Virus record (IMG/VR): IMGVR_UViG_2811995091_000080
Location: 1-64,000 of that record
Strand: one strand, 5' to 3'
Origin: a virus
Taxonomy: Duplodnaviria; Caudoviricetes
Length of the DNA: 64,000 nt
Shown here: piece after piece, positions 1 to 64,000 of the stretch
How the letters are laid out: each line of letters starts with the position of its first letter
Numbering within the stretch: the first letter of the stretch is position 1
Program-made: the position numbers and the translations under genes
Notes under the pieces: model-generated
Database searches by the model: none
What the model saw: only the letters and a program-made list of their open reading frames with translations
Told to the model about the DNA's origin: nothing

Positions 1-296
1 GCCGCGAAGAAGCTTTCGATGATAAGCTGCTCGCACTCTTCGGCCTCCGCATGAACGGCTTGCGCCTCGCCATCGCCAATCGCAAAGCCAATCGTGCAGA
101 TATGGCCGTGCGCAGGATCGAAGCTGGTCTTGGCGACGATCTCGTCAGCCGCCGCGTCGCCATTCTCCGCAATCCATTTGTCGATGCTCTCCTGCTTCTT
201 GTAGCTGGCAGGGGCCTTGATGTTCTTGCGAACCTCGGCGCGGTATTCCGGCGACTGGTTCGGGATCGTCTCAATGTCGAGATATATCGTGTTCAT
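1..296 (-). CDS. DnaQ/PolB-like 3'-5' exonuclease (N-terminal part, truncated by window edge)
   Basis: Nearly identical to 43157-43452. Starts MNTIYLDIETIP (DxE exonuclease I motif). Confidence 0.85.
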   Translation of the reverse strand, partial: MNTIYLDIETIPNQSPEYRAEVRKNIKAPASYKKQESIDKWIAENGDAAADEIVAKTSFDPAHGHICTIGFAIGDGEAQAVHAEAEECEQLIIESFFA

Positions 297-442
297 GCCG
301 CCACCTCGTGCAAGATGAAGGCGATGAACCATGCAAGCGAAGTAAGGCCCCAGACCACCTTGGTGGGGCGGTGCTGACTTGAGCAAGCGAGCAAAATGCA
401 GAGAAGGCACACTGCGTAGCGAAGAATGGCGCCGTCGCTCAT
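293..442 (-). CDS. Small membrane protein (49 aa)
   Basis: My translation MSDGAILRYAVCLLCILLAC...LAWFIAFILHEVAA. ATGA overlaps with both neighbours. Confidence 0.5.
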   Translation of the reverse strand: MSDGAILRYAVCLLCILLACSSQHRPTKVVWGLTSLAWFIAFILHEVAA

Positions 443-627
443 GCCGCCACCTTCTCGGTAGCGTTGCTAATCGCGCCTCGCGGGGTGAAGCCGGTGGCCT
501 CGCGCCCGTCCTTCATGACGACGCGAAAGCCAATGGTGAGGCGTTCGATCAGGCGCACGCCTTCCGCGTCCATCGCTTCTGCGATGCGGCATGGCTCGCC
601 AGCCTCGATCCGTGCAAATGCGTTCAT
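439..627 (-). CDS. Hypothetical protein, first gene of pL operon A
   Basis: RBS AAGGAG. Positional and weak sequence counterpart of 43449-43625. Confidence 0.65.
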   Translation of the reverse strand: MNAFARIEAGEPCRIAEAMDAEGVRLIERLTIGFRVVMKDGREATGFTPRGAISNATEKVAA

Positions 628-650
628 AAACCAACTCCTTTGTGGAGCCG

Positions 651-695
651 GTTATGCTTTATGCGTTACCCCTTGTCAAACGCAAATTGCATTAT
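651..695 (-). promoter_or_regulatory. pL of A with two repressor operators
   Basis: Minus strand TTGACA-17-CATAAC. GTTATGCTTTATGCGTTAC (651-669) is nearly the reverse complement of 1066-1084. Second related site at 677-695. Confidence 0.75.
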
Positions 696-1018
696 TTTTG
701 CACTTCTGCCAATCCGCGCAGGTATCCGATGGCTTCTGCCTTCTTAATCGGCGGTAGCTGGCGGAAGAGTCGCACCACCTCGGCTTTGGGATCGTCCGTC
801 TCTCCGGGAGCATCGCCCTTGCCATATAAGAGCCATTCCTCCGTCACCTTATAGCGCCGGGCGTAAATAGCTGCTTTCTTGGCGGGAAAGCCTCGACTGC
901 CGTTTTCGTGGCCTAGATATGTGGAGACGGGAAAGCCTAGCGCCTCGGCTGCTTCCTTGCCCGTATTATACCCTGCCCGCACTCGGGCGTGGCGCAATCT
1001 GTCTGCTGGCGTGTCCAT
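692..1018 (-). CDS. XRE-family prophage repressor (cI-like, 108 aa, no S24 peptidase domain)
   Basis: HTH (RLRHARVRAGYNTGKEAAEALGFPVSTYLGHENG), divergent from cro. Likely start ATG 1018. Confidence 0.85.
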   Translation of the reverse strand: MDTPADRLRHARVRAGYNTGKEAAEALGFPVSTYLGHENGSRGFPAKKAAIYARRYKVTEEWLLYGKGDAPGETDDPKAEVVRLFRQLPPIKKAEAIGYLRGLAEVQK

Positions 1019-1055
1019 GCCTTGAGAATAATTGAAAGAATTACGCAAAAGGCGC

Positions 1056-1084
1056 TTGCATTCCGGTAACGCATATTGCATAAC
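1056..1084 (+). promoter_or_regulatory. pR of A overlapping operator GTAACGCATATTGCATAAC
   Basis: TTGCAT-17-CATAAC, 6 nt before the cro ATG. Operator at 1066-1084. Confidence 0.75.
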
Positions 1085-1090
1085 ACCGTT

Positions 1091-1288
1091 ATGCGTAGCC
1101 ACACCGAAATCATCGAAGCCGTAGGGGTCGAGCCTTTGGCCGAGCTGACCGGCAAGTCCATTCATACCATCCGCTCCTGGAAGCAGCGCAAGCGCATTCC
1201 GGTGGACTGCTGGCTGCTTCTCGTAAGCGAAGGCGCGGCGGGTGCTGACGAACTCATGTCAGGCGTGGCGCAGGGACGCGCAGCGTGA
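1091..1288 (+). CDS. Cro-like protein / transcriptional regulator
   Basis: Short HTH (VEPLAELTGKSIHTIRSWKQRKRIP) divergent from the repressor. Confidence 0.8.
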   Translation: MRSHTEIIEAVGVEPLAELTGKSIHTIRSWKQRKRIPVDCWLLLVSEGAAGADELMSGVAQGRAA

Positions 1289-1290
1289 TG

Positions 1291-1503
1291 CTAGCCGGTT
1301 CGCCTGAATGGGATCGCCCCGCGCTTCTCGAAAAAGCCCTCAGCGACAGCTTGGCTTTCCTCGACGGCTTGCAAGAAGTCGTGCGGCAGGAAACCGAAGC
1401 GCAGGTCGCGCCCGCCGCATGGGATGGACAGGATAAACAGGCCGCGCTCCTCACAAAAGGTCGGCGGCCCCTCAGACATAACGAGCATTCCTTTTCGGTG
1501 CAT
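1291..1503 (-). CDS. Small antisense protein, candidate SOS-induced antirepressor
   Basis: Strong RBS GGGAGG inside a LexA box. Positional counterpart at 44317-44544. Confidence 0.6.
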   Translation of the reverse strand: MHRKGMLVMSEGPPTFCEERGLFILSIPCGGRDLRFGFLPHDFLQAVEESQAVAEGFFEKRGAIPFRRTG

Positions 1504-1518
1504 GTTCCCTCCCTGTTC
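1504..1518. promoter_or_regulatory. Alphaproteobacterial LexA (SOS) box GTTC-N7-GTTC
   Basis: GTTCCCTCCCTGTTC directly abuts the ATG of 1291-1503. Retained in B at 44545-44559. Confidence 0.7.
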
Positions 1519-1631
1519 TCTTTTGGAACGGTAGTCAACATGCCGGATCGAGTCCGGTCAATCTGCGCAAAAACACCTGTCCCGCATCGGGATAAGCCTT
1601 TGGCGAGAATATACAATTTTGGAGGTGCGGC

Positions 1632-1781
1632 ATGATCCTCGCGCTTGTCTGCATCGTCATGTGGGCCGTGTTCTTCGGCCTTCTTCGCCTCAACGAGCAT
1701 GTGCGGAGCCGCCACCATAGCGGCTCTACTCGCACCGATGTTTTGTCCTTTCCTCATGATTGGAGTGATACCAATGCTTAG
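1632..1781 (+). CDS. Small single-TM protein
   Basis: MILALVCIVMWAVFFGLLRL..., RBS GGAGG. Homolog at 44673-44840. Confidence 0.55.
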   Translation: MILALVCIVMWAVFFGLLRLNEHVRSRHHSGSTRTDVLSFPHDWSDTNA

Positions 1782-2232
1782 CAACGCGGTCGTTCGGAAA
1801 GCGGCCTTTCTTACGAACGCTCGCGCGAAGGCGTTGGCAGCGGAAGGCATCCAGTCGGCAGTCAAGGAACACGGCAAAGATCGTGTTGCCGAAGCTGCGG
1901 ACGTTCAGGTTCGCACGGTCGAGAAGTGGATGTCGGAAGCATCCTGCCCGTCCCTGCCCGACCTATTCAACGTGGCAAGTCTTCACTCGCCGGTCGCAAC
2001 CGCGATCCTTGAAGAGATGGGCTGGGCCAGCCTGACCCGTTCGGTTTCCAATCCGGCCAACGACATGGAGGTTGCTGCGAACCTTGGCCACGCGGTTGCG
2101 GAGATGATCGACCGTCTGCGCGATGGCACCCGCTGCCACGTGGACACTGCTGTTCTCGCCGCCCTGTTCCGCCAGCTTATCCCGCAGATGCAAGCCATCG
2201 TGGACGAGGACAACGCGCGGAGGGCTGCATAA
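1774..2232 (+). CDS. CII-like regulator (HTH)
   Basis: cII position, HTH-like segment RVAEAADVQVRTVEKWM. Counterpart at 44837-45283. Confidence 0.6.
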   Translation: MLSNAVVRKAAFLTNARAKALAAEGIQSAVKEHGKDRVAEAADVQVRTVEKWMSEASCPSLPDLFNVASLHSPVATAILEEMGWASLTRSVSNPANDMEVAANLGHAVAEMIDRLRDGTRCHVDTAVLAALFRQLIPQMQAIVDEDNARRAA

Positions 2233-2681
2233 TGGGCAACTACACCTCCCCCGCACAGATGCGCGCCTCGCTGGCTAACGTCATCACCGACGAGCAGATG
2301 CTTGAGAAGGTGGTCGGTGACTACTTCAAGCGCAACGCCCCTGCTCCCGTATCGAAGCAGGCCCCCGTTACCGGCTATCGCCCGAAGGCGCATTACGCTG
2401 CCCCTGCCAAGTCGAGCATCGTCCAGCAGGACGAAGACTATCACACGCACATGGAGCGCGGCTCTGAGGCGCTGGCGCAGGCAATCGAGACGATGCTTGC
2501 CGGTGGAGTCCCCAAGACACCGAGCCGCCTTATCTGGAGCACCGTAAGCGGCGCTGATGCTGGTCAAGGGGTCACTGAACGCGATGCGATCCCCCGCCCC
2601 ACTTACAAGGTTGTCACATACAGCACGCCCTGCATGAAGTGCGGCGCTGCCCGTTCGTGCGCTCACAGGGGCGGCGAATAA
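2232..2681 (+). CDS. Hypothetical protein with C-terminal CxxC motif
   Basis: Clear homolog at 45563-46012. Confidence 0.75.
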   Translation: MGNYTSPAQMRASLANVITDEQMLEKVVGDYFKRNAPAPVSKQAPVTGYRPKAHYAAPAKSSIVQQDEDYHTHMERGSEALAQAIETMLAGGVPKTPSRLIWSTVSGADAGQGVTERDAIPRPTYKVVTYSTPCMKCGAARSCAHRGGE

Positions 2682-3187
2682 TGGGCAAGGAATGGCGAAC
2701 CCTTGAATGGCTCCCCGACTACGCGATCAGCGAAGACGGAGATATTGAGCGCGTTGTTGATGGTGTGACCCGCAAGGCTGGTTTCCGCCCGCGTGGCAAC
2801 ACGCACAACGGCTATCTTCGGTATAAGCTCAGTATCGACGGGAAAAAGCGAATGCTCCTTGCGCACAGATTGGTGTGTGAGGCGTGGCACGGCACACCGC
2901 CTACGTCCAAGCATCATGCCGCTCATGGCGATGGAAACCCGCTCAACAATCACTTCTCGAACCTTCGCTGGGCAACGTGCTTGGAGAACCAGCGCGACCG
3001 CCGCAAGCACGGCACCGCCCCCATAGGCGAGAACAACCCGCGCGCAAAAATCACCGCTGCGCAAGCGCGTGAAATCAAGCGCCGCTATTGTGGCCGCTAC
3101 GGTCAAGTCGCTCAACTCTCTCGCGAGTTCGGACTTAGCCATTCGGCCACCTTGTCGATCTGCAAGGGGGAGCATTGGAATGGCTGA
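2681..3187 (+). CDS. Free-standing HNH homing endonuclease (NUMOD4-like N-terminus)
   Basis: AHRLVCEAW...HAAHGDGNPLNNHFSNLRWATCLEN. Absent from B. Confidence 0.9.
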   Translation: MGKEWRTLEWLPDYAISEDGDIERVVDGVTRKAGFRPRGNTHNGYLRYKLSIDGKKRMLLAHRLVCEAWHGTPPTSKHHAAHGDGNPLNNHFSNLRWATCLENQRDRRKHGTAPIGENNPRAKITAAQAREIKRRYCGRYGQVAQLSREFGLSHSATLSICKGEHWNG

Positions 3188-3512
3188 CCCGGCTAACGTC
3201 CGTCGCGGCAAGAACAACAAACGCCGTGGTGCGAACTACGAAAGAGAGCTGGTGCAGGACTTCGCCGCCTTCGGGCTGCGTTCGCGCCGTGTGCCCCTCT
3301 CTGGTGCCACTGAATACGCCAAGAACGATGTCGAGGTGACGGCAGGGTTCGACGGCAAGACCGTATTCAGCGGGGAAGCCAAGCGCCGCAAGGCCCTGCC
3401 CAAGTTCTTCACCGAAGCACTCGACGGCGCGGACTTTGCAGCTTTCCGCCAGGACCACGGCGAAACGCTCATTGTCATGCGCCTCCAGACATTCGCGGAG
3501 CTACTGCAATGA
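3180..3512 (+). CDS. PD-(D/E)xK Holliday junction resolvase-like nuclease
   Basis: GANYEREL...ND...EAKRRK motifs. Homolog at 46012-46320. Confidence 0.75.
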   Translation: MADPANVRRGKNNKRRGANYERELVQDFAAFGLRSRRVPLSGATEYAKNDVEVTAGFDGKTVFSGEAKRRKALPKFFTEALDGADFAAFRQDHGETLIVMRLQTFAELLQ

Positions 3513-3976
3513 GCAAGCCGAGCCATATTCCGGTATTCCCGGACGCATATTTGCGCGACAATTTTCGCCTCACTCTTGAGCAACACGGCTTGTTCTTGAT
3601 GCTGATGATGGAGGCTTGGAACAGCCCCGATTGCTCGCTTCCCGACAACGAGAAAGACCTTGCGAAGATCGCGGGCATCACGCCTGCCCGCTTCCGCAAG
3701 ATTTCGCCGGAAGTCCTTGAAAAATGGACCCGAGACGGTGGCCGCATCTACCAAAAGCGCCTGCTGAAAGAGTGGCGTTATGTGCGCGAAAAGAGCGCCA
3801 AAAGGAAGGCCGCAGCGAACAGCCGGTGGCAGCAGCAAGACGCATCCAAATGCAATGCAAATGCAATGCACCTAGGTGGAGGTGAAGGTGAAGGTGGAGG
3901 TGGCCTTAGCCAAGGTAGCAGTTTTAGGGATGAGGTAGGCGACAAGCCGTTTCGCGTTGTGGGAGGCGGCAAGTGA
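3509..3976 (+). CDS. YdaU/DUF1376-like replication protein
   Basis: PVFPDAYLRDNFRLTLEQHGLFLMLMMEAW N-terminus, upstream of helicase/primase. Confidence 0.7.
   Translation: MSKPSHIPVFPDAYLRDNFRLTLEQHGLFLMLMMEAWNSPDCSLPDNEKDLAKIAGITPARFRKISPEVLEKWTRDGGRIYQKRLLKEWRYVREKSAKRKAAANSRWQQQDASKCNANAMHLGGGEGEGGGGLSQGSSFRDEVGDKPFRVVGGGK
3841..3871. repeat. Short AAATGCAATGC tandem repeat, possible origin iterons of A
   Basis: CGCATCCAAATGCAATGCAAATGCAATGCAC inside the initiator-like gene. Confidence 0.4.
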
Positions 3977-5457
3977 GCGCGCTCCCACTGTTCAAGGCTG
4001 AGCCGTTCCAGCCCCGTCCGCTTCGCCCGCACCAGAGCAAGGCTATGGCGATGCTTGGCCGGTCGTTCATGGCCGGTAACAACCGCATCGTCCTCCAGAT
4101 GCCTACTGGCGCAGGCAAGACCCGCACCGCAGCCGAGATCGTGACTGGCGCCCTCCGCAAGGGCAACCGTGTCTGCTTCACCGTTCCGGCAATCAGCCTG
4201 ATCGACCAGACCGTCGAAGCTTTCGAGCGCGAAGGCATCGACCACATCGGCGTTCTGCAAGCGAGCCACCCTCGCACTGACTACGCGGCCCCCGTCCAGG
4301 TGGCTTCGGTCCAAACAATCTCCCGCCGCTTCCTGCCCGAGTGCGAGGTTGTGGTGGTCGATGAATGCCACTTGCGGTTCAAGGCGATCAGCGAATGGAT
4401 GCAACAGGATGGCAAGCGCACGTTTATCGGGCTGTCGGCTACGCCTTGGGCGCGCGGCATGGCCGAGGACTGGCAAGACCTAGTTAGCCCCGTCTCGATG
4501 CAGGAGCTTATCGACGCGGGCTGGCTCTCTCCGTTCCGTGTGTTCGCCCCGTCTCACCCTGATCTTAGCGGCGTCAAAACCGTGGCGGGGGACTATCACG
4601 AAGGCCAGCTTGGCGACGTGATGGGCGAAAGCCGGTTGGTGGCCGATGTGGTCGAGACCTGGCTAAAGCGGGCCGAGGGACGCCCGACGCTGGTGTTCGC
4701 TGTCAACCGCGCCCACGCCCGCAAAATCCAAGAGCAGTTCGCCGCTTCCGGCGTGTCGATGGGCTACTGCGATGCGCATGTGGATCTGGTCGAGCGCCAA
4801 TTGCTGTTCGACCGCATGGCGCGGGGTGAGATTGCCGGGATCGTCAATGTCGGGACGCTGACAACGGGCGTCGATGCCGATGTGCGCTGCGTCGTGATGG
4901 CGCGTCCTACCAAGTCCGAAATGCTGTTCGTGCAGTGCATCGGTCGCGGCCTGCGCACCGCAGCGGGCAAGGATGATTGCCTGATCCTCGACCACGCGGA
5001 CAACCATGCACGGCTCGGCTTTGTGACCGACATCCACCATGACCGCCTGCTGACTGGCAAGGAAAAGCTGGAGAGCAAGCGGGCCGAGAAGCCGGAGAAC
5101 CTGCCCCGCGAATGCCCGTCCTGCGGAACGCTGAAAACGCGCGGCCCCTGCCCTTCGTGCGGCTTCAAGCCCGAGCGGCAGAGTGAAATCGAGTTCGAGG
5201 AAGGCGAGCTGGTCGAGGTCGCACCGAAGCAGGCGAAACCGACAATGGCCGACAAGCAACGCTGGTATTCGGAGCTTCTTTCGATCCGCAACCAGCGCGG
5301 ACGGTCTGCCGGTTGGCTGGCACACGCATACCGCGACAAGTTCGGAGTTTGGCCGCGTGGGCTGGAGGAGCGTTCGGCAACGCCCTCGCCCGAGGTGCTG
5401 GGCTTCGTGAAGGCCAAAGACATCCGATTTGCAAAGCGCAGGGAGGCGAAACGATGA
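3973..5457 (+). CDS. SF2 DEAD/DEAH-box helicase with C-terminal zinc finger
   Basis: PTGAGKT, DECH, GLSATP, QCIGRGLR, CPSC...CPSC. Confidence 0.95.
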   Translation: MSALPLFKAEPFQPRPLRPHQSKAMAMLGRSFMAGNNRIVLQMPTGAGKTRTAAEIVTGALRKGNRVCFTVPAISLIDQTVEAFEREGIDHIGVLQASHPRTDYAAPVQVASVQTISRRFLPECEVVVVDECHLRFKAISEWMQQDGKRTFIGLSATPWARGMAEDWQDLVSPVSMQELIDAGWLSPFRVFAPSHPDLSGVKTVAGDYHEGQLGDVMGESRLVADVVETWLKRAEGRPTLVFAVNRAHARKIQEQFAASGVSMGYCDAHVDLVERQLLFDRMARGEIAGIVNVGTLTTGVDADVRCVVMARPTKSEMLFVQCIGRGLRTAAGKDDCLILDHADNHARLGFVTDIHHDRLLTGKEKLESKRAEKPENLPRECPSCGTLKTRGPCPSCGFKPERQSEIEFEEGELVEVAPKQAKPTMADKQRWYSELLSIRNQRGRSAGWLAHAYRDKFGVWPRGLEERSATPSPEVLGFVKAKDIRFAKRREAKR

Positions 5458-6365
5458 AACCGAGGACTGCGGACATGGCGCGCGGCAAGTGGCGGGGCAT
5501 CCTGCTATCGCTGGGCATCGACCAACGGCACCTGACCGGTAAGCACGGCTCCTGCCCGATGTGCGAGGGCACCGACCGTTTCCGTTGGGACAACCAGCAC
5601 GGCAACGGTGGCTATATCTGCAACCAGTGTGGCGCTGGCAACGGCTTTGACTTGCTGATGCAGGTTAAGGGCTGGGACTTCGCCACGGCGGCGCAAAAGG
5701 TCGATGAGATCGTGGGCAACGTCCAGCGCGAGCCTATGCCGAAGCAGATCGATCAGCGCACCCGCGCCGATATGCTGAACCGGCTCTGGACTTCGGGCCA
5801 GCGCATTACAGCGGGCGATCCGGCATTCGCCTACCTGTCGAGCCGCGCCACGCTGCCCAAGTCGCTGCCTAGCTGTCTGCGGTTCGTGGCAGAGTGCCCC
5901 GCGCCTGATGGTGTGAAGCGCCCCGCCCTCCTGGCACTTGTGCAGGGAGCCGATGGGGATGCGGCTAACATACACCGCACGTTCCTTGGCCCAGACGGCA
6001 AGGCCGATATGGATAACCCCCGCGCCATGATGCCCGGTTCGCTGCCGGAGGGATCGGCGGTGCGCCTGTTCCCGGTGCATGGCGAACGGTTGGGCATTGC
6101 CGAGGGTATCGAGACGGCTTTCGCCGCCGCCGCAAGGTTCGGCATTCCGGTCTGGAGCGCGATTAATTCAACGATGCTGTCGAAGTGGACCCCGCCTGCT
6201 GGCGTGAAGGAGGTTGCCGTATTCGGTGACTGCGACGCCAAGTTCGGCGGGCAGGCTGCGGCCTATACCCTTGCGCATCGGTTGGCCGGTCGGATGCGGC
6301 TCGATGTGTCGGTTCACATACCGGGGAAGGTCGGTCGCGATTGGGCCGATAGCGATGTCGCATGA
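5454..6365 (+). CDS. P4 alpha-type zinc finger plus TOPRIM primase
   Basis: HGSCPMCEGTDRF...CNQC zinc finger. IAEGIETA and GDCD TOPRIM acidic motifs. Confidence 0.9.
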   Translation: MKPRTADMARGKWRGILLSLGIDQRHLTGKHGSCPMCEGTDRFRWDNQHGNGGYICNQCGAGNGFDLLMQVKGWDFATAAQKVDEIVGNVQREPMPKQIDQRTRADMLNRLWTSGQRITAGDPAFAYLSSRATLPKSLPSCLRFVAECPAPDGVKRPALLALVQGADGDAANIHRTFLGPDGKADMDNPRAMMPGSLPEGSAVRLFPVHGERLGIAEGIETAFAAAARFGIPVWSAINSTMLSKWTPPAGVKEVAVFGDCDAKFGGQAAAYTLAHRLAGRMRLDVSVHIPGKVGRDWADSDVA

Positions 6366-6526
6366 AGGTTGGCGAAGGTGCGGGGAAGTTCATCGCGGAC
6401 TGCTTCGGCAACGAGCCGACCGAAGTCATCCGCCAACGCTGGAAAGACGGCGAATACGGAACCGGCAATTTGGCCCCAAGGGCGGATTACGTGAAGGCAT
6501 GGATGAAACAGGCGGGGAGGAAGTGA
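6362..6526 (+). CDS. Small hypothetical protein
   Basis: Fills the gap between neighbours with overlapping start/stop codons. Confidence 0.45.
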   Translation: MKVGEGAGKFIADCFGNEPTEVIRQRWKDGEYGTGNLAPRADYVKAWMKQAGRK

Positions 6527-7374
6527 TGGAAGCAGTATGGAAGAACCACAACCCGCTACTTTCGCGGCCCATTCTTAACCCGACGATGCGGGTGGTTTCG
6601 CATGGCGGCGGGGTGCAGACGTCTACGTTGCTCGTCATGGCCGCGCGTGGCGACATCGGGCCGATGCCAGATGCCGCAATTGTCGCTGATACGGGCGACG
6701 AGCCGAAGGAGGTGTGGGAGTATCTTGATTACATCGAGCCGATGATCCCGTTCCCCATCTACAAGGTGCAGCGCGGGGACATAATCCAACACATCAAGCG
6801 GGGCAAGAACCCGAATGACATAGGCCAGCGCGCCACCCTCCCTCTCTACTTGCAGGATGGGGGGCAGATGATGCGGACATGCACAGCCTCGCTCAAGATT
6901 GACGCTGTGACCGCTAAAATCCGCGAGATGATGGGGCTGACTAAGGGGCAGAAGCCGCCGAAGGATACGCTTGTTGAGGTGTGGATCGGCATCAGTATGG
7001 ACGAGAAGCGCCGCGCTGGAGGATTTCCGGCAAAGCCCTGGCAGTCCGTGCGTTACCCCCTGCTTGAAGCCGATATGACGCGAGGCGATTGCGAACGGTA
7101 TCTTGCGGAGCGACAAATCAAAATCCCGCCGCGTTCTCGCTGTCGGATATGCCCTTATCGCAGTGACGAGAGCTGGCGCGAACTTTCGCCGGAAGATTTT
7201 GAACACGCCTGTCGCGTGGATGACATGATGCGTGAGGGCGGCACCCCTCTAAAGGGCATGGACAGCCTTGCCTACCTCCATCGGGATAGGAAGCCGCTGC
7301 GCGATGTCGATCTTACCGCCCCCAGCATGGGGCTGCCCCTTGAAGACGATTGCTTTGGAGTATGCGGAACATGA
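6526..7374 (+). CDS. PAPS reductase-like PP-loop (adenine nucleotide alpha-hydrolase) protein
   Basis: SHGGGVQTS PP-loop, ADTGDE, CT...LKI, RSRCRICPY, terminal Cys cluster. Confidence 0.8.
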   Translation: MEAVWKNHNPLLSRPILNPTMRVVSHGGGVQTSTLLVMAARGDIGPMPDAAIVADTGDEPKEVWEYLDYIEPMIPFPIYKVQRGDIIQHIKRGKNPNDIGQRATLPLYLQDGGQMMRTCTASLKIDAVTAKIREMMGLTKGQKPPKDTLVEVWIGISMDEKRRAGGFPAKPWQSVRYPLLEADMTRGDCERYLAERQIKIPPRSRCRICPYRSDESWRELSPEDFEHACRVDDMMREGGTPLKGMDSLAYLHRDRKPLRDVDLTAPSMGLPLEDDCFGVCGT

Positions 7375-7697
7375 CACGTGCGGAAACGATAAGCTATCCG
7401 GTGCAGATTTGGATTGCAGGCGATCACGCAAAGGCGATCGAGACATGCCGCTCCTATTGTGATGAAATGGGGTTCTGCGTCACGGTTACGCCGACCACCT
7501 ACGTCTACACTGGCGGGCAAGAGGCGGGAGTCTGCATCGGGCTAATCAACTATGGGCGTTTTCCCTCCGAACCACGCTCGATCTTCAACCGCGCTCGCGA
7601 GATTGGCGATGTGCTTTTGAAGGCGCTGGGCAGAAATCATACACCATCCAAGCGCCAGACAGGACGCTTTGGATTAGCCATCGAGAGCGCCGCCTAA
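7371..7697 (+). CDS. Conserved phage hypothetical protein, C-terminus probably frameshifted
   Basis: CVTVTPTTYVYTGGQEAGVCIGLINYGRFP. A plausible C-terminus (KSYTIQAPDRTLWIS) lies in another frame. Confidence 0.6.
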   Translation: MTRAETISYPVQIWIAGDHAKAIETCRSYCDEMGFCVTVTPTTYVYTGGQEAGVCIGLINYGRFPSEPRSIFNRAREIGDVLLKALGRNHTPSKRQTGRFGLAIESAA

Positions 7698-8599
7698 TGG
7701 CTGAGGACATCATCAAGTATCAGGAGGGCCGAGAGGCAGCGATACGCGGGCGCAAGCTTCGGGTGCTGGATCTCTTCAGCGGCATAGGCGGCTTCTCCCT
7801 CGGCCTTGAACGCGCAACAATGGAAGGTGCTGAGTATGTCGGCTTCGAAACAACGGCGTTCTGCGAAATCGAAGAGTTCCCCCGCAAAGTCCTCGCCAAG
7901 CACTGGCCCGATGTGTCCTGCTACCGAGACGTGCGAGAGCTTACCGCAGAGCGACTTGCTGCCGATGGAATTGCCGTCGATGTCATCTGCGGAGGGTTCC
8001 CCTGCCAGGACCTATCGACGAGCGGAACGGGACTTGGCCTTGCTGGTGAGCGAAGCGGGTTATGGTCTGAGTTCAAGAGGCTCATTCGCGACATTCGACC
8101 AAGCTACGTTGTCTTGGAAAACAGCCCAGAGCTGCTTGATGGGTGGTTGGGAGACGTTGTCGGGCCGCTGGCCTCGTTCGGGTATGACGCGGAGTGGGAC
8201 TGCATACCAGCGAGCGCCGTTGGTGCCCCTCACCGCCGCGACCGCATCTGGCTTATTGCCTACCCCTCTGGCGGGGGACAATCGCAGTCGTGGGGATGTC
8301 TCAACACCGTGCATCCAGCGTCGGATGCGTATCGGGAAGCAGATCATGTTGTCGATGCTGTTCAAAGGCGCGCCCTGCCCTTCGTGTGTGGAAGGCATGA
8401 TGGGCTTCCCGGAGGGGTGGACCGCCTTAAAGCCCTCGGAAACGCAGTAGTGCCCCAAATTCCCGAGCTAATCGGACGGGCAATTCTAGCTGCGCAAAAC
8501 ACCACGATACGCGGGGATAAACGCGACGCACGCAAGCATTCTGACTGGCTGCAAGGCTATGATGCAGTCCGGCCCACCAGCACAGCGGGAAGGGAATAG
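7697..8599 (+). CDS. C5 cytosine DNA methyltransferase, alpha subunit (fused in-frame into a minigene)
   Basis: Motifs I (DLFSGIGG), IV (GGFPCQD), VI (ENS), VIII (HRRDR) and X (LGNAVVP) present. Motif IX absent. Confidence 0.93.
   Translation: MAEDIIKYQEGREAAIRGRKLRVLDLFSGIGGFSLGLERATMEGAEYVGFETTAFCEIEEFPRKVLAKHWPDVSCYRDVRELTAERLAADGIAVDVICGGFPCQDLSTSGTGLGLAGERSGLWSEFKRLIRDIRPSYVVLENSPELLDGWLGDVVGPLASFGYDAEWDCIPASAVGAPHRRDRIWLIAYPSGGGQSQSWGCLNTVHPASDAYREADHVVDAVQRRALPFVCGRHDGLPGGVDRLKALGNAVVPQIPELIGRAILAAQNTTIRGDKRDARKHSDWLQGYDAVRPTSTAGRE
7806..8450 (+). CDS. Nested +1-frame ORF, putative methyltransferase beta subunit carrying motif IX
   Basis: LLPTP and CVEGMMGFPEGWT. True start may be ATG 7965 or 7980. 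Same arrangement in B. Confidence 0.7.
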   Translation: MNAQQWKVLSMSASKQRRSAKSKSSPAKSSPSTGPMCPATETCESLPQSDLLPMELPSMSSAEGSPARTYRRAERDLALLVSEAGYGLSSRGSFATFDQATLSWKTAQSCLMGGWETLSGRWPRSGMTRSGTAYQRAPLVPLTAATASGLLPTPLAGDNRSRGDVSTPCIQRRMRIGKQIMLSMLFKGAPCPSCVEGMMGFPEGWTALKPSETQ

Positions 8600-8602
8600 A
8601 AC

Positions 8603-9190
8603 ATGGCACGACGCGGACGGCCTCGCAAAGCGGGCAAGCGCACAGCAAGCGGACGCCTCAAGGCTCAGCCTGTGACCTTCGACAAGGGCACCGAGCGCAC
8701 ACAGGACAAGTTCAGCGTTTATGGCGCAGACGGGTCCGACGCCATCGGCAGGGCCTACGTCATGGGCCTCCTGGGGGCAGACAGCAACGGGCATCCGACG
8801 AGCGAGGCGCTTGACCTGCGCAACCTCGCCCGCAAGATACACCGCGCCTACTGGCCTATGCTGGCGGTAGGGCGCGAGAAGTCATGCCTTGGCCTCGACA
8901 TCAACGGGCAGGCGGTAAACGACAACCTGCTCGACCCAGAGGAACGCGAATACAAGATCAAGCGCGAAAAGCGCCTGACGGACACCCTGCGGACGGTGGA
9001 GCGGATGTCCCGCCAGCACCGCAAGGCATTCGATGACTTGTGCATCGAGCTGCACCCTGACTGCGGTCCCGTATGGCTGGACGCATTGATCTGGGCAAAG
9101 CGCCACGGCAAGGCTGCGGATCGTGCTGACGAACAGGCGATCAAGCGCGCAATCGAGGCATTGGAACAAATCGGGCCGAAATGGGGATAG
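8603..9190 (+). CDS. Hypothetical protein in the late-activator (Q) position
   Basis: Last early gene before the late promoter, basic N-terminus. Confidence 0.65.
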   Translation: MARRGRPRKAGKRTASGRLKAQPVTFDKGTERTQDKFSVYGADGSDAIGRAYVMGLLGADSNGHPTSEALDLRNLARKIHRAYWPMLAVGREKSCLGLDINGQAVNDNLLDPEEREYKIKREKRLTDTLRTVERMSRQHRKAFDDLCIELHPDCGPVWLDALIWAKRHGKAADRADEQAIKRAIEALEQIGPKWG

Positions 9191-9216
9191 AAACGCAAAC
9201 GGATGCAGAACAGGGG

Positions 9217-9245
9217 TTGACCACTGCCTGAAAAGCTGCTATGCG
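9217..9245 (+). promoter_or_regulatory. Late promoter (pR'-like) of A
   Basis: TTGACC-17-TATGCG. B has TTGACC-17-TATGGG at 51862-51890 with a similar downstream CGGAATTG. Confidence 0.65.
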
Positions 9246-9251
9246 CGTAAA

Positions 9252-9562
9252 TGATATTCGGAATTGTGCCTATTGCCCGTTAGGTGTGAGGCGCAACCGA
9301 AGCGAGATTGCAGGACGGTCCCCGCTCTATAGCGGGCGGTGTGGCTTCCTGCTTCAAGATTGCTGCGGAGTATGCAGGTCGGTTGGGGAACCTGCGCCGG
9401 GTATCGCTTAGCGAGTGGAACCCAACCCCGCCCGGCCCGCAGCATACCATGTTCCCGCTCTGCTTCGGCATCGGGCTTTAAGTCCTAGTTCGCTAGGCCG
9501 CAGGGATGGCCTCCTGCGTAGGCCCTCCCCTCTGTTGCCACGGCACAAGGGAGGGCATTTTT
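9252..9562 (+). ncRNA. Candidate structured late-leader RNA of A
   Basis: Consecutive hairpins, a three-way junction at 9361-9444, two UUCG tetraloops, ends at a terminator. Confidence 0.45.
9522..9562 (+). terminator. Intrinsic terminator (tR'-like)
   Basis: GCCCTCCC...GGGAGGGC followed by ATTTTT. Confidence 0.65.
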
Positions 9563-9671
9563 GCATTGGCCAGCGTCCTTATTGCGACAAGGCCAGCCCG
9601 CACCTCGAAAAGCACCGATCACGGACCCTAGTGGGATAGCGTTGGTAGCGGGCAAACATACGGAGGGCCTG

Positions 9672-9932
9672 ATGGACCTCAAGCACTTCGAGAAAGCGAT
9701 AGAGGATCTGCGCAAGGCCAATGAGTGCTGCGCGGCTGCTGCTATGGACGTTGCCGACGTAGAGGGCTGCATCGAGGTGTATCAGCGGAAACTGGAGGCG
9801 TCGAAGGAACGGCTTGCTGAGCAGGCCAAGCTGGCGTCGGATGCTCGCAAGCGCGTTGACGCAATGGTCGAGGTGGCAGTCGAGCCTGCGATACTGATGC
9901 TGTGTGATGGCGCACCAAGTGGCAAAGCGTAA
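9672..9932 (+). CDS. Hypothetical coiled-coil protein
   Basis: RBS GGAGG, MDLKHFEK start. Confidence 0.55.
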   Translation: MDLKHFEKAIEDLRKANECCAAAAMDVADVEGCIEVYQRKLEASKERLAEQAKLASDARKRVDAMVEVAVEPAILMLCDGAPSGKA

Positions 9933-10118
9933 CCGGTCACAACGGCGACGGGATGCCGAGAGGGAGCGGCGCGATGACTGAACTGGTCCACCGAGTTAAC
10001 ACCAAGGCCATTGTGATCCGCATCAAGGTGCCCCGCTCGTTCGGGGTCCGCATGTGGATTGGCACCAAGCTGCTTCACATAGCTGCGATGGTGCTGCCCG
10101 TTACGGTAGAGGTTAGTG

Positions 10119-10364
10119 ATGACTGAGGCCCCTGCCGCATACTCTGTTGACGATCTGCGCTTTGACCCTGCAATCGGCGCGCGTCTCGACATCATGCTAG
10201 ACGGTAAACCGGTCACCAAGGTGGTCGCATACGACACGATCAAGGGCCAAGTTCTACGCCTCAAGACTGGCGAGGACGGCAACCTTGTCCTGAATGCGGC
10301 CCGCGACGATGTTGTGCGCGAACTGCTAGAGGGCAAGGTAGAGGCTAGACTGCGCAGTGAGTAA
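10119..10364 (+). CDS. Hypothetical protein
   Basis: ORF with RBS, just before the packaging HNH. Confidence 0.55.
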   Translation: MTEAPAAYSVDDLRFDPAIGARLDIMLDGKPVTKVVAYDTIKGQVLRLKTGEDGNLVLNAARDDVVRELLEGKVEARLRSE

Positions 10365-10399
10365 GCAGCGGATGCCCTACAACACGGCACGCTGGAAGC

Positions 10400-10720
10400 A
10401 TGGCTAAGGCTCCGCCGGTCTTCATGAAGCGCCCAGAGCGCAAGGCGTGGAGGCCAGAGAGTAAGCGCGACACAAACCGCATTAGGGGCAGCATGGGGCA
10501 AAAGCTGCGCAAGAGGCGCATGGAGCGCACTAACTGGCTTTGTGAGGATTGCTCGGCAAAGGGCCTAGTCCGTGCCGCTGACGTAGTGGACCACATCAAG
10601 CCATTGGCTCTTGGCGGCGAGGATGTTGACAGCAACACACGTAATTTATGCAATGACTGCCATAAGGTCCGCACCAAGGAGCAGTTTGGGCGTAATACCC
10701 CGCCCCCCACCAAAAGTTGA
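10400..10720 (+). CDS. Terminase-associated HNH endonuclease (HK97 gp74-like)
   Basis: CEDC...VDHIKPL..GG....N...LC..CH. Precedes cos and terS. Confidence 0.9.
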   Translation: MAKAPPVFMKRPERKAWRPESKRDTNRIRGSMGQKLRKRRMERTNWLCEDCSAKGLVRAADVVDHIKPLALGGEDVDSNTRNLCNDCHKVRTKEQFGRNTPPPTKS

Positions 10721-10759
10721 CAGACTGCGACCCTAGACACCGCCGCCCCAGCAACATTT
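10713..10759. other. Putative cos region of A (candidate cosN CGCCGCCCC, 10741-10749)
   Basis: Lies between HNH and terS. Identical 47-nt block in B at 53421-53467. Confidence 0.6.
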
Positions 10760-10793
10760 CTATTCCTGCATAATTCGTTCGGAGGTTTTGACG

Positions 10794-11195
10794 ATGGCTC
10801 GACCACGCAAACCGACGCACCTCCACGTGGTCAGCGGGTCGGCAAAGACCAACCCCGGCAGGCTGGCTGATAGAGAGGCGGAGCCTGTGGCTGACGATGA
10901 CATTCGCGGGATCGAGGCTCCGGATTATCTGGACGAAGGGCTTGCGGCAATTTGGCGCGAGGTGGCCGGGATGCTTCACGCGAGGGTCGCGTCCAACCCG
11001 GACATGATCGCGCTGGAGGCCCTTGTTAGGCTGGTCGCGCGGATGCGGACTGGCGAGATGTCGGCAGCGGACTACGCGCGCTTGCAAGGCTACCTTGGAG
11101 AGTTCGGCATGACGCCCGCTAGTCGGTCGAAGGTATCGCAGGGCAAGAAGGCGGTCGAGAAGAAGGGCTTCGCCGCGCTTAAGGGTGCCGGGTGA
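10794..11195 (+). CDS. terS: Terminase small subunit (P27 family)
   Basis: RPRKPT N-terminus, EFGMTPASRSK C-terminus. Confidence 0.88.
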   Translation: MARPRKPTHLHVVSGSAKTNPGRLADREAEPVADDDIRGIEAPDYLDEGLAAIWREVAGMLHARVASNPDMIALEALVRLVARMRTGEMSAADYARLQGYLGEFGMTPASRSKVSQGKKAVEKKGFAALKGAG

Positions 11196-12868
11196 CGTTC
11201 ACCGAACGCGCTAAGGCCTACGCCTCAGCAATTGCGAAAGGCGAGATTGACGCTTGCCGACTGGTTCGGCTTTCGTGCCAGCGGTTCTTGGACGACATCG
11301 AACGTAAGGATTGGAAGTTCAAGCCCGAGCTGGTGGAGCGGGTCTGCGGCTTCGCGGAATTGATGCCGCACGTTAAAGGCAAGTGGGCGCGGACGCGAGA
11401 GTTCATCAAGCTTGAAGACTGGCAAGTCTTCATCTTGGCTTGCCTGTTCGGGTTTGTTGACGGCGAAGGGCGGCGGCGGTTCCGCCAAGCCTACATCATG
11501 CTGCCGAGAAAGCAGGGCAAGTCAATCCTCGCTGCGGTGATCGGCCTCTATATGCTGACCCTCGATGGCGAGGCAGGGGCGGAGGTCTATTGCGGCGCGA
11601 CTAGCGAGGCGCAGGCTTGGGAAGTGTTCCGGCCCGCTAAGCAGATGGCGCAGCAGGCGGGTGAAACTCCCGGCGAGTTCTTGGCGGAGTTCGACGCGGA
11701 TGTTGCGGCGAAGTCGATCTACACAGCAGACGGCTCCCGCTTTCAGCCGGTGATCGGCAAGCCGGGGGACGGTAGTTCGCCGCATTGCGCTATCATTGAC
11801 GAATACCACGAACACGACACGCCCGACCAGTTCGACACGATGCTGACCGGCATGGGCGCTCGCGAGCAACCGCTGGCGCTGGTGATTACTACGGCAGGCG
11901 ATAACGTTGGCGGCCCCTGCCACGACATGCAGAAGTTTGCCGAGGATGTGCTGGAGGGCGTGATCGGAGACGATCAGTTCTTCGGTATCATCTACACGAT
12001 AGACAAGGCGGACGACTGGCGCGACTTCGACGTTTGGAAGAAGGCCAACCCGAACCTTGGCGTCTCGATCTTCGAGGACTTTCTAAGGGCGCGGCACCAA
12101 GAGGCGATCAACCGGCCCTCAAAGCAGGGTATCAACCTGACGAAGCACCTCAACGTGTGGGTTTCGTCGCGCGATGCCTGGTTGAATATGTCTGATTGGC
12201 AGGCGTGCGCCGATGGCGGGCTGACGCTGGATGAGATGGCGGGGTGCGAGGCATGGATCGGCCTCGACCTTGCAACGAAGGTGGACGTTGCTGCGCTGGT
12301 CGCAAAGATCAGGATGGCAGACGGGCGCTTTGCCTACTGGCCGTTTTTCTATCTGCCTGAAGCGCAGGTTCTAGAGGGCAAGTCAAAGAACTCGGCGGCG
12401 TATGGCGGTTGGGCGGCATCGGGCCATCTGAACCTGACGCCGGGGGACGCAACAGATTTTGAGTATGTGGCCGAAGACATTCGGAAGCTGGCGAAGCTTC
12501 TGGATGTGCAGGCCTTGGGCTTTGACCCGTATCAGGGTCATCATCTTTCACAGCAGCTTATGAGTGAAGGGCTGCCGGTTATCGAATACCCGATGCAGAC
12601 GCGCACGCTGTCCCCGCCCATGCGGGAGATGGAGGCGGCGATTGCGGCGAAGAGGCGTGTTCACCCCGGCAACCCGATGTTCGACTGGATGGCTTCCAAC
12701 GTTACGGCGAAGGAAGACGGGCGCGGCAATATCTATCCGCGCAAACCGCACGGGCAGGACCACCTGAAGATCGACGGAATAACGGCTGCGCTGATGGCGG
12801 AGGGACTGAGCATGGAAGAAACCGAAGGCCGCTCCGTTTATGAAGAGCGCGGGATCTTGGTGTTCTGA
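11192..12868 (+). CDS. terL: Terminase large subunit
   Basis: PRKQGKS Walker A, IIDEYH Walker B, GLDLA and KIDG nuclease motifs. Confidence 0.96.
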   Translation: MTFTERAKAYASAIAKGEIDACRLVRLSCQRFLDDIERKDWKFKPELVERVCGFAELMPHVKGKWARTREFIKLEDWQVFILACLFGFVDGEGRRRFRQAYIMLPRKQGKSILAAVIGLYMLTLDGEAGAEVYCGATSEAQAWEVFRPAKQMAQQAGETPGEFLAEFDADVAAKSIYTADGSRFQPVIGKPGDGSSPHCAIIDEYHEHDTPDQFDTMLTGMGAREQPLALVITTAGDNVGGPCHDMQKFAEDVLEGVIGDDQFFGIIYTIDKADDWRDFDVWKKANPNLGVSIFEDFLRARHQEAINRPSKQGINLTKHLNVWVSSRDAWLNMSDWQACADGGLTLDEMAGCEAWIGLDLATKVDVAALVAKIRMADGRFAYWPFFYLPEAQVLEGKSKNSAAYGGWAASGHLNLTPGDATDFEYVAEDIRKLAKLLDVQALGFDPYQGHHLSQQLMSEGLPVIEYPMQTRTLSPPMREMEAAIAAKRRVHPGNPMFDWMASNVTAKEDGRGNIYPRKPHGQDHLKIDGITAALMAEGLSMEETEGRSVYEERGILVF

Positions 12869-14136
12869 TGGGCTTTTTGACACGCATCTCGGACTGGATT
12901 GACCCGCCTAGCGTCGAGCCTACGGCAGTTGCGCCTACGGTTCCGGTGCAGGCTTATTCGGTGATCGACCTCGCGAGCGATGCAGGCCTAGAGGACTTCC
13001 TGCGCAACGGTAGCGGCAATCTTGCCGGTGCCACGATGAACCGCAAGACCGTGATGCGGAACACCGCTGTTAAACGCAGTGTCAACCTCATCTCGAATGT
13101 CATGGGTATGCTGCCCCTGCACCTTTTGCAGAAGGCGGATGGCGGGGATGACAAGAAGGCCCGCGACCACGCGCTGTTCGAGATTCTTGCCGACAAGACG
13201 AACACACAGCAGGACGCTTTTCAGTTTCGCCGCCTTGTGCAGCGTTGGGCGCTGGTCGATGGCAATGGCTATGCCGAAGTGCTGCGCTCGCGCGGACGTA
13301 TTACCGGATTGATGCCGATACACCCTAGCAAGGTGCAAAAGCGCGAGAACTGGGGCGACCCTTACAAGGTCAACAACTCCAACGGCGGCACGCGGGTCAT
13401 CGCGCCCGAGAATATGTTTCACCTTATGGGTGATAGCGACGATGGCCTTAACGGTATCTCGCTGCTCGATGAGGCTGCGGATGCTCTGGGCCTCGCGTTG
13501 CAGGCCGACAAAGCGGCTGCGCGGCTGTTCAAGCATGGCGCACTAATCCGCGATGTGCTGTCCAAGGAAGGCAAGCTGAGTAAGGAAGCTATAGCCAACC
13601 TGAAAGAGAGCCTTGGCGATGAATACGGCGGTTCGGACAACGCCAACCGCACCTTGGTCCTCGAAGAGGGCCTTAAATACCAATCCGTGCAGGCGAACGC
13701 GAAGGACAGCCAGCACCTAGAAACCCGCGACCACCAGATCGAGGAAATCGCCCGCGTGTTCGGGATGCCGCGCCCGTTCCTGATGATGGACGATACAAGC
13801 TGGGGCAGCGGGATCGAGCAGCTTGGCATCTACTTCACAACCTACACGCTCGCGCCGTGGCTCAAAGCTTGGGAATCGGCAATCAGCCGCATTCTCCTAA
13901 CCAACGAAGAGCGCCGAAGCGGGCTTTATCCGAAGTTCAATGAGCGTGCCTTGCTGCGCGGTTCGATGGCCGACCAGGCCGAGTTCTTCAGCAAGATGAT
14001 GGGTTCCGGCGGCTCGCCGCAGATCATGGAACAAAATGAGGCTCGGGCGCTGCTCGACCTTCCCGAGCACCCGGAAGGTTCCGGGCTTAATAGCGGTGCA
14101 GTCAATGGAGGTGGCGACAATGCCCCGACCGAATAA
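12868..14136 (+). CDS. Portal protein, HK97 family
   Basis: GISLL...A, LEEGLKY, EEIARVFGMP, NEAR motifs. Position after terL. Confidence 0.95.
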   Translation: MGFLTRISDWIDPPSVEPTAVAPTVPVQAYSVIDLASDAGLEDFLRNGSGNLAGATMNRKTVMRNTAVKRSVNLISNVMGMLPLHLLQKADGGDDKKARDHALFEILADKTNTQQDAFQFRRLVQRWALVDGNGYAEVLRSRGRITGLMPIHPSKVQKRENWGDPYKVNNSNGGTRVIAPENMFHLMGDSDDGLNGISLLDEAADALGLALQADKAAARLFKHGALIRDVLSKEGKLSKEAIANLKESLGDEYGGSDNANRTLVLEEGLKYQSVQANAKDSQHLETRDHQIEEIARVFGMPRPFLMMDDTSWGSGIEQLGIYFTTYTLAPWLKAWESAISRILLTNEERRSGLYPKFNERALLRGSMADQAEFFSKMMGSGGSPQIMEQNEARALLDLPEHPEGSGLNSGAVNGGGDNAPTE

Positions 14137-14953
14137 GATCCGTCTCAACACCAGCCAGAAGGTTACGGCCCTCACCAGCGAGGGCGCGCTTGATCGCTGG
14201 CAGCCTGCCATTCAGGCGGCAGTCGAGGATGACAACACGATTAGCGTTTATGACGTTATCGGTGAGGACTTCTGGACCGGCGAAGGCGTGACGGTGAAGC
14301 GGATCGACGCGGCCCTTCGCAAGATCGGCAACCGTGACGTTGTGGTCAATATCAACAGCCCCGGCGGCGATGTCTTCGAGGGCATCGCGATCTACAATCG
14401 CCTGCGCGAGCATCCGGCGAAGGTGCAGGTCAAGGTGATGGGCCTCGCCGCTTCCGCCGCCTCGATTATCGCGATGGCTGGCGATGAGGTGCAGATTGGC
14501 GAAGCGTCTTTCCTGATGATCCATAACGCTTGGGTCATGGCAGTGGGCAACCAGTTTGACCTGCGCGAAGTCGCTGACTTCCTCGCACCGTTCGATGAGG
14601 CCCTGCGCGATGTTTACGTGCAGCGAACCGGCACCGACGCAAGCGAGGTTGAGGCCATGATGAAGGCTGAAACTTGGATTAGCGGCAAGAAGGCTGTTGA
14701 AACCGGCTTTGCCGACACGCTGCTGAGCGCGGATGAAACCAAGCAGGTCGAGAATGCGGCGAACCCGCAGGTCAATGCCTTGCGCCGCGCTGAAGCCAAT
14801 CTTTGCAAGGAAATGCCCCGCTCGGCGGCGCGTGACCTGCTCAACCAGATCAAGGGCAAGCAAGACGCTGCCCCTGACCCCGCCACGCAGGACGCTGGCG
14901 ACCCTGAACTGTCCACCGCCCTTGCTGGGTTGCTGGATACCATTCGGGCCTAG
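14120..14953 (+). CDS. ClpP-like (S14) head maturation protease
   Basis: INSPGGDVFEG, GLAASAASII, MIHN, ETW. Confidence 0.93.
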   Translation: MPRPNKIRLNTSQKVTALTSEGALDRWQPAIQAAVEDDNTISVYDVIGEDFWTGEGVTVKRIDAALRKIGNRDVVVNINSPGGDVFEGIAIYNRLREHPAKVQVKVMGLAASAASIIAMAGDEVQIGEASFLMIHNAWVMAVGNQFDLREVADFLAPFDEALRDVYVQRTGTDASEVEAMMKAETWISGKKAVETGFADTLLSADETKQVENAANPQVNALRRAEANLCKEMPRSAARDLLNQIKGKQDAAPDPATQDAGDPELSTALAGLLDTIRA

Positions 14954-14982
14954 CGCCCATTTTCACGACAGGAAGTAACACA

Positions 14983-16230
14983 ATGACTAAGATGATCGCT
15001 GGCGCGGGTCTTGCCGCCCTCGCCGCTAACGCTCCGCGTGGCCTTGTTGCCATGCCACGTGCCGAAGCCAACGACCCGAAGGCTCTGGTCGCTCAGCTCA
15101 ACAACGCCTTTGAAGAGTTCAAGGCTGCTCAGGACGAGAAGCTTGCCGCCAAGGCAGACGATGTTGTCCTGAACGAGAAGGTTGACCGCCTCAACAACGC
15201 AATGTCGGACATTGAGGCTGCGCTGAACGAGAAGATCGCCGCTGCGCAGACCGTCAGCCCGCAGGGTGACATGAAGCCGACCGACCCTGAATACCTGAAC
15301 GCCTTTAAGGCGCACATGCGTAAGGGTGATGTCCAGGCTGCCATGACCGTTGGCACCGACGCAGACGGTGGCTACCTCGCTCCGGTCGAGTGGGATCGCA
15401 CCGTCACTAATGCGCTGAAGCAGCGTTCGCCCATCCGCGACAATGCCCAGGTCATCACGATCAGCGGAACCGGCTTTAGCCGCGTTTACAATGATGGTGT
15501 GGTCGGCAGTGGTTGGGTCGGTGAAACCGCCGCCCGTCCCGAGACCTCTACTCCGGGCCTGTCCACCCTCAACTTCGAGACCGGCGAACTCTACGCTAAC
15601 CCCGCGATTTCGCAGAAGGCGCTGGATGACGTTGCAATCGACCTTGAAGGCTGGATTCGTGACGAGGTTTCGGGCGAGTTCGCCATTCAGGAAAACATCG
15701 CTTTCCTGAGCGGCAACGGCACGAACAAGCCGTTCGGCATCCTCACCTACGTCACGGGCGCGACCAACGCTACGAAGCACCCGTTCGGCGCTATCGCAGC
15801 CGTGAACGGCACCGGCACCTCGCTCACTGACAGCGATGACCTGCTGAGTGTCATCTACGACCTGCCGAGTGAGCGCAACGGCAACGCCAAGTGGTACATG
15901 AACCGCAGCACGCTGGGCGTGATCCGCACCCTGAAGGACGGTAACGACAACTACCTGTGGCAGCCTTCGTATCAGGCTGACCAGCCTTCTTCGCTCGCCG
16001 GTTATTCGGTGGTCGAGGTTCCGGGTATGCCTGACATCGGCGCAAGCGCGGTTCCGGCTCTCTTCGGTGATATGGCGATGACCTATCTGGTTGTCGATCG
16101 CGTGGGCCTTCGCGTCCTGCGTGACCCGTTCACCAACAAGCCGTTCGTCCACTTCTACACGACTAAAAGGGTCGGGGGTGGAGTCCAAAATCCTGAGTAC
16201 ATGCGCGCGCTTAAGATGGCAGCGGCTTGA
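14983..16230 (+). CDS. Major capsid protein, HK97 fold
   Basis: DGGYLAP, G.G..KPFGIL, LWQPS, RVGG motifs. Confidence 0.96.
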   Translation: MTKMIAGAGLAALAANAPRGLVAMPRAEANDPKALVAQLNNAFEEFKAAQDEKLAAKADDVVLNEKVDRLNNAMSDIEAALNEKIAAAQTVSPQGDMKPTDPEYLNAFKAHMRKGDVQAAMTVGTDADGGYLAPVEWDRTVTNALKQRSPIRDNAQVITISGTGFSRVYNDGVVGSGWVGETAARPETSTPGLSTLNFETGELYANPAISQKALDDVAIDLEGWIRDEVSGEFAIQENIAFLSGNGTNKPFGILTYVTGATNATKHPFGAIAAVNGTGTSLTDSDDLLSVIYDLPSERNGNAKWYMNRSTLGVIRTLKDGNDNYLWQPSYQADQPSSLAGYSVVEVPGMPDIGASAVPALFGDMAMTYLVVDRVGLRVLRDPFTNKPFVHFYTTKRVGGGVQNPEYMRALKMAAA

Positions 16231-16317
16231 TTAATACTCCGATTTTGCTATGACGAAGGGGCGGAACTGCTGGTAACAGTCCGCCCCTTCTAACCAACCG
16301 AACGTACGAGGTTCGAT

Positions 16318-16869
16318 ATGGCTGCATTCTCTTTATGCAAGATTCCGGATTGTGGAAACCCCAAGCGGGCGCGGGGATGGTGCGCAAAGCACTACATGCG
16401 CTGGAAAACGCATGGAGACCCTAAGATTAATCTATTGCCGCAAAGGCGCGTGCGGCAAAAAGTTATCCGTACTTGCAAAATTGATGGCTGCGAACGTGAT
16501 GTGGTTAGCCGGGGGTGGTGTAACGCACATTATCATAGGTGGTCTCGAAGCGGGGAAGTAAACGAAGCAACGCCCATCAAAGAGATTGGTAAACAATCTC
16601 GCTGCGTCGAGAAAAGCGGATACGTGACTTACACGGATAGTTCTCATCCTATGGCGAATAAGAATGGCCGCGTTCTAGAGCACCGCGCCGTGATGGCCGA
16701 GGTGCTCGGACGCCCGCTCCGTAAGGACGAAAACGTACACCACAAGAATGGCAACCGATCCGATAATCGACCCGAGAACTTGGAACTTTGGGTTAAGCAG
16801 CAACCTGCCGGGCAGCGAGTCGAAGACTTACTGGCGTGGGCAAACGAGATCATCGACCGCTACGGCTAG
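16318..16869 (+). CDS. Free-standing HNH homing endonuclease with zinc-binding repeats
   Basis: EHRAVMAEVLGRPL...VHHKNGNRSDNRPENLEL, two C..GWC..HY repeats. Absent from B. Confidence 0.92.
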   Translation: MAAFSLCKIPDCGNPKRARGWCAKHYMRWKTHGDPKINLLPQRRVRQKVIRTCKIDGCERDVVSRGWCNAHYHRWSRSGEVNEATPIKEIGKQSRCVEKSGYVTYTDSSHPMANKNGRVLEHRAVMAEVLGRPLRKDENVHHKNGNRSDNRPENLELWVKQQPAGQRVEDLLAWANEIIDRYG

Positions 16870-16983
16870 CCGTACTGGACCGACTGATAGGGGTAAGCGA
16901 GGCGCTGCCCCGACCATATGGAAAGTAAGCGCAAAGAATGGGCGGAGCGAGAGTTCCGCCCCAACCCCTTTGGGAGAATACCA

Positions 16984-17196
16984 ATGACCAAGAAGAAAGA
17001 CGGCGAGATGGAAGCTTCGGGCGCTATCATCGCGAAAGAAGACAAGGCAATCGACACCAGCCATCCGGCGGTCGATGCCAACCCGCGCCAGGGCGATGAC
17101 CTTCCGCCCGAGGCCAATCAGATCGACTTCAACGTTCCTTCGGCGCAGAAGCCTGCCAAGGAAGCCGTTGCAGACAACCTGAAGGCGCAGGACTAA
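16984..17196 (+). CDS. Small acidic protein after capsid
   Basis: Identical protein at 58990-59202. Confidence 0.75.
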   Translation: MTKKKDGEMEASGAIIAKEDKAIDTSHPAVDANPRQGDDLPPEANQIDFNVPSAQKPAKEAVADNLKAQD

Positions 17197-17221
17197 GCGT
17201 GCGGCGGCGGAGGGCGCAACG

Positions 17222-17764
17222 ATGACTTACAACCTTCGCCGCCTCACCCCTATTGATGGTGAGGATGTGCTACCGCTTGCTGATGCGAAGCTGTCCGCGC
17301 ATATCACCAGCGACGACGAGGACACTGTGCTTGCGGGCTTCCGTGATGCCGCGCTGTCTGAAGTCGAGAAGCTATCCGGCTATGCTGTGGACGGCGGCCA
17401 GTTCGTTTGGGAGCAACCCCGTTTCGGGCGGCACAATATCCTGCCGGTTCGCGGTGCAACCTCGATTGATAGCGTGGCATATATGGGCAGCGATGGCGTT
17501 AGCGCGAGCTATGCGGACGCGCGCCTAGTCAACGGCGCGGCCTACCCCGCTGTCGGTGGATCTTGGCCCACGGCCTACGGCTCGGCGGCAATAACCTTCA
17601 CGGTGGACGCTGCCTCGGCTGACAAGCTGGCGCTGCTGATTATCGCGGCGCAGCTGAAGTTTCAGGTCTTCGAGAACCGAGGGCGCGACGACGCCAAGTA
17701 TATCGAAGGCATCGAGATGGCGATTGCCTCCACTCTCAATTCGATCCGTGGCGATACGCTGTGA
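17222..17764 (+). CDS. Head-tail connector (HK97 gp6 / SPP1 gp15-like)
   Basis: LPLADAKLSAHI..DDED motif, synteny. Confidence 0.8.
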   Translation: MTYNLRRLTPIDGEDVLPLADAKLSAHITSDDEDTVLAGFRDAALSEVEKLSGYAVDGGQFVWEQPRFGRHNILPVRGATSIDSVAYMGSDGVSASYADARLVNGAAYPAVGGSWPTAYGSAAITFTVDAASADKLALLIIAAQLKFQVFENRGRDDAKYIEGIEMAIASTLNSIRGDTL

Positions 17765-18087
17765 CCGCAGGACGTAGGGACCAGCTTGTCACGCTGGAGC
17801 GATATTCAGCCACTATGAACGAATACAACGAAGAGGTCGATTTCGTTTGGACGCCTCTCGGACAAGAATGGGCAGCGGTTTACTACGGCAAAGGCAGCGA
17901 GCGTCGGCAGGCCGCTATGGAGCAGGGAAGCCAGCCCGCTAACTTCCAATTCCTGTCGAACGCGCAGACGCGGGGGCTGACGCTGAAGGATCGCATCGAG
18001 CATAACGGCGTCTGGGATGTGGTCGGCATTAGCCCCGATACGCCCGAGCGCGGATTGCTGGAGGTTACGGCAGTTCGCGCAGCCTAA
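17761..18087 (+). CDS. Head closure / head-tail adaptor (SPP1 gp16-like)
   Basis: AGRRDQLVTL...NEYNE...WA motif, synteny. Confidence 0.85.
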   Translation: MTAGRRDQLVTLERYSATMNEYNEEVDFVWTPLGQEWAAVYYGKGSERRQAAMEQGSQPANFQFLSNAQTRGLTLKDRIEHNGVWDVVGISPDTPERGLLEVTAVRAA

Positions 18088-18404
18088 GCGCAACGCTGAA
18101 GGGCCGAACGATAAGGGATAAGCCCGTTAACTCGCCAGACCTTGCCCTCGCCATCGTTTGAGATGGTGATGAACAGCGTCGTGGCGTTCTCCTGAACAAA
18201 GGTAATTGTCGTTTCGCTCTCACCTTGAAGGACTGAGGGCGAGCCGATCTTCGAGACGCTTTCGGAGATGCACTGGGCAACGCGCATCGGGGGCTTGGCG
18301 GTGTTGAATGTGTGAACTGGCGGGCGGTTGCGCAGGTCGGATGCGGTTGTCGTGCAAGCCATGACACTGGCGGCGGCGACTAGCGCGAGAGCGGTTCTTT
18401 TCAT
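18084..18404 (-). CDS. Antisense moron lipoprotein
   Basis: MKRTALALVAAASVMAC signal peptide/lipobox. Conserved at 60087-60407. Confidence 0.8.
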   Translation of the reverse strand: MKRTALALVAAASVMACTTTASDLRNRPPVHTFNTAKPPMRVAQCISESVSKIGSPSVLQGESETTITFVQENATTLFITISNDGEGKVWRVNGLIPYRSALQRCA

Positions 18405-18452
18405 GGCCGAGCAATAGCGACCAAGTTTAGCGAAAAGTCAAGGGGTGCGGCA

Positions 18453-18914
18453 ATGAAGTTCAGCACCAAGACAACCGGCTTCGAGGGTCTGGAGGACATG
18501 CTCATTGAACTTGAGCAGTTCAGCGGGCGTACGACCACCGGCAAGAACGCGGTCCAGCGCGGGCTTAAAAAGGCGATGAAGCACATTGAGGACAAAGCGA
18601 AGTCGCTTGTTCCGGTGGATGACGGCGACCTGCGCGACAGCATCACGACGAAGAAGGAACGGGCGAAGCGGCAGCGCGGCTCGGCCAAGTTCCAGCGGCA
18701 GACGGGGATCTCAATGCTGACCGGCCCGACCGGCAAGCAAGAGGGCGGCAACGCGGCTTGGCAGGAGTTCGGGACCGTGAAGATGACGCCCGCGCCATAC
18801 ATGCGGCCCGCCGCAGATTCGGAAAGCGACAAGGTGATCGCGGACGTAGCGAAAGAGCTTCAGGACGCCATCGGCAAGTCTGTTGCACGCGCACGAAAGA
18901 AGGCGGGGAAGTAA
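18453..18914 (+). CDS. HK97 gp10-like tail component
   Basis: PVDDGDLRDSI, EFGTVKM..PYMRPA. Confidence 0.88.
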   Translation: MKFSTKTTGFEGLEDMLIELEQFSGRTTTGKNAVQRGLKKAMKHIEDKAKSLVPVDDGDLRDSITTKKERAKRQRGSAKFQRQTGISMLTGPTGKQEGGNAAWQEFGTVKMTPAPYMRPAADSESDKVIADVAKELQDAIGKSVARARKKAGK

Positions 18915-19310
18915 ATGGCAGACCTGCAAAGCGCGCTGTTCTCGCGCCTCACCACCGCGCTGTCGGGCAGCATCGGCACCCGCGCTTACTGGTCGAAAGT
19001 TCCGCAGGGGGCGGCAATGCCGTATCTTCGGATGCAGACGGTTAGCGACCCGCGCCCCGAGCATCTTGGCGGGTATGACGAGAGCCGCATCACGCGGGTT
19101 CAGGTGGATGTGTTCTCGCGCTCCTACGCGGAAGCGCGGGCGATCTCGGAAAGCATCATTAGCGCAGTAGCGCAGCCCGCCACGGTCGCGGGCGTCAAGT
19201 TCGGTCGCACGAAGGCGGAAGGCCCGCGCGACCTTGGGGAAGACGTTGAAGGCGTCGGATATGTGCATCGGCTCAGTCTTGACCTGCTGGCCGAGCATTC
19301 ACTGGCATAA
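18915..19310 (+). CDS. Tail terminator (DUF3168-like)
   Basis: RVQVDVFSRSY motif, synteny. Confidence 0.8.
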   Translation: MADLQSALFSRLTTALSGSIGTRAYWSKVPQGAAMPYLRMQTVSDPRPEHLGGYDESRITRVQVDVFSRSYAEARAISESIISAVAQPATVAGVKFGRTKAEGPRDLGEDVEGVGYVHRLSLDLLAEHSLA

Positions 19311-19328
19311 GGTCCACGGAGTAACACA

Positions 19329-19787
19329 ATGGCTGAAACGACTGAAGCCTCGACCGGCTATGCTGGTGAGGTCTGGCTGAGCACTGACGACACCACCGGC
19401 AACCTCGCGGAACTGGTCCAGGTTGTCAGCTTTTCACTGCCGAGCGACACCGCAGAGCGCGTGGAAACCACGCACCTGAAGTCGGCAAACCGCCGCCGCG
19501 AATATACCACCGGCATGATCGACGGCGGCGAACTGGAGGTGACGCTGAACTTCCGTCCCGGAACGGATACGGACCAGCTCATTGAGGGCGCGCTGACTGG
19601 CGGCGATCCTCGAGCGGCCCGCTTCAACATTCCCGAACTGGGCACACTGGCGTGGACCTACGACACCACCGTTCAGGTTATCGGCTACAATAAGGGCGAA
19701 GTGACCGCAGACGGCAAGATGGAAGCCACTGTCACGATGGCCGTTAGCGGCGCTGTGACTGGCGGCGCATACGTCGAGCCTGTTTAA
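19329..19787 (+). CDS. Major tail tube protein
   Basis: VETTHLKS...GMIDGGELEVTLNF. Confidence 0.88.
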   Translation: MAETTEASTGYAGEVWLSTDDTTGNLAELVQVVSFSLPSDTAERVETTHLKSANRRREYTTGMIDGGELEVTLNFRPGTDTDQLIEGALTGGDPRAARFNIPELGTLAWTYDTTVQVIGYNKGEVTADGKMEATVTMAVSGAVTGGAYVEPV

Positions 19788-20173
19788 TGGCTAACGCGAT
19801 CAAAGGCGAAACCCCGCTCGTCCTTAGCGACGGGCGGGAGTTCACCCTCGTTCTCGACATGGAAGCCCTTGTCGAAGCGGAAACGATCTACGGAAAGCCG
19901 CTTTCCAAGTTGATGGAAGACGCCATGTCAGGCTTCATGGGGGCAGCTGCCGCCATGTTGCAGGGGGCCGCTGCCCGCCATCACGGGTTGAAGCGCGGCG
20001 ATGCGCTCGAAATCATTCGCACCGACATGGGCGAGGTGGTTGAGGCCCTCACACGCGCAAGCGAAAGCGCCTTTCCTGATGAGGTGGAGGCGGGAAACGC
20101 GCCCGCGCCCAAGCCCAAGGCAAAAAAGCCTCGTGGGAAGACCTCTGGGCGCAATGGTGCGAAGCAGGGCTAG
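19787..20173 (+). CDS. Tail assembly chaperone G
   Basis: Lies between tail tube and tape measure genes, with a slippery site. Confidence 0.8.
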   Translation: MANAIKGETPLVLSDGREFTLVLDMEALVEAETIYGKPLSKLMEDAMSGFMGAAAAMLQGAAARHHGLKRGDALEIIRTDMGEVVEALTRASESAFPDEVEAGNAPAPKPKAKKPRGKTSGRNGAKQG

Positions 20174-20412
20174 AGCCTGACGCATTCTGGCGGGCGACCC
20201 CCCGCACCTTTGCGCTGATCGTCAGCGCACGAATGAAGGCGACGGGCGACCTCGCCACGATGATCGGTTGGAGTTCCGAGCGGTTTGCGCGGCTCCAGAA
20301 GGTCAAGTCGCTGGATGAATACCTGAAACCGGCAAAGCCAACGTCAGCAGACGAAGGCGCAAGGGCTGTGCAGCGCATGTTCGCGCGCATGGCAGCGAAG
20401 CAAGGGGAATAA
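20092..20412 (+). CDS. -1 frameshift extension (GT) from G GGA AAC at 20092-20098
   Basis: Heptamer correctly phased. The -1 frame is open to TAA 20410-20412 (LWAQWCEAGLEPDAFWRATPR). Confidence 0.75.
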   Translation, partial: GKRARAQAQGKKASWEDLWAQWCEAGLEPDAFWRATPRTFALIVSARMKATGDLATMIGWSSERFARLQKVKSLDEYLKPAKPTSADEGARAVQRMFARMAAKQGE

Positions 20413-20413
20413 C

Positions 20414-22429
20414 ATGGCGCTAGGTGACGTTATTGCCCGCTTGGCGGTGAACCTCTCGCTTGAGACAGCAGCCTTCGAGAAGGGCGCAACCAAGTCCGAA
20501 AAGCGCATGAACCAGATGCGCCGCAAGTTCTCGGACTTCAGCAAGTCGATTGCCATTGGCGCGGCGGGCATCGGGACGGCCATTGCGGGCATCAATAAGG
20601 TCTTTGGCGACCTCGCCCAGAAGTCGAAGGAGATGGGCAACGCGGCGCAGGTCGCGGGCGAAAGCTTCGAGGACTTCCAACGCCAAGCCTACGGCGCGCG
20701 GATGGTCGGCGTCGAGTTCGACAAGCTGGGCGATATTTTCAAGGACGTTCGGGATCGCATCGGTGACTTCGCCCAGACGGGCGGTGGGCCGATGGCCGAC
20801 TTCTTCGAGAACATCGCCCCCAAGGTTGGCGTAACGGCCAAGGCTTTCGAGGGCTTGGGCGGTAGGGACTCGCTTCAGCTTTACTACGATAGCTTGAAGA
20901 AGGCGAACGTCAGCCAAGAGGATATGGTCTTCTACCTGGAGGCTATGGCTTCGGACGCCACCAACCTGATCCCGCTGCTTGAGAATGGCGGCGCGGCTTG
21001 GGAGCGTTACGGCGATAAGGCTGCGGTTATCACCGAGGACCAGCGCGCCCAGCTTCAGCGTTACGAAGAGTCGATGGCGAAGCTGGACAACTCGCTCCAG
21101 CAGCTTGCGCTAACGCTGGTCGATAGCGGTCTGATCGACAAGTTCGCCAACTTCGCGGAGCAGCTTGCGGCTGTCACCGAAGGCTTTAGCGGCGTCTCTG
21201 TTGCGGCTAATGCTGCCGATGAGGAAATGAAGAAAACGGAGGGTGCGCGCAAGTTCGGTAGCGACCTCCGCGCCCTTAGCGACAGCATCAACGAATGGTA
21301 TCTGGCGACCGATAAGGCGTTTGCCGATGCTGGCGCGGGCATTCGTAACTTCTTCGTCAGCGTGTGGGATGGCTTCAACCGATGGTGGACCGACCTGAAG
21401 GCCACGGCTGCGCAACTGGCGCAGGTGGGCAAGGATATGGTCGCGGGTCTTGTCAGCGGCATCAAGTCTGCCCCCGGCGCGGTGGGTGACGCACTTGTCG
21501 GCATCGCCTCCAGCGGGCTTGCGAAGGTCAAGAACTTCCTTGGCATCAAGTCGCCTTCGCGCGTCTTTATGGAGATCGGCGGGTATATCTCCGAGGGTCT
21601 GGCCATCGGGATCGAGGGCGGCATCGGGCGCGTCAATGCTGCGGTCGGCAAGATGACGGAAGCGGCAAAGCAGGCGGCGCGTGAAACCCAGGCCTTGCTC
21701 GACCGCCTGTTTCCTGAAGTGCGCAAGATGCTCGACTATGAGCGCGAACTGCAACTGATCGGCAAGGCTGACCTGTCCGACGATGCGAAGACCGAAGCGC
21801 GTCTGCGTCTGGGGCGGGAGCGCGATGGGCGTCCAGTCGAAGGCGGTGGCTTCACGGTATCGGATAGCGTCTTGAACGCGCCCAGCCTGATTAAAGGCAT
21901 GGAAGAAGTGGGCGATAGTCTGAAAGGGCTTGGCGACAAGGCTAAGGTTCAGACCGTCCGCATTGCCGAGACGTTCAAGGACATGGCCGAAAGCACGCTT
22001 GCTGCGGTTGACCGGATGGCGAACGCTATCAAGGGCGGCGGCTTCCTTGATATCCTTTCCGGCGTGGTGGGTCTGGGTATTCAGCTCGGCAGCATCGGCG
22101 CATTCGGCAAGAGCATTCAGGCGAACATCAACAAGGGCATTCCCGGCTATGCGACGGGCACCCGCAACCATCCCGGCGGTCTGGCAATCGTCGGTGAGCG
22201 CGGGCCGGAGCTAGTGAGTATGCCGCGCGGATCGTCGGTGTTCACCAATAGCGAGAGCCGCGCGATGATGGGCGGTCGTGGCGGCAACACCTACAACTTC
22301 AGCGGCAACCTTCTGACGCCGGAGTTCTGGGACCGGATTAACGCTGGCGATATGGCTGCTGCGCAAGGCGGCGCGCAAGCTGCGGCCCAGAACTCTCGCT
22401 TTGCTGCTTCACGGAGTTTGCGCCGATGA
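20414..22429 (+). CDS. Tape measure protein
   Basis: Long Ala/Gly-rich helical ORF, LGIKSPSRVF, C-terminal YATGT...VGERGPE. Confidence 0.92.
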   Translation: MALGDVIARLAVNLSLETAAFEKGATKSEKRMNQMRRKFSDFSKSIAIGAAGIGTAIAGINKVFGDLAQKSKEMGNAAQVAGESFEDFQRQAYGARMVGVEFDKLGDIFKDVRDRIGDFAQTGGGPMADFFENIAPKVGVTAKAFEGLGGRDSLQLYYDSLKKANVSQEDMVFYLEAMASDATNLIPLLENGGAAWERYGDKAAVITEDQRAQLQRYEESMAKLDNSLQQLALTLVDSGLIDKFANFAEQLAAVTEGFSGVSVAANAADEEMKKTEGARKFGSDLRALSDSINEWYLATDKAFADAGAGIRNFFVSVWDGFNRWWTDLKATAAQLAQVGKDMVAGLVSGIKSAPGAVGDALVGIASSGLAKVKNFLGIKSPSRVFMEIGGYISEGLAIGIEGGIGRVNAAVGKMTEAAKQAARETQALLDRLFPEVRKMLDYERELQLIGKADLSDDAKTEARLRLGRERDGRPVEGGGFTVSDSVLNAPSLIKGMEEVGDSLKGLGDKAKVQTVRIAETFKDMAESTLAAVDRMANAIKGGGFLDILSGVVGLGIQLGSIGAFGKSIQANINKGIPGYATGTRNHPGGLAIVGERGPELVSMPRGSSVFTNSESRAMMGGRGGNTYNFSGNLLTPEFWDRINAGDMAAAQGGAQAAAQNSRFAASRSLRR

Positions 22430-22995
22430 TTGAGCTTCCTACCGGCGTAGTGCCGAGCGAAATGGAAGTGCTGGCGCTCGACCAAGGGAGCGTTGTGCGT
22501 GGGGCTTCCTCGCTTCGTATCGACCGCCCCGGCAACCGCTACGCAATCGGCTTCACGTTCCCGCCTAGCGCCAAGCCCAAGCTTGCAAGGATCGTTCGGG
22601 CAAAGCGGCAGGGCATCCGTGTTTATCTGCCGCTGAAAGTGCCGCAGGGGTCGCCGGGAACGCCTGTGGTCGATGGCGCGGGCCAGTCGGGCACCTCGCT
22701 TGACGTTCGCGGCTTCACGCCGGGGTATTTCGCTAAGGAAGACTACTGGCTGACGATCATAGACGCCAGCGGCAACGGCTATCTGCATCAAGTTGTCGAG
22801 ACGGTGGGCGCGGACGGGACCGGAGCGGCAACCCTTAGCATCGAGCCGCCTCTGCGTGCCCCGTTCGCTGATGGTGCGACTATCGAGTTCGCCAAGCCCT
22901 ACATCGAGGGTTTCATCGACGGTGAGAACTGGGGCTGGAACACGCCGACTAACTGGCTGGTGTCGATTGGCTTGGTGGTGGAGGAATACGAGTGA
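22426..22995 (+). CDS. Distal tail (Dit-like) protein
   Basis: Synteny after the tape measure gene. Confidence 0.6.
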   Translation: MIELPTGVVPSEMEVLALDQGSVVRGASSLRIDRPGNRYAIGFTFPPSAKPKLARIVRAKRQGIRVYLPLKVPQGSPGTPVVDGAGQSGTSLDVRGFTPGYFAKEDYWLTIIDASGNGYLHQVVETVGADGTGAATLSIEPPLRAPFADGATIEFAKPYIEGFIDGENWGWNTPTNWLVSIGLVVEEYE

Positions 22996-23606
22996 GCCGC
23001 GTTGCCCTAACCGGCCTCCTGACAATCGAGCTGCCCGAAGCAACCCTGCGCTTCACCGATGGCGGCTTCATCGAATACAACGGCGAAACCTACCGCGCCA
23101 AGGATGACACCTTCGGCACGATCCAGTCGGTGCAGCCGCTATCCGAAGGCGTGGGCGATAGCGTCCCTGCCCTGTCGATCACGATGCTACCGCCCGATAC
23201 AAGCGCAGTCGCAGACCTGACCAAGCCGGGACACCAAACCTCGCAAGTGCAATTTGTGCTGGCGGAATACGATGTTGACGCGGGCACGATCAATTCGGCG
23301 GATGTATTGTTTACCGGACAGATCGACCAAAGCGTTCTGACGGTCGGCAAGGGCAAGCGCGAACTGGCGATGTCGGTTGTGAGCCTCGCTGAGCGGCTTT
23401 TCGAGGGCAACACCGGCAACTCGCTCAATCCTACGTTCCACAAGTCGGTGTGGCCTGGAGAAACGGGCCACGACAACGCAACGGGCCTTGCTGTTCCGGT
23501 TGCATGGGGCGTCGAGCGTCCCGGCGCGGGCACTCGCACATCGGGAAGCGGAAGCGGACCTGCGGGGCGCGAAGGCTTCGGCACCTACAGATACGATTAC
23601 CGCTGA
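22992..23606 (+). CDS. Minor tail / baseplate hub protein
   Basis: Synteny. Confidence 0.6.
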   Translation: MSRVALTGLLTIELPEATLRFTDGGFIEYNGETYRAKDDTFGTIQSVQPLSEGVGDSVPALSITMLPPDTSAVADLTKPGHQTSQVQFVLAEYDVDAGTINSADVLFTGQIDQSVLTVGKGKRELAMSVVSLAERLFEGNTGNSLNPTFHKSVWPGETGHDNATGLAVPVAWGVERPGAGTRTSGSGSGPAGREGFGTYRYDYR

Positions 23607-23607
23607 T

Positions 23608-24033
23608 ATGAAAAAGCTACCGGAACTTGAGCGCCGCAGGATTGCAACGGAAAAGACCCTTGCCCGCTATCGGCACAAGGAGTTCGATTGGTCGAAGGGT
23701 ATCACCTGCGTTCACCTCGCGCGTTTTCACCTGCGCAACATGGGGCACAAGGTCGAGACGTTGCCGCGCTTCCGTAGCGCACTGGGGGCCAAGCGGGCGC
23801 TTAGTGGGAAAGGCTATGGCAGTCTCGGGCGGCTGATGGACCGGATGCTCCCGCCGATTGCGCCTGCGCAGATGATGCTTGGGGATCTCGCGATGGTCCC
23901 CGGCGAGCAAGGGCTGGATGCACTGTTCGTCTGCGCTGGCCCGCTGAAGCTGTTTGGCTGGCGGGAGGACGAACCGAAGCTGGTCATCCTCGACGTGTCT
24001 TTGGACGAACTCACCGCGAGCTGGAGGGTGTAA
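23608..24033 (+). CDS. NlpC/P60-like tail assembly protein
   Basis: FDWSKGITCVH resembles F.WG..DC, AQMMLGDL. Lambda K-like position. Confidence 0.6.
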   Translation: MKKLPELERRRIATEKTLARYRHKEFDWSKGITCVHLARFHLRNMGHKVETLPRFRSALGAKRALSGKGYGSLGRLMDRMLPPIAPAQMMLGDLAMVPGEQGLDALFVCAGPLKLFGWREDEPKLVILDVSLDELTASWRV

Positions 24034-24034
24034 T

Positions 24035-25990
24035 TTGGCCAAAGCAGTCAAGACCATAGGGACGGTGGTCGGAACGATCGCGACCATCGCGTCATTCATT
24101 CCCGGTCCGCACCAGCCTTTCGCGATTGCAGCGTCTCGCATCGCTGCTGTTGCGGTCACGGCGGCAACGGTTGCGGAGGGCCTTACGGCCAAGCCGCCTC
24201 CCGCGCGGGGAAGTGTAACCCAAGTCCTGATCGCGCCGGATGCGCCGCAACCTTACGTCATGGGTGAGGGTTATTTTGCGGGCGTTCTGCGCCATGATGT
24301 CGGGTATGGCGCGACGCTCAAAAAAGTGCCCAATCCCTATCGGTTCATGCCGGTGGTGTATTCGGGCGGCGGGCCGGTTCAAAGCATCTCGCCCCGGTTC
24401 GATTTCGAGACAATTCCAAGCTGGTATAACGGCTTCCTCTACACCGACACCCAGTTAGGCGCTTGCCCCGAAGCTGATGCGCTGTCGCCTCAATGGGCGG
24501 GGGCTACGGGGTGGAGTTCGTCCTCCAAGCTATCCGGCCAAGCCGCGATTGGATGGAGCGCGCTTTTCGATAAGGACGGCAAGCGTTTCGCGGGCGTCGA
24601 TCTACGCAGCTCTATCGGTGCGTATGGCCAGTGGGTGAAGGTCTATGACCCGCGCAAGGACAGCACGTTCCCCGGCGGTTCTGGCTCGCACCGACTGGGT
24701 GACGAAACCACCTACGAATACAGCGCCAACCCTGCCCTGCACGCGGGCACGTATGCTTATGGCCGCTATCAAAACGGCAAGCGCACGATGGGCATGGGGC
24801 TGGCGGCGGATGCTGTCGATTGGGCCGTTATCGCCGCTTGGGCGAATGTCTGCGAAGCGAACGGTTGGGAAAACTTCTTCGGCGTAGTTTACGAGCCGGG
24901 CGACCGCTGGGCGAACCTGAAGGATATTTGCTTCGCTGGCGGGGCTGAGCCGGTTGCATTGGGGCAGCTAACCTTCCGCTATCGCGCGCCCACTGTCGCG
25001 CTCGATACGATCACCGAAGCGGACCTTACGGATGACGATCAAAGCGTGATGGCGATGCAGTCCTTCCGCGACCGCATCAACACCGGCATTCCGAAGTATC
25101 GCAGCCCTGCCCACAATTGGGAAATGGTCGATGCGGAGCCGGTGGTCAACTCCACCTTCCTGACCGAAGACGGCGAGGAAAAGCGCGAAACGTGGCCCTG
25201 CAACTTCGTCACCGACGAGGACCAGGCATCGCAGCTTGTGGCCTACCATATCTGGGACAGCCGCGAACTGGCCCCCATCTCGCTGGTCTGTATGCCGCGA
25301 CTGCGCGCCTACCGCCCCGGCGAATGTCTGCACCTCGACCTGCCGGAACTGGGGCTGGACACGACAGCAATCATCTTGCGGCGCGAACTCGATCCGGCGA
25401 CCATGAAGGTGAAGCTGGAACTGATGGGGGAAACGAGCGCAAAGCACGCTTACTGCTTGGGCCTTACCGGCACGGCACCGCCTACGCCTGCAATCGGGCA
25501 GACAGCGCAAGAGCGGGACGAACTCGCTTCCGCTGCCGCCGATCCGGCAGGTCTTGGGACGCTTAAGCTATCGAGCAGCTACACGCGCGGCCTCGCTGGT
25601 AACATCACGCAGATCCACGATGGCACCGGGACGGGCACGGTAACGGTCACGATACCCGACCACACCCGCGTATATGCGGACGGCACCGAGGCGTCCGTGA
25701 CTGGCGGCGACTTCACGCTGAACGAAACAACCAGCTATCTCCTGTCCTATGATGACCCCGACTTCGCAGGTGGCGAGTTGGGTGTGGACTTTTCGCTGGT
25801 TGAGATCACTCCCGGCACGGGCGGGCAGACTGGCGGCGATGCGGATTTCAGCGCAGCCAATCCGAACCGCCATTACCTCGCTAGCATCAGTACGGTGAAC
25901 GAGGCTGGCGAAGGCGGCGGCGCAGGCGGCTCGTCGCCTCCCGGCGGCGGGGGCTGGGACAATGACGATCCCGGCGGCGACATACCCTAA
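24035..25990 (+). CDS. Tail tip / host specificity (J-like) protein
   Basis: Large ORF with TTG start, YSANPALH motif, synteny. Confidence 0.7.
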   Translation: MAKAVKTIGTVVGTIATIASFIPGPHQPFAIAASRIAAVAVTAATVAEGLTAKPPPARGSVTQVLIAPDAPQPYVMGEGYFAGVLRHDVGYGATLKKVPNPYRFMPVVYSGGGPVQSISPRFDFETIPSWYNGFLYTDTQLGACPEADALSPQWAGATGWSSSSKLSGQAAIGWSALFDKDGKRFAGVDLRSSIGAYGQWVKVYDPRKDSTFPGGSGSHRLGDETTYEYSANPALHAGTYAYGRYQNGKRTMGMGLAADAVDWAVIAAWANVCEANGWENFFGVVYEPGDRWANLKDICFAGGAEPVALGQLTFRYRAPTVALDTITEADLTDDDQSVMAMQSFRDRINTGIPKYRSPAHNWEMVDAEPVVNSTFLTEDGEEKRETWPCNFVTDEDQASQLVAYHIWDSRELAPISLVCMPRLRAYRPGECLHLDLPELGLDTTAIILRRELDPATMKVKLELMGETSAKHAYCLGLTGTAPPTPAIGQTAQERDELASAAADPAGLGTLKLSSSYTRGLAGNITQIHDGTGTGTVTVTIPDHTRVYADGTEASVTGGDFTLNETTSYLLSYDDPDFAGGELGVDFSLVEITPGTGGQTGGDADFSAANPNRHYLASISTVNEAGEGGGAGGSSPPGGGGWDNDDPGGDIP

Positions 25991-26004
25991 GAAGGAAAAC
26001 ACAA

Positions 26005-26403
26005 ATGACCCAGCATGGTGACTGGCTGCGCTCGCTTGCGTCAGCCGGAAAGGGCGGCGTTGAACTTCCGCCGATTGACCGGGGCTTGCCCTACGAGCTT
26101 GTCCTGAACGTCCCGATTGATGTCAGTTCGGACGCATTCAGCGCATCGCTGCGCGTTTCGCCTGACGCTTCCGGCAGTACCCTTGCAGACTTCTCGGTTT
26201 CGGTTGGTTCGTGGGACGGGACTTACACGCCAGTCACGCTCAGCCTCACCGACACGCAGGTCAATGCGCTCCCTTCGGATGGCGACGCAGACGGGCAGGT
26301 CGAGCTTGTGATGGACGTTCTGCGCGATCCCAGCGGCAGCGCCATCGAATACCGCTTTCTGGGCGGAAATATCTACGTGAACGGGAAGGTGACCAATGCC
26401 TAG
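26005..26403 (+). CDS. Tail-associated adaptor protein
   Basis: Strong RBS, precedes the fibre gene. Confidence 0.6.
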   Translation: MTQHGDWLRSLASAGKGGVELPPIDRGLPYELVLNVPIDVSSDAFSASLRVSPDASGSTLADFSVSVGSWDGTYTPVTLSLTDTQVNALPSDGDADGQVELVMDVLRDPSGSAIEYRFLGGNIYVNGKVTNA

Positions 26404-28525
26404 CATTCAACTGGTTATGGACGCCAACGAGCGAGTCATCGGGCTTGGCGACGATACGGCTGAGGCTGCCCGCCAAGCAGTGAGGGCAGAAGCGGAAGCC
26501 GACCGCGCAGAAGCGCAGGCAGACCTTGCTGCAACGCACGCGAACACGGCGGGGAATTATGCCGAGACGGCACGCTCCCTTGTCGGTGGTGCTGTTTATG
26601 AGGACACGACTGCGGGCCTCGCCGCCACTGTAGACGGCGAGTTTTTCGTAGTCGCGAACGACACCGAACACGCCCTGTATCGCAACGATAGCAGCTCGGC
26701 GGTTTTCGTGCGCGACCTCGCACCCGACAATTACGTCACGCCGGAAATGTTTGGCGAGGTCGGCGCGGGCGCAGACGACAACGCGCTTTTCACCGCAGCG
26801 GTTGCAAGCGGGAAGCCCGTACGCGCGATGGGTAGCACCTACCAGCTAAACCCGATGGAGTTCACCAGCGCGGTGGACATTGAGTTTGGTTCGCAGACCG
26901 AAATCCAGAACCTACAGGCTTCCGGTCCGAAGAAAGCGACGATTACCGTCAAGGGCGGGGTCACAGGGCCGCTGGTCACGGTTTCGTCCTTCGATCTCAT
27001 CAATGCGGGCGGCACCGTAACCGCACTAACCATTGGCCAGCTTTCGCGCATCATCAATGTTGCCGATGCAAGCAGCTTTGCGGCGGGCGATGTTGTGCGT
27101 ATTTCGGAGAACGACCCGGCCACCACTTCGACCAGGAAGGGGACTGCTGGCGCGGAAACGCAGGACCGCAACTATCGCGAGTTCGCAACGATTGACTCCA
27201 TCGCCGGTAACAAGATCACGCTGCGCGAGTTTGTCCGGTGGCCCTACACTGCGGCAAAGTCGCTCAAGGTGCAGAAGGTCAACTTTGTCGAGAACCCGCG
27301 CATTGTCGGCGGCAAGTGGACCGGTGGCATTGGGGGCGGCGGCGCGCTGGCTTTCGAGTTCTGCCGCCACGGCAAGCTGTGTGATGACATTCACGTCGAA
27401 GGCAATTCCGAGGCTGACCGCTTCGGCGGCGCATCCGTCACTGTCCGCGACTGCTGGGAAGTCGAGCGCGGTTCGATCTACGCCAAGTGGTGCCTTTTCA
27501 CCGCCCTGACCGAGCGCAATCAGGCGAGCATATTTGGTCGCATTCGCGGCAAGCGGACGCAGAACGGCGGCTCGATCCAGAGTGGTGATATTCTCTCCAA
27601 TTTCGCAGAGATCGTGCAGGACGCCCCCGGCGACGACAATGGCGACGGTATCGGCGTTTCCAACGGGTTCCGGGGGAACACGGTCGGCTCGTTCATTATG
27701 TCGGGTGCGAATTGCTACGGAATGTGGCTGCGCCAAGGCTGCGACGACAACACTTTCGTTTCGTTCACCAGCATCAACGGCATCACGCTCGGCATTCAGG
27801 TCTACGGCAACCGTAACACCTTCAGCAACGTCCACATTCGCGGCCATGCTTCGGGCGGCCTTCTGCTCGCTGGCGACGACAACCAAGCGCACGTTGACAT
27901 CGAGGTGCAGGGACAGGCGGTCGGGCTTGGGCCGAGCAGCAGAGGCAATCGCGTCACAGGGCGCGCGATTTCTACCGGTGTGGGGGTAACGTCTTTCGAC
28001 CTCACAGTCTCGACTGGCGTTACCGACAGCTACGTGGACATCCAATCCGGGCCGCGCGGCATCAGTTATGCGGCGGGAGTGCTTCCGCACGCCAGCAACA
28101 CCTTCTTCCTTCGCGGCCCGAATCCGCATGTCGTCAACACGCTCCGAACCGACCGAGGGTATCAATGGTCTGGATATGTGACTGTTACCGGCGGGGCCAA
28201 GATACTTGAGGTGCCCGAGCGCAAACCGGATGGCACATGGGGCACCAACGGGCTTTACGAAATCCAGCCTACGGCGGGCGATGCCGCCAATGTTTATCGC
28301 ATCCGCCTGCAATTGTCGTCCACGCTGGCCGATGTGCGAAGCGAGTACGAGGTTATCTCTCGGCAGGGTGCGTTCACCATCCGCACAATCCATGAAGGTG
28401 CCGGGACTTACGCGGCCTTCGCGCCGAAACTGCGGGCAGCGACCGGCACCAGCGGGCCGACGCTTGAGATTTACCGAACCGAGACGGGGGCTGCTCCCAC
28501 CATCGTTTACGTCGAGAAGTATTAA
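26396..28525 (+). CDS. Tail fibre/spike with probable right-handed beta-helix (depolymerase-like)
   Basis: YVTPEMFG...ADDNALF..A pectate-lyase-like start, Asn/Gly-rich repeats (DGIGVSNG, YGMWLRQGCDDNTF). Confidence 0.75.
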   Translation: MPSIQLVMDANERVIGLGDDTAEAARQAVRAEAEADRAEAQADLAATHANTAGNYAETARSLVGGAVYEDTTAGLAATVDGEFFVVANDTEHALYRNDSSSAVFVRDLAPDNYVTPEMFGEVGAGADDNALFTAAVASGKPVRAMGSTYQLNPMEFTSAVDIEFGSQTEIQNLQASGPKKATITVKGGVTGPLVTVSSFDLINAGGTVTALTIGQLSRIINVADASSFAAGDVVRISENDPATTSTRKGTAGAETQDRNYREFATIDSIAGNKITLREFVRWPYTAAKSLKVQKVNFVENPRIVGGKWTGGIGGGGALAFEFCRHGKLCDDIHVEGNSEADRFGGASVTVRDCWEVERGSIYAKWCLFTALTERNQASIFGRIRGKRTQNGGSIQSGDILSNFAEIVQDAPGDDNGDGIGVSNGFRGNTVGSFIMSGANCYGMWLRQGCDDNTFVSFTSINGITLGIQVYGNRNTFSNVHIRGHASGGLLLAGDDNQAHVDIEVQGQAVGLGPSSRGNRVTGRAISTGVGVTSFDLTVSTGVTDSYVDIQSGPRGISYAAGVLPHASNTFFLRGPNPHVVNTLRTDRGYQWSGYVTVTGGAKILEVPERKPDGTWGTNGLYEIQPTAGDAANVYRIRLQLSSTLADVRSEYEVISRQGAFTIRTIHEGAGTYAAFAPKLRAATGTSGPTLEIYRTETGAAPTIVYVEKY

Positions 28526-28619
28526 GCGTGTCCTCTTCGCTCAAAGCCATACTGGTGATGCTTCTGGCATGGCCGTTAAGCGAGTGCGCGTTTGACCTTG
28601 TGCAAAGCAGGAGGCGGCG

Positions 28620-28919
28620 GTGACACTCCTGACGATACTGCACGGATGGGCGGCGGTGTGTGCTTTTGGCATCGCCGCTGTTCTTCAAGGTGCAGCCGCT
28701 TCCCCTGACTTCCGCATACGGATCGGTGCAAGCGAGCGCGAGCGTAGCTATAACTTCCAACTGGTCGCGGTGTTCCTACTGGCGCTTGGCTTAGACCTCG
28801 CCAGCATTGGCATTGGGGTGGACGACCTCGCCCACCATGCAGCCATTCTTCTCGCGTGCCTCACTGGCACAATTGCCATGCTGATGTTCGCCTGGAGGCT
28901 TTTCAAATGGAGGCGATAG
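28620..28919 (+). CDS. Three-TM membrane protein (holin candidate)
   Basis: Three hydrophobic segments, RBS GGAGG. Confidence 0.55.
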   Translation: MTLLTILHGWAAVCAFGIAAVLQGAAASPDFRIRIGASERERSYNFQLVAVFLLALGLDLASIGIGVDDLAHHAAILLACLTGTIAMLMFAWRLFKWRR

Positions 28920-29224
28920 CAGACAGCGGCATTGAATGGCTATTCCGCATCGGGACCGGGGGCGGCTTTCTGGCGCTGGTCTATGTCACGCTCAAGTTCT
29001 TTGGGTCGAGCCAGACCGAGGCGGTGAACGCCTACGCGGATCTCTACAAGCTGGTGAAGGAGGAGCGCGACCAGTTCGCTGCCGACCTTGGCGCGCTTCG
29101 GGTGCAGATAGCGGCCCTGCGGTTGGAGCTTGAAGAAGAGCGCAACGCGCGGATCGGTCTTGAGCGGCAGTTGGCAGCGTCGGGTCAAGCGGCGGCTAGC
29201 GTTTTCCAGCGCAAGCAAGACTGA
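28907..29224 (+). CDS. Single-TM coiled-coil protein (lysis-associated)
   Basis: N-terminal TM segment followed by heptad repeats. Confidence 0.6.
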   Translation: MEAIADSGIEWLFRIGTGGGFLALVYVTLKFFGSSQTEAVNAYADLYKLVKEERDQFAADLGALRVQIAALRLELEEERNARIGLERQLAASGQAAASVFQRKQD

Positions 29225-29233
29225 GTTATCCCC

Positions 29234-29248
29234 GAACAAATTGAGAAC
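29234..29248. promoter_or_regulatory. LexA-like box GAAC-N7-GAAC
   Basis: GAACAAATTGAGAAC, intergenic, upstream of the phosphoesterase. Confidence 0.5.
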
Positions 29249-29322
29249 AGCGTAGTCCGCGAAGGTGGGTCGCGCTAGCATGTATTTCGAGGCCTAGCAA
29301 TAGGCGTTGTGGGAGGGATCGC

Positions 29323-30489
29323 TTGAAGATCGACCCTGAACTTTATTCGTATTGCACCGACCGCCAACGCGAGGTGCTTGAAGCTTACGAAGAACACGGC
29401 ACCGGCCCTGCGGCTGCGGAGGCCCTTGGCGGCACCGACCGAACCTATCCTGACAAGGTGTTGCGTGACGTTCGGAAGAGGGCGGCGCGCGAGGGATATG
29501 CCCCGGGTCACTTTCAGGACGGCGTGGCCCCGGGCTACCTTATGGGCAAGGTCACGGTGCAGCGCGGCCCCGGGGGCGTCGAGCGCGTATGGGAGCGTCA
29601 GTCACCCGACCAAACCCGCGCACTTGAGGCGCTTAGGGAGGTCGTTGAAGGCATCCAGTCGGACATCGAGCCAGCGCCCCGGGTCAAGGCCCCGGCGGTT
29701 GCTAACTCGGACCTCTGCAACCTTTTCACTTTCACGGATTATCATTTAGGAATGCTCGCTTGGCATCGCGAAGGCGGGCAGGACTGGGACCTTCAGATTG
29801 CCGAAAGCACTCTGCGCAAAGCGATGGCCGCGATGGTTTCGCAAAGCCCCGTCGCCCATACGGCAGTGGTCAACATTCAGGGTGACTTCCTGCACACGGA
29901 TGGCCTGACTCCGATTACTCCAGGGCACGGCCATGTCTTGGACGCTGACAGCCGTTTCCCGAAGATCCGCAAGGCGGCTATCCGCCTGATCCGCGAACTT
30001 TGCCGGATGGCGCTGGAAACGCACATGGAAGTGCATCTGATCCTAGCGGAAGGCAACCACGATCAGGACAGCATGGGCTGGCTGGCTGACAGCTTCGCGG
30101 TCCTTTACGAAGACGAGCCGCGCCTGACGGTCAACGACAGCAACCTCCCCTTCTACGTGGTGGAGTGGGGCGAGACGATGATCGGTGTCCATCATGGGCA
30201 CAAGGTGAAGAACGAGCAGCTTCCGCTCCTGTTTGCCGCTCAATACGCGCAAGCATGGGGGCGCACCCGTCGCCGCGAAATCCATTGCGGGCATCGGCAT
30301 CACCGCGACGAGAAGGAATACAACGGCGTCACAGTCGTCCAGCATCCGACGCTGGCGGCCCGGGATGCCTATGCAGCGCGCGGGGGCTGGATTGCCGACC
30401 GCGCGGCACAAGCGATCACCTACCACAAGCGATACGGGCAAGTGGGCCGCGTCATGGTCTGCCCTGAAATGCTGGAAGAGGCGGCATGA
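29323..30489 (+). CDS. Calcineurin-like metallophosphoesterase with N-terminal HTH
   Basis: DYH, GDFLH, GNHD, HHGH and GHRH metal motifs. Confidence 0.85.
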   Translation: MKIDPELYSYCTDRQREVLEAYEEHGTGPAAAEALGGTDRTYPDKVLRDVRKRAAREGYAPGHFQDGVAPGYLMGKVTVQRGPGGVERVWERQSPDQTRALEALREVVEGIQSDIEPAPRVKAPAVANSDLCNLFTFTDYHLGMLAWHREGGQDWDLQIAESTLRKAMAAMVSQSPVAHTAVVNIQGDFLHTDGLTPITPGHGHVLDADSRFPKIRKAAIRLIRELCRMALETHMEVHLILAEGNHDQDSMGWLADSFAVLYEDEPRLTVNDSNLPFYVVEWGETMIGVHHGHKVKNEQLPLLFAAQYAQAWGRTRRREIHCGHRHHRDEKEYNGVTVVQHPTLAARDAYAARGGWIADRAAQAITYHKRYGQVGRVMVCPEMLEEAA

Positions 30490-30613
30490 TCGTCCCCACT
30501 CCCCTACCCGCCGCCCCTACGGCTGAAGAGGTGGCCCGCAAGATCGAACGCCAGCAAGCGCGGGCAGTAGAAAAGGCACTGGTCGAACGTGACCGCCAGT
30601 TGAGAGGTGCAGC

Positions 30614-30820
30614 ATGATACCCTCTATCTTCGACACCGGCGTAGATGCAGCGGACTACGTTGCCCCCTACCCTGTCACCTATAGCAATTGGGATCTGTGC
30701 GAGGGGCTTCCTGACGAAGAGCTAACGGAGGTCTGCTTTACACCGGACTTCTCGGCAAAGCTGCCGGAGGAATGCCCCGATATGGTTGTCATCGACGAGG
30801 AAGATTTCGGTGGCGAATGA
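30614..30820 (+). CDS. Small acidic protein
   Basis: RBS GAGG, ORF. Confidence 0.5.
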   Translation: MIPSIFDTGVDAADYVAPYPVTYSNWDLCEGLPDEELTEVCFTPDFSAKLPEECPDMVVIDEEDFGGE

Positions 30821-30995
30821 AGCCGCCCAAGCCCTCCGCGATGCTGCCGATTGCGTGGAAGCCTGCGCCCTATCGGATGCCCAGCTATACCTAATCGAGA
30901 TGATCGCCCTTCATGTGAAGGACAAGGCAACCGGAGGGATAACCGACCGATGCCGCACAACCAAGCTGCTGCTTAGGATGCTGGATCGTGGATAG
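30810..30995 (+). CDS. Small hypothetical protein
   Basis: GTG start overlapping the previous gene. Confidence 0.4.
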   Translation: MANEAAQALRDAADCVEACALSDAQLYLIEMIALHVKDKATGGITDRCRTTKLLLRMLDRG

Positions 30996-31365
30996 CCGCT
31001 TCAATAGCGCGACAGCGAATGTTCCAAAGCTCTGTCGCCTGACAGCAATGCCCGGGTTGCCCAAATATGTCCGACACCCCGCTGGACGCGATCAAAACAG
31101 CCAGCAAGCGGGGGTTCTCTGCGATGTATTCGCGCCAAAGCCGACCATAAAGCTCGGCGCACTCCTGCTGATTGACCGCCTTCCGCCCCTTGGCTTGCCG
31201 CCAAGTCAGTCCGGTGCTGCCGTCCGCGAACCTTTTGGCCGCTTGATAAATCTCTTCAATCGACTTGCCGCCGCGTGCCTGAATGCGGGCGCAGAACGCG
31301 CTAAACCGCTTATCCCCGCGAGAACTGCATTCCCTAAAGGGCGCGTTGCCATGTCTAACAGCCAT
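30973..31365 (-). CDS. Minimal NADAR-like ADP-ribosyl hydrolase (DarT1-associated type)
   Basis: ECSS..D..FSAF, SIEEIYQAAKRFADG, SDIFG...CQA match recalled NADAR motifs. Confidence 0.7.
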   Translation of the reverse strand: MAVRHGNAPFRECSSRGDKRFSAFCARIQARGGKSIEEIYQAAKRFADGSTGLTWRQAKGRKAVNQQECAELYGRLWREYIAENPRLLAVLIASSGVSDIFGQPGHCCQATELWNIRCRAIEAAIHDPAS

Positions 31366-31400
31366 GCCCCACGGCTACCACAAAAGCGAGGACATAGCAA

Positions 31401-31985
31401 GTGAACCGCAAGATTTTGTTTGACTGGCTTGATGCGCGATTTCCCGGCCTGTGGAACCGCCCCGGTTTTGTGGCTGGCTTCGACGCGGCCATTGACGCTG
31501 CGATTGCCGATCCTATCGACCTTGGCCCATCCAAGGTGCTGACCGTAAGCAAGGCGGGCGTGGATCTCATCAAAGAGTTTGAGGGGTGCCGCCTGACCGC
31601 GTATCCCGACCCCGGCACTGGCGGGAAGCCTTGGACGATTGGTTACGGGGCCACCCTCATCAACGGCAAGCCTGTGACGCCTGGACTGCGGATCACGCGG
31701 GACATTGCCGACAAGCTGCTGCTGGAGGACATCGAGCGCCACGCGGACCCTGTGCGCGATATGGTGAACGGATACGCCACGCAGGGCCAATTCGACGCGC
31801 TGGTGAGCTTTGCCTTTAACGTGGGCGTCAACGCGCTGAAACGGTCCACCCTGCTGCGCAAGCACATGGAGGGCGATCACGAGGGCGCGGCTAACGAGTT
31901 CGCCCGCTGGAACAAAGCTGCTGGCCGTGTGCTGGCTGGCCTGACCCGCCGCCGCGCAGCCGAAGTCAAGCTATACCGGAGCTAA
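31401..31985 (+). CDS. Endolysin, GH24 phage lysozyme
   Basis: IKEFEGCRLTAYPDPGTGGKPWTIGYG, QFDALVSFAFNVG, GLTRRRAAE. Confidence 0.95.
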   Translation: MNRKILFDWLDARFPGLWNRPGFVAGFDAAIDAAIADPIDLGPSKVLTVSKAGVDLIKEFEGCRLTAYPDPGTGGKPWTIGYGATLINGKPVTPGLRITRDIADKLLLEDIERHADPVRDMVNGYATQGQFDALVSFAFNVGVNALKRSTLLRKHMEGDHEGAANEFARWNKAAGRVLAGLTRRRAAEVKLYRS

Positions 31986-32115
31986 CCTAACAGGAGGGGC
32001 ACATGAAGGGCGCTGCTTTTACGAGCGGAATGTTTTTAACCGCAACGGGAAGCATGACAGCCTTTTATGTTGCCGCTGTAGCGGTGGGATTGGTTATTGC
32101 TTGGCGGGTGGCGAG

Positions 32116-32274
32116 TTAGCGTTTGAGGTGTTCTCCGCGCGATATGGCGTCCGCTAGGTCGGCGCATAAGCGGACATTTACAGGATAGCTCTGCGACCGG
32201 AGAAAGCGCACAATCTCGCGCCGCTCATCCGAGCCGCTTGTGCGCGGGCAACCGCAATTGCGGGGCTCATCCAT
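32116..32274 (-). CDS. Small hypothetical protein
   Basis: My translation MDEPRNCGCP...GEHLKR. Last gene of the leftward cluster. Confidence 0.4.
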   Translation of the reverse strand: MDEPRNCGCPRTSGSDERREIVRFLRSQSYPVNVRLCADLADAISRGEHLKR

Positions 32275-32288
32275 AAACTGCCAGTCAC

Positions 32289-32438
32289 TCATCCTTCACT
32301 CGCTTTCTGCCGCTTATACAGCCGGTCCATGATCTTGCGCCTCTCTTTGTAGAGGGGGGCTAGTGCGGTTAGTGCCGCGTCTATCTCTGTAAGCCTTCGC
32401 TTCTCTGCTTCTGTGGCGTAGTCGCGGGGGTTAGGCAT
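32289..32438 (-). CDS. Small basic helical protein
   Basis: MPNPRDYATEAEKRRL..., overlaps the upstream gene. Confidence 0.5.
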   Translation of the reverse strand: MPNPRDYATEAEKRRLTEIDAALTALAPLYKERRKIMDRLYKRQKASEG

Positions 32439-32601
32439 TCGCGAGTTTCGCCTTCTTGTGCGCTTCCCAATCGGCATTGCGGCGCGCATCTTTCCAAGCC
32501 TTATGCGCGGCTTCTAACTCGGTCGTGTCCTCAGGGGAGTTCAGCGCGAGGTCGAGCCACCGCTTGTGAGCTTCCGCTTCGGCTTTGGCTGCTTCCGACA
32601 T
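32431..32601 (-). CDS. Small helical protein
   Basis: MSEAAKAEAEAHKRWLDL..., RBS AAGGAG. Confidence 0.5.
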   Translation of the reverse strand: MSEAAKAEAEAHKRWLDLALNSPEDTTELEAAHKAWKDARRNADWEAHKKAKLANA

Positions 32602-32631
32602 ACTCAATCTCCTTTGTCGGTGGCGTAGGGG

Positions 32632-32838
32632 TTAGGTGTTGCGGGCGGCTTCAAGCGCCTCGACGCGCTGGCGCGACACGGCGGCAGGAATTGGACTGCC
32701 GAGCTTCTCCGCGCGCCCGACCTCAAAAGAATGCCGATACTCTGCCGACCGATTGGTGGACGGCCACGGCGCGTCAAGATCGCGCCCGTCGCGGTAGCCT
32801 TCTGCGTGTTCGTCGTCGGCCCAATGCTCACTTTGCAT
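32632..32838 (-). CDS. Small protein, Rmf/CrpP-like pattern
   Basis: EGYRDGRD..APWP....EYRHSFEVG. RBS AAAGGA. Confidence 0.55.
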   Translation of the reverse strand: MQSEHWADDEHAEGYRDGRDLDAPWPSTNRSAEYRHSFEVGRAEKLGSPIPAAVSRQRVEALEAARNT

Positions 32839-32914
32839 AACAACTTCCTTTCTCCACACATAATACAGAGCCACGCCCGCAAAGCAAGCGGAAAAGGCTT
32901 GATTTTTCCAGTGA

Positions 32915-32929
32915 GAACGTATAATGAAC
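32915..32929. promoter_or_regulatory. LexA-like box GAAC-N7-GAAC overlapping TATAAT and the holin ATG
   Basis: GAACGTATAATGAAC. Confidence 0.45.
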
Positions 32930-33163
32930 ATCAAGAAGATTTTGAAGGACTGGTTTACCGCGCCAGACAATGAGAACTTCGAGCTTGCCCGCGCGATGTG
33001 GGCGGTCGGGTTCGTCTGCGCGATGGGGTATCAGGCCGCCGATATTTGGCAGGGGCAGCCGTTCGATCTGCGGACCTTTGCTGAGAGCCTTGGCATCATC
33101 CTTGTGGGCGGTGGCGCGGCAACGGCGGTCAAAGACTTGGGCAGCGGAAGGAGCAAGCCATGA
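32924..33163 (+). CDS. Two-TM holin-like protein
   Basis: Two hydrophobic helices, upstream of the spanins. Confidence 0.65.
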   Translation: MNIKKILKDWFTAPDNENFELARAMWAVGFVCAMGYQAADIWQGQPFDLRTFAESLGIILVGGGAATAVKDLGSGRSKP

Positions 33164-33361
33164 CTGAAGGATACGTTGACATTCGCGGCGAAGGCTGGGG
33201 CGGCGACATTACCGGCGACAGCGGGACCGCGTTCATGGACAAATGGGGCGGCCTCTCCATCGAAGGGACGCGCACCTGATGCCCATCGGTGGCATTGATG
33301 ACGCATTCATCCTCCGCGCACTCTGGCGGCGCTTCAAGGCGTGGCTGCGGGAGGTGTTCGC

Positions 33362-33649
33362 ATGATCGCAGCATGGCTTGGAACGAAGGCGCTAGGCCTT
33401 CAACGGTGGATATGGCTGCTTGCCCTCCTGGCGGCAATCGCTGGCGGCATTCTGTGGCTACAGGCCCGCGAAGAAGCAGATGACAAGGCAAACCAAGAGA
33501 TCGGCGCAAAGGTCCAGCGCGAAGGCGACCTGCGCAAGACTATCGAACGGGCGGAGACAGCCAATGAAGCTGCTGAAAATATCAAGCGTGATCCTGATGC
33601 TCGGCGTGACGGGTGCCTGCGCCACTCGCGAACCCCCGAGAATTGTTGA
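33362..33649 (+). CDS. i-spanin (Rz-like)
   Basis: N-terminal TM followed by coiled coil. Confidence 0.7.
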   Translation: MIAAWLGTKALGLQRWIWLLALLAAIAGGILWLQAREEADDKANQEIGAKVQREGDLRKTIERAETANEAAENIKRDPDARRDGCLRHSRTPENC

Positions 33650-33794
33650 CACCTCCTGCCTTACGTTCCGCGCGATAAGCTATGCGGAACTGGCTGCTGG
33701 CGAGATGGACGATCCCGGCAACGTGGCTGACAGCAAGCCGACCGTGAAGGAGATCGAAGCGCATAACGCCAAGTGGGATGCTATCTGCGGTTGA
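33564..33794 (+). CDS. o-spanin (Rz1-like lipoprotein), overlapping the i-spanin
   Basis: MKLLKISSVILMLGVTGAC lipobox-like sequence, overlapped architecture. Confidence 0.7.
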   Translation: MKLLKISSVILMLGVTGACATREPPRIVDTSCLTFRAISYAELAAGEMDDPGNVADSKPTVKEIEAHNAKWDAICG

Positions 33795-33939
33795 GGTAGA
33801 GGCCCCAACCAAGGAATAGCGGCCAAGCAACTATGAAGGCGGCAGCGATCAGATAGCGGCAGCGCCCGTCCGGCATTCCGGTGGACATAACCATGCCGAC
33901 ACCAGCAACAATATAGGCAGCTAGAAGATCATCAAACAT
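33781..33939 (-). CDS. Small two-TM protein
   Basis: My translation MFDDLLAAYIVAGVGMVM...AWPLFLGWGLYLNRR. Confidence 0.4.
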   Translation of the reverse strand: MFDDLLAAYIVAGVGMVMSTGMPDGRCRYLIAAAFIVAWPLFLGWGLYLNRR

Positions 33940-34175
33940 TCGGCTTGATAACACGAAAAAGTGCTTGACGCAAGGGCCGAATGCTGTAGGGTGGTTGGGC
34001 TAGAATGAAAGTTGACTGGTTTGGCCAGCGACGGTCACGAGATAGCTGCGCGGCGCGTCATGGAATTGGCGCGGGAAAGAAGGGTTGAGGATTCCGCCCG
34101 AACCGCCCGCAGCTACCTCACCAACGCCCCAATCACCCCGCTAGCAACCCCAGCCCGATAAGCACCTGGACTGGC

Positions 34176-34526
34176 TTAGGTAGGCGCATTGGATGCCTCG
34201 ATCATGGCGCGGTAGCCATCTGCAATGCTGTTGTGAAAATCGAAGCCGGTTGCATTGCCGAACGCCTCCACCATCGCCTCCGTAGGCTCAGCAGGCACCA
34301 CAACGAACCCTGCTTGCTTGATTGCTGCTAGGGCGGCATCGGTGATGGTCCCGCAGACCTCTTTCGCGGCCAGCTCGTATGACTTGCTGGTCGAGTTGCC
34401 CTGCTGATGCTCCTTGCTTGGGAACAGCAAATCCGACGCGCAGATAAGCGCGCCGATAGGATCGCCGGAAAGCGGGTCCACCTTATCCCAGATCGCGTTC
34501 TCGATCACTTCTCTAAGATCATCCAT
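34176..34526 (-). CDS. Hypothetical phage protein
   Basis: AGFVVVPAEPTEAMVEA motif common in phage ORFs, RBS GGAGG. Confidence 0.65.
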   Translation of the reverse strand: MDDLREVIENAIWDKVDPLSGDPIGALICASDLLFPSKEHQQGNSTSKSYELAAKEVCGTITDAALAAIKQAGFVVVPAEPTEAMVEAFGNATGFDFHNSIADGYRAMIEASNAPT

Positions 34527-34843
34527 GTTTGCTGTCCTCCTTGTGGTGGTCGAGGCGGCCTAGGGCGATAACAATATCCCACCCGATTGCCTTTGCAGCG
34601 TTCCCGCGCGCGTTCACAACCTCCTGAACGGCCCGTTTGGCATCCGCCAGCGCAATCAATTTATCTGACATTGGTGTCTCCTGTGGCTAGGCGGTGCGTC
34701 CTGCGATCCGACCGCCAATATACGCAGCGGCGATCACAAGCCCGATGGGTAGCCCGTTAGGCAGTCCAGTGGCTTCGATCAGCAGAAGGCAAACTATGCC
34801 GGTGAAAAAGGCAACCGTGAGACCGGCCATCATCTATTCTCCC

Positions 34844-35422
34844 TCACTTAAGCCACCCCCAGCGCCTTCCACACCGGATGGAGCGCACAGTGTCATAGGA
34901 AACGCCATAGGCATCCGCCGCGTCCCGGTGCCCGCGTGTGTCGGCGCGGATAGCGCGAACGTCATCCTCTGACAGCTTGGCCGAGTGCGACTTGGTGCCG
35001 CGCGGGCTTGTGCCGTCTATGAGGGTGTCTGCCATATTGTTTGGGCGCGTATCTTCGCGAATGTGCTGCGGGTTAATGCACGACCGATTGTGGCACACCT
35101 CAGGAGCGTGGCAGGCGTCCATTTCAGGTGCCATTTTCCGCCCATTGTATAACTCCCACGCCGCACGGTGAGCGGGCATCTGCGCGCCGCCCCAAACGAG
35201 CCGTCCGTACCCTAACCTGTCGAGCGCGAACGGCCACAGGATACAATTATCCGTTGGCGCCCCCACTGCGTGCCTAAGGAACGCTTGCGGCTCCCCCGGC
35301 AGAGCATTTCCGCCAAGTGGGTGGCCATGGCGTTTCAGCCTCCCGTGGTGAGCAAGGCAAAGGACACCGATGCGCCGGGGGTTGTCGCACCAATCAATTG
35401 AACATAACTGCTGCTGCATCAT
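34844..35422 (-). CDS. Free-standing HNH endonuclease next to att
   Basis: AHRAAWE...DACHAPEVCHNRSCINPQHI...NN. Confidence 0.88.
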   Translation of the reverse strand: MMQQQLCSIDWCDNPRRIGVLCLAHHGRLKRHGHPLGGNALPGEPQAFLRHAVGAPTDNCILWPFALDRLGYGRLVWGGAQMPAHRAAWELYNGRKMAPEMDACHAPEVCHNRSCINPQHIREDTRPNNMADTLIDGTSPRGTKSHSAKLSEDDVRAIRADTRGHRDAADAYGVSYDTVRSIRCGRRWGWLK

Positions 35423-35484
35423 CTAGCGGCTCCATCGCTGGGTGACGGGCGGCTCGATGTACCAGATCGGGTCGCCCTTTTTAG

Positions 35485-35698
35485 AGGTACGAGTGTACAC
35501 CACCCCTAGAACAGACGCAAAACAAAAAGGGCCTATATTGCGCAAATCCTTGTGGGTTTGTCCGTAGAAACCGCAGATTTGCGCGGGCACCTCCTGTTTA
35601 CACCGAGAAGGTCGGGGGATCGTGGCCCTCAGCGCCCACCACGTTTTCTGCGAGTTTCGGCCTGTGTACGCCCTACCCCCAAAGGTACAACGGTACAC
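35485..35698. other. attP-like junction with arm-type repeats AGGTACnAnnGTACAC (35485-35500, 35683-35698)
   Basis: Direct repeats flank the tRNA-derived core, which adjoins the int stop codon. Confidence 0.75.
35596..35641 (+). pseudogene. 3' half of tRNA-Val(TAC) serving as att core / replacement fragment, with non-canonical T-loop
   Basis: G TTTACAC CGAGA AGGTC GGGGG ATCGTGG CCCTC AGCGCCC A CCA. No D-arm or 5' half upstream. Confidence 0.8.
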
Positions 35699-36669
35699 TA
35701 AAAGTCCGTCGCGCTGCTCGCATCCCTCATAAATGACGGGGAGTACCGGGCATAAACCTGCTCGGTCATCCGCAGCGAAGTGTGCCCCAGATACTGGCTG
35801 ATTAGCTGCATGGGCACATTGTCCTGCGCCATCCATACCGCGCAGGTGTGGCGCAGCGTGTGCGGCGAGAACGGTATCCCCGCGCGCACAGATAGCCGCT
35901 GAATCGCCTTTTTGACCGAACCTACCGGCTTGCCGCCATACTCCACCACATGATCGGTTAGGCGTGCCGCCAGCGCCAGTTCCAGCGCGGTCCGAACGCG
36001 GCTGTTCATCGGTACGACCGTGCGGCGCTTGTTCGTCTGCACACGCCCCGGCGGGCGAAAGTCGATTGTGCCGTGATCGAAGTCCACGCGATCCCAAGTG
36101 AGATCCAGTATCGCGCCAGCTCGCGCTCCTGTCGCCAGCCCCAGCGTCACGAAAAGCTTTATGTGTGGCGTGTCGGCAAGGTCCACGATCTTGCGCGCCT
36201 GCTCCTTGGTCAGCCAATTGTCGCGCGGCTTCGATGCTGGCGGAATCCATATCGAGGGTGCGGCAGTGCCGTACCTGTGGCGCAGGCAGGCCCGCAGCAA
36301 CTCCAGGTCGGTTTTGATCGTGCTGTCGCTGTAGCCGAATTCCTTGCGTCGCTTGTGGTAGCTTCGGCAGTCCTCGCGCGTGATCGTGCTGCCTATCCGG
36401 TCGGCAAACTGCCCCGCCAGTGCATCCCAATGGGCCTTGAAGCGATCCGCCCGCGCCCCGTCCGCTATCCTGTCCGCGACATAGACCGGCCATAGGTCGC
36501 CTACCTTGTCGCTCTTTGCGGCTGTGAGGCGCTGCCAAATCTCTCTGGCGATGCTTTCGGCCTTTGACTCGTCAGCCGTGCCAGTCGTGATGCGTCGGCG
36601 CGTTCCTCCCTCGTCTCGGTAGGTAACGGCGAGTTTGCCTCTGTGCATTGTGAGGGTGTATTCTGACAC
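35698..36669 (-). CDS. int: Tyrosine integrase
   Basis: TGARAGAI (R), HTLRHT (HxxR), LGH, Y in VYARY. Start GTG 36669 or ATG 36648. Confidence 0.95.
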   Translation of the reverse strand: MSEYTLTMHRGKLAVTYRDEGGTRRRITTGTADESKAESIAREIWQRLTAAKSDKVGDLWPVYVADRIADGARADRFKAHWDALAGQFADRIGSTITREDCRSYHKRRKEFGYSDSTIKTDLELLRACLRHRYGTAAPSIWIPPASKPRDNWLTKEQARKIVDLADTPHIKLFVTLGLATGARAGAILDLTWDRVDFDHGTIDFRPPGRVQTNKRRTVVPMNSRVRTALELALAARLTDHVVEYGGKPVGSVKKAIQRLSVRAGIPFSPHTLRHTCAVWMAQDNVPMQLISQYLGHTSLRMTEQVYARYSPSFMRDASSATDF

Positions 36670-36824
36670 TCGTACCGCTCGACCTCGCTGGCAGGTATGC
36701 GGATAAGCTTGCCGAGCGCGAAGCCCGCAAGATCTCCGTTGCGGTACATAAGCCGGACCTTCTCTGCCGAGCAACCCCAGCGTTCAGCGAGCGTCTTGGG
36801 CGAGTAGGGCTTGGGAGCGGTCAC
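36501..36824 (-). CDS. xis: Excisionase (HTH_17-like), overlapping the int 5' end
   Basis: YSPKTLAERWGCS...LGKLIRIP. Confidence 0.8.
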   Translation of the reverse strand: MTAPKPYSPKTLAERWGCSAEKVRLMYRNGDLAGFALGKLIRIPASEVERYECQNTPSQCTEANSPLPTETREERADASRLARLTSQRPKASPERFGSASQPQRATR

Positions 36825-36825
36825 A

Positions 36826-37056
36826 TTACTCTCCGTTGAGGTGCTTGCGGACGGCTAGGCCGAGAGGGGATGCCTCACCGAAAACGCCAGTCAACCCTTT
36901 GTGCGAAAGCGCGCGGAGCGTTTGCAATGCTCGTGGATATTTTCGGTATTCGCCATTCCAAAATACGGTGGCATCTCGCCCGTGATCGGGGAGTGACCTT
37001 AAGAGACGTTTCTGCGCCTCGCTCAGCTTCCCGGCTATCTCAGCGATCTTATTCAT
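36826..37056 (-). CDS. Hypothetical protein
   Basis: Left-operon ORF, RBS GGAGG. Confidence 0.55.
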   Translation of the reverse strand: MNKIAEIAGKLSEAQKRLLRSLPDHGRDATVFWNGEYRKYPRALQTLRALSHKGLTGVFGEASPLGLAVRKHLNGE

Positions 37057-37222
37057 TGTGTGCCTCCATCTGCTGTTCGTGGGCGTATCCTGCGCGCCAG
37101 TGTTTCCAGCGTTCGCTCCCCCACGGATAGCGGCAGTCGGATAGGTAGCGGCCATTCTTGGCGCTGGTCATTCCGCCGTGGAACGCCTCTGCAATCTGAT
37201 CGTCGGTGAGTGGCTCAGCCAT
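37049..37222 (-). CDS. Small Rmf/CrpP-like protein
   Basis: AFHGG..A..G....CRYPW....WRAGY pattern. Confidence 0.55.
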   Translation of the reverse strand: MAEPLTDDQIAEAFHGGMTSAKNGRYLSDCRYPWGSERWKHWRAGYAHEQQMEAHNE

Positions 37223-37400
37223 TGTGTGCCTCCTGTGCGCGGAGGGCGGTAAGGATGGCCGCCCATGTCGCAGCGGCGCTAAGGCTGCGCTCGGCAGACT
37301 GCGCAGACCCCACCTCTTCGGCGCGCTCATAATTCAACATGTGGTATTCGAACCACTCTTCGGCACGCTCGATACGCTCGGCCAGCTTTGTGTCGGTCAT
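37215..37400 (-). CDS. Hypothetical protein
   Basis: RBS AGGAG, overlaps neighbours. Confidence 0.55.
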   Translation of the reverse strand: MTDTKLAERIERAEEWFEYHMLNYERAEEVGSAQSAERSLSAAATWAAILTALRAQEAHNG

Positions 37401-38113
37401 TGTGATTGCTCCTGATTGGGGGTGGGCGATGGCCGCGCTTTCATCCGCTTCTGCCATTTCGAGGCTGTCGAGATTGAGATATTGAAGCGCCGCGCCAGCC
37501 TCCTGCCGCCAAGCCCCTCTTCCATTGCCTCTAGGAAAAGCGCCTCATCGACCTTGGTTTTTTGCTTGCCCCCAGGCGTTCTCTCCGGAGGTGTAAGTGA
37601 GGCCGTGACCCGCGCCCAATTCTTCCCCGCGCGAATATCGTCCACTGCGGACACCGTGACCCCAAACTTCTCCGCGAAAACGGAAGCGGGTTCATCGCTC
37701 AGATAGATTTCCTTGACAGCCTTCTCGTTGAGTTTGGCCCTCGGGTGATTTTCGCCATGGGGCTTCGTACCATGGATTTGCATGTGCCGGTGGTTCTCAG
37801 CTTTGGTCACCCAAGCTAAATTCTCCGCTCGCGGGTCTGTCCGATCACCGTTCAGATGAGCGGCCTCAAGGCCTGGTAGGCTAGGCTCGCCGTGGAATGC
37901 TCGACAGACGAGGCGGTGAACAGTCTTGGCATACCGCTTCCCGTCCTTGCTCATGCCGACAATCAGGTACCCATGGCTGTCATTGCCGTGGGCCAATATC
38001 TTGACGCCCCGAGCAGACGAGCGGACCCGCCCATAATTCGACACCTCATACCAGTGTTCGAAGTCAGGGCACGGTCGCCACACTTCGCCCTCCTCGGTCT
38101 GTCGGCTATTCAT
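37397..38113 (-). CDS. NUMOD4-HNH homing endonuclease
   Basis: WRP...YEVSNYGRVRS, VHRLVCRAF, HLNGDRTD...NLAW. Confidence 0.9.
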   Translation of the reverse strand: MNSRQTEEGEVWRPCPDFEHWYEVSNYGRVRSSARGVKILAHGNDSHGYLIVGMSKDGKRYAKTVHRLVCRAFHGEPSLPGLEAAHLNGDRTDPRAENLAWVTKAENHRHMQIHGTKPHGENHPRAKLNEKAVKEIYLSDEPASVFAEKFGVTVSAVDDIRAGKNWARVTASLTPPERTPGGKQKTKVDEALFLEAMEEGLGGRRLARRFNISISTASKWQKRMKARPSPTPNQEQSQ

Positions 38114-38333
38114 CAACGCCTCCTTTGAGTGCGGCAAACTCTCTGCAAATATCCTCGAAGCGCGGGAGCATCTTGCGTCCGTCCGCTTCTGCTGCCTTGC
38201 GTCCTCGCGCGGTAATCGCTGCTCGCAATTGCGCCTGTTCGCGCTCGATGCGCTTGAAGGCGACGATCTGCTCGGCCAGCGATAGCTGTGCGCCTGCTTT
38301 GACCAGGCGGGGCTTGTGGGCGCGGGTGGTCAT
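38106..38333 (-). CDS. Hypothetical protein
   Basis: Left-operon ORF. Confidence 0.5.
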   Translation of the reverse strand: MTTRAHKPRLVKAGAQLSLAEQIVAFKRIEREQAQLRAAITARGRKAAEADGRKMLPRFEDICREFAALKGGVDE

Positions 38334-38641
38334 GCGGTTTCTCCGCGTACCTTGGCGATGGCGGCTTCAGCGATTTCGCGCAGATAAGAGCCATGCTCGG
38401 CAAGCGCCTTCACCTGCACCAGCGCCTCCAGCAATTCCGGCGCGGCTGCGATCAGGCGGGCATTGGCAATAGCCTCTATCGTGCCGTCCTCTTCGCCATC
38501 CCCCGGTCGATCCCATGCAGGCACGAATGCAGCGGGGAACATCGCGGGGTTGACTATTCGGTGGACCCGGCACTCAATCGACATGGGCTTCGGCCCATCA
38601 ACGCTCCACGGCCCCGGCGTATGTGCTTCCTTCGCCATCAT
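38330..38641 (-). CDS. Conserved phage hypothetical protein
   Basis: HTPGPW...ANARLIAAAPELLEAL motif. Confidence 0.8.
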   Translation of the reverse strand: MMAKEAHTPGPWSVDGPKPMSIECRVHRIVNPAMFPAAFVPAWDRPGDGEEDGTIEAIANARLIAAAPELLEALVQVKALAEHGSYLREIAEAAIAKVRGETA

Positions 38642-38832
38642 CAATTCTCCTGTCCTGCGATAAGTGCCTCAGCCCGCGCTATGCTGGCCTGAATGCTGTC
38701 GATCTGAGCGATTGCCGCATCACACAGGGCGATTGCGGTGGCCTGCGATGCCATGCGGCCCCACTCGCGTTCGCGCAGATCCCGTGCGGCCCGTTCGTCG
38801 CAGCGCGCCTGCTGTGCCCTGCCCCCGCTCAT
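38641..38832 (-). CDS. Hypothetical protein
   Basis: Left-operon ORF. Confidence 0.45.
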   Translation of the reverse strand: MSGGRAQQARCDERAARDLREREWGRMASQATAIALCDAAIAQIDSIQASIARAEALIAGQEN

Positions 38833-39167
38833 GGCTGGGCCTCGTGGTAGGCTGTGAGGGCTTGGGCGGCGGTGGCATAAGCGAAGTCCAAAGCGCCTTC
38901 CCTGTCGTCCCAGCGATAGTTTTTACCAGCGTCGTCTTCTGCACTGGTCTGCGCCTTGATAGCCTCCAACGCCTCGACCAGCGCCTTGACTTCTGGCTGT
39001 GCTGTGGAGGCGAGACGGTGGGCGGCGAAGGCTTGCTCAATGCAATCCCGGTTGTCGCCTAGCGTTTTGTCGCCTGCCAGTATGCGCGCGGCCTGCTTAT
39101 TGTGGAACGCGGTCACTGCGGCCTTGTCGGCTTCAGTTACGTCGCCCTGCGTCACATTATCATGCAT
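38829..39167 (-). CDS. Hypothetical protein
   Basis: QAFAAHRLAS, VKALVEALE. RBS AGGAGG. Confidence 0.6.
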   Translation of the reverse strand: MHDNVTQGDVTEADKAAVTAFHNKQAARILAGDKTLGDNRDCIEQAFAAHRLASTAQPEVKALVEALEAIKAQTSAEDDAGKNYRWDDREGALDFAYATAAQALTAYHEAQP

Positions 39168-39432
39168 GGCTGTCCTCCTTGCGGGCGAGTTCCATGCCGC
39201 GACGGAGGGCCTTGAGGGTGAAATCCTCAAAGCCGGCTTCGCTGGGCCACTCTGCAAGCAGCGCCCTCGCCTCGACCGACAACGGATCGACCGGCGGATC
39301 TTCATGCTCCGCGATGTAGCGGGCGAGCGCGTATTTATAGATCACGGCAATGTCCGACGAAAAGATTGTCTCGCAGTGGTAAAGGTCCACGGCCCGTTCC
39401 AACGCCCACTCGGCCACCTTCTTATCATCCAT
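39160..39432 (-). CDS. Hypothetical protein
   Basis: MDDKKVAEW start, RBS AAGGAG. Confidence 0.55.
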   Translation of the reverse strand: MDDKKVAEWALERAVDLYHCETIFSSDIAVIYKYALARYIAEHEDPPVDPLSVEARALLAEWPSEAGFEDFTLKALRRGMELARKEDSHA

Positions 39433-39679
39433 GATCTGTCTCCTTGGGGGTGGCGGGGGTCTCGATCTCTGCCCAGCATTTGGGGCAGTAGACGCAGCCC
39501 GTGTGCGGGTCGCTGCGCACCCAGCCTTCGGGGATCGGGGCGTCATCCAGCGTCGGCTCCTGCCAGACCCCGAAGCCGTGGCCCTTGCCGTTGAAGCTAT
39601 GAAACTGGCGGTGAGGGATGGTGTGCGGGCCGGTTTCGAGGTGGCACCCGTCACAGGAAAGTGTGATGCGAACGGTCAT
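39425..39679 (-). CDS. Small zinc-binding (CxxC...CxxC) protein
   Basis: CDGC and CPKC. Confidence 0.6.
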   Translation of the reverse strand: MTVRITLSCDGCHLETGPHTIPHRQFHSFNGKGHGFGVWQEPTLDDAPIPEGWVRSDPHTGCVYCPKCWAEIETPATPKETDHG

Positions 39680-39996
39680 GCGCCCACCCCCACCGGAGCC
39701 ACACGCGGCGTAACAAAGCGGTCAGGCTCGCCCCTAAGCAGCCCTGCAATCGCGTGCTGGTAATCATTCAGGCACCAGCCAAGCGCGCTCTGCTCCGGCT
39801 GCGAAAGGTTCTCCAGCGTCGGCGCGCTTATCTCCATGTTCGCCTCGATAGTGCGGGCGATCTTGAGGGCGCGGGGTGCGTCTGCGGGGTCGCGCTCGGC
39901 GTGGTCGCGCAGGCGGTCGATCAGGTGCGTGGCGCGAAGGATAAGGCTGTCCGCCTCGCTTGGCTTCGCATCGGTGAAGGTGGCAGGGGCGGTCAT
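39676..39996 (-). CDS. Hypothetical protein
   Basis: Left-operon ORF. Confidence 0.5.
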   Translation of the reverse strand: MTAPATFTDAKPSEADSLILRATHLIDRLRDHAERDPADAPRALKIARTIEANMEISAPTLENLSQPEQSALGWCLNDYQHAIAGLLRGEPDRFVTPRVAPVGVGA

Positions 39997-40376
39997 TTCG
40001 TCTCTCCCTGCTCAGGATTGACGAGAGAGAGGTCGCGCCCCTTTGCACCCTTGATTTGCACCGTGCCGTAGTGCCACGGCCCCGGCGGGTCTTGGCTGAG
40101 ATCGTAAAGCCAGAACCTCCGCTCGTTGTCGGAACTCATGTGGCAACCAACGATGTAGAAGTGTTCCCAGCCCGATAGCTGCTTTCCGGACGCGCTGGTC
40201 GCCGTGGTCTTGAACCAGACCCCCTGCCCCGGCCAAAACTCAGGACCGACCTTTGCCGCGCCTTCAATCCACTGCCACGCGATGTTGTTGGCCAGCGGCC
40301 CACCTTCGCATTCGTAGTCGCACGCGCGAAGCTGCTCTAGCGCAGTCTCAATCGACCAGTGCTTGTCCTTCGCCAT
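39993..40376 (-). CDS. Hypothetical protein, first gene under an internal repressor-controlled promoter
   Basis: RBS AAGGAG. Confidence 0.65.
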   Translation of the reverse strand: MAKDKHWSIETALEQLRACDYECEGGPLANNIAWQWIEGAAKVGPEFWPGQGVWFKTTATSASGKQLSGWEHFYIVGCHMSSDNERRFWLYDLSQDPPGPWHYGTVQIKGAKGRDLSLVNPEQGETK

Positions 40377-40411
40377 CTGTCTTACTCCTTTGCCAAGTGG
40401 CTGTGGGAGTG

Positions 40412-40462
40412 TTGTAGGCGATACAACTAGGGCTGTAAAGCGAAAAGTTGTATGTCGTGCAA
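40412..40462 (-). promoter_or_regulatory. Internal leftward promoter with two B-type operators (TTGTA-N5-TRCAA)
   Basis: TTGTAGGCGATACAA at 40412-40426 is identical to 44100-44114. TTGTATGTCGTGCAA at 40448-40462. Minus strand TTTACA-17-TACAAC. Confidence 0.75.
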
Positions 40463-40463
40463 A

Positions 40464-40886
40464 TTAATTGGCTAGGGCCATCGCCTCGGCAATGACCGTT
40501 TCTGGCGCGGTGTCGTTCATGAAGCGGGCGCATAACGGCGGGATCGAGGCTTGCACGAATGCCTGGAATGCTTCGTCGTCCATGCTGGCAAAGCTGATGC
40601 TGCCGGGAACGAATAGCTGCTTGCGTCCGGTGTCGATCCATTCGCCGCACCCTGCCCCTACCTTGGCGAAGTATAGCGCGGCGTCGGGCGTAAGGTGTGG
40701 GTCGCTGTTCTCGCTAATCAGCTTGAGAATTGCGAAATACAGGCGATGATACCGAGGGTTGCGAACGCGGGTGGGTTTGAGTTCCACCACATCGCCCAGC
40801 TTCATCTTGCCAGCTTGCTCCTGCGCCTTGTCATTGTAGGGGCGGAAGCCATCGGGGGTGTAGCGGTATAGGTGGCGGTCGCTCAA
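40464..40886 (-). CDS. DUF1367/NinB-like recombination accessory protein
   Basis: RNPRYHRLYFAIL, SISFASMDDEAF. Confidence 0.7.
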   Translation of the reverse strand: MSDRHLYRYTPDGFRPYNDKAQEQAGKMKLGDVVELKPTRVRNPRYHRLYFAILKLISENSDPHLTPDAALYFAKVGAGCGEWIDTGRKQLFVPGSISFASMDDEAFQAFVQASIPPLCARFMNDTAPETVIAEAMALAN

Positions 40887-41248
40887 AGCCCGCGCTCCCG
40901 TTTGGCGTCTCGGATCTCGCGAGCGGCGGGACTGTCCTTACAGAACGCCTCCATAAGAGCGCGAACGTCCACGCCTCGCCAGAAGGTTTCCTCGCCTATG
41001 TGGTGCTGCCGGTCATGGCACGGCTTGCAGAGACTCACACAGTAATAATCGCTCGGCTTGCGGCTTGCCCCGCCATCGGTGCCAAGGCGAACGTGTGCGA
41101 CTTCGATGCCCGCCGTTTCGCCGCACTTGGAGCAAGCAAACTGGCGAACGTAGTCGCGGTGCTTGGTGGACTTGAAGCGACCTGTGCGGTTTGGCTTCTT
41201 CCAGGACGCCCGTTCGGCGTCTTTGTCACGGATGCGCTTAGGCAGCAT
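40883..41248 (-). CDS. DUF968-like HNHc nuclease
   Basis: HRDYVRQFACSKC...AHVR...KPSD...SLC..CH..QH..GE. Confidence 0.75.
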   Translation of the reverse strand: MLPKRIRDKDAERASWKKPNRTGRFKSTKHRDYVRQFACSKCGETAGIEVAHVRLGTDGGASRKPSDYYCVSLCKPCHDRQHHIGEETFWRGVDVRALMEAFCKDSPAAREIRDAKRERGL

Positions 41249-41249
41249 T

Positions 41250-41474
41250 CTAGTCGCCCCAACGCAGCCCGCGCATCGAAGCCAGCGAGCGGGTCAGGTC
41301 CATGCTCGCGCGCTTGGCTGACGCGAATGCATTGCTTCGGTCAGTGGCGTTTTTCTCTTTAAGGTCCGCAATGGCCGCATCCGCAGCTTCAATGAAGCGC
41401 GTTGCCTCACATGCCGCCTCTTCCAGCGCCTCGATCCTCTTACGCTGAACTATGTCCGCCGTTCCTATCATCAC
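41250..41474 (-). CDS. Hypothetical protein
   Basis: ORF with RBS. Confidence 0.5.
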   Translation of the reverse strand: MMIGTADIVQRKRIEALEEAACEATRFIEAADAAIADLKEKNATDRSNAFASAKRASMDLTRSLASMRGLRWGD

Positions 41475-41666
41475 TCGCTCCTGTAAGTGTTTGGCGGGTA
41501 TTGGGAGCGCCCGCCATCACTAGCCATTCCGCACGATTCCCCCTCTACTATTAAGGTGCCGGGTTTCAGGTCATCCGCGCCGTGAATGCGTCTGGGTCAA
41601 CGCGGGCCTGCATCGTGAGCATTAACCACGCGGCCAACGTGGCAAAGGAGGTAGGCACCCCCGATA

Positions 41667-42158
41667 TTACGTTGTGCCCGCGTTCGTGATGAACGGGATG
41701 TCGTCGTCGAGATCGTCGTAATTCGATCCACCGCCGCGATTGGTATTGGGGCCAGTGCTGCCGAACCCGCCGCCGTTGCCGCTCGGGCTACCGCCCTGCC
41801 CGCTGTCGCTCGACTTTCCATCCAGCATGGTCAGGGTGCCGTTCAGGCCGCGAAGGACAACCTCGGTCGAATAGCGGTCATTGCCCTGCTGGTCGGCCCA
41901 CTTGCGCGTCTGCAACTGGCCTTCGATATAGACCTTGCTGCCTTTGCGCAGGAACCGCTCGGCAACGCCTACAAGGCCCTCGCTGAAAATGGCGACTGTG
42001 TGCCATTCGGTGCGCTCGTGCTTTTCGCCGTCCTGCTTCCAAGTTTCGGTGGTGGCAACGCGCAGGTTGCACACCTTGCCGCCGTTCTGAAAGCTGCGGA
42101 CCTCTGGGTCCGCGCCAAGGTTACCGATGAGCATGACTTTGTTGAGTGATCCGGCCAT
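41667..42158 (-). CDS. ssb: Single-stranded DNA-binding protein
   Basis: [22 protein letters not shown], acidic DDDIPF tail. Confidence 0.96.
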
Positions 42159-42790
42159 TATGCTGCCTTCTTGTTTGCGTTGATGAATGCCTGAATGTCA
42201 GGCAGTTGCTCGTATGTAAGGGACTTGGTGCTTTCCGGCGTCAGGTGGCGCAGGAGGTCGGCAGGAGCCTTCCCAACCGATTGCAGCTGCGTCTCGACCC
42301 ATTGGCGGGTTGCGTCCGTCAGCGGCCCGCTAGGGCGAAGCTGCGCAAGCGCCTTGCGGAATACTTCATGCGCCTCAGGCTTCCATGCCTTCCATTGCGC
42401 CTTGCCCTTGAAATCTTTCGTCTCGCATGGTGCCCAGACGTTGCCGAGATCGTAGAGGTAGCGTCCAATCCCCCACTGCACCGCCGCGCGCTTCAAGGCG
42501 TCGGAGATACCGCCCTTCTCGCCCTCAACCGCCGTGTTACCCGCGCCATCGGTCTTGGTGATCCATTCGTCATCAACGCGGATGGAAAGCTTGCACAGGA
42601 CACGGCCTGTTGCCGTTTCGTCATAGTAGGTTGACCAGTTGGCAGGGCCGCAAACCGCGTCGAGGCGGTCCATAACGTCGCGCGCGTCGAGATAGGCGAG
42701 TGCAAGTGCGCTGCCATTCGCGGATACATGCTGCGCCCGCCAGTGAATGTCTTCCGGCTTGAACGGCGCGGATAGTCTGTCGATCATGCT
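42158..42790 (-). CDS. Rad52/22-family (Sak-like) single-strand annealing protein
   Basis: [34 protein letters not shown]. Confidence 0.9.
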
Positions 42791-43452
42791 CAATACCCCA
42801 CGGCTTCAAAGCGTTTGTGGATCTCGCGGACGGTTTCGACATCGCGCTTGCAGTAATCTGCTATCTTTTGATGCTCACCGTCCGCCCAAGCCTTCGCGAC
42901 CATTGAGCCGTCGAAGTCTCCCTTGCATTGCAACCCAAGGGCTTTGCAGAGATTGTCCTGACTGATGCGGTCGCGCGGACCTGCCCACGCCACCATCGTA
43001 TCGAACACGCAATCATCCCACGGCTTAGGCTGGCGCGGGAATGCCACGCTCGGCGGCAGTTTCACCCCAAGGATGATTGCCCGCCGCAGGATGAAGGGGA
43101 TGTCGAAGCCGGTAATGTAGTGACCGACGAACTGGTTCACGCCCAGCTCGGGTAATGCCGCGAAGAAGCTTTCGATGATAAGCTGCTCGCACTCTTCGGC
43201 CTCCGCATGAACGGCTTGCGCCTCGCCATCGCCAATCGCAAAGCCAATCGTGCAGATATGGCCGTGCGCAGGATCGAAGCTGGTCTTGGCGACAATCTCT
43301 TCAGCCGCCGCGTCGCCATTCTCCGCAATCCATTTGTCGATGCTCTCCTGCTTTTTGTATTGGGCAGGTGCCTTGATGTTCTTGCGAACCTCAGCGCGGT
43401 ATTCCGGCGACTGGTTCGGGATCGTCTCAATGTCGAGGTAGATCGTGTTCAT
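42790..43452 (-). CDS. DnaQ/PolB-like 3'-5' exonuclease
   Basis: LDIET, GFDIPF, YCKRD motifs. Confidence 0.88.
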   Translation of the reverse strand: MNTIYLDIETIPNQSPEYRAEVRKNIKAPAQYKKQESIDKWIAENGDAAAEEIVAKTSFDPAHGHICTIGFAIGDGEAQAVHAEAEECEQLIIESFFAALPELGVNQFVGHYITGFDIPFILRRAIILGVKLPPSVAFPRQPKPWDDCVFDTMVAWAGPRDRISQDNLCKALGLQCKGDFDGSMVAKAWADGEHQKIADYCKRDVETVREIHKRFEAVGY

Positions 43453-43625
43453 GCCGCCACCTGCACGGTGGGTCGCTGCTGTGCGTTAGCAAGGGCTTCC
43501 GATACGGTGGAACCAATTCCGCTGCGACCGTCGCGAAGCTGCACGGAAAAGCGGCCTTCGAGGTAATAACGCACCTGATAGATGCCCGCCTCGATCATCG
43601 CTTGCGATAATGTGGGGTCGTTCAT
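43449..43625 (-). CDS. Hypothetical protein, first gene of pL operon B
   Basis: RBS AAGGAG. Counterpart of 439-627. Confidence 0.6.
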   Translation of the reverse strand: MNDPTLSQAMIEAGIYQVRYYLEGRFSVQLRDGRSGIGSTVSEALANAQQRPTVQVAA

Positions 43626-43648
43626 AACCACTCCTTTAGTCGGAATGG

Positions 43649-43700
43649 TTGTATGCGATACAATCAGGCCACGCAAGCCTTAATTTTGTAAAATGTGCAA
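43649..43700 (-). promoter_or_regulatory. pL of B with operators at 43649-43663 and 43686-43700
   Basis: TTGTATGCGATACAA and TTGTAAAATGTGCAA. Minus strand TTGCGT-17-TACAAC. Confidence 0.75.
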
Positions 43701-43710
43701 CTTTTCGTCG

Positions 43711-44028
43711 CTAGTCGACCTTCGCCCCTATCAAAGCGGCTACTACACCCTCGATCTGGCGGCGCTGTTCGCGGTTGGCTTTATCCCACATCGTCCAGAT
43801 AGGCGGGTTATCGGTGGGGTCGCGCTCGATCAGGCTGGCGGTGTCGGTTTTCAATGCCGCCGCCAATCGCTCAAGCGTCTCCTGGTTATACTGCAACAGG
43901 CCCCGCTCCATCTTCGACAGGTTGCCCTTGTCGATGCACGCGGCGGTGCTGAGATCGTCCAATGTCATGCGGCGAAACTTGCGCCATTCGCGCACGAAAG
44001 TCGGCTTGTGAATCGGGCTTTTGTCCAT
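43711..44028 (-). CDS. XRE-family prophage repressor of B (105 aa, no S24 peptidase domain)
   Basis: VREWRKFRRMTLDDLS...KGNLSKMERG HTH, little similarity to repressor A. Start likely ATG 44028. Confidence 0.85.
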   Translation of the reverse strand: MDKSPIHKPTFVREWRKFRRMTLDDLSTAACIDKGNLSKMERGLLQYNQETLERLAAALKTDTASLIERDPTDNPPIWTMWDKANREQRRQIEGVVAALIGAKVD

Positions 44029-44062
44029 GCGATCATATTGCGCCCGTTTACCCCCTTCGGAA

Positions 44063-44115
44063 TTGTAAAATATACCAATTTGGGGCTTGCAATCGCTAGT
44101 TGTAGGCGATACAAC
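44063..44115 (+). promoter_or_regulatory. pR of B with operators at 44063-44077 and 44100-44114
   Basis: TTGCAA-17-TACAAC just before the cro ATG. Confidence 0.75.
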
Positions 44116-44122
44116 CTCCTTC

Positions 44123-44323
44123 ATGGAACCCAACGAACGATTGAGCGCATGGCTGAAAGCAGCCGATATGACGCAAGCGGAAATGGCCCGTAAGTGTGGC
44201 TATGACCGTGGAAACTTTCACCGTCTGCTGAATGGGAAGCTGCGCCCCTCGCTGCACTTGGCCTTTGCCATAGAGCGCGAAACGAAGGGAGCGGTCCCCG
44301 CTGATGCATGGGTGCGTCAATGA
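44123..44323 (+). CDS. Cro-like HTH protein
   Basis: MTQAEMARKCG...LLNGKLRPS...AIERETKGAV. Confidence 0.85.
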   Translation: MEPNERLSAWLKAADMTQAEMARKCGYDRGNFHRLLNGKLRPSLHLAFAIERETKGAVPADAWVRQ

Positions 44324-44544
44324 CCGCCCGTTGCCCTGATGGGCAGGACCTTGCCCATCGCGAGGCGGCGTTCTTCGGTTTCGTAGTCGTTGAGCCTGCG
44401 GATCTCGGTTTCGAGGAACTTGCGGTAGGTGCTGCGACTGCATCGCCAGTGGTTCGGCTCGTCTCCGCTGCAACTGACGCCCCTGACGCCGTGCGCGTCG
44501 AAGGTGGTCTCGGGGATGTTCTCGTAGAACTTAATCGCAGGCAT
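44317..44544 (-). CDS. Small antisense protein, candidate SOS-induced antirepressor of B
   Basis: RBS GGGAG inside a LexA box. Positional counterpart of 1291-1503. Confidence 0.6.
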   Translation of the reverse strand: MPAIKFYENIPETTFDAHGVRGVSCSGDEPNHWRCSRSTYRKFLETEIRRLNDYETEERRLAMGKVLPIRATGGH

Positions 44545-44559
44545 GTTCTCTCCCTGTTC
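44545..44559. promoter_or_regulatory. Alphaproteobacterial LexA box GTTC-N7-GTTC
   Basis: GTTCTCTCCCTGTTC. The single difference from A falls in the spacer. Confidence 0.7.
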
Positions 44560-44672
44560 TCTTTTGGAACGGTAGTCAACATGCCGGATCGAGTCCGGTC
44601 AATCTGCGCAAAAACACCTGTCCCGCATCGGGATAAGCCGTTGGCGCAAATATACAAATTTGGAGCAGCAGC

Positions 44673-44840
44673 ATGATTTTCGCAATCATCGCCGTTGTCG
44701 CGTGGGCCTTGTTCTTCGGCCTTTTCGTGGCGCGCGACCTCTACCTCGATCAACCGCAGGATGTGCGGGAGCGTCAGTGGGACGCCCCCTGCTGCACCGA
44801 TGTGGTTTTCCCTTTCCATGACAATGGAGATAGCCAATGA
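44673..44840 (+). CDS. Small single-TM protein
   Basis: Homolog of 1632-1781. Confidence 0.55.
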   Translation: MIFAIIAVVAWALFFGLFVARDLYLDQPQDVRERQWDAPCCTDVVFPFHDNGDSQ

Positions 44841-45283
44841 GCGTCCGTGCAATCCACGGCGACCGCCCCGTCTATTCCGCTTCTAACGCGGCTGATGCGC
44901 TGGGGCGCGCCCTTCATGAAATCCGCCAGCAGGACGGCCTTACATGGGCCGATGTGGGCGCGGTGCTTGGCGTCTCGGAAGACCAAGCGGCCAAGTATGC
45001 CAACGGCATGGCTACCATGTCCTTCGTCACCTACGGGCGGGGCAAGCGCGAATGGAACGGGCGCTTCTGTGGCTACTTCGAGCGCCTGTGCGTCGATAGC
45101 CGCGCCGGTAGCCAGTGCGACCATCTGGCGCTGACCAACGTCCTCTCGGCGGCCACCAGCCTTAGCCAGTCGCTTGCCGATGGCGAGATTACCGCAGCCG
45201 AGATCCGCGAGAGCCGCCAGCTTCTTGAGCAGGCCCGCGACGATCTGGATGCACTCTTGAGCAAAGCGAGGGCCGTGGCATGA
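44837..45283 (+). CDS. CII-like regulator (HTH)
   Basis: GLTWADVGAVLGVSEDQAAKY, DGEIT..E motif. Confidence 0.65.
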   Translation: MSVRAIHGDRPVYSASNAADALGRALHEIRQQDGLTWADVGAVLGVSEDQAAKYANGMATMSFVTYGRGKREWNGRFCGYFERLCVDSRAGSQCDHLALTNVLSAATSLSQSLADGEITAAEIRESRQLLEQARDDLDALLSKARAVA

Positions 45284-45561
45284 CCGATTGGCAGAAAGGT
45301 GATCTGGCGCTGTATTCCGATGCCAGCCCCAGCGATGAACATTATGCGCCCCCGGAATTGCGCAAGGGAGCGGTCTATACCGTATCGGGCGTGGGCGTGG
45401 ACGAGGCTGGAAACTCGGGCCTCTTCCTCTCGGAGCAAGAAAGCGACGGCTGCCTAGGCGGCTATCTCGCGTGGCGCTTCCGCAAGGTCACCCCCGACAA
45501 GGCAGACGAGTTCGACCGCGAAGTAATCGACCTCATGAACCGCAAGCCGGTGGGGGCGTAA
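45280..45561 (+). CDS. Hypothetical protein
   Basis: WQKGDLAL...RFRKVTP phage motif. Confidence 0.65.
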   Translation: MTDWQKGDLALYSDASPSDEHYAPPELRKGAVYTVSGVGVDEAGNSGLFLSEQESDGCLGGYLAWRFRKVTPDKADEFDREVIDLMNRKPVGA

Positions 45562-45562
45562 G

Positions 45563-46012
45563 ATGGGTGAATACACCTCCCCCGCGCAGATGCGCGCCGA
45601 ACTCGCCAACGTCATCACCGACAAGGCTTTCCTTGATCGGGTCATCACTGACTATTTCAAGGCCAACCCGCCCGCGCCGGTTCCTGACTACGCGCCGGTC
45701 AAGGGCTTCCGCAAGAAGTCGCACTACGCGGCCCCTGCCAAGCAAGACATTATTCGGCAGGACGAGGACTATCATACGCACATGGAGCGCGGCTCTATGG
45801 CGCTTGGGCAGGCAATCGAGACAATGCTTGCTGGCGGCACCCCTCGCACCCCTAGCGACCTTTGCTGGCTTCGCGCCAGTGGTGCGGACGCTGGACACGG
45901 CACAAGCGAACGCGATGCGATCCCCCAGCCCACTTACAAGCATGTCACCTACAGCACGCCCTGCATGAAGTGCGGCGCGGCCCGTTCGTGCGCTCACAGG
46001 GGCGGCGAATAA
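45563..46012 (+). CDS. Hypothetical protein, homolog of 2232-2681
   Basis: Sequence homology. Confidence 0.75.
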   Translation: MGEYTSPAQMRAELANVITDKAFLDRVITDYFKANPPAPVPDYAPVKGFRKKSHYAAPAKQDIIRQDEDYHTHMERGSMALGQAIETMLAGGTPRTPSDLCWLRASGADAGHGTSERDAIPQPTYKHVTYSTPCMKCGAARSCAHRGGE

Positions 46013-46320
46013 TGGGCAAGCCAAGCCGGGACAAGGGCGCTCGATATGAGCGAGAGCTGGTGCAGGACTTCGCCGCCTTCGGGCTGCGTTCGCGCCGTGT
46101 GCCGCTGTCCGGTGCCACCGAATACGCCAAGAACGATGTTGAGGTGGTCGCTGGCTATGACGGCAAGACCGTGTTCAGCGGGGAAGCCAAGCGCCGCAAG
46201 GCCCTGCCCAAGTTCTTCACCGAAGCACTCGACGGCGCGGACTTCGCAGCCTTCCGCCAGGACCATGGCGAAACGCTCATTGTCCTGCGCCTTAAGACAT
46301 TTGCCGAGCTGCTCCAGTGA
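46012..46320 (+). CDS. Holliday junction resolvase-like nuclease (HNH-free allele)
   Basis: MGKPSRDKGARYEREL. Homolog of 3180-3512. Confidence 0.78.
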   Translation: MGKPSRDKGARYERELVQDFAAFGLRSRRVPLSGATEYAKNDVEVVAGYDGKTVFSGEAKRRKALPKFFTEALDGADFAAFRQDHGETLIVLRLKTFAELLQ

Positions 46321-46564
46321 CCGAGCGCCCCGTCATCCGCACCCGCAAGCGGTGTCTCGAAGACACCCGCCTAGCTGACGCTGCCTTCGATGCGGAGGTG
46401 TTTGGCGCGAAGTCGGCTGCGCGGTGCCGGGGGCAACTGGAAACGCTGAAATCAAAGAGCTTTCGCGAGGTGCCGAAATGAAATGGCTCACTCGCATCAT
46501 CACTGCTTCCCAATGGGGCCGGGAAGCAGCTGTCCCTTCCGATCCCGGCCCCTCCACAGAAGGA

Positions 46565-47443
46565 ATGAAAACAATGGCTTCAGTTAGCACACTTTTGCCG
46601 AAAAGTAAACCGCAAGCGGGCACTGTCCACTGGCTCAACGAGGCGATCGAGCGAGGCAAGAAGGGGGTGTTCACCGAGCTTGTGACAGTAACCCCCGGCC
46701 TCGCTGGAGAGTTGCTGCGGCGCAACGGTGGGAACCGAGGAATTAAGCCCATTAAAGCAAGCCAATACGCGAGCGATATGGCGCAGGGGCGTTGGACCCT
46801 CAATGGTGAGCCCATAATTGTAGCGGACACCGGCGAGCTCAATGACGGCCAGCATCGAATGCAGGGTGTCATCGATGCGAACGTGTCCGTGCCATTGCTC
46901 TTTGTTTTCGGGGTGAGCCGTGAAAGCCGCAAAACTGTAGATCAGGGTGCCGCGCGAACGGCAGGCGATTACATCGCCATGGACGGCATCAGGAATGCTT
47001 CTACCGTCGCCGGGTTGATCCGCCTGCTTATGGGGTATGAGGCTTCGGAAGGGAAAAGCTTCAGCCGCCCCGCAGAGTTTTCGAACGCGGAAGTCCGTGC
47101 TCGTGCCATGAATGATGCGGATACGGTAGCTTCGGCTGATTACGCGCAGTCGGTCGCGAAGTACACAAAGGGACTTATAAACCCCTCTCTCGTCGGAACT
47201 TGCCACTACCTTTTGTCGGAAATTCATCCGGGCGATGCACTGACGTATCTCAATCAGGTTTGCATTGGCGAAGAGATAAAGCGCGGCGATCCTGCGTTCG
47301 CTGTTCGCGATGCGCTTTCTCGGCTTGAAAAAGGCGGCAACATGCCGCGTGCTGAGTTGATTATGAGGGGGTGGAATGCGTTCCGCTCTAGCCGCCGCCT
47401 TACCCTTGCTAAGCGTCTTGGCAATCTTCCGGCCCTAGTGTGA
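46565..47443 (+). CDS. ParB/Srx-like domain protein
   Basis: GRWTLNGEPI...NDGQHR motif. Start uncertain (46478, 46565 or 46574). Confidence 0.65.
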   Translation: MKTMASVSTLLPKSKPQAGTVHWLNEAIERGKKGVFTELVTVTPGLAGELLRRNGGNRGIKPIKASQYASDMAQGRWTLNGEPIIVADTGELNDGQHRMQGVIDANVSVPLLFVFGVSRESRKTVDQGAARTAGDYIAMDGIRNASTVAGLIRLLMGYEASEGKSFSRPAEFSNAEVRARAMNDADTVASADYAQSVAKYTKGLINPSLVGTCHYLLSEIHPGDALTYLNQVCIGEEIKRGDPAFAVRDALSRLEKGGNMPRAELIMRGWNAFRSSRRLTLAKRLGNLPALV

Positions 47444-48111
47444 TGAAAATTATTACACTTCATCCTGAAGACGTTACCGTATGGGGCAACCGTAAGCGGG
47501 GCATAGATCCCGCTGCGGTTGACCGCATAGCGGCGTCAATGGCCGACATTGGCCTTCGTCAACCGATCACCGTGCGCGTCTTGGACGAGCTAGAAATCGA
47601 CGGCGAGATACTGTGCGGCGCTCCGGTCCTAGTGACCGGGGCGCACCGCCTAGCTGCGGCTAAAAAGCTTGGTTGGCAGGCTATCGACTGCATCGAGATT
47701 GAAGGCGACGAGATCGACGCCGAACTTTGGGAAATCAGCGAGAACCTACACCGACTCGACCTTAGTAAAGAGCAACGGGACGAGCATGTGCGGCGCTACG
47801 CAGAATTGAAAGAGGCGCGGCGTGTTCAAGGCGGCCAAAGTGTCCAACTTGAAAGTAAGCGTGAGGACGGTCGCGGGCATCAGCGCAAGTCGGTCGCCAC
47901 AGAAGTAGCGGAAGAAACTGGCCTAAGCGCCCGCACTGTTCGTCGTATCCTACATAACGAACCGAGCAAGGCCCCTCCCCGCGAAGTTTATGACGAACGA
48001 GAGGCCCGACGCGGGCGCGCGATGAATGCCTGGAACAAACTCGATGAGGAGGATCGAGCTTGGTTCCGGGACTGGATCGACACCCCAATCATGGACAGCC
48101 GCTATGACTGA
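47440..48111 (+). CDS. ParB N-terminal (CTPase-like) domain protein
   Basis: IGLRQPITV, TGAHRLAA, ENLHR. Confidence 0.82.
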   Translation: MMKIITLHPEDVTVWGNRKRGIDPAAVDRIAASMADIGLRQPITVRVLDELEIDGEILCGAPVLVTGAHRLAAAKKLGWQAIDCIEIEGDEIDAELWEISENLHRLDLSKEQRDEHVRRYAELKEARRVQGGQSVQLESKREDGRGHQRKSVATEVAEETGLSARTVRRILHNEPSKAPPREVYDEREARRGRAMNAWNKLDEEDRAWFRDWIDTPIMDSRYD

Positions 48112-48451
48112 ATCGCAGGTTTATTTTCTGCGCGCCCCTAGCGTCGGGCTGCTTAAAATCGGCAGGTCAATCGACATTGAGCGTCGCCTCTCTGAAATCC
48201 GGCTTATCAGCCCGGTTAAGCTGGAGCTTCTCGGATACGTGTCGGGCGATTGGTCAGTCGAGACTGCCTATCACCGTCGATGGCACGGCCTCCGCCAGCA
48301 TGGCGAATGGTTCACCGAAACAGCCGAACTGCGAGCAGCACTCGAATGCGACATCGTGTTGAACGCATGGAACCGCGCCAGCGCTGAGGCCCGCGAAATG
48401 GCCCTGGAGCAGATGGACGGCCCTGTGATGGACAATTGCCGTGCGGGATGA
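48104..48451 (+). CDS. GIY-YIG (T5orf172-like) nuclease
   Basis: VYFL...LKIGRS.DIERRL, H...GEWF. Confidence 0.82.
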   Translation: MTESQVYFLRAPSVGLLKIGRSIDIERRLSEIRLISPVKLELLGYVSGDWSVETAYHRRWHGLRQHGEWFTETAELRAALECDIVLNAWNRASAEAREMALEQMDGPVMDNCRAG

Positions 48452-48580
48452 AGTCAAGTTCCTCCGCGCCGCGCTTCAAGAAATAGCGCGCTTTGGCCGT
48501 GGCGATGGTCACGGGCGCGGGTGGACGTGTGCAACCAAGGCGTTGGACGCCTTGAACGATCCTAGGGGGATGCCGAAAAA

Positions 48581-49243
48581 ATGAGCGTCCGAGTAATGAC
48601 CGCAGTGTGGGAAATAGACCTCCCGGCAAGCGATAAGATCGTTTTGCTGGCGCTTGCCGATTGCGCGAATGACGAGGGCAAGTGCTGGCCGGGAATGACC
48701 ACTCTTGCGCAGAAATGCAGCAAGGGCGAGCGCACAATCCAAGCTTCGATCAAGCGCCTAGTGGCAGCGGGGCATCTGTCCCGCAAAGAGGTTCTTGGGC
48801 GCGGCTGCAAATACGTTGTTCACCCCCGCAAAGATTGCGCCCCCGCAGAAAATGCGCCCCCGCAGAAATTGACGAAAACCCCCGCAAAATCTGCGGGCAA
48901 ACCGTCAAGAACCGTCAATGGTTGTTCTAACGAACAACACGAGCGGGTGAAGGGTTGGCCTGAAATACCCGATTGGGTTCCGGTGGCCGAGTGGAACGGC
49001 TTTGTTCGGATGCGGAGGGCCATTCGCAAGCCTCTGACCGACCGTGCGGTAACCACCATCATCCGCAAGCTAGATCGCTTCCGCGCCAATGGGCACGACC
49101 CCGGCGCGGTCCTCGATACCTCCACGGAAAACAGTTGGGCAGGAATTTTCGAACCAAGGACAGCAGCCAATGACTACCGCAATTCAAAACCGACCGGCAC
49201 AGCCAATGCAGCCCAGCGCGCCATCGCCAGCCTCGGTGGCTGA
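48581..49243 (+). CDS. Replication initiator (lambda O-like, HTH)
   Basis: KIVLLALAD.AND...CWPG...LA motif, internal iterons. Confidence 0.85.
   Translation: MSVRVMTAVWEIDLPASDKIVLLALADCANDEGKCWPGMTTLAQKCSKGERTIQASIKRLVAAGHLSRKEVLGRGCKYVVHPRKDCAPAENAPPQKLTKTPAKSAGKPSRTVNGCSNEQHERVKGWPEIPDWVPVAEWNGFVRMRRAIRKPLTDRAVTTIIRKLDRFRANGHDPGAVLDTSTENSWAGIFEPRTAANDYRNSKPTGTANAAQRAIASLGG
48823..48895. repeat. Four 17-bp iterons CCCCCGCARAAwwTGCG (origin of B)
   Basis: Copies at 48823, 48840, 48857 and 48879. Confidence 0.8.
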
Positions 49244-49598
49244 GCGTGTCTCGATCCTGTCGGCCTGCCTCGCTAGGGTTCGCCCCGCTGGCATGTCCGA
49301 CGACGCGGCGCACGAATGGCTGACGGTCTGCGCAACGGACGTTGCCCACCTGCCCGCCTCGGTGTTGCAGCAGGCAGCGCGGGAGGCTGGCCGCACGGTG
49401 ACGCATCACGGCCAGATTATCCCGGCGATCCTCGGCAGCTTCACGGTCAAGAGCCACGAACAGCACGAACGCACGGTGCGCCAGTTGCAGCGGGATGGAC
49501 ACCAACTGCCAGGACGGACTGCGCCTGCGCTGACTGACGGGCGCGGCGGCACCAAGCAAATCGGGCAGGTCAAGGCATTGGCGGAACATCGTGGCTGA
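49170..49598 (+). CDS. Replication accessory (loader-like) protein
   Basis: Follows the initiator. Start uncertain. Confidence 0.55.
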   Translation: MTTAIQNRPAQPMQPSAPSPASVAERVSILSACLARVRPAGMSDDAAHEWLTVCATDVAHLPASVLQQAAREAGRTVTHHGQIIPAILGSFTVKSHEQHERTVRQLQRDGHQLPGRTAPALTDGRGGTKQIGQVKALAEHRG

Positions 49599-49819
49599 TG
49601 CCCCGGCAGACCATTCCGGCACCCGGCTACACCCGCATATCCGGCAACCGCGCCCCGCCCAAAGCATGGGGCGACAAGCTGTGGGTGCAAATCCGCAACG
49701 GTTTTACCGACGTATCGCCGTGGCCGGTGGAGACCACGCGCTGGCGATGGGAGCGGGACGAGGCGGGCAGCGTGATCGAGCATCCCGGCGATGTGGTCGC
49801 GGTGCGCAAGGTGGATTGA
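49598..49819 (+). CDS. Hypothetical protein
   Basis: GDVVAVR motif. Confidence 0.5.
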   Translation: MPRQTIPAPGYTRISGNRAPPKAWGDKLWVQIRNGFTDVSPWPVETTRWRWERDEAGSVIEHPGDVVAVRKVD

Positions 49820-49841
49820 AACAGGCGGGAAGGAATTGAGG

Positions 49842-49997
49842 ATGGTGAAGAGTTTGCTGATCGGCATTGGGATGGGCTTCGTCACCGGGACAGTCGGCCA
49901 TTGGTTCGGACTGAATACGGTCCAGACCTTGTGCCTGACTATTCCCGCATACCTCGCCGGGGTGTCGGTCATGTGGCCCCGCGGGAGCGCCGCCTAA
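49842..49997 (+). CDS. Small membrane protein
   Basis: Two hydrophobic segments, RBS GAGG. Confidence 0.5.
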   Translation: MVKSLLIGIGMGFVTGTVGHWFGLNTVQTLCLTIPAYLAGVSVMWPRGSAA

Positions 49998-50119
49998 TGG
50001 CTGAGGACATACTGAAATACCAAGCAGGCCGAGAGGCAGCAATACGCGGGGATAAGCGCGACGCACGCAAGCATTCTGACTGGTTGGAAGGCTATGATGC
50101 AGTGGCAGGAGATAGGTGA
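49997..50119 (+). CDS. 40-aa Rmf/CrpP-like minigene (uninterrupted allele)
   Basis: MAEDILKYQAGREAAIRGDKRDARKHSDWLEGYDAVAGDR. Its two halves flank the methyltransferase in A. Confidence 0.7.
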   Translation: MAEDILKYQAGREAAIRGDKRDARKHSDWLEGYDAVAGDR

Positions 50120-50862
50120 TGGAAGAAGTGCGCGCCTTGTCGATGTTTTCCGGGTGCGGCGCGCTAGATCTCGGTCTGGAGCGGGCAGGAATATCTGTCG
50201 TCGCGCAGTGCGAGATAGAGCCGCACGCAATCGGGGTGCTTGGAAGGCACTGGCCCGATACGCCGAACCTTGGGGACGTCCGAACGGCACCCTTTCACGA
50301 AGTCACAGCAGAAATGGTCGCTGCCGGCTTCCCTTGTCAGGATATAAGCAATGCAGGAAACCGCGCCGGAATTGAGGGTGAACGCAGCGGGCTTTGGTCC
50401 GAAGTCGTGCGAGCCATTAGCCTGGTACAGCCGCAGTGGGTCTTGCTGGAAAACGTGGCAGCACTGCTTAGTCGAGGATTGGGGAGGGTTCTCGGAGACT
50501 TGGCCGCGCTCGGGTTTGATGCTGTCTGGCATTGCATACCGGCTTCCCACGTTGGCGCGCCCCATAACCGCGACCGCATCTGGATCACGGCTGCTTCCCA
50601 CGCCCTCGGGGGTGAACGGTGGGCGAAACCATACTGTCGGACGCTTGGACGAATGGGGCGGGAGCAGCAATCCGTTCCGTGGGACCGAGATTGGCAAAGT
50701 GCGCTGTGCGAGCTTCGAGGAATGGATGATGGGTCTGCCTATCGGGTGGACCGAATTGATACCCTCCGAAACGCGGTTGTCCCGCAAATCGCGGAAACCA
50801 TCGGGCGGGCTATAATCGCGGCTAATCGCGCGATCTCCACTGACACAGCGGGAAGGGAATAG
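50116..50862 (+). CDS. C5 cytosine DNA methyltransferase, alpha subunit
   Basis: MFSGCGA, AGFPCQD, LENV, HNRDR, RNAVVP. Motif IX absent. Confidence 0.92.
   Translation: MMEEVRALSMFSGCGALDLGLERAGISVVAQCEIEPHAIGVLGRHWPDTPNLGDVRTAPFHEVTAEMVAAGFPCQDISNAGNRAGIEGERSGLWSEVVRAISLVQPQWVLLENVAALLSRGLGRVLGDLAALGFDAVWHCIPASHVGAPHNRDRIWITAASHALGGERWAKPYCRTLGRMGREQQSVPWDRDWQSALCELRGMDDGSAYRVDRIDTLRNAVVPQIAETIGRAIIAANRAISTDTAGRE
50351..50815 (+). CDS. Nested +1-frame ORF, putative beta subunit with motif IX
   Basis: LLPTP and FEEWMMGLPIGWT. Confidence 0.7.
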   Translation: MQETAPELRVNAAGFGPKSCEPLAWYSRSGSCWKTWQHCLVEDWGGFSETWPRSGLMLSGIAYRLPTLARPITATASGSRLLPTPSGVNGGRNHTVGRLDEWGGSSNPFRGTEIGKVRCASFEEWMMGLPIGWTELIPSETRLSRKSRKPSGGL

Positions 50863-50865
50863 ATC

Positions 50866-51195
50866 ATGGCAAAGCAAACGGTAATTGGGCGATGCCTACG
50901 GCCCGCGCTGGCACGGCTTCGCCGCTCGACCCGCTACGCGGTTCTCGGCCTAGCTGCCATCGCTATCGCGGGGTGTAGTGAGGTTGCCAAAGAAACTAAG
51001 GATGCAGTGGCGCTTGAGGACATGGGGGCAAAGGCGGCGTTTCGCGGTTTGGCGGAAGATGAGTGGCGCGCGGTGGTGGTTTTCAAAGACCCCGAGACTG
51101 GCTGCGAATACCTCATCAACGATGGCACCCGAGAGGGCGGCATGACCATTCGGATCGGCAGTGACGGTCGGCCTATCTGTTCGGAGGGGAAGTAA
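50866..51195 (+). CDS. DUF6440-like lipoprotein-like protein
   Basis: LAAIAIAGC, FKDPETGCEYL...GGMT motif. Confidence 0.6.
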   Translation: MAKQTVIGRCLRPALARLRRSTRYAVLGLAAIAIAGCSEVAKETKDAVALEDMGAKAAFRGLAEDEWRAVVVFKDPETGCEYLINDGTREGGMTIRIGSDGRPICSEGK

Positions 51196-51196
51196 C

Positions 51197-51829
51197 ATGG
51201 CAAAGCGCAAGGGCGACCCACTGGCAAAGCGCCGCGATGAAACGGACGCGCAGTGGCGTGCCCGCGTAGCACGGTCGCAGGAGACCCGCCGCAAGCAGGG
51301 CGAGGGCATCGTGACGCCTGAGACACTGGCGCAGGGTGGCTTGGTCAAGGGTAGCGCGCCCGACCAAAGCCGCGCCCCCACCTACTACCGCAAGAGTCGT
51401 TCCGCGCTCGAATACATGCGCCAGCGCGGCAGCCTCACCGATGAGCAGTATTACAGCGCCCAGCGGATCGCCCAGGTGGCCGAAATGCTGCAATCGAGCG
51501 TATCGGGTAGTTGCGCCAGCATGGAGGCTCGCGTGGACTGTTCCGGCAGCGCAAGGGACGCCTTGAACGAAAGCCTTTATCGCGTTCGGGCTGAAGCGGC
51601 CTACACCGAATGGCGCAGCAAGCTTCCCCTGCCCCGCCGCATGGTTATCGACATGGTGACGCAGGACGCTGGCCTAGCAGAGATTGCCGCCGAGCATAAC
51701 ATGGGCTGGCCCAAGGCGCGCAAGATGCTGGTGGCTGCGCTGGACGCATGGCCGGAGGTTTTCGGCAGGTATGTGAAGGGCATCGACCAAGAGGATTTGG
51801 ACGCACAGCACGCGAGGTTGAGGGCATGA
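51197..51829 (+). CDS. Late activator / antiterminator-position protein with C-terminal HTH
   Basis: LEYMRQRGSLTDEQYYSA, GLAEIAAEH..GW. Last early gene. Confidence 0.65.
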   Translation: MAKRKGDPLAKRRDETDAQWRARVARSQETRRKQGEGIVTPETLAQGGLVKGSAPDQSRAPTYYRKSRSALEYMRQRGSLTDEQYYSAQRIAQVAEMLQSSVSGSCASMEARVDCSGSARDALNESLYRVRAEAAYTEWRSKLPLPRRMVIDMVTQDAGLAEIAAEHNMGWPKARKMLVAALDAWPEVFGRYVKGIDQEDLDAQHARLRA

Positions 51830-51861
51830 ACAAAATATGCCCATAGCGCGAACAAAGGGGG

Positions 51862-51890
51862 TTGACCAGCAATGTGAATTAGGCTATGGG
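51862..51890 (+). promoter_or_regulatory. Late promoter of B
   Basis: TTGACC-17-TATGGG, matching A. Confidence 0.65.
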
Positions 51891-51896
51891 AGGAAC

Positions 51897-52094
51897 ATAC
51901 GGAATTGCGCCCGCAGGGTATCCCTCTAGCCGAAAGCGAGGTGATCCAATCTACCGTTAGGTGTGAGGCGCAACCGAAACGAGATTGCTGCGGACACGGT
52001 ATCCAGCCCGTCACGAAGTAATGCGCGGTCTTGAGCCGTATCGCTTCGACCGCAGTAACCCTAAGCGCCCTGCCCTAACCGGCGGGGCGTTTCT
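51897..52094 (+). ncRNA. Candidate structured late-leader RNA of B
   Basis: Shares a conserved hairpin and the TGCTGCGG/CCGCAG junction with A, ends at a terminator. Confidence 0.45.
52065..52094 (+). terminator. Intrinsic terminator
   Basis: GCGCCCTGCC-CTAACC-GGCGGGGCGT followed by TTCT. Confidence 0.6.
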
Positions 52095-52277
52095 CTATTG
52101 GGCCTCGGTCCAGCCCGCACCTCCAAAAGCATCAGCGGCTACGAGCATTATCGAGCAGGGTTGGTTGCGGGCAAACATACTGGCGGATAGCGGGGCTTCC
52201 GATAGGTCGCCGCCACAGCGCACCCATAGGGTCGGCACACCACGGTAAGGCGCACCCGCACTAATACGGGGGACAGG

Positions 52278-52487
52278 ATGAACGATCTAACGATCCCCCA
52301 GCATGACGCAGAGACGGTTCGCCTGACATGCCTGGAGGCAGCCACGGCGCTAAACTGCATGAGGGAAGAACCGAAGGACGCAGCCGGTGTGGGGGACGAC
52401 GCCACGCTGTTTGAGTTCTACGTAAGCAACGGGCAGTCTGTAGCGGTGTATTGCGGCAACGGGCTTGAGCGGGTGATTAGGGGTTAA
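52278..52487 (+). CDS. Hypothetical protein
   Basis: ORF with RBS. Confidence 0.45.
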   Translation: MNDLTIPQHDAETVRLTCLEAATALNCMREEPKDAAGVGDDATLFEFYVSNGQSVAVYCGNGLERVIRG

Positions 52488-52674
52488 GATACCGCATTGG
52501 CAGGATGCCCTCGCCAAGCATTTCCATGATGATGGATGCTGGCCCGCTGACGGTTCTAGAGCCGTCCTCATAGCGGCGTATGGTGCGGCTGTCCGATAGG
52601 CGAAGAACGCGGGCAAGCTGACCTTGTGTAAGGTCAGCCCGCTCGCGGATTAATTTAAATTCGGTGGGGGTCAT
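52477..52674 (-). CDS. XRE HTH protein (antitoxin-like) in a moron
   Basis: MTPTEFKLIRERADLTQGQLARVL...TIRRYEDG. Confidence 0.85.
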   Translation of the reverse strand: MTPTEFKLIRERADLTQGQLARVLRLSDSRTIRRYEDGSRTVSGPASIIMEMLGEGILPMRYLNP

Positions 52675-52850
52675 GCCGCCAGTTTCCTCTGTGCCCACCT
52701 CTGCGCACCGGCGATGGTTTTTCCGGTCCAACGGATGGTGGTTATATCAGCGTCATGGATGCCATTGCGTGCGTTTACGTAAAGGGTAGCCCACACACGC
52801 CCATCCTGCTCATTGATGACTACCGCCCGGTTCTCGTTGATGACTATCAT
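52671..52850 (-). CDS. Small beta-rich protein upstream of the XRE gene
   Basis: RBS AAGGG, ATGA overlap with the XRE gene. Confidence 0.6.
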   Translation of the reverse strand: MIVINENRAVVINEQDGRVWATLYVNARNGIHDADITTIRWTGKTIAGAQRWAQRKLAA

Positions 52851-52870
52851 TTCGTTTTCCCTTTCGTGGT

Positions 52871-52929
52871 GGGCCATTGGCCCCTTGCTTCGATAAGTCT
52901 GTTCTAGGACCATTGGTCCGGGCTGGCAA
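52871..52929 (-). promoter_or_regulatory. Moron promoter with two palindromic operators GGRCC-ATT-GGYCC
   Basis: TTGCCA-17-TAGAAC. Palindromes at 52871-52883 and 52907-52919. Confidence 0.7.
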
Positions 52930-53108
52930 GAGAAAAAGTGAGGGATTGTGAAAAAAGTTCGCAACCCCCACGCAACAGCACTGATACACCACAAGCCCCA
53001 GGTAATGGGCAAGCACCGCAAGCGCAGCAGATCGCAGCGCAGGCGGGATGCGATAGAGCGGGAGCAGCGCGGTGACTAAGCGCACACGCGGTCGCAAGTG
53101 GACGGCTT

Positions 53109-53444
53109 ATGCCTAACTCCCCGCCGGTCTTCATGAAGCGCCCAGAGCGCAAGGCATGGAGGCCAGAGAGTAAGCGCGACACAAACCGCATTAGGGGCAG
53201 CAAGGGGCAAAAGCTGCGCAAGAGGCGCATGGAGCGCACTAACTGGCTTTGTGAGGATTGCTCGGCAAAGGGCCTAGTCCGCACCGCTGATGTAGTGGAC
53301 CACATCAAGCCACTTGCTCTTGGCGGCGAGGATGTTGACAGCAACACGCGCAATTTATGCAATGACTGCCATAAGGTCCGCACCAAGGAGCAGTTTGGGC
53401 GTAATACCCCGCCCCCAAGCAAAGTTGACAGACTGCGACCCTAG
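53109..53444 (+). CDS. Terminase-associated HNH endonuclease
   Basis: Near-identical to 10400-10720. Confidence 0.9.
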   Translation: MPNSPPVFMKRPERKAWRPESKRDTNRIRGSKGQKLRKRRMERTNWLCEDCSAKGLVRTADVVDHIKPLALGGEDVDSNTRNLCNDCHKVRTKEQFGRNTPPPSKVDRLRP

Positions 53445-53467
53445 ACACCGCCGCCCCAGCAACATTT
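53421..53467. other. Putative cos region of B (candidate cosN 53449-53457)
   Basis: Identical to A 10713-10759. Confidence 0.6.
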
Positions 53468-53501
53468 TCATATCCCCATAATTCGTTCGGAGGTTTTGAC
53501 G

Positions 53502-53903
53502 ATGGCTCGACCACGCAAACCGACGCACCTCCATGTGGTCAGCGGGGCAGCAGCAAAGCACCCTGACAGGATGCGTGAGCGCGAGGCGGAGCCTGTGACT
53601 GACGATGACATTCGCGGGATCGAGGCCCCGGATTATCTGGACGACGAGCTTGCGGCAATCTGGCGCGAGGTGGCTGGGATGCTTCACGCGCGGGTCGCGT
53701 CCAACCCGGACATGATCGCGCTGGAGGCCCTTGTTAGGCTGGTCGCGCGAATGCGGACTGGCGAGATGTCGGCGGCGGACTACGCGCGTTTGCAAGGCTA
53801 CCTTGGCGAGTTCGGCATGACGCCCGCTAGTCGGTCGAAGGTGTCGCAGGGCAAGAAGGCGGTCGAGAAGAAGGGCTTCGCCGCGCTCAAGGGTGCCGGG
53901 TGA
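53502..53903 (+). CDS. terS: Terminase small subunit
   Basis: Homolog of 10794-11195. Confidence 0.88.
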   Translation: MARPRKPTHLHVVSGAAAKHPDRMREREAEPVTDDDIRGIEAPDYLDDELAAIWREVAGMLHARVASNPDMIALEALVRLVARMRTGEMSAADYARLQGYLGEFGMTPASRSKVSQGKKAVEKKGFAALKGAG

Positions 53904-55576
53904 CGTTCACCGACCGCGCTAAGGCCTACGCCTTGGCTATCACGAAAGGCGAGATTGCCGCTTGCCGACTGGTTCGGCTTTCGTGCCAGCGGTTTCTAGA
54001 CGACCTCGACCGTGGGGATTGGGAGTTCAAGCCCGAGCTGGTGGAGCGGGTCTGCGGCTTCGCGGAATTGATGCCGCACGTTAAGGGCAAGTGGGCGCGA
54101 ACGCGAGAGTTCATCAAGCTTGAGGACTGGCAGGTCTTCATTCTCGCTTGCCTGTTCGGGTTTGTGGATCGCGATGGGCGGCGGCGGTTCCGCCAAGCCT
54201 ACATCATGCTGCCGAGGAAGCAGGGTAAGTCAATTCTCGCTGCGGTGATCGGCCTCTATATGCTGACCCTCGACGGCGAAGCAGGTGCGGAGGTCTACTG
54301 CGGCGCGACTAGCGAGGCGCAGGCATGGGAAGTGTTCCGCCCCGCTAAGCAGATGGCGCAACAGGCAGGTGAAACTCCTGGCGAGTTCTTGGCGGAGTTC
54401 GACGCGGATGTTGCCGCGAAGTCGATCTACACAGCGGACGGATCTCGCTTTCAGCCGGTGATCGGCAAGCCGGGGGACGGTAGCTCCCCGCATTGTGCGA
54501 TCATTGACGAATACCACGAACACGACACGCCCGACCAGTTCGACACGATGCTGACCGGCATGGGCGCTCGCGAGCAACCGCTGGCGCTGGTGATTACTAC
54601 AGCGGGCGATAACGTTGGTGGCCCCTGCCACGACATGCAGAAGTTTGCCGAGGATGTACTGGAGGGCGTCATCGGAGACGATCAGTTCTTCGGTATCATC
54701 TACACGATAGACAAGACCGACGACTGGCGCGACTTCGATGTTTGGAAGAAGGCCAACCCGAACCTTGGCGTCTCGATCTTCGAGGACTTTCTGAGGGCGC
54801 GGCACCAAGAGGCGATCAACCGGCCCTCAAAGCAGGGCATCAACCTGACGAAGCACCTCAACGTATGGGTTTCCTCGCGCGACGCCTGGTTGAATATGTC
54901 CGACTGGCAGGCTTGCGCTGACGGTGGGTTGACGCTGGAAGAGATGGCAGGGTGTGAGGCATGGATCGGCCTCGACCTTGCAACGAAGGTAGACGTTGCC
55001 GCGCTGGTCGCAAAGATCAGGATGGCAGACGGGCGCTTTGCCTACTGGCCGTTCTTCTACCTGCCGGAAGCGCAGGTTCTAGAAGGCAAGTCAAAGAACT
55101 CGGCGGCGTATGGCGGTTGGGCGGCATCGGGCCACCTGAACCTGACGCCGGGGGACGCAACAGATTTTGAGTATGTGGCCGAAGACATTCGGAAGCTGGC
55201 GAAGCTTCTGGATGTGCAGGCTTTAGGCTTCGACCCTTATCAGGGTCATCATCTTTCACAGCAGCTTATGAGTGAAGGGCTGCCGGTTATCGAATACCCG
55301 ATGCAGACGCGCACTCTGTCCCCGCCAATGCGGGAGATGGAGGCGGCGATTGCGGCGAAGAGGCGTGTTCACCCCGGCAACCCGATGTTCGACTGGATGG
55401 CTTCCAACGTTACGGCGAAGGAAGACGGGCGCGGCAATATCTATCCGCGCAAACCGCACGGGCAGGACCACCTGAAGATCGACGGAATAACGGCTGCGCT
55501 GATGGCGGAGGGACTGAGCATGGAAGAAACCGAAGGCCGCTCCGTTTATGAAGAACGCGGGATCTTGGTGTTCTGA
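53900..55576 (+). CDS. terL: Terminase large subunit
   Basis: Homolog of 11192-12868. Confidence 0.96.
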   Translation: MTFTDRAKAYALAITKGEIAACRLVRLSCQRFLDDLDRGDWEFKPELVERVCGFAELMPHVKGKWARTREFIKLEDWQVFILACLFGFVDRDGRRRFRQAYIMLPRKQGKSILAAVIGLYMLTLDGEAGAEVYCGATSEAQAWEVFRPAKQMAQQAGETPGEFLAEFDADVAAKSIYTADGSRFQPVIGKPGDGSSPHCAIIDEYHEHDTPDQFDTMLTGMGAREQPLALVITTAGDNVGGPCHDMQKFAEDVLEGVIGDDQFFGIIYTIDKTDDWRDFDVWKKANPNLGVSIFEDFLRARHQEAINRPSKQGINLTKHLNVWVSSRDAWLNMSDWQACADGGLTLEEMAGCEAWIGLDLATKVDVAALVAKIRMADGRFAYWPFFYLPEAQVLEGKSKNSAAYGGWAASGHLNLTPGDATDFEYVAEDIRKLAKLLDVQALGFDPYQGHHLSQQLMSEGLPVIEYPMQTRTLSPPMREMEAAIAAKRRVHPGNPMFDWMASNVTAKEDGRGNIYPRKPHGQDHLKIDGITAALMAEGLSMEETEGRSVYEERGILVF

Positions 55577-56844
55577 TGGGCTTTCTAACGTTCATCTCGG
55601 ACTGGATTGACCCGCCTAGCGTCGAACCTACGGCAGTTGCGCCTGCGGTCCCGGTGCAGGCTTATTCGGTGATCGACCTCGCGAGCGATGCTGGCCTAGA
55701 GGACTTCCTGCGCAACGGTAGCGGCAACCTTGCTGGGGCCACGATGAACCGCAAGACCGTGATGCGGAACACCGCTGTTAAGCGCAGCGTCAACCTCATC
55801 TCGAATGTCATGGGTATGCTGCCCCTGCACCTTTTGCAGAAGGCCGATGGAGGGGATGACAAGAAGGCCCGCGATCACGCGCTGTTCGAGATCCTTGCCG
55901 ACAAGACGAACACGCAGCAGGACGCTTTTCAGTTCCGCCGCCTTGTGCAGCGTTGGGCGCTGGTCGATGGCAATGGCTATGCCGAAGTGTTGCGCTCGCG
56001 CGGACGTATTACCGGATTGATGCCGATACACCCTAGCAAGGTGCAAAAGCGCGAGAACTGGGGCGACCCGTACAAAGTCAACAACTCCAACGGCGGCACG
56101 CGGGTTATCGCGCCCGAGAATATGTTCCACCTTATGGGTGACAGCGACGATGGCCTTAACGGCATCTCGCTGCTGGACGAGGCTGCGGATGCGTTGGGTC
56201 TTGCGCTCCAAGCGGACAAGGCGGCAGCACGGCTGTTCAAGCACGGCGCGCTAATTCGCGATGTGCTGTCCAAAGAGGGCAAACTCAGCCCCGAGGCAAT
56301 CGCCAATCTGAAGGCCAGCCTTGGCGATGAATACGGCGGTTCGGACAACGCCAACCGCACCTTGGTTCTCGAAGAGGGCCTTAAATACCAATCCGTGCAG
56401 GCGAACGCGAAGGACAGCCAGCACCTAGAAACCCGCGACCACCAGATCGAGGAAATCGCCCGCGTGTTCGGGATGCCGCGCCCGTTCCTGATGATGGACG
56501 ATACAAGCTGGGGCAGCGGGATCGAGCAGCTTGGCATCTACTTCACAACCTACACGCTCGCGCCGTGGCTCAAAGCTTGGGAATCGGCAATCAGCCGCAT
56601 TCTCCTGACCAACGAAGAGCGCCGAAGCGGGCTTTATCCGAAGTTCAATGAGCGTGCCTTGCTGCGCGGTTCGATGGCCGACCAGGCCGAGTTCTTTAGC
56701 AAGATGATGGGTTCCGGCGGCTCGCCGCAGATCATGGAACAGAATGAGGCTCGGGCGCTGCTCGACCTTCCCGAGCACCCGGAAGGTTCCGGGCTTAACA
56801 GCGGCGCAGTCAATGGAGGTGGCGACAATGCCCCGACCGAATAA
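55576..56844 (+). CDS. Portal protein
   Basis: Homolog of 12868-14136. Confidence 0.95.
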   Translation: MGFLTFISDWIDPPSVEPTAVAPAVPVQAYSVIDLASDAGLEDFLRNGSGNLAGATMNRKTVMRNTAVKRSVNLISNVMGMLPLHLLQKADGGDDKKARDHALFEILADKTNTQQDAFQFRRLVQRWALVDGNGYAEVLRSRGRITGLMPIHPSKVQKRENWGDPYKVNNSNGGTRVIAPENMFHLMGDSDDGLNGISLLDEAADALGLALQADKAAARLFKHGALIRDVLSKEGKLSPEAIANLKASLGDEYGGSDNANRTLVLEEGLKYQSVQANAKDSQHLETRDHQIEEIARVFGMPRPFLMMDDTSWGSGIEQLGIYFTTYTLAPWLKAWESAISRILLTNEERRSGLYPKFNERALLRGSMADQAEFFSKMMGSGGSPQIMEQNEARALLDLPEHPEGSGLNSGAVNGGGDNAPTE

Positions 56845-57661
56845 GATCCGTCTCAACACCAGCCGGAAGGTCACGGCCCTCACTAGCGAGGGGGCGCTTG
56901 ATCGCTGGCAGCCTGCCATTCAGGCGGCAGTCGAGGATGACAACACGATTAGCGTTTATGACGTTATCGGTGAGGACTTCTGGACCGGCGAAGGCGTGAC
57001 GGTGAAGCGGATCGACGCGGCCCTTCGCAAGATCGGCAACCGTGACGTTGTGGTCAATATCAACAGCCCCGGCGGCGATGTCTTCGAGGGGATCGCAATC
57101 TACAATCGCCTGCGCGAGCATCCGGCGAAGGTGCAGGTAAAGGTGATGGGCCTGGCTGCTTCCGCCGCCTCGATTATCGCGATGGCCGGTGATGAGGTGC
57201 AGATTGGCGAAGCGTCCTTCCTGATGATCCATAACGCTTGGGTCATGGCGGTAGGCAACCAGTTTGACCTGCGCGAAGTCGCTGACTTCCTTGCACCGTT
57301 CGATGAGGCCCTGCGCGATGTTTACGTGCAGCGAACCGGCACCGACGCAAGCGAGGTTGAGGCCATGATGAAGGCTGAAACCTGGATTAGCGGCAAGAAG
57401 GCTGTCGAAACCGGCTTTGCCGACACGCTGCTGAGCGCGGATGAAACCAAGCAAGTCGAGAATGCGGCTAACCCGCAGATCAATGCCTTGCGCCGCGCTG
57501 AAGCCAATCTTTGCAAGGAAATGCCCCGCTCGGCGGCGCGTGACCTGCTCAACCAGATCAAGGGCAAGCAAGACGCTGCCCCTGACCCCGCCACGCAGGA
57601 CGCTGGCGACCCTGAACTGTCCACCGCCCTTGCTGGGTTGCTGGATACCATTCGGGCCTAG
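56828..57661 (+). CDS. ClpP-like head maturation protease
   Basis: Homolog of 14120-14953. Confidence 0.93.
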   Translation: MPRPNKIRLNTSRKVTALTSEGALDRWQPAIQAAVEDDNTISVYDVIGEDFWTGEGVTVKRIDAALRKIGNRDVVVNINSPGGDVFEGIAIYNRLREHPAKVQVKVMGLAASAASIIAMAGDEVQIGEASFLMIHNAWVMAVGNQFDLREVADFLAPFDEALRDVYVQRTGTDASEVEAMMKAETWISGKKAVETGFADTLLSADETKQVENAANPQINALRRAEANLCKEMPRSAARDLLNQIKGKQDAAPDPATQDAGDPELSTALAGLLDTIRA

Positions 57662-57690
57662 CGCCCATTTTTACGACAGGAAGTAACACA

Positions 57691-58938
57691 ATGACTAAGA
57701 TGATCGCTGGCGCGGGTCTTGCCGCCCTCGCCGCTAACGCTCCGCGTGGCCTTGTTGCCATGCCCCGTGCCGAAGCCAACGACCCGAAGGCTCTGGTCGC
57801 TCAGCTCAACAACGCCTTTGAAGAGTTCAAGGCCGCTCAGGACGAGAAGCTTGCCTCCAAGGCAGACGATGTTGTCCTGAACGAGAAGGTTGACCGCCTC
57901 AACAACGCAATGTCGGACATTGAGGCTGCGCTGAACGAGAAGATCGCCGCTGCGCAGACCGTCAGCCCGCAGGGTGACATGAAGCCGACGGACCCCGAAT
58001 ACCTCAACGCCTTTAAGGCGCACATGCGTAAGGGTGATGTGCAGGCTGCCATGACCGTTGGCACCGACGCGGATGGTGGCTACCTCGCTCCGGTCGAGTG
58101 GGATCGCACCGTTACCAATGCGCTGAAGCAGCGTTCGCCCATCCGCGACAATGCCCAGGTCATCACGATCAGCGGAACCGGCTTTAGCCGCGTTTACAAT
58201 GATGGTGTGGTCGGTAGTGGCTGGGTCGGTGAAACCGCCGCCCGTCCCGAGACCTCCACTCCGGGCCTGTCCACCCTCAACTTCGAGACCGGCGAACTCT
58301 ACGCTAACCCTGCTATTTCGCAGAAGGCGCTGGATGACGTTGCAATCGACCTTGAAGGCTGGATTCGTGACGAGGTTTCGGGCGAGTTCGCCATTCAGGA
58401 AAACATCGCTTTCCTGAGCGGCAACGGCACGAACAAGCCGTTCGGCATCCTCACCTACGTCACGGGCGCGACCAACGCTGCGAAGCACCCGTTCGGCGCT
58501 ATCGAAGCCGTGGACGGCACCGGCACCTCGCTGACTGACAGCGATGACCTGCTGAACGTCATCTACGACCTGCCGAGCGAGCGCAACGGCAACGCCAAGT
58601 GGTATATGAACCGCACCACGCTGGGCGTCATTCGCTCGCTGAAGGATGGCGATGGGAACTACCTGTGGCAGCCTTCGTATCAGGCTGACCAGCCCTCTTC
58701 GCTCGCCGGTTATTCGGTGATCGAGGTTCCGGGTATGCCCGACATCGGCGCAAGCGCGGTTCCGGCTCTGTTCGGTGATATGGCGATGACCTATCTGGTT
58801 GTCGATCGCGTGGGCCTTCGCGTCCTGCGTGACCCGTTCACCAACAAGCCGTTCGTCCACTTCTACACGACCAAGCGCGTCGGTGGCGGGGTCCAGAACC
58901 CCGAATACATGCGCGCTCTGAAGATGGCCGCTTCGTAA
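57691..58938 (+). CDS. Major capsid protein (HNH-free allele)
   Basis: Homolog of 14983-16230. Confidence 0.96.
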   Translation: MTKMIAGAGLAALAANAPRGLVAMPRAEANDPKALVAQLNNAFEEFKAAQDEKLASKADDVVLNEKVDRLNNAMSDIEAALNEKIAAAQTVSPQGDMKPTDPEYLNAFKAHMRKGDVQAAMTVGTDADGGYLAPVEWDRTVTNALKQRSPIRDNAQVITISGTGFSRVYNDGVVGSGWVGETAARPETSTPGLSTLNFETGELYANPAISQKALDDVAIDLEGWIRDEVSGEFAIQENIAFLSGNGTNKPFGILTYVTGATNAAKHPFGAIEAVDGTGTSLTDSDDLLNVIYDLPSERNGNAKWYMNRTTLGVIRSLKDGDGNYLWQPSYQADQPSSLAGYSVIEVPGMPDIGASAVPALFGDMAMTYLVVDRVGLRVLRDPFTNKPFVHFYTTKRVGGGVQNPEYMRALKMAAS

Positions 58939-58989
58939 GAACTGGCGGGAGGGTTTCGGCCCTCCCCCAACCCCTTTGGGAGAATACCA

Positions 58990-59202
58990 ATGACCAAGAA
59001 GAAAGACGGCGAGATGGAAGCTTCGGGCGCTATCATCGCGAAAGAAGACAAGGCAATCGACACCAGCCATCCGGCGGTCGATGCCAACCCGCGCCAGGGC
59101 GACGACCTTCCGCCCGAGGCCAATCAGATCGACTTCAACGTTCCTTCGGCGCAGAAGCCTGCCAAGGAAGCTGTTGCGGACAACCTGAAGGCGCAGGACT
59201 AA
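58990..59202 (+). CDS. Small acidic protein after capsid
   Basis: Identical to 16984-17196. Confidence 0.75.
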   Translation: MTKKKDGEMEASGAIIAKEDKAIDTSHPAVDANPRQGDDLPPEANQIDFNVPSAQKPAKEAVADNLKAQD

Positions 59203-59227
59203 GCGTGCGGCGGCGGAGGGCGCAACG

Positions 59228-59770
59228 ATGACTTACAACCTTCGCCGCCTCACCCCTATTGCTGGTGAGGATGTGTTGCCGCTCGCTGATGCGAAGCTGT
59301 CCGCGCATATCACCAGCGACGACGAGGACACTGTGCTTGCGGGCTTCCGTGATGCTGCGTTGTCGGAAGTCGAGAAGCTATCCGGCTATGCAGTAGATGG
59401 CGGGCAATTCGTATGGGAGCAGCCCCGCTTCGGTCGGCACAATGTCCTGCCGGTTCGCGGTGCGACCTCGATTGATAGCGTGGCCTATATGGGCACCGAT
59501 GGCGTTAGCGCGAGCTATGCGGACGCGCGGCTAGTCAACGGCGCAGCTTATCCCGCTGTCGGTGGATCTTGGCCCACGGCCTACGGCTCGGCAGCAATTA
59601 CCTTCACGGTGGACGCCGCACCGGCTGACAAGCTGGCGCTGCTGATTATCGCGGCGCAGCTAAAGTTTCAGGTCTTCGAGAACCGAGGGCGCGACGACGC
59701 CAAGTATATCGAAGGCATCGAGATGGCGATTGCCTCCACTCTCAATTCGATCCGTGGCGACGCGCTGTGA
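59228..59770 (+). CDS. Head-tail connector
   Basis: Homolog of 17222-17764. Confidence 0.8.
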   Translation: MTYNLRRLTPIAGEDVLPLADAKLSAHITSDDEDTVLAGFRDAALSEVEKLSGYAVDGGQFVWEQPRFGRHNVLPVRGATSIDSVAYMGTDGVSASYADARLVNGAAYPAVGGSWPTAYGSAAITFTVDAAPADKLALLIIAAQLKFQVFENRGRDDAKYIEGIEMAIASTLNSIRGDAL

Positions 59771-60090
59771 CCGCAGGACGTAGGGACAAGCTTGTGACGC
59801 TGGAGCGGTTCACCTCGACCCAGAACGACTACGGCGAAGAGGTTGAGACTTGGGCTGCTATCGGCACCGAATGGGCAGCGGTTTACTACGGCAAGGGAAG
59901 CGAGCGTCGGCAGGCTGCAATGGAACAGGGAAGCCAGCCCGCTAACTTCCAGTTCCTATCGAACGCGCAGACACGGGGGCTGACGCTAAAGGACCGCATT
60001 GAGCATAACGGGAGCTGGGATATTGTCGGGATCAGCCCCGATACGCCCGAGCGCGGATTGCTAGAGGTTACGGCAGTTCGTGCAGCCTAG
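59767..60090 (+). CDS. Head closure / adaptor
   Basis: Homolog of 17761-18087. Confidence 0.85.
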   Translation: MTAGRRDKLVTLERFTSTQNDYGEEVETWAAIGTEWAAVYYGKGSERRQAAMEQGSQPANFQFLSNAQTRGLTLKDRIEHNGSWDIVGISPDTPERGLLEVTAVRAA

Positions 60091-60407
60091 GCGCAACGCT
60101 CGAGGGCTGAGCGATAAGGGATAAGCCCGTTCACCCTCCACACCTTGCCCGCGCCATCGTTTGCAATGGTGATGAACAGCGTTGTGGCATTTTCCTGCAC
60201 GAAGGTAACTGTCGTTTCGCTCTCGTCTTGAAGGACTGAGGGCGCACCAATCTTCGACACGCTTTCGGAGATGCACTGGGCAACGCGCATCGGTGGCTTG
60301 GCGGTCTGGAAGGTATGGACTGGCGGACGGGTGCGCAGGTCTGAAGCGGTTGTCGTGCAAGCTGTAATACTGGCGGCTGCGAATAGTGCGAGTGCGGTTC
60401 TTTTCAT
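60087..60407 (-). CDS. Antisense moron lipoprotein
   Basis: MKRTALALFAAASITAC. Homolog of 18084-18404. Confidence 0.8.
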   Translation of the reverse strand: MKRTALALFAAASITACTTTASDLRTRPPVHTFQTAKPPMRVAQCISESVSKIGAPSVLQDESETTVTFVQENATTLFITIANDGAGKVWRVNGLIPYRSALERCA

Positions 60408-60461
60408 GGCCCAGCAATAGCGGCCAAGTTTAGCAAAAAGTCAAGCAGAGGGGTTTCAGCG

Positions 60462-60653
60462 ATGACGCGAGTTAGAACCTTGCAGTGGCATCGTAATGTC
60501 CACGGCGAACACAACCGGGGCGACGAATACAACCACGACCGCCCCGCGACCGATATTCAGTTCGGCTACGTCGAGGAAGTAACGGCAGAGACGGAATCCT
60601 TCGAGCCTTTCCAGCCCTTCGGGGACGAAGAAGGCGAAGCGGAACCCGAATGA
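60462..60653 (+). CDS. Small acidic protein
   Basis: RBS GAGG, ATGA overlap with gp10. Confidence 0.5.
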   Translation: MTRVRTLQWHRNVHGEHNRGDEYNHDRPATDIQFGYVEEVTAETESFEPFQPFGDEEGEAEPE

Positions 60654-61051
60654 GGTTCCACCTTGATGGCGTCGAAGATGCCCTGCGCAATCTTGAGGCT
60701 ATCGAAGAGGCGGTATCTGACCGCGAATTGCAGGCGGATGGCCTAGAGGCGCTAGAGCCGGTGGTAAAGGACGCACAAAGCCTTGCCCCGGTCGATCAGG
60801 GCGACCTGCGCGACAGCATCGAGGCAACGGTATTTGAAGATGGTTCGGTCGGGGTAATTATCCGCGACTGGAAGGGGCATTTCTTCGAGTTCGGCACCGT
60901 CCATATGCGGGCCACCCCGATGCTTATGCCCGCGTGGGATGCGAACGTTAGCGAGGTGAGTAACGCCTTTGCTGATCGCATCCGCGCTCGCATCGAGGGC
61001 GCACCTCGCGTCAACCGCAGCCGCACGGCTCTAAGGACTGAGGGGCTGTAA
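60650..61051 (+). CDS. HK97 gp10-like protein (divergent from A)
   Basis: APVDQGDLRDSI, EFGTVHMRATPMLMPA. Confidence 0.88.
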   Translation: MRFHLDGVEDALRNLEAIEEAVSDRELQADGLEALEPVVKDAQSLAPVDQGDLRDSIEATVFEDGSVGVIIRDWKGHFFEFGTVHMRATPMLMPAWDANVSEVSNAFADRIRARIEGAPRVNRSRTALRTEGL

Positions 61052-61462
61052 ATGGAAAAAGACCTTCAAGACCGCCTGCGGGATGCACTTAGCGGGACTT
61101 TAGGCGAAGCATTTAACCGCCCCGCCGTCGATTGGAACGAACGCAAGAGCAACGACCGCAGCGCCTTCCCGGCCATCGTCCTGACGACCGTTTCGCCGGG
61201 GCATGACTATGTGCAGGGCGGCACGGACGCACTGAAGCAGCCGCGCATTCGGGCTGAGATATTCGACCTCACCCCGCTGAGCGTCAAGGCAACCAAAACG
61301 GCGGTCATCGAAGAGATGGAAACCAGCGCCAGCCAAGGCGCTACCCAGTTTAGCAAATCACGCCTCGCCTTCGAGCGGGACACGGACCCCGAGGACCTTC
61401 CGGGGGGATTGAAGGTCTTTCGGACGATACTCGACTTCTTCGTCCCTCACTCTCCACTTTAG
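61052..61462 (+). CDS. Tail terminator-like protein
   Basis: Synteny, RIRAEIFD. Confidence 0.72.
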   Translation: MEKDLQDRLRDALSGTLGEAFNRPAVDWNERKSNDRSAFPAIVLTTVSPGHDYVQGGTDALKQPRIRAEIFDLTPLSVKATKTAVIEEMETSASQGATQFSKSRLAFERDTDPEDLPGGLKVFRTILDFFVPHSPL

Positions 61463-61474
61463 AGGATAAACACC

Positions 61475-61927
61475 ATGCCTGATTACGTCGAAGGCGTCGT
61501 CGCCATCGAAGAAGAGCTGCACCTTACGGACGGCTCGGGAACTCTCACTCAAATCCTTGGCCTGAAGGGCATCAAGGAACCCAGCTTCACGCTCGATGAG
61601 GTCGAAGACACCGACATGGCCAGCGGCGGGGTTAAGGACTACGTTGCCGGTCTGGGCGACTGGACGCTTTTCGAGGCGACCATCAAGCACCGCCCCGGCA
61701 GCGACGAGCATGTCCTGATCGAAGAGCATCTGCTGAGCCGCGAACGGCGCGCCTTCAAGATCGTTCTGCGCGCGGACAATGACGGCTCGACGGTCGAAGG
61801 AACCGGCGAAATCCTGCTGCTGGCTTATGACAAGCCGAACCGCGCACCGGGCGCTGTTGTGGACGCAACCCTTCGCGGTCGCGTGCGCCAATACACCGAG
61901 GGCGCAGTAACGGCACCGGGTTCGTAA
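61475..61927 (+). CDS. Major tail tube protein (divergent from A)
   Basis: EDTDM...KDYVAGLGD, synteny. Confidence 0.82.
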   Translation: MPDYVEGVVAIEEELHLTDGSGTLTQILGLKGIKEPSFTLDEVEDTDMASGGVKDYVAGLGDWTLFEATIKHRPGSDEHVLIEEHLLSRERRAFKIVLRADNDGSTVEGTGEILLLAYDKPNRAPGAVVDATLRGRVRQYTEGAVTAPGS

Positions 61928-61928
61928 G

Positions 61929-62288
61929 ATGGGGAACCGTCTCGAAGGAACCGCGACGTTCGACTATGAGGGTCAGACCTACCGCCTGACCCTCAACAAC
62001 CGCGTTCTGATGGATGCCGAGCGAGTGCTTGGTTATTCTTCGCTCGACGCGGCAGAAGAGGCGCGACAGGCGCTGGCAGTCGGGCGCAACCCGATGCTTC
62101 GCACTGTCGTCGCTATCTTTTACGGCGCGCTGCACCAGAACCACCCGGCTGTGACCGAGGACGAAGCTATCGACATGTTCATGGCTGACGATCCGGCACC
62201 GCAAACCGCGTTCAAGGAAATCCTCCTTGGCGTGGAACCGCCTAAGCCGGTGGGAAACGGACGCAAGAAGGCGGCAGCAAAGAAGTAG
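61929..62288 (+). CDS. Tail assembly chaperone G
   Basis: Synteny, slippery site. Confidence 0.8.
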   Translation: MGNRLEGTATFDYEGQTYRLTLNNRVLMDAERVLGYSSLDAAEEARQALAVGRNPMLRTVVAIFYGALHQNHPAVTEDEAIDMFMADDPAPQTAFKEILLGVEPPKPVGNGRKKAAAKK

Positions 62289-62620
62289 CGTGGGACTGGG
62301 AGGGAATCTTCCGGTCCTACCGACAGGCTGGTTACGCGCGGGGCGACTTCTTTGAGGAAACCCCGCGCTCGACCATCCTTGCCCTACAGGGGGCAAAAGA
62401 GCGGGCGCAAAGCGAGCTTCGCAACGTCATCACGGGATCGTGGCTGAATGGTCGCCTTTCGGGGATGATCGACCCTGACAAATACCCGTCGCTCGAAGAA
62501 ATGCTTGGCGAAGAGCCGGAGCCGGAAGCGGAGCCGGAACCCGGTGCGGAGCATGTTGGGGCAAAGCTATGGGTAATGTGGCTTAACAAGAAGCAGCCTA
62601 AAGCCCCGTCTCATTCGTAG
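62252..62620 (+). CDS. -1 frameshift extension (GT) from G GGA AAC at 62252-62258
   Basis: Phased heptamer. The -1 frame is open to TAG 62618-62620 (DFFEETPRST). Confidence 0.75.
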   Translation, partial: GKRTQEGGSKEVAWDWEGIFRSYRQAGYARGDFFEETPRSTILALQGAKERAQSELRNVITGSWLNGRLSGMIDPDKYPSLEEMLGEEPEPEAEPEPGAEHVGAKLWVMWLNKKQPKAPSHS

Positions 62621-63050
62621 GCGCTATGGGGGTATATAGCAGGAAGCATTGGCCGTAACCGTTGGACACCCGCACGCGAAGATTGCGTTCTGTGCTGACG
62701 TATTCAGAGCGGCCAGCGCGGCTGTATATCCCGTCTATCTCCCGTTCGATCACCTCGCAGGCTTCGGGGGCCTCGGGGTGCAGCCGGATAGCTGACAAAC
62801 CGCCTGAGAGCGGTGAGAAATAGAACTGGGTCCTAAACGTCATTCCCGACGCAGAATAGGTGCCTTCCGCGCCTAATTCTTGGCCCCTTACTTGATCGCC
62901 GCGCAGGCCCCTGACGCTTGCCGCATTGCCTTGTGCGGCTGACACTACCTGCTCCGGGGACATGCCCCATTGAGCGTATTGCCAATCCGCGCTGGCGGGG
63001 GCGGCAAGCGAAATAAGCGCGGCGGTCAAGGCGAGGTGTGTGGGTCTCAT
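62598..63050 (-). CDS. Antisense moron, secreted/periplasmic protein
   Basis: Signal peptide ...AAPASA, then WGMSPEQV motif. Confidence 0.75.
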   Translation of the reverse strand: MRPTHLALTAALISLAAPASADWQYAQWGMSPEQVVSAAQGNAASVRGLRGDQVRGQELGAEGTYSASGMTFRTQFYFSPLSGGLSAIRLHPEAPEACEVIEREIDGIYSRAGRSEYVSTERNLRVRVSNGYGQCFLLYTPIAPTNETGL

Positions 63051-63103
63051 GCCTGCCGAATACATCAAAACGAACCAACAATCCAGAACAGGGAGCTTGC
63101 CCG

Positions 63104-64000
63104 ATGGGAGCAATCGCGAACTTGGAAGCTACCCTGCGCTGGGACATTGAAGATTTCCAGCGCGGCACGACTGTTATTGAAGGCACCTTCAAGAATATCA
63201 TCGGCCTTGCTGGCAAGGTTGGAGAGGCGGTCTCTAACGCGGGCCGCAAGATGACTCTGGGCATGACGCTGCCCCTAACCGGCCTAGGTGTGCTGTTCAC
63301 GAAAACGGCGGCTGATGCTGCCGAGCTACAATCTGCGTTCGATTACACCTTTGGCGAAATGTCGGCGGGGATGAATAGCTGGGCTGTAACTGCCGGTGAC
63401 GCAATGGGCCGAGCCACACAAGAGATGCAGCAGGGCGCGCTCGCCTTTGGGCAGCTTTTCAAGGCGGCTGCGCCCACCGAAGCCGCAGCGGCCCGTATGT
63501 CGCAGCGGTTCACCGAGTTGGCGCAGGATGCTGCTAGCTTCTATAATACCGACTTCGATACGGCGATGGGTAAAATCCGGTCGGGCCTGACCGGTGAAAG
63601 CGAGCCGCTGCGCGATTTCGGCGTATTTCTGAATGAGTCGGCGGTGAAGGCAAAGGCCCTTGAACTTGGCCTGATAAGTGCTGGGCAGGAGGTCAACGAA
63701 TACGGTAAAATTATGGCCCGTTCGGCCTTGATCGCTGAGGGGTTATCGGACGCACAAGGGGACATTGAGCGGACTTCTGACAGCCTTTCAAACAAGGTTC
63801 GCAAAATTAAAGGCGACCTCCATGAATTGGCTCTGGAAATCGGCACCATACTGGCCCCCTACGCGGAGGCCCTCGCGTCCACTGTGGAAAGACTGGTAGC
63901 AGGCTTCCGCTCGCTGCCGACATGGGTCAAGCAGGTCGCAGTTGGCTTCGCGGCATTTCTTGCCGTCATAGGCCCAGTGGTTGTCGTGCTCTCAACCTTG
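63104..64000 (+). CDS. Tape measure protein of B (5' part, runs off window)
   Basis: RBS GGGAG, MGAIANLEATLRWD..., open to the end. IRSGLTGESEPLRDFGV repeat-like motif. Confidence 0.88.
   Translation, partial: MGAIANLEATLRWDIEDFQRGTTVIEGTFKNIIGLAGKVGEAVSNAGRKMTLGMTLPLTGLGVLFTKTAADAAELQSAFDYTFGEMSAGMNSWAVTAGDAMGRATQEMQQGALAFGQLFKAAAPTEAAAARMSQRFTELAQDAASFYNTDFDTAMGKIRSGLTGESEPLRDFGVFLNESAVKAKALELGLISAGQEVNEYGKIMARSALIAEGLSDAQGDIERTSDSLSNKVRKIKGDLHELALEIGTILAPYAEALASTVERLVAGFRSLPTWVKQVAVGFAAFLAVIGPVVVVLSTL

Follow-up and report, generated by a model that had tools for sequence, protein, structure and literature searches.

A putative LexA operator encloses the ribosome-binding site of a small gene convergent with cro in two tandem heteroimmune prophages

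The window analysed here is the whole stretch of 64,000 nucleotides, which opens a virus record of 83 kb and has a GC content of 60%. It holds two prophages in tandem, A and B, which are related yet heteroimmune, the gene order starting anew after approximately 43 kb. All records with the locus are marine metagenomes. The virus record contains no host DNA; that the host is an alphaproteobacterium is suggested by two observations, namely a GcrA-like gene in a related locus and the hosts in which the nearest cI relatives occur. Scans of the window with Rfam and for tRNAs returned no matches. The early genes that could be identified encode HNH endonucleases, a primase, a helicase, a NinB-like protein and similar products, and no Ant-, KilAC- or ImmA-like gene was found by Pfam and PHROG among 30 early-region ORFs. 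The features of the two immunity regions are as follows.

692..1018, minus strand: repressor cI-A, 108 aa, an HTH with a short C-terminal helix and without S24 (Pfam, PHROG)
1091..1288, plus strand: cro-A, approximately 65 aa, divergent from cI-A and convergent with small gene A
1291..1503, minus strand: small gene A, 70 aa, convergent with cro-A across a 2-nt gap, with a C-terminal P-F-R-R-T-G tail
1504..1518, minus strand: putative LexA operator A, GAAC-AGGGAGG-GAAC, directly 5' of the ATG, an exact match
1533..1538 (A) and 44574-44579 (B), minus strand: TTGACT hexamer, -35-like, 14 nt upstream of the box, invariant as ATGTTGACTA
1556..1561 (A) and 44597-44602 (B), minus strand: second hexamer, TTGAC(C/G), candidate -35 of a leadered promoter
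1580..1592, minus strand: 5-bp hairpin followed by a T-run, kept in all copies
1500..1631 (A) and 44541-44672 (B), no strand: conserved intergenic module of approximately 130 nt with variable genes on either side
43711..44028, minus strand: repressor cI-B, 105 aa, HTH only
44123..44323, plus strand: cro-B, 66 aa, HTH domain
44317..44544, minus strand: small gene B, 75 aa, its 3' end overlapping the end of cro-B by 7 nt, with a P-I-R-A-T-G-G-H tail
44545..44559, minus strand: putative LexA operator B, GAAC-AGGGAGA-GAAC, an exact match

The first-pass annotation of this DNA described the two repressors as lacking the S24 autopeptidase domain, and our analysis agrees, the Pfam matches of both proteins (105-108 aa) being to HTH families only. 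The conclusion that cI-A and cI-B cannot self-cleave is thus supported. The cI-A protein has 157 homologues, which make up a large family of short repressors; the only named one is found in Alteripontixanthobacter maritimus (Erythrobacteraceae). The placement of the small gene within the immunity cassette was likewise confirmed: the order is cI, cro, small gene, with the small gene lying beyond cro and convergent with it. The stretch from the small gene to cro/cI showed no terminator.

Several lines of evidence bear on the coding status of the small ORFs. Codon-position GC is.63/.45/.75 for small gene A and.54/.49/.82 for small gene B, like that of the terminase and tail genes, and pN/pS is 0.13-0.41 across the small genes, with 0.13-0.40 for small gene A, and 0-0.14 for cI. 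Gene callers found full-length homologues of 70 and 75 aa in other assemblies, and small protein A has homologues at 80-97% identity as well as remote ones. The small gene evolves faster than cI, cI-A being 100% identical where ORF-A is 80% identical. Judged by these codon and substitution patterns, the small ORFs of both prophages are real genes under purifying selection. The plus-strand ORFs at 1285-1635 and 44308-44676 were considered as genes and rejected, their codon-position GC having the appearance of an antisense strand.

Neither small protein has a Pfam or PHROG match at E <= 0.1, and neither matches the known antirepressor families (Tum/DinI-like, Ant, KilAC/BRO). A HMMER search with an ORF-A profile against 1.8 billion representatives recovered only two remote orphans of 70-75 aa. 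ORF-A and ORF-B had been reported to have little in common beyond a P-x-R end, and indeed BLASTP gave no alignment between them and hhalign aligned only the tail (E 0.055-0.08). The C-terminal tail that they have in common, [ILV]-P-x-[RK]-x-[TA]-G (1291-1320 and 44317-44349), is written in different codons in A and B. The tails (P-x-R-x-T-G) are predicted to be disordered, and could act as a docking or degradation tag for a common host factor.

Structure prediction brings the two proteins closer together than their sequences do. The AlphaFold2 model of ORF-A (pLDDT 82.7) places antiparallel strands at residues 15-19, 22-29 and 32-38, and then a long helix (40-60), the tail being disordered; in that of ORF-B, which is less confident (pLDDT 72.7), the strands fall at 14-16, 19-26 and 29-35, with the helix spanning 37-62. 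Both models thus have one beta3-alpha topology, with the order and positions of the elements nearly equal. Note that the sequence comparison is not significant, so the agreement rests on predicted topology. The earlier picture of exchangeable, unrelated ORFs fits poorly with this shared topology, which leads us to read ORF-A and ORF-B as more likely to be diverged alleles of one positional family. Searches for relatives of known structure gave nothing above noise: the ORF-A profile found nothing below E 0.6 among PDB sequences, the best Foldseek match of ORF-A to the PDB had E 0.5 and its best match in BFVD had E 0.03 (all uncharacterised proteins), both within noise, and the best VIA-align scores, also within noise, were to COMM and PUR-like beta3-alpha units (Z 5.6). 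ORF-B had no usable match in the ESM Atlas. On the chromosome of Alteripontixanthobacter maritimus (L159 1950-2342), the ORF in the same slot is 130 aa long and resembles a tandem beta3-alpha duplication.

To the right of the small genes lies the conserved block. The 90-nt identity noted previously between the two prophages is exact (1509-1598 = 44550-44639), with bounding mismatches at 1508/44549, in the box spacer, and at 1599/44640, and the immunity regions are otherwise dissimilar as described, cI and cro to the left of the block being unrelated between A and B. Similarity extends past the identical stretch, at 89% over 1500-1682 (family D8). The right-hand gene beyond the block varies independently of immunity type in six close loci, and a further locus (L164) has yet another right-hand neighbour gene. 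We aligned the block from nine loci, to which two more were added later for a total of 11. A variant of the block found in L003-L006 has diverged at almost every base between the motifs, and its coding strand keeps ATGTTGACTA, then 11 nt, then GAGAACA-(T/G)-GGAG-(A/G)-GAACATG. These comparisons support the block with its box being a conserved module common to two heteroimmune prophages. The hairpin at 1580..1592 carries one change among the copies, which is G-U compatible on the minus-strand RNA only; it bears a weak resemblance to a terminator and might shield the SOS promoter against leftward read-through. Searches with the block in the INPHARED phage collection and with an exact 25-mer of it in viral_contigs were both negative, and BLAST of the block to 401 Sphingomonadales genomes yielded nothing beyond brief chance matches within host membrane-protein genes. 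Directly after the block, most relatives have a plus-strand ORF for a hydrophobic protein of 49-55 aa (1632-1781 and 44673-44840 in the window), which starts MILAL or MIFAI, contains W-A-V/L-F-F-G-L and has no family match.

The box itself conforms closely to its earlier description. A perfect GTTC-N7-GTTC at 1504-1518 and at 44545-44559 adjoins the ATG of the minus-strand ORFs (CAT lies directly to its left), the coding-strand spacer AGGGAGG or AGGGAGA is Shine-Dalgarno-like, so that the box contains the ribosome-binding site, and the sole difference between A and B within the box falls in this spacer (1508/44549). All 11 loci agree in the box tetramers, the ATG and TTGACT, the variation within the spacer falling at positions 2 and 7. 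The whole window contains 6 matches to GTTC-N7-GTTC compared with 1.72 expected from shuffles. A further GAAC at 1526-1529, which had been read as a half-site following the box at the same 11-bp period, is present in the window but absent from the diverged block copies, and was rejected as a third operator half-site.

GTTC-N7-GTTC is the published LexA consensus of Caulobacter (10.1101/2025.01.26.634973). In five Sphingomonadales/Hyphomonas genomes, which are not necessarily of the host clade, a perfect box occurs in 7 of the 10 lexA/recA upstream regions; some of these boxes have GC-rich spacers (CGCGTCC, AAGGGGA), and in some of the genomes the box lies 18-20 nt 5' of the lexA ATG. The assignment of the box as an alphaproteobacterial LexA operator is, on the exact match, its conservation and its SOS-gene geometry, very likely correct, and the small gene is probably under LexA control.

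The geometry that the box shares with host genes can be stated as a pattern, TTGACT-N14-GAAC-N7-GAAC-ATG. This pattern is present in 23 viral contigs (viral_contigs, L008-L030) compared with 6 for a reversed control pattern, and at 120 or more loci, at least, in species-representative genomes (genome_contigs, L031-L150). Approximately 56 of the 80 titled records that carry it are Alphaproteobacteria. The genes starting at its ATG encode an ImuA-like protein, DnaE2, a Y-family polymerase, RadC, a radical-SAM repair protein and others. Because the pattern fronts SOS genes across the Alphaproteobacteria, it is, judged by this distribution, the standard SOS promoter of the class. In its canonical form the operator spacer is A-rich and lies 17 nt after the -35, where it would serve as the -10; transcription is then predicted to begin at the A of the ATG and to give a leaderless mRNA.

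The phage loci share with canonical SOS promoters such as that of imuA-imuB-dnaE2 the same orientation and the same succession of TTGACT, 14 nt, GAAC-N7-GAAC and ATG. They differ in that the spacer (AGGGAGG, AGGGAGA or ATGGAGA) is a Shine-Dalgarno sequence and a poor -10, rather than A-rich, and in that a second TTGAC hexamer is conserved 17 nt upstream. If TTGACT were the -35, CAGGGA or CATGGA would have to act as the -10, both of them poor, and the transcript would lack the Shine-Dalgarno sequence. A Shine-Dalgarno sequence precedes the small gene in all relatives, with or without the box, so translation of the small gene is probably leadered and the start is probably upstream. The TTGAC(C/G) hexamer stands exactly 17 nt upstream of TTGACT in both block variants, the intervening 17 nt being different. 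Transcription perhaps starts from this TTGAC(C/G)-17-TTGACT arrangement, which would place the box at approximately +10 to +25. A sigma-70 consensus scan of 600-1800 found no promoter-like site. The sequence TACCGT, put forward in the first-pass annotation as a candidate -10 of the small gene, was discarded, as the copies of the block do not preserve it and no -35 lies at a suitable spacing from it. In this subgroup the promoter of the small gene would be a copy of the standard SOS promoter in which the operator spacer has become a ribosome-binding site.

Each prophage also contains two additional perfect boxes at orthologous positions.

29234-29248 (A) and 73238-73252 of the record (B, L175): box GAAC-N7-GAAC directly after the stop of the preceding gene
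32915-32929 (A) and 77519-77533 of the record (B, L176): box and start codon overlapping at the second tetramer (ATGAAC)

The box at 29234 lies approximately 75 nt before a gene for a 388-aa HTH-metallophosphoesterase (phrog_704); in prophage B approximately 300 extra bases separate the box at 73238 from that gene. Between these two copies 4 of the 7 spacer bases differ, while all 8 tetramer bases and the flanks are kept, and the box at 29234 is probably a second LexA-gated node. At the other position (32915/77519) the contexts have diverged and the box is kept in both prophages. Here the box precedes a small membrane-like ORF of 79 aa in A and a different ORF of approximately 70 aa in B, and its spacer in A, GTATAAT, is -10-like.

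We also examined how closely the small gene follows the immunity genes. In six of six close loci the small-gene type agrees with the cI/cro type, an agreement that adjacency alone could give. Two other loci depart from it. In L152 an ORF-A-like protein is paired with a B-like cro and cI, and in L163, a metagenome contig of 1237 nt, the block and box are followed by 39 codons of ORF-B and then by a third cro/cI type. Since ORF-B of L163 ends at codon 39, the immunity swap there appears to have cut inside the small gene, and both arrangements caution against a strict one-to-one pairing of small gene and immunity. In L002 (3216-3569) a T5orf172/MUG113-type gene sits exactly between small gene A and cro-A.

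At greater distances the gene and its position outlast the operator. Phages with cI-A-like repressors (64-74% identity) have an ORF of 65-130 aa with the same sequence pattern in the small-gene slot, and the remote relatives P0011 and P0013 are convergent with a cro-like gene beside a short HTH-only cI. Relatives of the small gene at 20-50% identity occupy the same position without a LexA box, and GAAC-N7-GAAC, with one mismatch allowed, is absent within 200 nt at all of the more distant loci. By its distribution the small gene is an old member of this immunity-region layout. Because the distant loci keep the gene and its position without the box, LexA coupling appears to be limited to one subgroup, and the basic role of the gene need not be linked to SOS. 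The earlier proposal of a fixed LexA module therefore stands for the two prophages, which have it in common, but not for the distant relatives. One locus has a different element in place of the box: at L160 2115-2130 a 13-bp palindrome, AGTGTGTCACACT, replaces the LexA box before the small ORF in the same slot. The cI of L160 is 74% identical to cI-A, and its palindrome is unlike cI operators, which suggests that a different regulator controls the same gene slot.

The reading that we prefer, to which we would assign a probability of roughly 0.4, is that the small gene is held off by LexA, is freed by DNA damage, and inactivates the cognate non-cleavable repressor. During lysogeny the box would be occupied by LexA of the host and the small gene would be off. 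Upon DNA damage LexA would be cleaved and the small protein made, which would then inactivate the HTH-only, non-cleavable repressor of its own phage. PR would open, and rightward transcription would pass antisense through the small gene, damping it again. We infer here LexA occupancy, the transcription start and, above all, the target of the small protein, and the designation of the gene as an antirepressor is correspondingly tentative. Counting against an antirepressor, the SOS transcript could read antisense through cro and in the sense direction into cI, which would not obviously favor induction.

A somewhat less likely explanation is that the LexA operator is real and that the small protein is an SOS-induced cargo product or switch accessory with another target, prophage induction depending on something else. 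Such a target might be Cro, a host factor reached via the P-x-R-x-T-G tail, or RecA/LexA modulation in the manner of DinI or GIL01 gp7. Many unrelated small ORFs stand behind the same SOS promoter in other viral contigs, away from repressors; the only motif common to ORF-A and ORF-B is the tail, hinting at a common partner over repressor-specific contacts; and both the lack of the box in distant relatives and the much faster evolution of the small gene than of cI (80% compared with 100% identity) fit an accessory. What this explanation does not account for is that position and linkage with cI and cro have been kept over a wide divergence. The repressors, moreover, need some route of inactivation, and no other induction gene was recognised among the 30 early-region ORFs.

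It is improbable, in our estimation, that the unit acts at the level of RNA, as a PRE- or oop-like leftward promoter whose SOS transcript runs antisense to cro and on into cI, stabilising lysogeny or timing the decision, with the peptide being secondary. The promoter lies to the right of cro and is directed at cro/cI, cro and the small gene end 2 nt apart in A and share 7 nt in B, no terminator was detected on the way to cro/cI, and the lambda pO/oop unit provides a precedent for a LexA-sensitive antisense unit in the equivalent region. Against a secondary role for the peptide, the ORF is under purifying selection, its Shine-Dalgarno sequence is kept in all relatives and its predicted fold is confident; raising cI and lowering cro upon DNA damage would also oppose induction. 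Equally doubtful is the proposal that the box is no LexA site, the GAAC repeats being incidental flanks of the ribosome-binding site and the block a recombination linker between mosaic modules or the target of a phage regulator. In its favour, variable genes flank the block on either side, the box spacer is GC-rich where those of canonical promoters are A-rich, and in L160 the box is replaced by another palindrome. In favour of a LexA site are an exact match at the canonical distance from the -35, tetramers that stay invariant as neighbouring bases change, two more positionally conserved boxes in each prophage, and the occurrence of GC-rich spacers at host lexA and recA boxes.

An antirepressor released by LexA would have clear precedents. 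LexA-repressed antirepressors act on non-cleavable repressors in 186 (Tum), Gifsy (GfoA/GfhA) and N15 (AntC) (Lemire et al. 2011, PMC3121763). Like those systems, the present one has a predicted host LexA operator at the promoter of a small phage gene, a phage repressor without an autocleavage domain, and several co-resident prophages wired to one signal. Unlike them, its small proteins show no sequence relationship or recognisable fold relationship to the known ones, the LexA motif is of the alphaproteobacterial, direct-repeat type, the gene is inside the immunity cassette and convergent with cro rather than at a distant locus, and the operator encloses the ribosome-binding site. As the small protein is outside the known antirepressor families, a resemblance to them in the way it works is the most that could be claimed. 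Relative to the known antirepressor design, what would be new here is the protein family, the alphaproteobacterial operator, the in-cassette location and the operator placed around a ribosome-binding site.

Two other systems offer partial parallels. The oop RNA of lambda is a non-coding antisense RNA against cII that is reported to respond to LexA. The unit described here resembles oop/pO in being leftward, convergent with the PR operon and just past the cro-side genes, and differs from it in encoding a conserved protein and in facing cro. Vibrio phage modules are reportedly run by their own transcription factors, independently of DNA damage, unlike the present case, where the proposed input is LexA. 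The likeness to these linear plasmid-like phage modules is in the short, family-less proteins, which are proposed to inactivate the cI of the phage that encodes them in polylysogens (Silpe et al. 2023, PMC10432266). A literature search conducted at survey depth found no induction mechanism for alphaproteobacterial prophages with short non-cleavable repressors. To our knowledge none has been described for this group.

If the small protein is indeed the trigger, these genes would represent a new antirepressor family and a compact, portable SOS-input module, and the heteroimmune allele pair in one lysogen would lend itself to tests of specificity and cross-talk. It is possible, though we advance it with slightly more reserve than the preferred reading, that beta3-alpha mini-proteins encoded convergent with cro are the immunity-specific antirepressors of a large group of alphaproteobacterial (probably Sphingomonadales) lambdoid prophages whose repressors are short and non-cleavable, one subgroup of which has acquired the host SOS promoter, its LexA operator placed around the ribosome-binding site. 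On this view heteroimmune prophages in one cell would fire on a common signal, each by way of its own allele, and with two further LexA-gated nodes per phage LexA would govern the lytic programme at several points.

The arrangement TTGACT-N14-box-ATG also provides a simple rule for finding SOS-controlled genes and phage cargo across the Alphaproteobacteria. Behind the canonical SOS promoter in many prophages is a family of proteins of approximately 95 aa that start MKHRRGI and contain two CxxC pairs (L010, L017, L019-L021, L029, L030 and others in viral_contigs; L042, L071 and L080 in genomes). The gene is often followed by a partner ORF of approximately 100 aa, and the family belongs to no Pfam or PHROG family.

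Follow-up and report, generated by a model that had tools for sequence, protein, structure and literature searches.

A prophage cytosine-5 DNA methyltransferase gene conserved in two overlapping reading frames, as in a putative two-chain enzyme

The window analysed is a 64,000-nucleotide stretch of viral DNA (IMG/VR record IMGVR_UViG_2811995091_000080, positions 1 to 64,000) that includes two related prophages, A and B. In prophage A, one ORF carries C5-methyltransferase motifs I, IV, VI, VIII and X (Table 1). Pfam PF00145 matched only residues 22-191 of this main frame (alpha), corresponding to profile positions 2-163 of 324 (E 6.3e-37), and phrog_363 matched with an E-value of 2.1e-72. No recognisable segment was found between motif VIII and motif X. 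The +1 frame is free of stops from within alpha motif I to within alpha motif X, and encodes LLPTP and a motif IX. The earlier note, which had claimed that the main frame lacks motif IX and that the +1 frame encodes LLPTP and motif IX-like sequence, was confirmed on these points. The +1-frame protein (beta) had no match in Pfam at E<=1 but did match phrog_1008 (E 5.4e-17).

Table 1. Features of the methyltransferase locus and of related sequence in prophage B.
Feature	Coordinates	Strand	Description
alpha chain gene	7697-8599	+	Catalytic chain of a C5 cytosine methyltransferase, 300 aa; start overlaps the stop of the upstream gene (TAATG, 7695-7699)
alpha motif I	7775-7792	+	FSGIGG, AdoMet binding; its ATA codon creates the +1-frame stop TAG at 7785-7787; invariant columns
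alpha motif IV	7994-8008	+	GFPCQ, catalytic cysteine; invariant in alignments A1 and A3
alpha motif VI	8117-8125	+	ENS, a variant of ENV; E141 and N142 invariant
alpha motif VIII	8228-8263	+	PHRRDR followed by a hydrophobic strand; R181 and R183 invariant; last codons (AYP) are the same bases as beta's PTP
alpha linker	8267-8404	+	Off-frame reading of beta's recognition segment; sequence unconstrained, kept only stop-free
alpha motif X	8438-8455	+	GNAVVP, followed by a C-terminal helix; G248 and N249 invariant
+1 open frame	7788-8450	+	Listed ORF 7806-8450
beta chain gene, most likely form	7836-8450	+	204 aa from ATG 7836; other possible starts TTG 7806, ATG 7911, 7965 and 7980, and GTG 8046
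Shine-Dalgarno site of ATG 7836	7822-7827	+	GGAAGG
beta target-recognition segment	8253-8387	+	Begins with LLPTP (8253-8267); T73 invariant, P72 and P74 nearly so in alignment A2
beta motif IX	8388-8423	+	VEGMMGFPEGWT; M119 and P122 invariant, E116 and G120 nearly so; overlaps the alpha codons just upstream of motif X
beta stop codon	8448-8450	+	TAG, inside the codons of alpha motif X
prophage B minigene	49998-50120		40 aa, intact
prophage B beta start	50351		ATG, right after a +1 stop

Upstream of the gene are a PAPS-reductase-like gene (phrog_424) and a phage gene of unknown function (phrog_4848). No restriction enzyme was recognised nearby. The first 18 residues of alpha, and most of its tail after motif X, correspond to a minigene that is intact in prophage B, and the methylase core sits in frame between two copies of an 11-bp repeat. 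Prophage B carries an independent second example of the two-frame gene, in which the beta ATG lies 8 nt after an AGGA supplied by the Q-D codons of motif IV.

For this locus alone, the openness of both frames was not significant by permutation (p about 0.16-0.22). We compared 161 loci, comprising the window, 80 related loci from genomes and 80 from viral contigs. Of these, 127 have motifs IV and VIII in frame 0 and a motif-IX-like sequence in the +1 frame before the next +1 stop, 2 have motif IX in frame 0, 10 have no motif IX before the +1 stop, 2 run off their contig and 20 did not fit the motif patterns used. The set of 127 was defined without reference to the two properties then tested. 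From motif VIII+10 to motif IX+8, frame 0 was stop-free in 127 of 127 loci, as against 31.6 expected when beta's synonymous codons were permuted and 21.8 when beta's codon order was shuffled; the third frame was open in 3. From motif IV+18 to motif VIII+10, the +1 frame was stop-free in 127 of 127 loci, as against 39.2 expected from synonymous permutation of alpha codons; the third frame was open in 5. In the nine loci below 50% G+C, the per-locus chance of an open +1 frame was 1-7% in eight and 23% in the ninth. The last +1 stop upstream was never later than motif IV+16. The loci, which were retrieved with alpha as query, are related to one another, so they are not 127 independent trials, although they span Alphaproteobacteria, Patescibacteria, Chloroflexota, Chlamydiales, Bacteroidota, Actinomycetota, Planctomycetota, Firmicutes and one archaeal MAG. 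In most loci motif IX sits 13 codons before GNAV, and in relatives the +1 stop lies 9 codons before to 30 codons after motif X.

The frame under selection was found to change along the gene. Between motifs I and IV, in 205 pairs with 80-97% alpha identity, differences per site at alpha codon positions 1/2/3 were 0.12/0.09/0.46, which is ordinary selection on alpha alone, and in the 40 codons before motif IV the identity of the +1 frame equalled that of the unused frame (0.52 vs 0.54). From motif IV+18 to motif VIII the pattern flattened to 0.20/0.12/0.32, and the +1 frame was slightly better conserved than the unused frame (0.69 vs 0.65; 0.49 vs 0.41 in more distant pairs). Between motifs VIII and IX, in 90 equal-length pairs, differences at beta positions 1/2/3 were 0.149/0.143/0.336, and protein identity was 0.79 in the beta frame, 0.60 in alpha and 0.57 in the unused frame. 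Between the window and 7 equal-length relatives, differences over 8262-8420 fell 73/64/168 on +1-frame positions 1/2/3, with protein identity of 0.60-0.83 for beta and 0.40-0.56 for alpha. So beyond motif VIII beta is the protein under selection, and alpha there drifts like non-coding DNA, except that stops are purged. The junction codons show the same thing, in that beta's PTP is kept while alpha reads AYP in one subfamily and AHA in another.

The identity of the +1 motif as motif IX rests on two Rickettsiaceae-type variants among the loci, L027 and L031, which carry the same motif in frame 0 a few residues upstream of motif X. In those proteins PF00145 matched the whole profile (positions 1-324). 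Window beta residues 112-127 aligned to L027 alpha residues 363-378 with 11 of 16 identical (E 4e-5). The PTP-repeat recognition segment of L027 and L031 is still in the +1 frame, so the split point differs but the two-frame principle holds. A search for single-chain relatives holding a beta-like segment plus PF00145 gave only one hit, P0275, an ORF that switches from the alpha frame to the beta frame before motif IV and is probably a frameshifted copy.

The AlphaFold model of alpha, built on 69 sequences, had a mean pLDDT of 81.3. Confidence was above 90 over motifs I-VIII and over motif X with its helix (91-95 over residues 250-270), and fell to 43-54 for residues 191-245, exactly the stretch that is off-frame to beta and is modelled as disordered. 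The model of beta (134 aa from the GVG-equivalent start GTG 8046, built on 81 sequences) had a mean pLDDT of only 69.7, with 43-67 over the leader part and 77-88 over the recognition segment plus motif IX. A profile of 81 beta sequences gave only a chance hit against PDB sequences (E 0.87). The beta model had no PDB neighbour with Foldseek and a best Z of 2.4 with VIA-align wide, which is not informative for a subunit modelled without its partner.

No beta start codon is conserved across the family; several positions are each used in 25-45% of loci, and some are followed by stops. Of the 16 candidate starts in the window, ATG 7836 had the best Shine-Dalgarno pairing (-6.8 kcal/mol, compared with -7.0 for the next gene and -3.0 for the alpha start). 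This ATG and its Shine-Dalgarno site lie in a seven-codon insertion that only the window's subclade has. Beta-like proteins with a distinct N-terminus (the P0227 subfamily) were not free-standing, as alpha overlaps them fully. In three loci of this subfamily beta opens beside the alpha start, and we infer from their translations that the beta ATG lies 4 nt after the alpha ATG; 57 loci of the subfamily have a complete, stop-free alpha, against 13 of the 80 in which no beta was recognised.

A phmmer search with the +1-frame protein gave 7,997 cluster representatives at E<=1e-3 in a library of predicted proteins; those inspected carry no Pfam domain and are beta-frame gene calls. The GenBank records examined show one call per locus. 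In the closest cultured-phage relative, Sulfitobacter phage phiGT1 (MT584811.1), beta matches the +1 frame of gp51, annotated as 'cytosine DNA methylase', at 52% identity, and only the alpha frame is annotated. Plasmid records annotate one methyltransferase gene, and no E. coli plasmid match was found. In Mycobacterium phage DosHalletts the beta frame is annotated as a hypothetical protein and a complete alpha is left uncalled.

Taken together, the locus most likely makes a cytosine-5 DNA methyltransferase from two polypeptides encoded on the same DNA in two frames, a reading we hold with reasonable though not full confidence. Alpha would be the catalytic large domain, comprising motifs I-VIII, an unstructured linker of about 55 residues whose sequence does not matter, and motif X with its helix, folding back onto the large domain. 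Beta, probably started separately at ATG 7836, would have a dispensable leader overlapping alpha motifs I to VIII, followed by the recognition segment and motif IX, which together would form the small domain that docks on alpha without a covalent link and reads the target sequence. Keeping alpha open through the recognition segment is needed only if ribosomes read alpha through to motif X, and keeping the +1 frame open is needed only if beta starts upstream of motif VIII. Independent translation of beta, assembly of the chains, the need for both and the biological role are inferred, without transcript, ribosome-profiling or peptide evidence for either chain. As no restriction enzyme was recognised beside the gene, it most likely acts as an orphan phage methylase that protects phage DNA from host restriction.

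The earlier note's interpretation, a heterodimer made from one dual-coding locus of a solitary phage methyltransferase, is supported by the comparative evidence, and +1-frame stops are not common in homologs. The nested chain, however, supplies the whole target-recognition segment and not only motif IX. The layout is not a peculiarity of this prophage but a property of a very large family, and annotation does not always miss the nested chain, as the note had expected, but records one frame or the other, never both.

Among the alternatives, a single +1 frameshift after motif VIII, giving a fusion of motifs I-VIII, the recognition segment and motif IX that works with or instead of full-length alpha, is unlikely. 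In the window, a shift at CCC-T (8264-8267) would join AYP directly to the residues that follow LLPTP in beta. The fusion would nevertheless lack motif X, which is strongly conserved in frame 0, and the model does not explain why the +1 frame is kept open for 60 or more codons upstream of motif VIII or why frame 0 is kept open through the recognition segment. Two programmed frameshifts, to +1 after motif VIII and back to frame 0 before motif X, would share this junction and give a canonical single-chain enzyme with its parts in canonical order, but this is similarly improbable. Neither kind of openness would be needed. There is no frame-0 stop or hungry codon at the junction, the junction codons differ between subfamilies, and the second junction lies in a different place in L027 and L031; no conserved shift sites were seen, although no formal search for stimulatory RNA structure was run. 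Two efficient shifts in one gene would also, to our knowledge, be without precedent.

It is also unlikely that only alpha is functional, with the +1 frame being a relic of a frameshifted ancestor or a by-product of alpha's conservation and G+C-rich codon use. The lack of +1 conservation upstream of motif IV fits this view, much of the apparent +1 conservation between motifs IV and VIII is a by-product of alpha, and one locus, L013, has lost the +1 frame. However, it is the +1 frame that is under purifying selection between motifs VIII and X, the +1 frame is stop-free in AT-rich genomes, and alpha alone has no recognition domain and a disordered linker. A beta protein with a function unrelated to methylation is about as unlikely; beta alone has no Pfam, PDB sequence or fold match, but it always co-occurs with alpha on the same bases, carries the motif that is motif IX in single-frame variants and fills exactly the gap that alpha has. 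A sequencing or assembly artefact is excluded by recurrence of the layout in 127 loci from genomes and viral contigs and in cultured phages.

We consider it more likely than not that this gene is one member of a very large class of phage and prophage C5 methyltransferases in which the second chain is not annotated, the whole DNA-recognition module is a separate polypeptide translated from the +1 frame of the catalytic-chain gene, and the stretch of the catalytic chain between motifs VIII and X is selected only to stay free of stop codons. This would make it one of the most widespread long same-strand gene overlaps in prokaryotic viruses, and would imply that the published domain assignment of M.EcoHK31I should be re-examined. 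A description of the layout as a family property was not found in the literature searched. Predictions of specificity, and any cloning of a single annotated ORF, would miss half of such an enzyme. The placement of the recognition module in a different frame from the catalytic core matters for reading phage methylomes and anti-restriction strategies and for engineering split methyltransferases. The family also gives hundreds of diverged loci for studying how two proteins share one stretch of DNA, and the alpha linker is a clear natural case of a coding stretch selected only for being open.

Compared with single-chain C5 methyltransferases such as M.HhaI, of which residues 12-172 align only to alpha residues 21-190, the motif order along the DNA is canonical, but the small domain (recognition segment plus motif IX) is not in the same reading frame as the large domain. 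M.AquI (CYCGRG) is also a natural C5 methyltransferase assembled from two chains split within the variable region (PMC3404938); its small subunit carries the distal variable region plus motifs IX and X, whereas here motif X stays on alpha and the beta gene is nested out of frame. Split C5 methyltransferases have been shown to reassemble in vivo (PMC3404938). The layout itself is already known from M.EcoHK31I (E. coli HK31, YGGCCR; Lee, Kam and Shaw 1995, as described in PMC2836561 and PMC3404938), a C5 methyltransferase that needs alpha, with motifs I-VIII and X, plus a beta encoded entirely inside the alpha gene in another frame and carrying motif IX. The first 42 residues of its beta are dispensable in vitro and internal Met codons can initiate (PMC2836561), which fits the unconstrained leader and the lack of a fixed start seen here. 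M.EcoHK31I belongs to a restriction-modification pair, and its predicted target-recognition domain is placed in alpha by the published descriptions. In the present prophage gene, most likely an orphan, the selected recognition segment is in beta, and alpha's segment between motifs VIII and X is neutral filler.

A second, different two-frame methyltransferase was found in prophage B. Its alpha matches PF00145 (E 7.5e-38), and nested within it is a 154-aa +1 ORF containing WPRSG, LLPTP and a motif IX ending in GWT, which matches phrog_1008 (E 4e-17). Compared to GNAVVP, the alpha motif X in prophage B reads RNAVVP. The positions of this and the other features are listed in the table.

Coordinates of the features in the window and in related loci.
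Sequence	Coordinates	Feature
Window, prophage B	50116-50862	alpha of the second two-frame methyltransferase
Window, prophage B	50351-50815	beta of the second two-frame methyltransferase, +1 frame
Window, prophage B	49998-50120	minigene, intact
Window, prophage A	7697-7750 and 8505-8599	minigene, split by the methylase core
Window, prophage A	7740-7750 and 8505-8515	two copies of CGATACGCGGG
Window, prophage A	about 7811-7840	seven-codon insertion in alpha
Window, prophage A	7836	ATG of the +1 frame
Window, prophage A	7695-7699	overlap of the alpha start with the stop of the upstream gene (TAATG)
Window, prophage A	6529-7374	PAPS-reductase-like gene
L242 (Mycobacterium phage DosHalletts, PP978828.1)	280-1152 and 587-1132	alpha and beta-frame ORFs
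L027	3034-4269	variant with motif IX in the alpha frame
L031	2959-4074	variant with motif IX in the alpha frame
L013	2929-3699	alpha without a beta

A 40-aa minigene that is intact in prophage B is split in prophage A by the methylase core, which is inserted in frame between the two copies of CGATACGCGGG. The last residues of the prophage A alpha resemble the C-terminus of the prophage B methylase, and two proteins, P0003 and P0007, share the same minigene tails around a different core. The seven-codon insertion in the prophage A alpha, which was found only in the window's subclade, supplies both the Shine-Dalgarno-like GGAAGG and the ATG for the +1 frame, and lies just downstream of the +1 stop that an ATA codon creates in motif I. 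The overlap between the alpha start and the stop of the upstream gene suggests translational coupling, and the PAPS-reductase-like gene (phrog_424, E 3.7e-31) lies two genes upstream.

In the Rickettsiaceae and Megaera variants (loci L027 and L031), motif IX is in the alpha frame, while the PTP-repeat recognition segment is still in +1. The +1 frame of L031 has internal stops, so it may be decaying. The relative L013 has a short linker of 57 codons between motifs VIII and X and many stops in +1, and this alpha without a beta is either defunct or working differently. A predicted protein from a metagenome (P0275, 293 aa) starts in the alpha frame (motif I) and continues in the beta frame from before motif IV, and is probably a frameshifted copy or an assembly error. 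In Mycobacterium phage DosHalletts the annotated gene 71 ("hypothetical protein") is the beta-frame ORF, and a complete alpha with all the catalytic motifs lies unannotated in the other frame.

Follow-up and report, generated by a model that had tools for sequence, protein, structure and literature searches.

Intronless homing, co-conversion of flanking DNA and immune alleles are already established principles. In the systems known to work in this way, the nuclease gene lies between other genes without an intron and is present in some relatives and absent from others, its target belongs to an adjacent gene that is both conserved and essential and lies some way off the point of insertion, the flanks are carried along by co-conversion, and the carrier allele differs at the target. 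The locus described here, a nuclease gene immediately behind a major capsid gene, would resemble these systems in the same respects, but it belongs to a temperate HK97-like marine phage, and its predicted target is the 3' end of the capsid gene. Homing has been little studied in temperate HK97-like phages.

Several described nucleases are suitable for comparison. I-HmuI of Bacillus phage SPO1 (PDB 1u3e) is an intron-encoded nicking homing endonuclease of the same Pfam family, HNH_3, and its catalytic domain is the best PDB match to the structural model of our nuclease (residues 91-162; Z 6.4, rmsd 3.4 Å, 23% sequence identity over 66 residues); however, I-HmuI is the product of a group I intron and differs in its DNA-binding part, whereas there is no intron at the capsid locus. 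According to PMC10448857, the T4 Mob proteins have the reverse domain order, as here the zinc knuckles are N-terminal and precede the HNH_3 domain. The same paper (Barth et al. 2023, PMC10448857) reports that homing nuclease genes cluster near essential phage genes and border the segments that are exchanged next to genes for capsid, terminase and polymerase; the nucleases concerned belong to the T5orf172 and IPA-HNH families of ICP1-like and other lytic phages, and a rewritten capsid tail linked to the nuclease was not among the features described in the text consulted.

The capsid locus and its nuclease gene

The window, a stretch of 64,000 nucleotides from record IMGVR_UViG_2811995091_000080, belongs to a marine metagenome contig with two related phage genomes, units A and B. 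The contig carries no host DNA, phage DNA flanks both integrase/att regions (about 35.5 kb and about 79.9 kb) on either side, and both contig ends are patches homologous between A and B. The phage is temperate and HK97-like, and its host is probably a sphingomonad-like marine bacterium; in a search for tRNA genes at the att sites, ARAGORN found none in the window, and blastn found no close relative among cultured phages. The first unit of the record contains three HNH_3 cassettes, none of which occurs at the matching places of the second. That A and B lie on one molecule, as the earlier note assumed, is unproven: in public runs (contigs of 150-300 nt, about 3x depth) position 43157 is unbridged and 58227-60000 is uncovered at at least 98%, both of which are uninformative about linkage either way, and the doubt concerns only the A-to-B linkage and leaves the cassette unaffected. 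The features discussed below are collected in Table 1.

Table 1. Features of the two capsid loci and of the packaging regions, in window coordinates.
Feature	Coordinates	Strand	Basis
HK97-gp74-type small HNH, unit A, just upstream of the small terminase gene, outside the cassette	10541..10678	+	PF01844, E 5.7e-12
Small terminase gene, unit A	10788..11195		
Large terminase gene, unit A	11192..12868		
Major capsid gene, unit A, HK97 type, 415 aa	14983..16230	+	Pfam Phage_capsid PF05065, E 5.8e-74; ORF
Recoded tail of capsid A, last 22 codons and stop	16162..16230	+	Codon-by-codon comparison with B
Strong hairpin past the capsid stop, part of the cassette	16255..16290	+	RNA fold, -25.9 kcal/mol, z -3.5
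GAGG ribosome-binding site, 6 nt ahead of the HNH start codon	16308..16311	+	Read from sequence
Free-standing HNH_3 endonuclease gene, 183 aa	16318..16869	+	Pfam HNH_3; PHROG 20891
Second hairpin, right cassette edge, at the position of B's post-capsid hairpin	16940..16961	+	Fold
Small downstream gene, 70 aa, right-hand homology arm	16984..17196	+	100% aa identity with B
Packaging-type HNH, unit B (ORF 53109-53444)	53250..53387	+	Pfam HNH PF01844, E 9.4e-11
Major capsid gene, unit B, without nuclease	57691..58938	+	95% identity to A; HNH absent downstream
Predicted target, 39 nt encoding KRVGGGVQNPEYM, nuclease-free form	58873..58911	+	Differs at 1 position from the 23-allele nuclease-free consensus
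Hairpin behind capsid gene B, replaced in A	58943..58969	+	Fold, -23.3 kcal/mol

The earlier note had described the end of capsid gene A as a silently rewritten copy followed by an HNH gene, and every one of its counts was reproduced. The codons of the two capsid genes are the same over 16093-16161 (58801-58869 in B) and diverge after this point, the first differing base being 16164. Within the last 22 codons, 14 are changed synonymously, one encodes Ala rather than Ser (16225), and the stop codon is TGA rather than TAA, while both proteins share 21 residues here, TKRV through KMAA. The cassette (16164-16958, 795 bp; GC 48-53% as compared to ~60%) stands in place of 93 bp in B, and homology restarts at 16959/58965, where the next 138 nt are 100% identical; homologues of the small downstream gene come after the capsid gene in most relatives. 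The capsid-terminal hairpin was also correctly identified as replaced, as folding places two hairpins in A and one at the matching place in B. There is no U tract after the first of the A hairpins, and a scan of the + strand over 15900-17300 found neither promoters nor U-tract terminators.

An assembly artefact behind the A/B contrast, in place of a real insertion polymorphism, is extremely improbable. The sequence does come from a low-coverage metagenome contig that ends in A/B-homologous patches, but 15900-17100 is fully present in four runs from two studies, and the identical gene order recurs in many independent contigs.

The HNH gene behind capsid A was confirmed by matches to Pfam HNH_3 (E 3.6e-10, 39.8 bits, cut-off 24.8) and to PHROG 20891, annotated as 'HNH endonuclease' (E 1e-33). 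Its product contains two N-terminal Cys3His zinc knuckles followed by the HNH core. The catalytic motif is intact, with H141, H142, N144, D149, N150 and N154 invariant in 41 homologues, in which the knuckle residues C7, C12, C22 and H25 and C53, C58, C68 and H71 are equally invariant. The knuckles may form a separate DNA-binding module and weakly resemble A20/GATA-type zinc fingers (Z 2-4) in an AlphaFold2 model with a pLDDT of 87. A Foldseek search with this model returned I-HmuI weakly (E 0.18), and a search of the PDB by nuclease sequence gave nothing useful. The gene has its own reading frame between the neighbouring genes, its own ribosome-binding site and its own start codon. An intron- or intein-encoded enzyme was rejected, as Rfam yielded no match to an intron of group I or group II in 15800-17400 at E up to 1, and the capsid reading frame of A is full length (stop at 16228-16230), so that its protein is complete without splicing.

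A second HNH nuclease in the late region of an HK97-like phage calls to mind the HK97 gp74 type (discussed in PMC10448857). The gp74 type is conserved and adjoins the terminase genes, whereas the 16318 gene is a member of a different Pfam family, follows the capsid gene at 3.4 kb past the large terminase gene, and is dispensable in relatives, most of which, like B, lack it; an assignment to the packaging type was therefore rejected. Both units keep a PF01844 HNH by the small terminase gene, and the 16318 nuclease is thus an extra.

Distribution and insertion site of the nuclease

The nuclease is a presence/absence polymorphism at one locus. It is found in A and not in B, all but one of 23 viral contigs with the same capsid motif lack it, and in a sister capsid lineage (L004-type) it follows only 3 of 68 capsid genes, where the gap behind the capsid gene is ~680 nt as compared to 13-114 nt. 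Relatives of the nuclease recur at the same site, directly 3' of HK97-type Phage_capsid genes, in over 20 divergent phage contigs (L015, L004, L005, L030-L038, L041, L043, L050, L053, L055, L066, L076, L085, L086, L095, L103, L133/L141 and L143-L145; 41-62% identity to the nuclease of A), and some of these capsids are only ~36% identical to capsid A. The nuclease of A falls within a clade of seven, every member of which is post-capsid (SH-aLRT 87, in a quick tree whose deep branches are poorly resolved). Other clades of the nuclease family occupy other fixed sites, after helicase, methyltransferase or tail tube genes. In a set of 5.8 billion proteins the closest homologue reaches only 62% identity, and relatives above 90% identity, sought in order to see co-conversion tracts, were not found; a recent transfer is untraceable and a co-conversion gradient invisible, which counts against homing. 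Neither blastn nor tblastn against cultured phages revealed a named-phage parallel. The best tblastn match, in Pseudanabaena phage Pan2, was rejected as such a parallel, as its nuclease gene is not adjacent to the Mu-type head gene but lies ~1 kb past it.

This pattern bears on whether the nuclease has been domesticated or weaponised to serve the phage, either by cutting the capsid genes of competitors (interference competition) or in DNA processing. The intact and well conserved gene, its location in the late operon, and the presence of HNH_3 cassettes at three places in the first unit that are empty in the second would be compatible with such a role, and a competitive advantage from phage homing nucleases has been published (reviewed in PMC2988022 and PMC10448857). 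However, the majority of relatives thrive without the gene, and the gp74-type HNH already fills the packaging role in both units. We consider a domesticated or weaponised nuclease unlikely; this reading overlaps with homing and does not exclude it.

Codon usage at the capsid 3' end

The last 66 nt of the two capsid genes differ at 17 positions, compared to a background A/B difference of 4.5% (binomial P about 3e-8). Mismatch density alone is not unique to the tail, since two other 66-nt windows are as diverged: one lies in the small terminase gene near 10825 and the other in the portal gene (13460-13610), which carries 25 synonymous and 2 non-synonymous changes in 60 codons and is far from any nuclease gene. 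The feature that is unique to the tail is its codon choice. The body of capsid gene A uses AAG in 17 of 17 cases, CGY in 16 of 16 and CAG in 12 of 12, whereas the tail uses AAA, AGG and CAA, which are found nowhere else in the gene. The tail is the least typical 22-codon window of the gene (z -8.2 versus the gene's own body), although the codon score was trained on the gene body, so that the absolute z comes out somewhat too extreme and only the contrast to control genes can be relied on.

This contrast is associated with the nuclease. The last 22 codons are untypical of their own gene in 21 of the 22 nuclease-followed capsid genes examined, while 17 of 18 nuclease-free genes in a first set lack a recoding signal; the mean z of the tail is -5.1 in 18 bearers and +0.19 in 18 nuclease-free genes (Mann-Whitney P 1.9e-7), and three additional bearers score -4.8, -6.4 and -6.8. 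The L004-type lineage behaves similarly, with bearers at -7.6, -5.0 and -5.1 versus a mean of -1.0 (P 0.002). In bearers the recoding starts ~45 codons ahead of the stop and is strongest over KRVGGG (codons -20 to -16), whereas the profile along the capsid end is flat in nuclease-free genes. The amino acids of the tail follow the local capsid lineage and the nucleotides do not: A ends in RALKMAAA and B in RALKMAAS, while the L133 (RFIKQA) and L015 (RFLKQA) tails each resemble those of their own relatives.

The comparison is sharpest over the 39 nt that encode KRVGGGVQNPEYM. Here three bearers are 9-10 mismatches away from the nuclease-free consensus, as compared to 0-5 mismatches in 23 nuclease-free alleles. 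All three bearers change AAG, CGN and CAG codons at sites (3, 4 and 24) that are never variable in the nuclease-free set, B included, even though the nucleases of these bearers are only 46-57% identical to one another. The sole AGR-coded allele in the metagenome collection also has an HNH gene. Against homing, no one nucleotide in the wider clade separates all bearers from all non-bearers; L030 and L031, for instance, retain AAG CGN.

As to recoded ends in phages that lack the HNH gene, which the earlier note held to speak against its reading, none occurs among 23 alleles in the lineage of A, but in the L004-type sister lineage 6 of 65 nuclease-free alleles have bearer-like recoded tails although nothing is inserted (gap 71-107 nt). 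Some or all of the recoding may therefore be a footprint of co-conversion or hitch-hiking, or a remnant of nuclease loss. The same six alleles, the lower GC of the cassette, and the dense silent patch in the nuclease-free surroundings of the portal gene, which indicates that mosaic recombination alone can yield such patches, also lend some weight to an explanation in which the capsid end was never a target. Here the nuclease and the terminal 66 nt of the capsid gene would have come from a distant, lower-GC phage by ordinary recombination, and the silent changes would be neutral hitch-hikers under purifying selection on the capsid C-terminus. This passive origin is improbable, as it leaves unexplained why nucleases of one clade occupy one site behind capsids down to 36% identity and ahead of differing downstream genes, why recoding peaks on the most conserved motif, why three bearers with such different nucleases are all changed at the same three sites, which do not vary elsewhere, and why the protein sequence of the tail remains lineage-specific.

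Probable homing onto the capsid gene and its possible extent

We regard the 795-bp block as probably the cassette of a free-standing homing endonuclease, which undergoes intronless homing onto the 3' end of the capsid gene; that the cassette and its recoded tail together exemplify a known trick is well supported. In the proposed mechanism, the block would travel as a unit made up of the HNH_3 gene with its own ribosome-binding site, two hairpins and, linked to them, the silently rewritten last 22 capsid codons. During lytic growth alongside a nuclease-free relative in one cell, a little of the enzyme would be produced from the late operon, would recognise the highly conserved DNA of the capsid C-terminal motif (approximately KRVGGG...PEYM, corresponding to the predicted target in B), and would nick or cut it there. 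Repair would then copy the cassette and the flanking capsid tail from the nuclease-bearing genome, and the carrier's own tail would escape being cut, since it uses other codons for the same protein. The claim of the earlier note that a homing cassette targets this site is upheld in part, as far as relatives at the same site, recoding tied to the nuclease, and a B allele that matches the nuclease-free consensus are concerned; cleavage, its exact position, its form as a nick or a double-strand break, and protection by recoding are what we infer from these comparisons.

Units A and B provide a clean natural pair of alleles, bearing and nuclease-free, that are 95% identical up to the junction and suited to testing a homing nuclease. 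As the comparative data narrow the target to ~40 nt and name three silent changes expected to give immunity, the idea is directly testable with the purified 183-aa protein. More generally, sharp patches of odd codons where phage structural genes end can be taken as traces that mobile nucleases have left, which aids the interpretation of mosaic boundaries.

A broader reading, which we advance tentatively and hold to be possible rather than likely, is that capsid 3' ends are a general hotspot of homing, one that viruses unrelated to each other have acquired repeatedly, with the rewritten tail serving as a portable immunity module. It may extend across HK97-fold phage capsids, including several HNH_3 clades and the GP7-type capsid in L033. 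If this reading were true, nuclease-free recoded alleles would be resistant survivors of past invasions, and a nuclease arms race, rather than translation, would set codon usage at capsid ends. Other clades of the nuclease family occupy other fixed sites, after helicase, methyltransferase or tail tube genes.

Capsid 3' junction and the inserted nuclease gene

The record comprises two collinear phage units of ~43 kb with a mosaic relationship, A (1-43156) and B (from 43157), the latter truncated where the 83,459-bp virus record stops. The head modules of the two units are 95.3% identical (10400-16223 versus 53109-58931), and a codon-by-codon comparison of the capsid genes (A, 14983-16230; B, 57691-58938) revealed the same codons in both over 16093-16161. 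Beyond this point, the last 22 codons differ by 14 synonymous changes, one Ala/Ser codon and the stop codon, leaving the 21-residue stretch TKRV to KMAA unaltered. Across this junction, 795 bp in A (16164-16958) replace 93 bp in B, and past the cassette the units are 91.2% identical (16959-18442 versus 58965-60445). The comparison reproduced every junction count and coordinate in the earlier note, and the hairpin replacement that it describes is borne out by RNA folding, with two hairpins in A and one in B. The cassette is probably a homing element of the HNH_3 type that is specialised for the 3' ends of capsid genes of the HK97 type and carries a silently rewritten capsid tail; we infer cutting by the nuclease, its position, and protection by the silent changes.

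The inserted gene matches Pfam HNH_3 and PHROG 20891 ('HNH endonuclease'), and an alignment of 41 homologues shows no variation in its HNH residues or in its two N-terminal Cys3His knuckles. The best solved-structure match of its AlphaFold2 model (pLDDT 87) is the homing endonuclease I-HmuI (Z 6.4, rmsd 3.4 Å over 66 residues), which was again the top, weak match in Foldseek. Two other nuclease types were considered and rejected. Because both units contain a separate small PF01844 HNH gene in the terminase-side slot, the position of HK97 gp74, the capsid-side nuclease is an additional gene and not a packaging helper of the gp74 type. Unlike intron-encoded homing endonucleases, it is not encoded within an intron, as the capsid A ORF is complete and no intron family matched in the cassette region.

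Features of units A and B, with the basis or context of each assignment
Feature	Coordinates	Unit	Basis or context
Small PF01844 HNH	10541-10678	A	directly upstream of small terminase gene
Hairpin	16255-16290	A	RNA fold
HNH nuclease ORF	16318-16869	A	GAGG ribosome-binding site 6 nt upstream
Hairpin	16940-16961	A	RNA fold
Integrase	35698-36774	A, mid-unit	Pfam
Small PF01844 HNH	53250-53387	B	directly upstream of small terminase gene
Hairpin	58943-58969	B	RNA fold
Putative integrase ORF	80080-81093	B, matching place	position

Nuclease relatives and their insertion sites

More than 20 independent contigs have a relative of the nuclease (41-62% identity) immediately 3' of a capsid gene of the HK97 type and in the same orientation; some of the capsids at this shared site are only ~36% identical to that of A and are followed by different downstream genes. 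In a search of 5.8 billion proteins, the four closest homologues whose context was usable all directly followed a capsid gene, and a quick tree places A's nuclease in a clade of seven that all adjoin capsid genes (SH-aLRT 87). Other clades of the family occupy other fixed sites, namely after a helicase, methyltransferase or tail tube gene, or between two ~165-aa unknown genes. Most capsid relatives are nuclease-free: of the viral contigs encoding this capsid motif, 22 of 23 lack the gene, as do 65 of 68 capsid relatives in a second lineage, typified by contig L004. A mobile, site-specific element is expected to be distributed in this way. Nuclease genes are reported to cluster near essential genes, capsid genes among them (PMC10448857), and the position of the cassette behind the capsid gene is consistent with that finding.

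At 1902-2852 of L033, another contig of the set, a nuclease relative lies directly 3' of a capsid gene from a different Pfam family (GP7, PF20911), so that capsids outside PF05065 may also be targeted at this end.

Codon usage of the capsid tail and nuclease presence

The capsid tails of A and B are mismatched at 17 of 66 nucleotides against an A/B background of 4.5% (binomial P ~3e-8), and two further windows of the same alignment are equally diverged. Within the portal gene, a patch (13460-13610 versus 56168-56318) contains 25 synonymous and two non-synonymous changes in 60 codons; the surrounding alignment is 95% identical, no nuclease gene is close by, and the patch probably reflects gene conversion from a third phage. 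As it is almost purely synonymous, silent divergence in this record also arises from ordinary mosaic recombination. The main rival explanation of the rewritten tail is a foreign flank that hitch-hikes neutrally with the nuclease gene. In each phage the tail residues past PEYM match its own capsid lineage, whereas the codons do not.

A's tail is distinguished by its choice of codons: AAG (17/17), CGY (16/16) and CAG (12/12) are used throughout the capsid body, and the tail instead contains AAA, AGG and CAA. The last 22 codons of each capsid gene were scored against the codon preferences of its own body (z, negative when untypical). Since z is trained on the gene body, only contrasts with controls should be trusted: z averages -5.1 in 18 genes directly followed by the nuclease (bearers; 17 below -2) as compared to +0.19 in 18 non-bearers (Mann-Whitney P 1.9e-7), and three additional bearers score -4.8, -6.4 and -6.8. 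A's tail (-8.2) is the least typical of all 22-codon windows in its gene; B's is ordinary (+0.3). In the mean profile of 20 bearers, untypical codons set in ~45 codons upstream of the stop and reach their peak at KRVGGG (codons -20 to -16), whereas the profile of 17 non-bearers is flat.

A degenerate pattern covering all encodings of KRVGGGVQNPEYM retrieved 23 viral contigs. All 22 that are nuclease-free read AAG CGN ... CAG, like B, whereas the sole bearer reads AAA AGA ... CAA, like A; in the metagenome collection, AGR-coded versions occur on a single contig, with a 57% identical nuclease in the same place. Over the 39-nt motif, bearers have 9-10 mismatches to the nuclease-free consensus and non-bearers 0-5, and positions 3, 4 and 24 are changed in all three bearers and invariant in 23 non-bearers; in the wider clade, the two groups are not told apart by any one base. 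Recoding is confined to the bearer among the 23 motif contigs, but not to bearers in the L004-type lineage, where bearers score -7.6, -5.0 and -5.1 and six of 65 non-bearers (L147, L150, L153, L175, L178 and L190) fall below -3, with tails like those of bearers and no insertion (gap 71-107 nt). These may be resistant tails kept after nuclease loss, or tails exchanged alone. In either case, the link between recoding and nuclease is strong, though not absolute.

Linkage of the two units and other nuclease insertions

The DNA is of marine metagenome origin. The interval 15900-17100 is found in full in four runs from two studies, from which the record may derive, and two of these runs also contain B-specific parts; the public contigs, 150-300 nt long, bridge nothing. 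The record lacks host DNA, and the contig begins and ends within patches of A/B homology. Homologous phage DNA flanks the mid-unit integrase of each unit on both sides, so that three or more units would be required for a tandem array of prophages. The record may be a true tandem or cointegrate, or the assembler may have joined two phages that occur together. The three clear HNH_3 cassettes in the record all belong to unit A, with none at the matching places in B, which argues against long co-replication. We consider physical linkage of A and B rather doubtful, and their co-occurrence in one community, as homing requires, likely.

The second HNH_3 cassette (2681-3243; B, 46012-46051) places 554 bp in A for 31 bp. 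Its HNH gene starts at the codon with which the next gene (MGK...) begins in B. In A that next gene starts again at 3180 with a different N-terminus, and the first codons it shares with B (G-A-x-Y-E-R) are rewritten, repeating the capsid-tail theme at a gene's 5' end. The third nuclease indel (37427-38087, minus strand; B, record 81898-82001) places 661 bp in A where B has ~104 bp, and its gene, which combines NUMOD4, HNH_3 and HTH (37397-38137, minus strand), begins with the same nine codons (MNSRQTEEG) as a short B ORF. Adjoining the integrase gene, 34844-35422 (minus strand) matches HNH_3 weakly, at 18.7 bits and under the cut-off, and may be a decayed nuclease gene.

Follow-up and report, generated by a model that had tools for sequence, protein, structure and literature searches.

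The window analysed here is a stretch of 64,000 nucleotides with a G+C content of 60%, taken from an 83.5-kb IMG/VR virus contig that contains just two copies, A and B, of a methyltransferase gene with a second open frame inside it; the coordinates of both copies refer to the plus strand. In copy B, one open reading frame (ORF; 50116-50862, 248 aa) encodes alpha, the catalytic chain of a C5-cytosine DNA methyltransferase with motifs I, IV, VI, VIII and X. A second ORF, beta (50351-50815, 154 aa), is nested within it in the +1 frame and would comprise a small N-terminal sheet domain followed by a module for target recognition and motif IX. An O-like replication-initiation gene lies 5′ of copy B, and no restriction nuclease partner was seen near it, which points to an orphan enzyme in the early region. 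The gene directly 3′ of copy B (50866-51195) has a 109-aa product that matches phrog_11767 and phrog_8801, both of unknown function; a lipobox-like AIAGCS lies close to the N-terminus of this product.

The start-codon scan placed an AGGAG 7 nt 5′ of the ATG at 50119, and this ATG appears more likely to be the start of alpha than the GTG at 50116. Alpha matched PF00145 over residues 6-163 (E 7.5e-38; 131.2 bits against a gathering cut-off of 22), with only profile positions 2-164 of 324 covered, and phrog_363 with an E value of 1.4e-67. The catalytic motifs I (FxGxG), IV (PCQ), VI (ENV) and VIII (QxRxR-like) are all present, as FSGCG, PCQD (73), LENV (111) and HNRDRIW (150-156), and residues P73, C74, E112, N113 and R154 are invariant among 50 relatives. 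Motif X follows as RNAVVP (residues 218-223; 50767-50784), in which the N and P have identities of.92 and.90 and the wobble again falls at alpha position 3. The best Foldseek match of the AF2 model of alpha (pLDDT 85) was M.HhaI (2uyc; E 6.7e-16, rmsd 1.6, 168 columns), and a search of the PDB with the family profile aligned HhaI residues 12-177 (E 3e-39); the modelled fold is that of the M.HhaI/M.HaeIII large domain. Model confidence was high for residues 1-165 and 221-248 (pLDDT 88-98), including a helix at 223-247, and poor for residues 166-215 (50611-50760; pLDDT 41-64). The latter segment, with an alpha identity of.27, is kept free of stops, and its poor pLDDT gives it the appearance expected of a translated but unselected linker. 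Alpha therefore keeps motif X but does not carry motif IX and a target-recognition domain in the same chain; an IX-like conserved motif and a variable segment were found solely in the +1 frame.

This +1 frame is shut just 5′ of beta by a TAA at 50345-50347 and is open from 50348, so that the ATG at 50351 is its second codon; reading the sequence around this ATG, we noted a candidate ribosome-binding site, AGGA (50339-50342), 8 nt upstream. Beta contains, in order, CWKTWQHCL...WGGFSETWPRSGLMLSGIAY...LLPTP...EWMMGLPIGWT. It matched phrog_1008, which is labelled ‘DNA methyltransferase’ (E 4.3e-17), and no Pfam family, and 495 database proteins of similar length that match it are mostly ‘hypothetical’ and have no Pfam domain. 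No member of the beta family matched PF00145, a beta-family profile found nothing in the PDB, and the beta sequence itself found only a chance lectin there (E 1.3). When modelled alone, beta reached moderate confidence (pLDDT 67), and comparison of the model with 48,161 PDB chains gave no meaningful fold match (best Z 2.4). Within it, residues 21-70 (50411-50560; WKT.Q.CL...S.TWPRSG...G.AY.LP.L), which lie over alpha motifs VI-VIII, were modelled as four strands at pLDDT 74-87, as would be expected if a genuine small domain is encoded over these motifs. The LLPTP...EWMMGLPIGW module (residues 81-133; 50591-50749) is presumed to hold the target-recognition segment and motif IX.

Copy A has the same arrangement. 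Its alpha ORF (7697-8599, 300 aa) joins a methyltransferase core in frame with both halves of a small gene; it matches phrog_363 (E 2e-72) and is 45.6% identical to alpha of copy B by tblastn. The nested +1 ORF (7806-8450, open from 7788) matches phrog_1008 (E 5.4e-17) and contains, in order, SWKTAQSCL...WPRSGMTRSGTAY...LLPTP...EGMMGFPEGWT. No clear ribosome-binding site for it was found in the start-codon scan, in which the ATGs at 7965 and 7980 were candidate starts. The original prediction listed motifs that beta shares between the copies; LLPTP and EWMMGLP.GWT are indeed found in copy B, but copy B has CWKT rather than SWKT, and the form common to both copies is E.MMG.P.GWT. It also set the RNAVVP of motif X apart from GNAV, and here the residues were read correctly, but they are not unusual, as the first residue of the motif is G in 30 and R in 24 of 54 relatives.

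The small gene that holds the copy A cassette in frame has 40 codons (MAEDIL...GYDAVAGDR) and is intact just 5′ of copy B (49997-50119). The copy A cassette is flanked by a 9-bp direct repeat, ATACGCGGG, at about 7742-7750 and 8506-8514, and copies A and B finish with an identical ACAGCGGGAAGGGAATAG. The shared small gene and end, together with the differing joins, suggest that two cassettes entered the same neighbourhood at different junctions.

Open frames in related phage loci

Taken singly, the open +1 frame of copy B is within chance. When synonymous codons were shuffled within alpha, 5.8 stops were expected in the +1 frame and five were observed, and the longest open run was 155 codons, against 109 on average in the shuffles (P about 0.12). 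We therefore turned to relatives, gathered as 64 phage records by tblastn with beta and as 64 loci fetched after an IMG/VR scan, a sample that is biased towards the B type since beta of copy B was the query. A search of genome contigs for related loci with alpha of copy B as the query returned nothing.

In each of the 69 loci considered, comprising the two window copies and 67 phage loci that were fetched, beta matched in the frame +1 relative to alpha. Across the loci the +1 frame runs for 147-389 codons without a stop, whereas the +2 frame is broken by 6-32 stops and its longest stop-free run spans 27-131 codons; the same pattern is seen in loci with a G+C content of 42-48%. In 54 non-redundant loci, 132 stops were found in the +1 frame against 287 expected, the minimum of 300 shuffles being 252. 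Thus, although copy B is insufficient alone, the family-wide pattern places the openness of the +1 frame beyond chance. The converse also held: in the segment where beta is constrained, the alpha frame had no stop in any of 48 loci, compared with about 127 expected from beta-synonymous shuffles (minimum 103), which indicates that alpha must be read through to motif X.

The position of the beta start varies among the relatives. In 19 of the 54, the beta ATG lies 4 nt past the alpha start, in the form (A/G)TGAATG, and one ribosome-binding site is common to both; the remaining relatives have an internal beta start, mostly 20-100 nt 5′ of the PCQ codons. The start in copy B is among the latest, 19 nt past the Pro codon of PCQ. 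Existing annotation tends to capture one frame of the pair. For Pseudomonas phage VB_PaD_phPA-G (L001), GenBank calls beta only (1249-1977, ‘hypothetical protein’) and omits alpha (1245-1964), and in Vibrio phage ZQ26 (L002) alpha only is called.

Several natural variants of the layout were also observed. In Arthrobacter phage Chubster (L068), the alpha ORF (273-1127) ends soon past motif VIII; a separately annotated +1 ORF, more than 400 codons long and extending from 1093 onward, continues in the downstream direction. Other variants join the N-terminal part of alpha, with motif I, in frame to beta, and the junction is not the same in all of them; these include two loci, L071 (1480-2355/1581-2411) and L074 (365-1264/517-1278), in which the rest of the alpha frame (PCQ...ENV...RxR...GNAVVP) is open as a separate ORF, and the proteins P0127, P0140, P0125, P0133, P0156, P0003, P0010 and P0022. 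A sequencing error can be discounted for P0127, since it is identical on seven contigs from several samples. Programmed frameshifting was considered for P0003, P0010, P0022, P0127, P0140 and P0156 and rejected: the junctions differ and the alpha remainder is open in L071 and L074, so that the fusions look like natural indel variants. They may represent another way of splitting the enzyme, or frameshift alleles.

Constraint in the two frames and the nature of the beta module

We measured conservation in both frames on a beta-guided codon alignment of 54 loci. Over motifs IV-VIII, the identity of alpha (.50) exceeded that of beta (.29), and the least conserved nucleotide was alpha position 3 (.68/.40/.58 for alpha positions 2/3/1). 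From LLPTP to GW the relation was reversed, with identities of.27 for alpha and.44 for beta and the least conservation at beta position 3 (.59/.56/.40 for beta positions 1/2/3). At motif X, alpha (.45) was again better conserved than beta (.28), and the wobble returned to alpha position 3 (.65/.39/.54 in the alpha order 2/3/1). The constraint along the gene therefore switches from alpha to beta and back to alpha, both in amino-acid identity and in wobble phase.

By column, conservation of beta was 50-93% in LLPTP and 69-100% in MG.P.GW, whereas the overlying alpha residues were mostly at 17-56%. Over MMG.P.GWT, the beta identities were.96/1.0/.32/1.0/.35/.69/.86 and those of alpha.64/1.0/.17/.40/.23/.36/.52. 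It had been proposed that this motif is conserved where the alpha residues are not, and for most columns this is so; however, the alpha family has a consensus of its own over the IX/X junction, DDG...RVDR...L(G/R)N, indicating that the junction is dual-coded and not constrained in beta only.

A second dual-coded stretch lies further upstream, over motifs VI-VIII, where conservation of the beta pattern S..S..W..Q..CL..S.TWPRSG..Y.LP.L is two- to four-fold higher than under a null in which the alpha protein and its codon usage are retained. About 25 beta positions within 50411-50560 stand far above this synonymous-shuffle null, although the null ignores shared ancestry, so that only the contrast between columns is to be trusted. 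WKT and the Gly of SG.AY equalled the null and can be regarded as by-products of the alpha ENV and Trp codons. Taken together, these patterns show that purifying selection acts on both frames, in segments that complement each other and in part coincide. Selection on the nested frame, as first put forward from copies A and B, is thus borne out by the +1 position in 69 of 69 loci, the beta wobble phase between motifs VIII and X and the residues above the alpha-constraint null; what does not carry over is the part of the argument that drew on WKT and the Gly of SG.AY, or on the open frame of copy B by itself.

Evidence on the nature of the beta C-terminus came from mycobacteriophage Estave1, whose gp75 (NC_026585, locus L069 669-1772) is a 367-aa single-chain relative. 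Like copy B, it matches PF00145 (E 2e-35) through alpha motifs I-VIII and contains the modules LLPTP, EWMMGWPAGW and GNGVVPQ, but alpha is the frame that encodes its recognition segment and motif IX, so that it has the look of a complete one-chain enzyme. The alpha frame of gp75 3′ of motif VIII reads LLPTPSAADGG..., ...FPEWMMGWPAGW..., GNGVVPQ, and the matches of this region to beta of copy B had E values of 2e-5 and 0.006 for the single comparison. The presence of the same modules in one frame in Estave1 indicates that the beta C-terminus is the counterpart of the region between motifs VIII and X, with the target-recognition segment and motif IX. In addition, the L.P-(6)-MG.P spacing of EWMMGLPIGW equals that of motif IX in M.HhaI. 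Pfam and PDB sequence searches did not recognise the motif IX region, even in Estave1, and the basis for assigning motif IX to beta is thus its pattern, its spacing and the likeness to Estave1; since Pfam is blind to the C-terminal motifs IX and X of Estave1 and of alpha in copy B, the absence of PF00145 from beta says little.

Beside its complete alpha, Estave1 has a nested +1 ORF (925-1299, 124 codons) over motifs IV-VIII. This ORF is 31% identical to beta of copy B over 124 columns (E 9e-12), and its motif IX is degenerate, suggesting that beta-like products may do more than supply motif IX. A profile of the beta module found 38,852 representative proteins at E values up to 0.001 and 14,937 at E values up to 1e-10. 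Ten long module-bearing proteins (388-660 aa) were considered as single-chain enzymes and rejected, as they have no Pfam domain; they are long beta chains.

The comparison of copies A and B follows the same division between the frames. In their motif IV-VIII segments, alpha is 53-61% identical and beta 24-44%, whereas over the columns aligned between RDRIW and NAVVP the identity is 62% for beta and 38% for alpha. The beta identity is confined to the ends of the segment, ATASG.LLPTP and E.MMG.P.GWT.L.PSE, and the middle of the module, after LLPTP, is unrelated between the copies, as had been noticed at the outset. The B-type module (PSGVNGGRNH..GRLDEWGGSSNPFRGTEIGKVRCASFEEW) recurs at 66-96% identity in 21 other phage loci, the alpha chains of which are only about 40-80% identical to alpha of copy B; the A-type module had no close match in the sample, which was gathered with beta of copy B as the query. 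It is plausible from these patterns, as originally proposed, that the variable beta segment sets target specificity, and copies A and B, with a common alpha core, common beta ends and unrelated recognition segments, offer a natural comparison in one record.

A two-polypeptide enzyme and alternative readings

We consider it probable, from the sequence patterns, the models and the likeness to a characterised enzyme, that copy B encodes a two-polypeptide orphan prophage C5-methyltransferase of the M.EcoHK31I kind. Alpha, translated from 50119 to 50862, would provide the large domain that binds AdoMet and carries out catalysis (motifs I-VIII) and, past an unconserved linker of about 50 residues, would add the motif X helix that packs back on this domain. 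Beta would be translated from the internal ATG at 50351 behind its own AGGA and would contribute the small sheet domain, the variable recognition segment from LLPTP onwards and motif IX (EWMMGLPIGW). By docking on alpha, beta would make the small domain whole and determine which sequence is methylated; the role of the enzyme may be to shield phage DNA from host restriction. Two separately translated chains fit best with an alpha frame that is kept open between motifs VIII and X, a beta frame that is open far upstream and the modelled alpha linker.

A first alternative is that the beta protein exists but has a task other than, or in addition to, that of a methyltransferase subunit; it would then be an overprinted protein acting, for example, in regulation or anti-defence. 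Estave1 retains a beta-like ORF even though its alpha has the recognition segment, motif IX and motif X in frame, and the N-terminal domain of beta has no known fold, both of which would suit such a protein. However, in copy B these elements are conserved only in the beta frame, alpha having neither a conserved recognition segment nor motif IX; in addition, the region that Estave1 encodes in frame is a homologue of the beta module, and M.EcoHK31I provides a precedent. We therefore regard this alternative as unlikely. A related but distinct proposal concerns the N-terminal part of beta (WKT.Q.CL...TWPRSG...AY.LP), which might be an overprinted folded domain that is kept even beside a complete single-chain methyltransferase. 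We put this forward tentatively, as the less probable case. If it were true, tens of thousands of phage methyltransferase genes would contain a second, functionally distinct protein, recognition modules could shift between the alpha and beta frames by paired frameshifts, and the motif I-beta fusions would be further states of the same system.

The order of the elements along the DNA is that of a single chain, which makes a double frameshift an obvious rival: one polypeptide would be produced by a programmed +1 shift past motif VIII and a −1 shift before motif X. The order of motifs I-VIII, recognition segment, IX and X, as well as the spacing between IX and X, matches that of a single-chain enzyme, Estave1 has the same order in one frame, and the constraint changes cleanly between the frames. 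Such a mechanism would nevertheless need neither a beta frame open 5′ of motif VIII nor an alpha frame open between VIII and X, and both are kept in every locus; moreover, beta residues 5′ of the supposed shift site are under selection. In copy B, where the switch points were read by eye in the sequence, there is no homopolymer or obvious slippery run, and M.EcoHK31I works as two separately expressed chains. On balance, a double frameshift is very unlikely.

Finally, that no beta protein is made and the open +1 frame is a by-product of the alpha motifs, high G+C content and codon bias, as the 60% G+C of the window, the non-significance of the copy B run on its own and the exact derivation of WKT and some Gly positions from the ENV and Trp codons might suggest, is highly improbable, since the layout persists at 42-48% G+C, the wobble is of the beta type between motifs VIII and X, LLPTP and MG.P are 79-100% conserved in beta where alpha is at 17-56%, and the B-type module is 66-96% identical in 21 phages with far more diverged alpha chains.

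The two-polypeptide reading has consequences for annotation. Pipelines that call one frame only lose either the catalytic or the recognition chain, and beta accumulates as thousands of ‘hypothetical proteins’. If beta sets specificity, the prediction of target motifs from the annotated alpha alone will fail. The locus is also a large and clean case in which a long stretch of DNA phage sequence codes in two frames of the same strand.

Relation to characterised two-chain methyltransferases

The vast majority of characterised C5-methyltransferases are monomers, the exceptions being M.AquI and M.EcoHK31I (PMC3404938). M.AquI (CYCGRG) is a two-subunit enzyme that is split in the variable region; its small subunit holds motifs IX and X, and the two genes overlap only at their ends (PMC3404938). 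Copy B is unlike this enzyme in that its motif X stays in alpha and its beta is fully nested, whereas Chubster resembles M.AquI and can be seen as an end-overlap version of the phage family.

M.EcoHK31I, from E. coli HK31 (YGGCCR; Lee, Kam and Shaw 1995), is the closer parallel. Its beta chain lies wholly within alpha in another frame; the recognition domain is found in alpha together with motifs I-VIII and X, beta contributes motif IX, and methylation needs both chains (PMC2836561, PMC3404938). The original prediction of an alpha/beta enzyme therefore matches a published architecture (PMC2836561, PMC3404938). By this published description, copy B shares with M.EcoHK31I the nesting of beta in alpha and the distribution of motifs I-VIII and X to alpha and IX to beta. 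Internal Met codons can start the beta chain of M.EcoHK31I, and its first 42 residues are dispensable (PMC2836561), which is in keeping with the variable beta starts among the phage loci. Two differences are apparent: the recognition domain of M.EcoHK31I has been placed in alpha, whereas in copy B alpha is unconserved between motifs VIII and X and the variable segment is in beta; and M.EcoHK31I is half of a restriction-modification pair, whereas copy B is an orphan prophage gene adjoining a replication-initiation gene.

In PHROGs, alpha (phrog_363) and beta (phrog_1008) are treated as two unrelated families, both labelled ‘DNA methyltransferase’, and the labels give no hint that they represent two frames of one stretch of DNA. 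Our literature search found no description of a phage-wide alpha/beta family, which is weak evidence of absence. The two-frame layout, known in principle since 1995 from M.EcoHK31I and proven for that one E. coli enzyme, is widespread and rarely annotated in phages, and copy B is another member.
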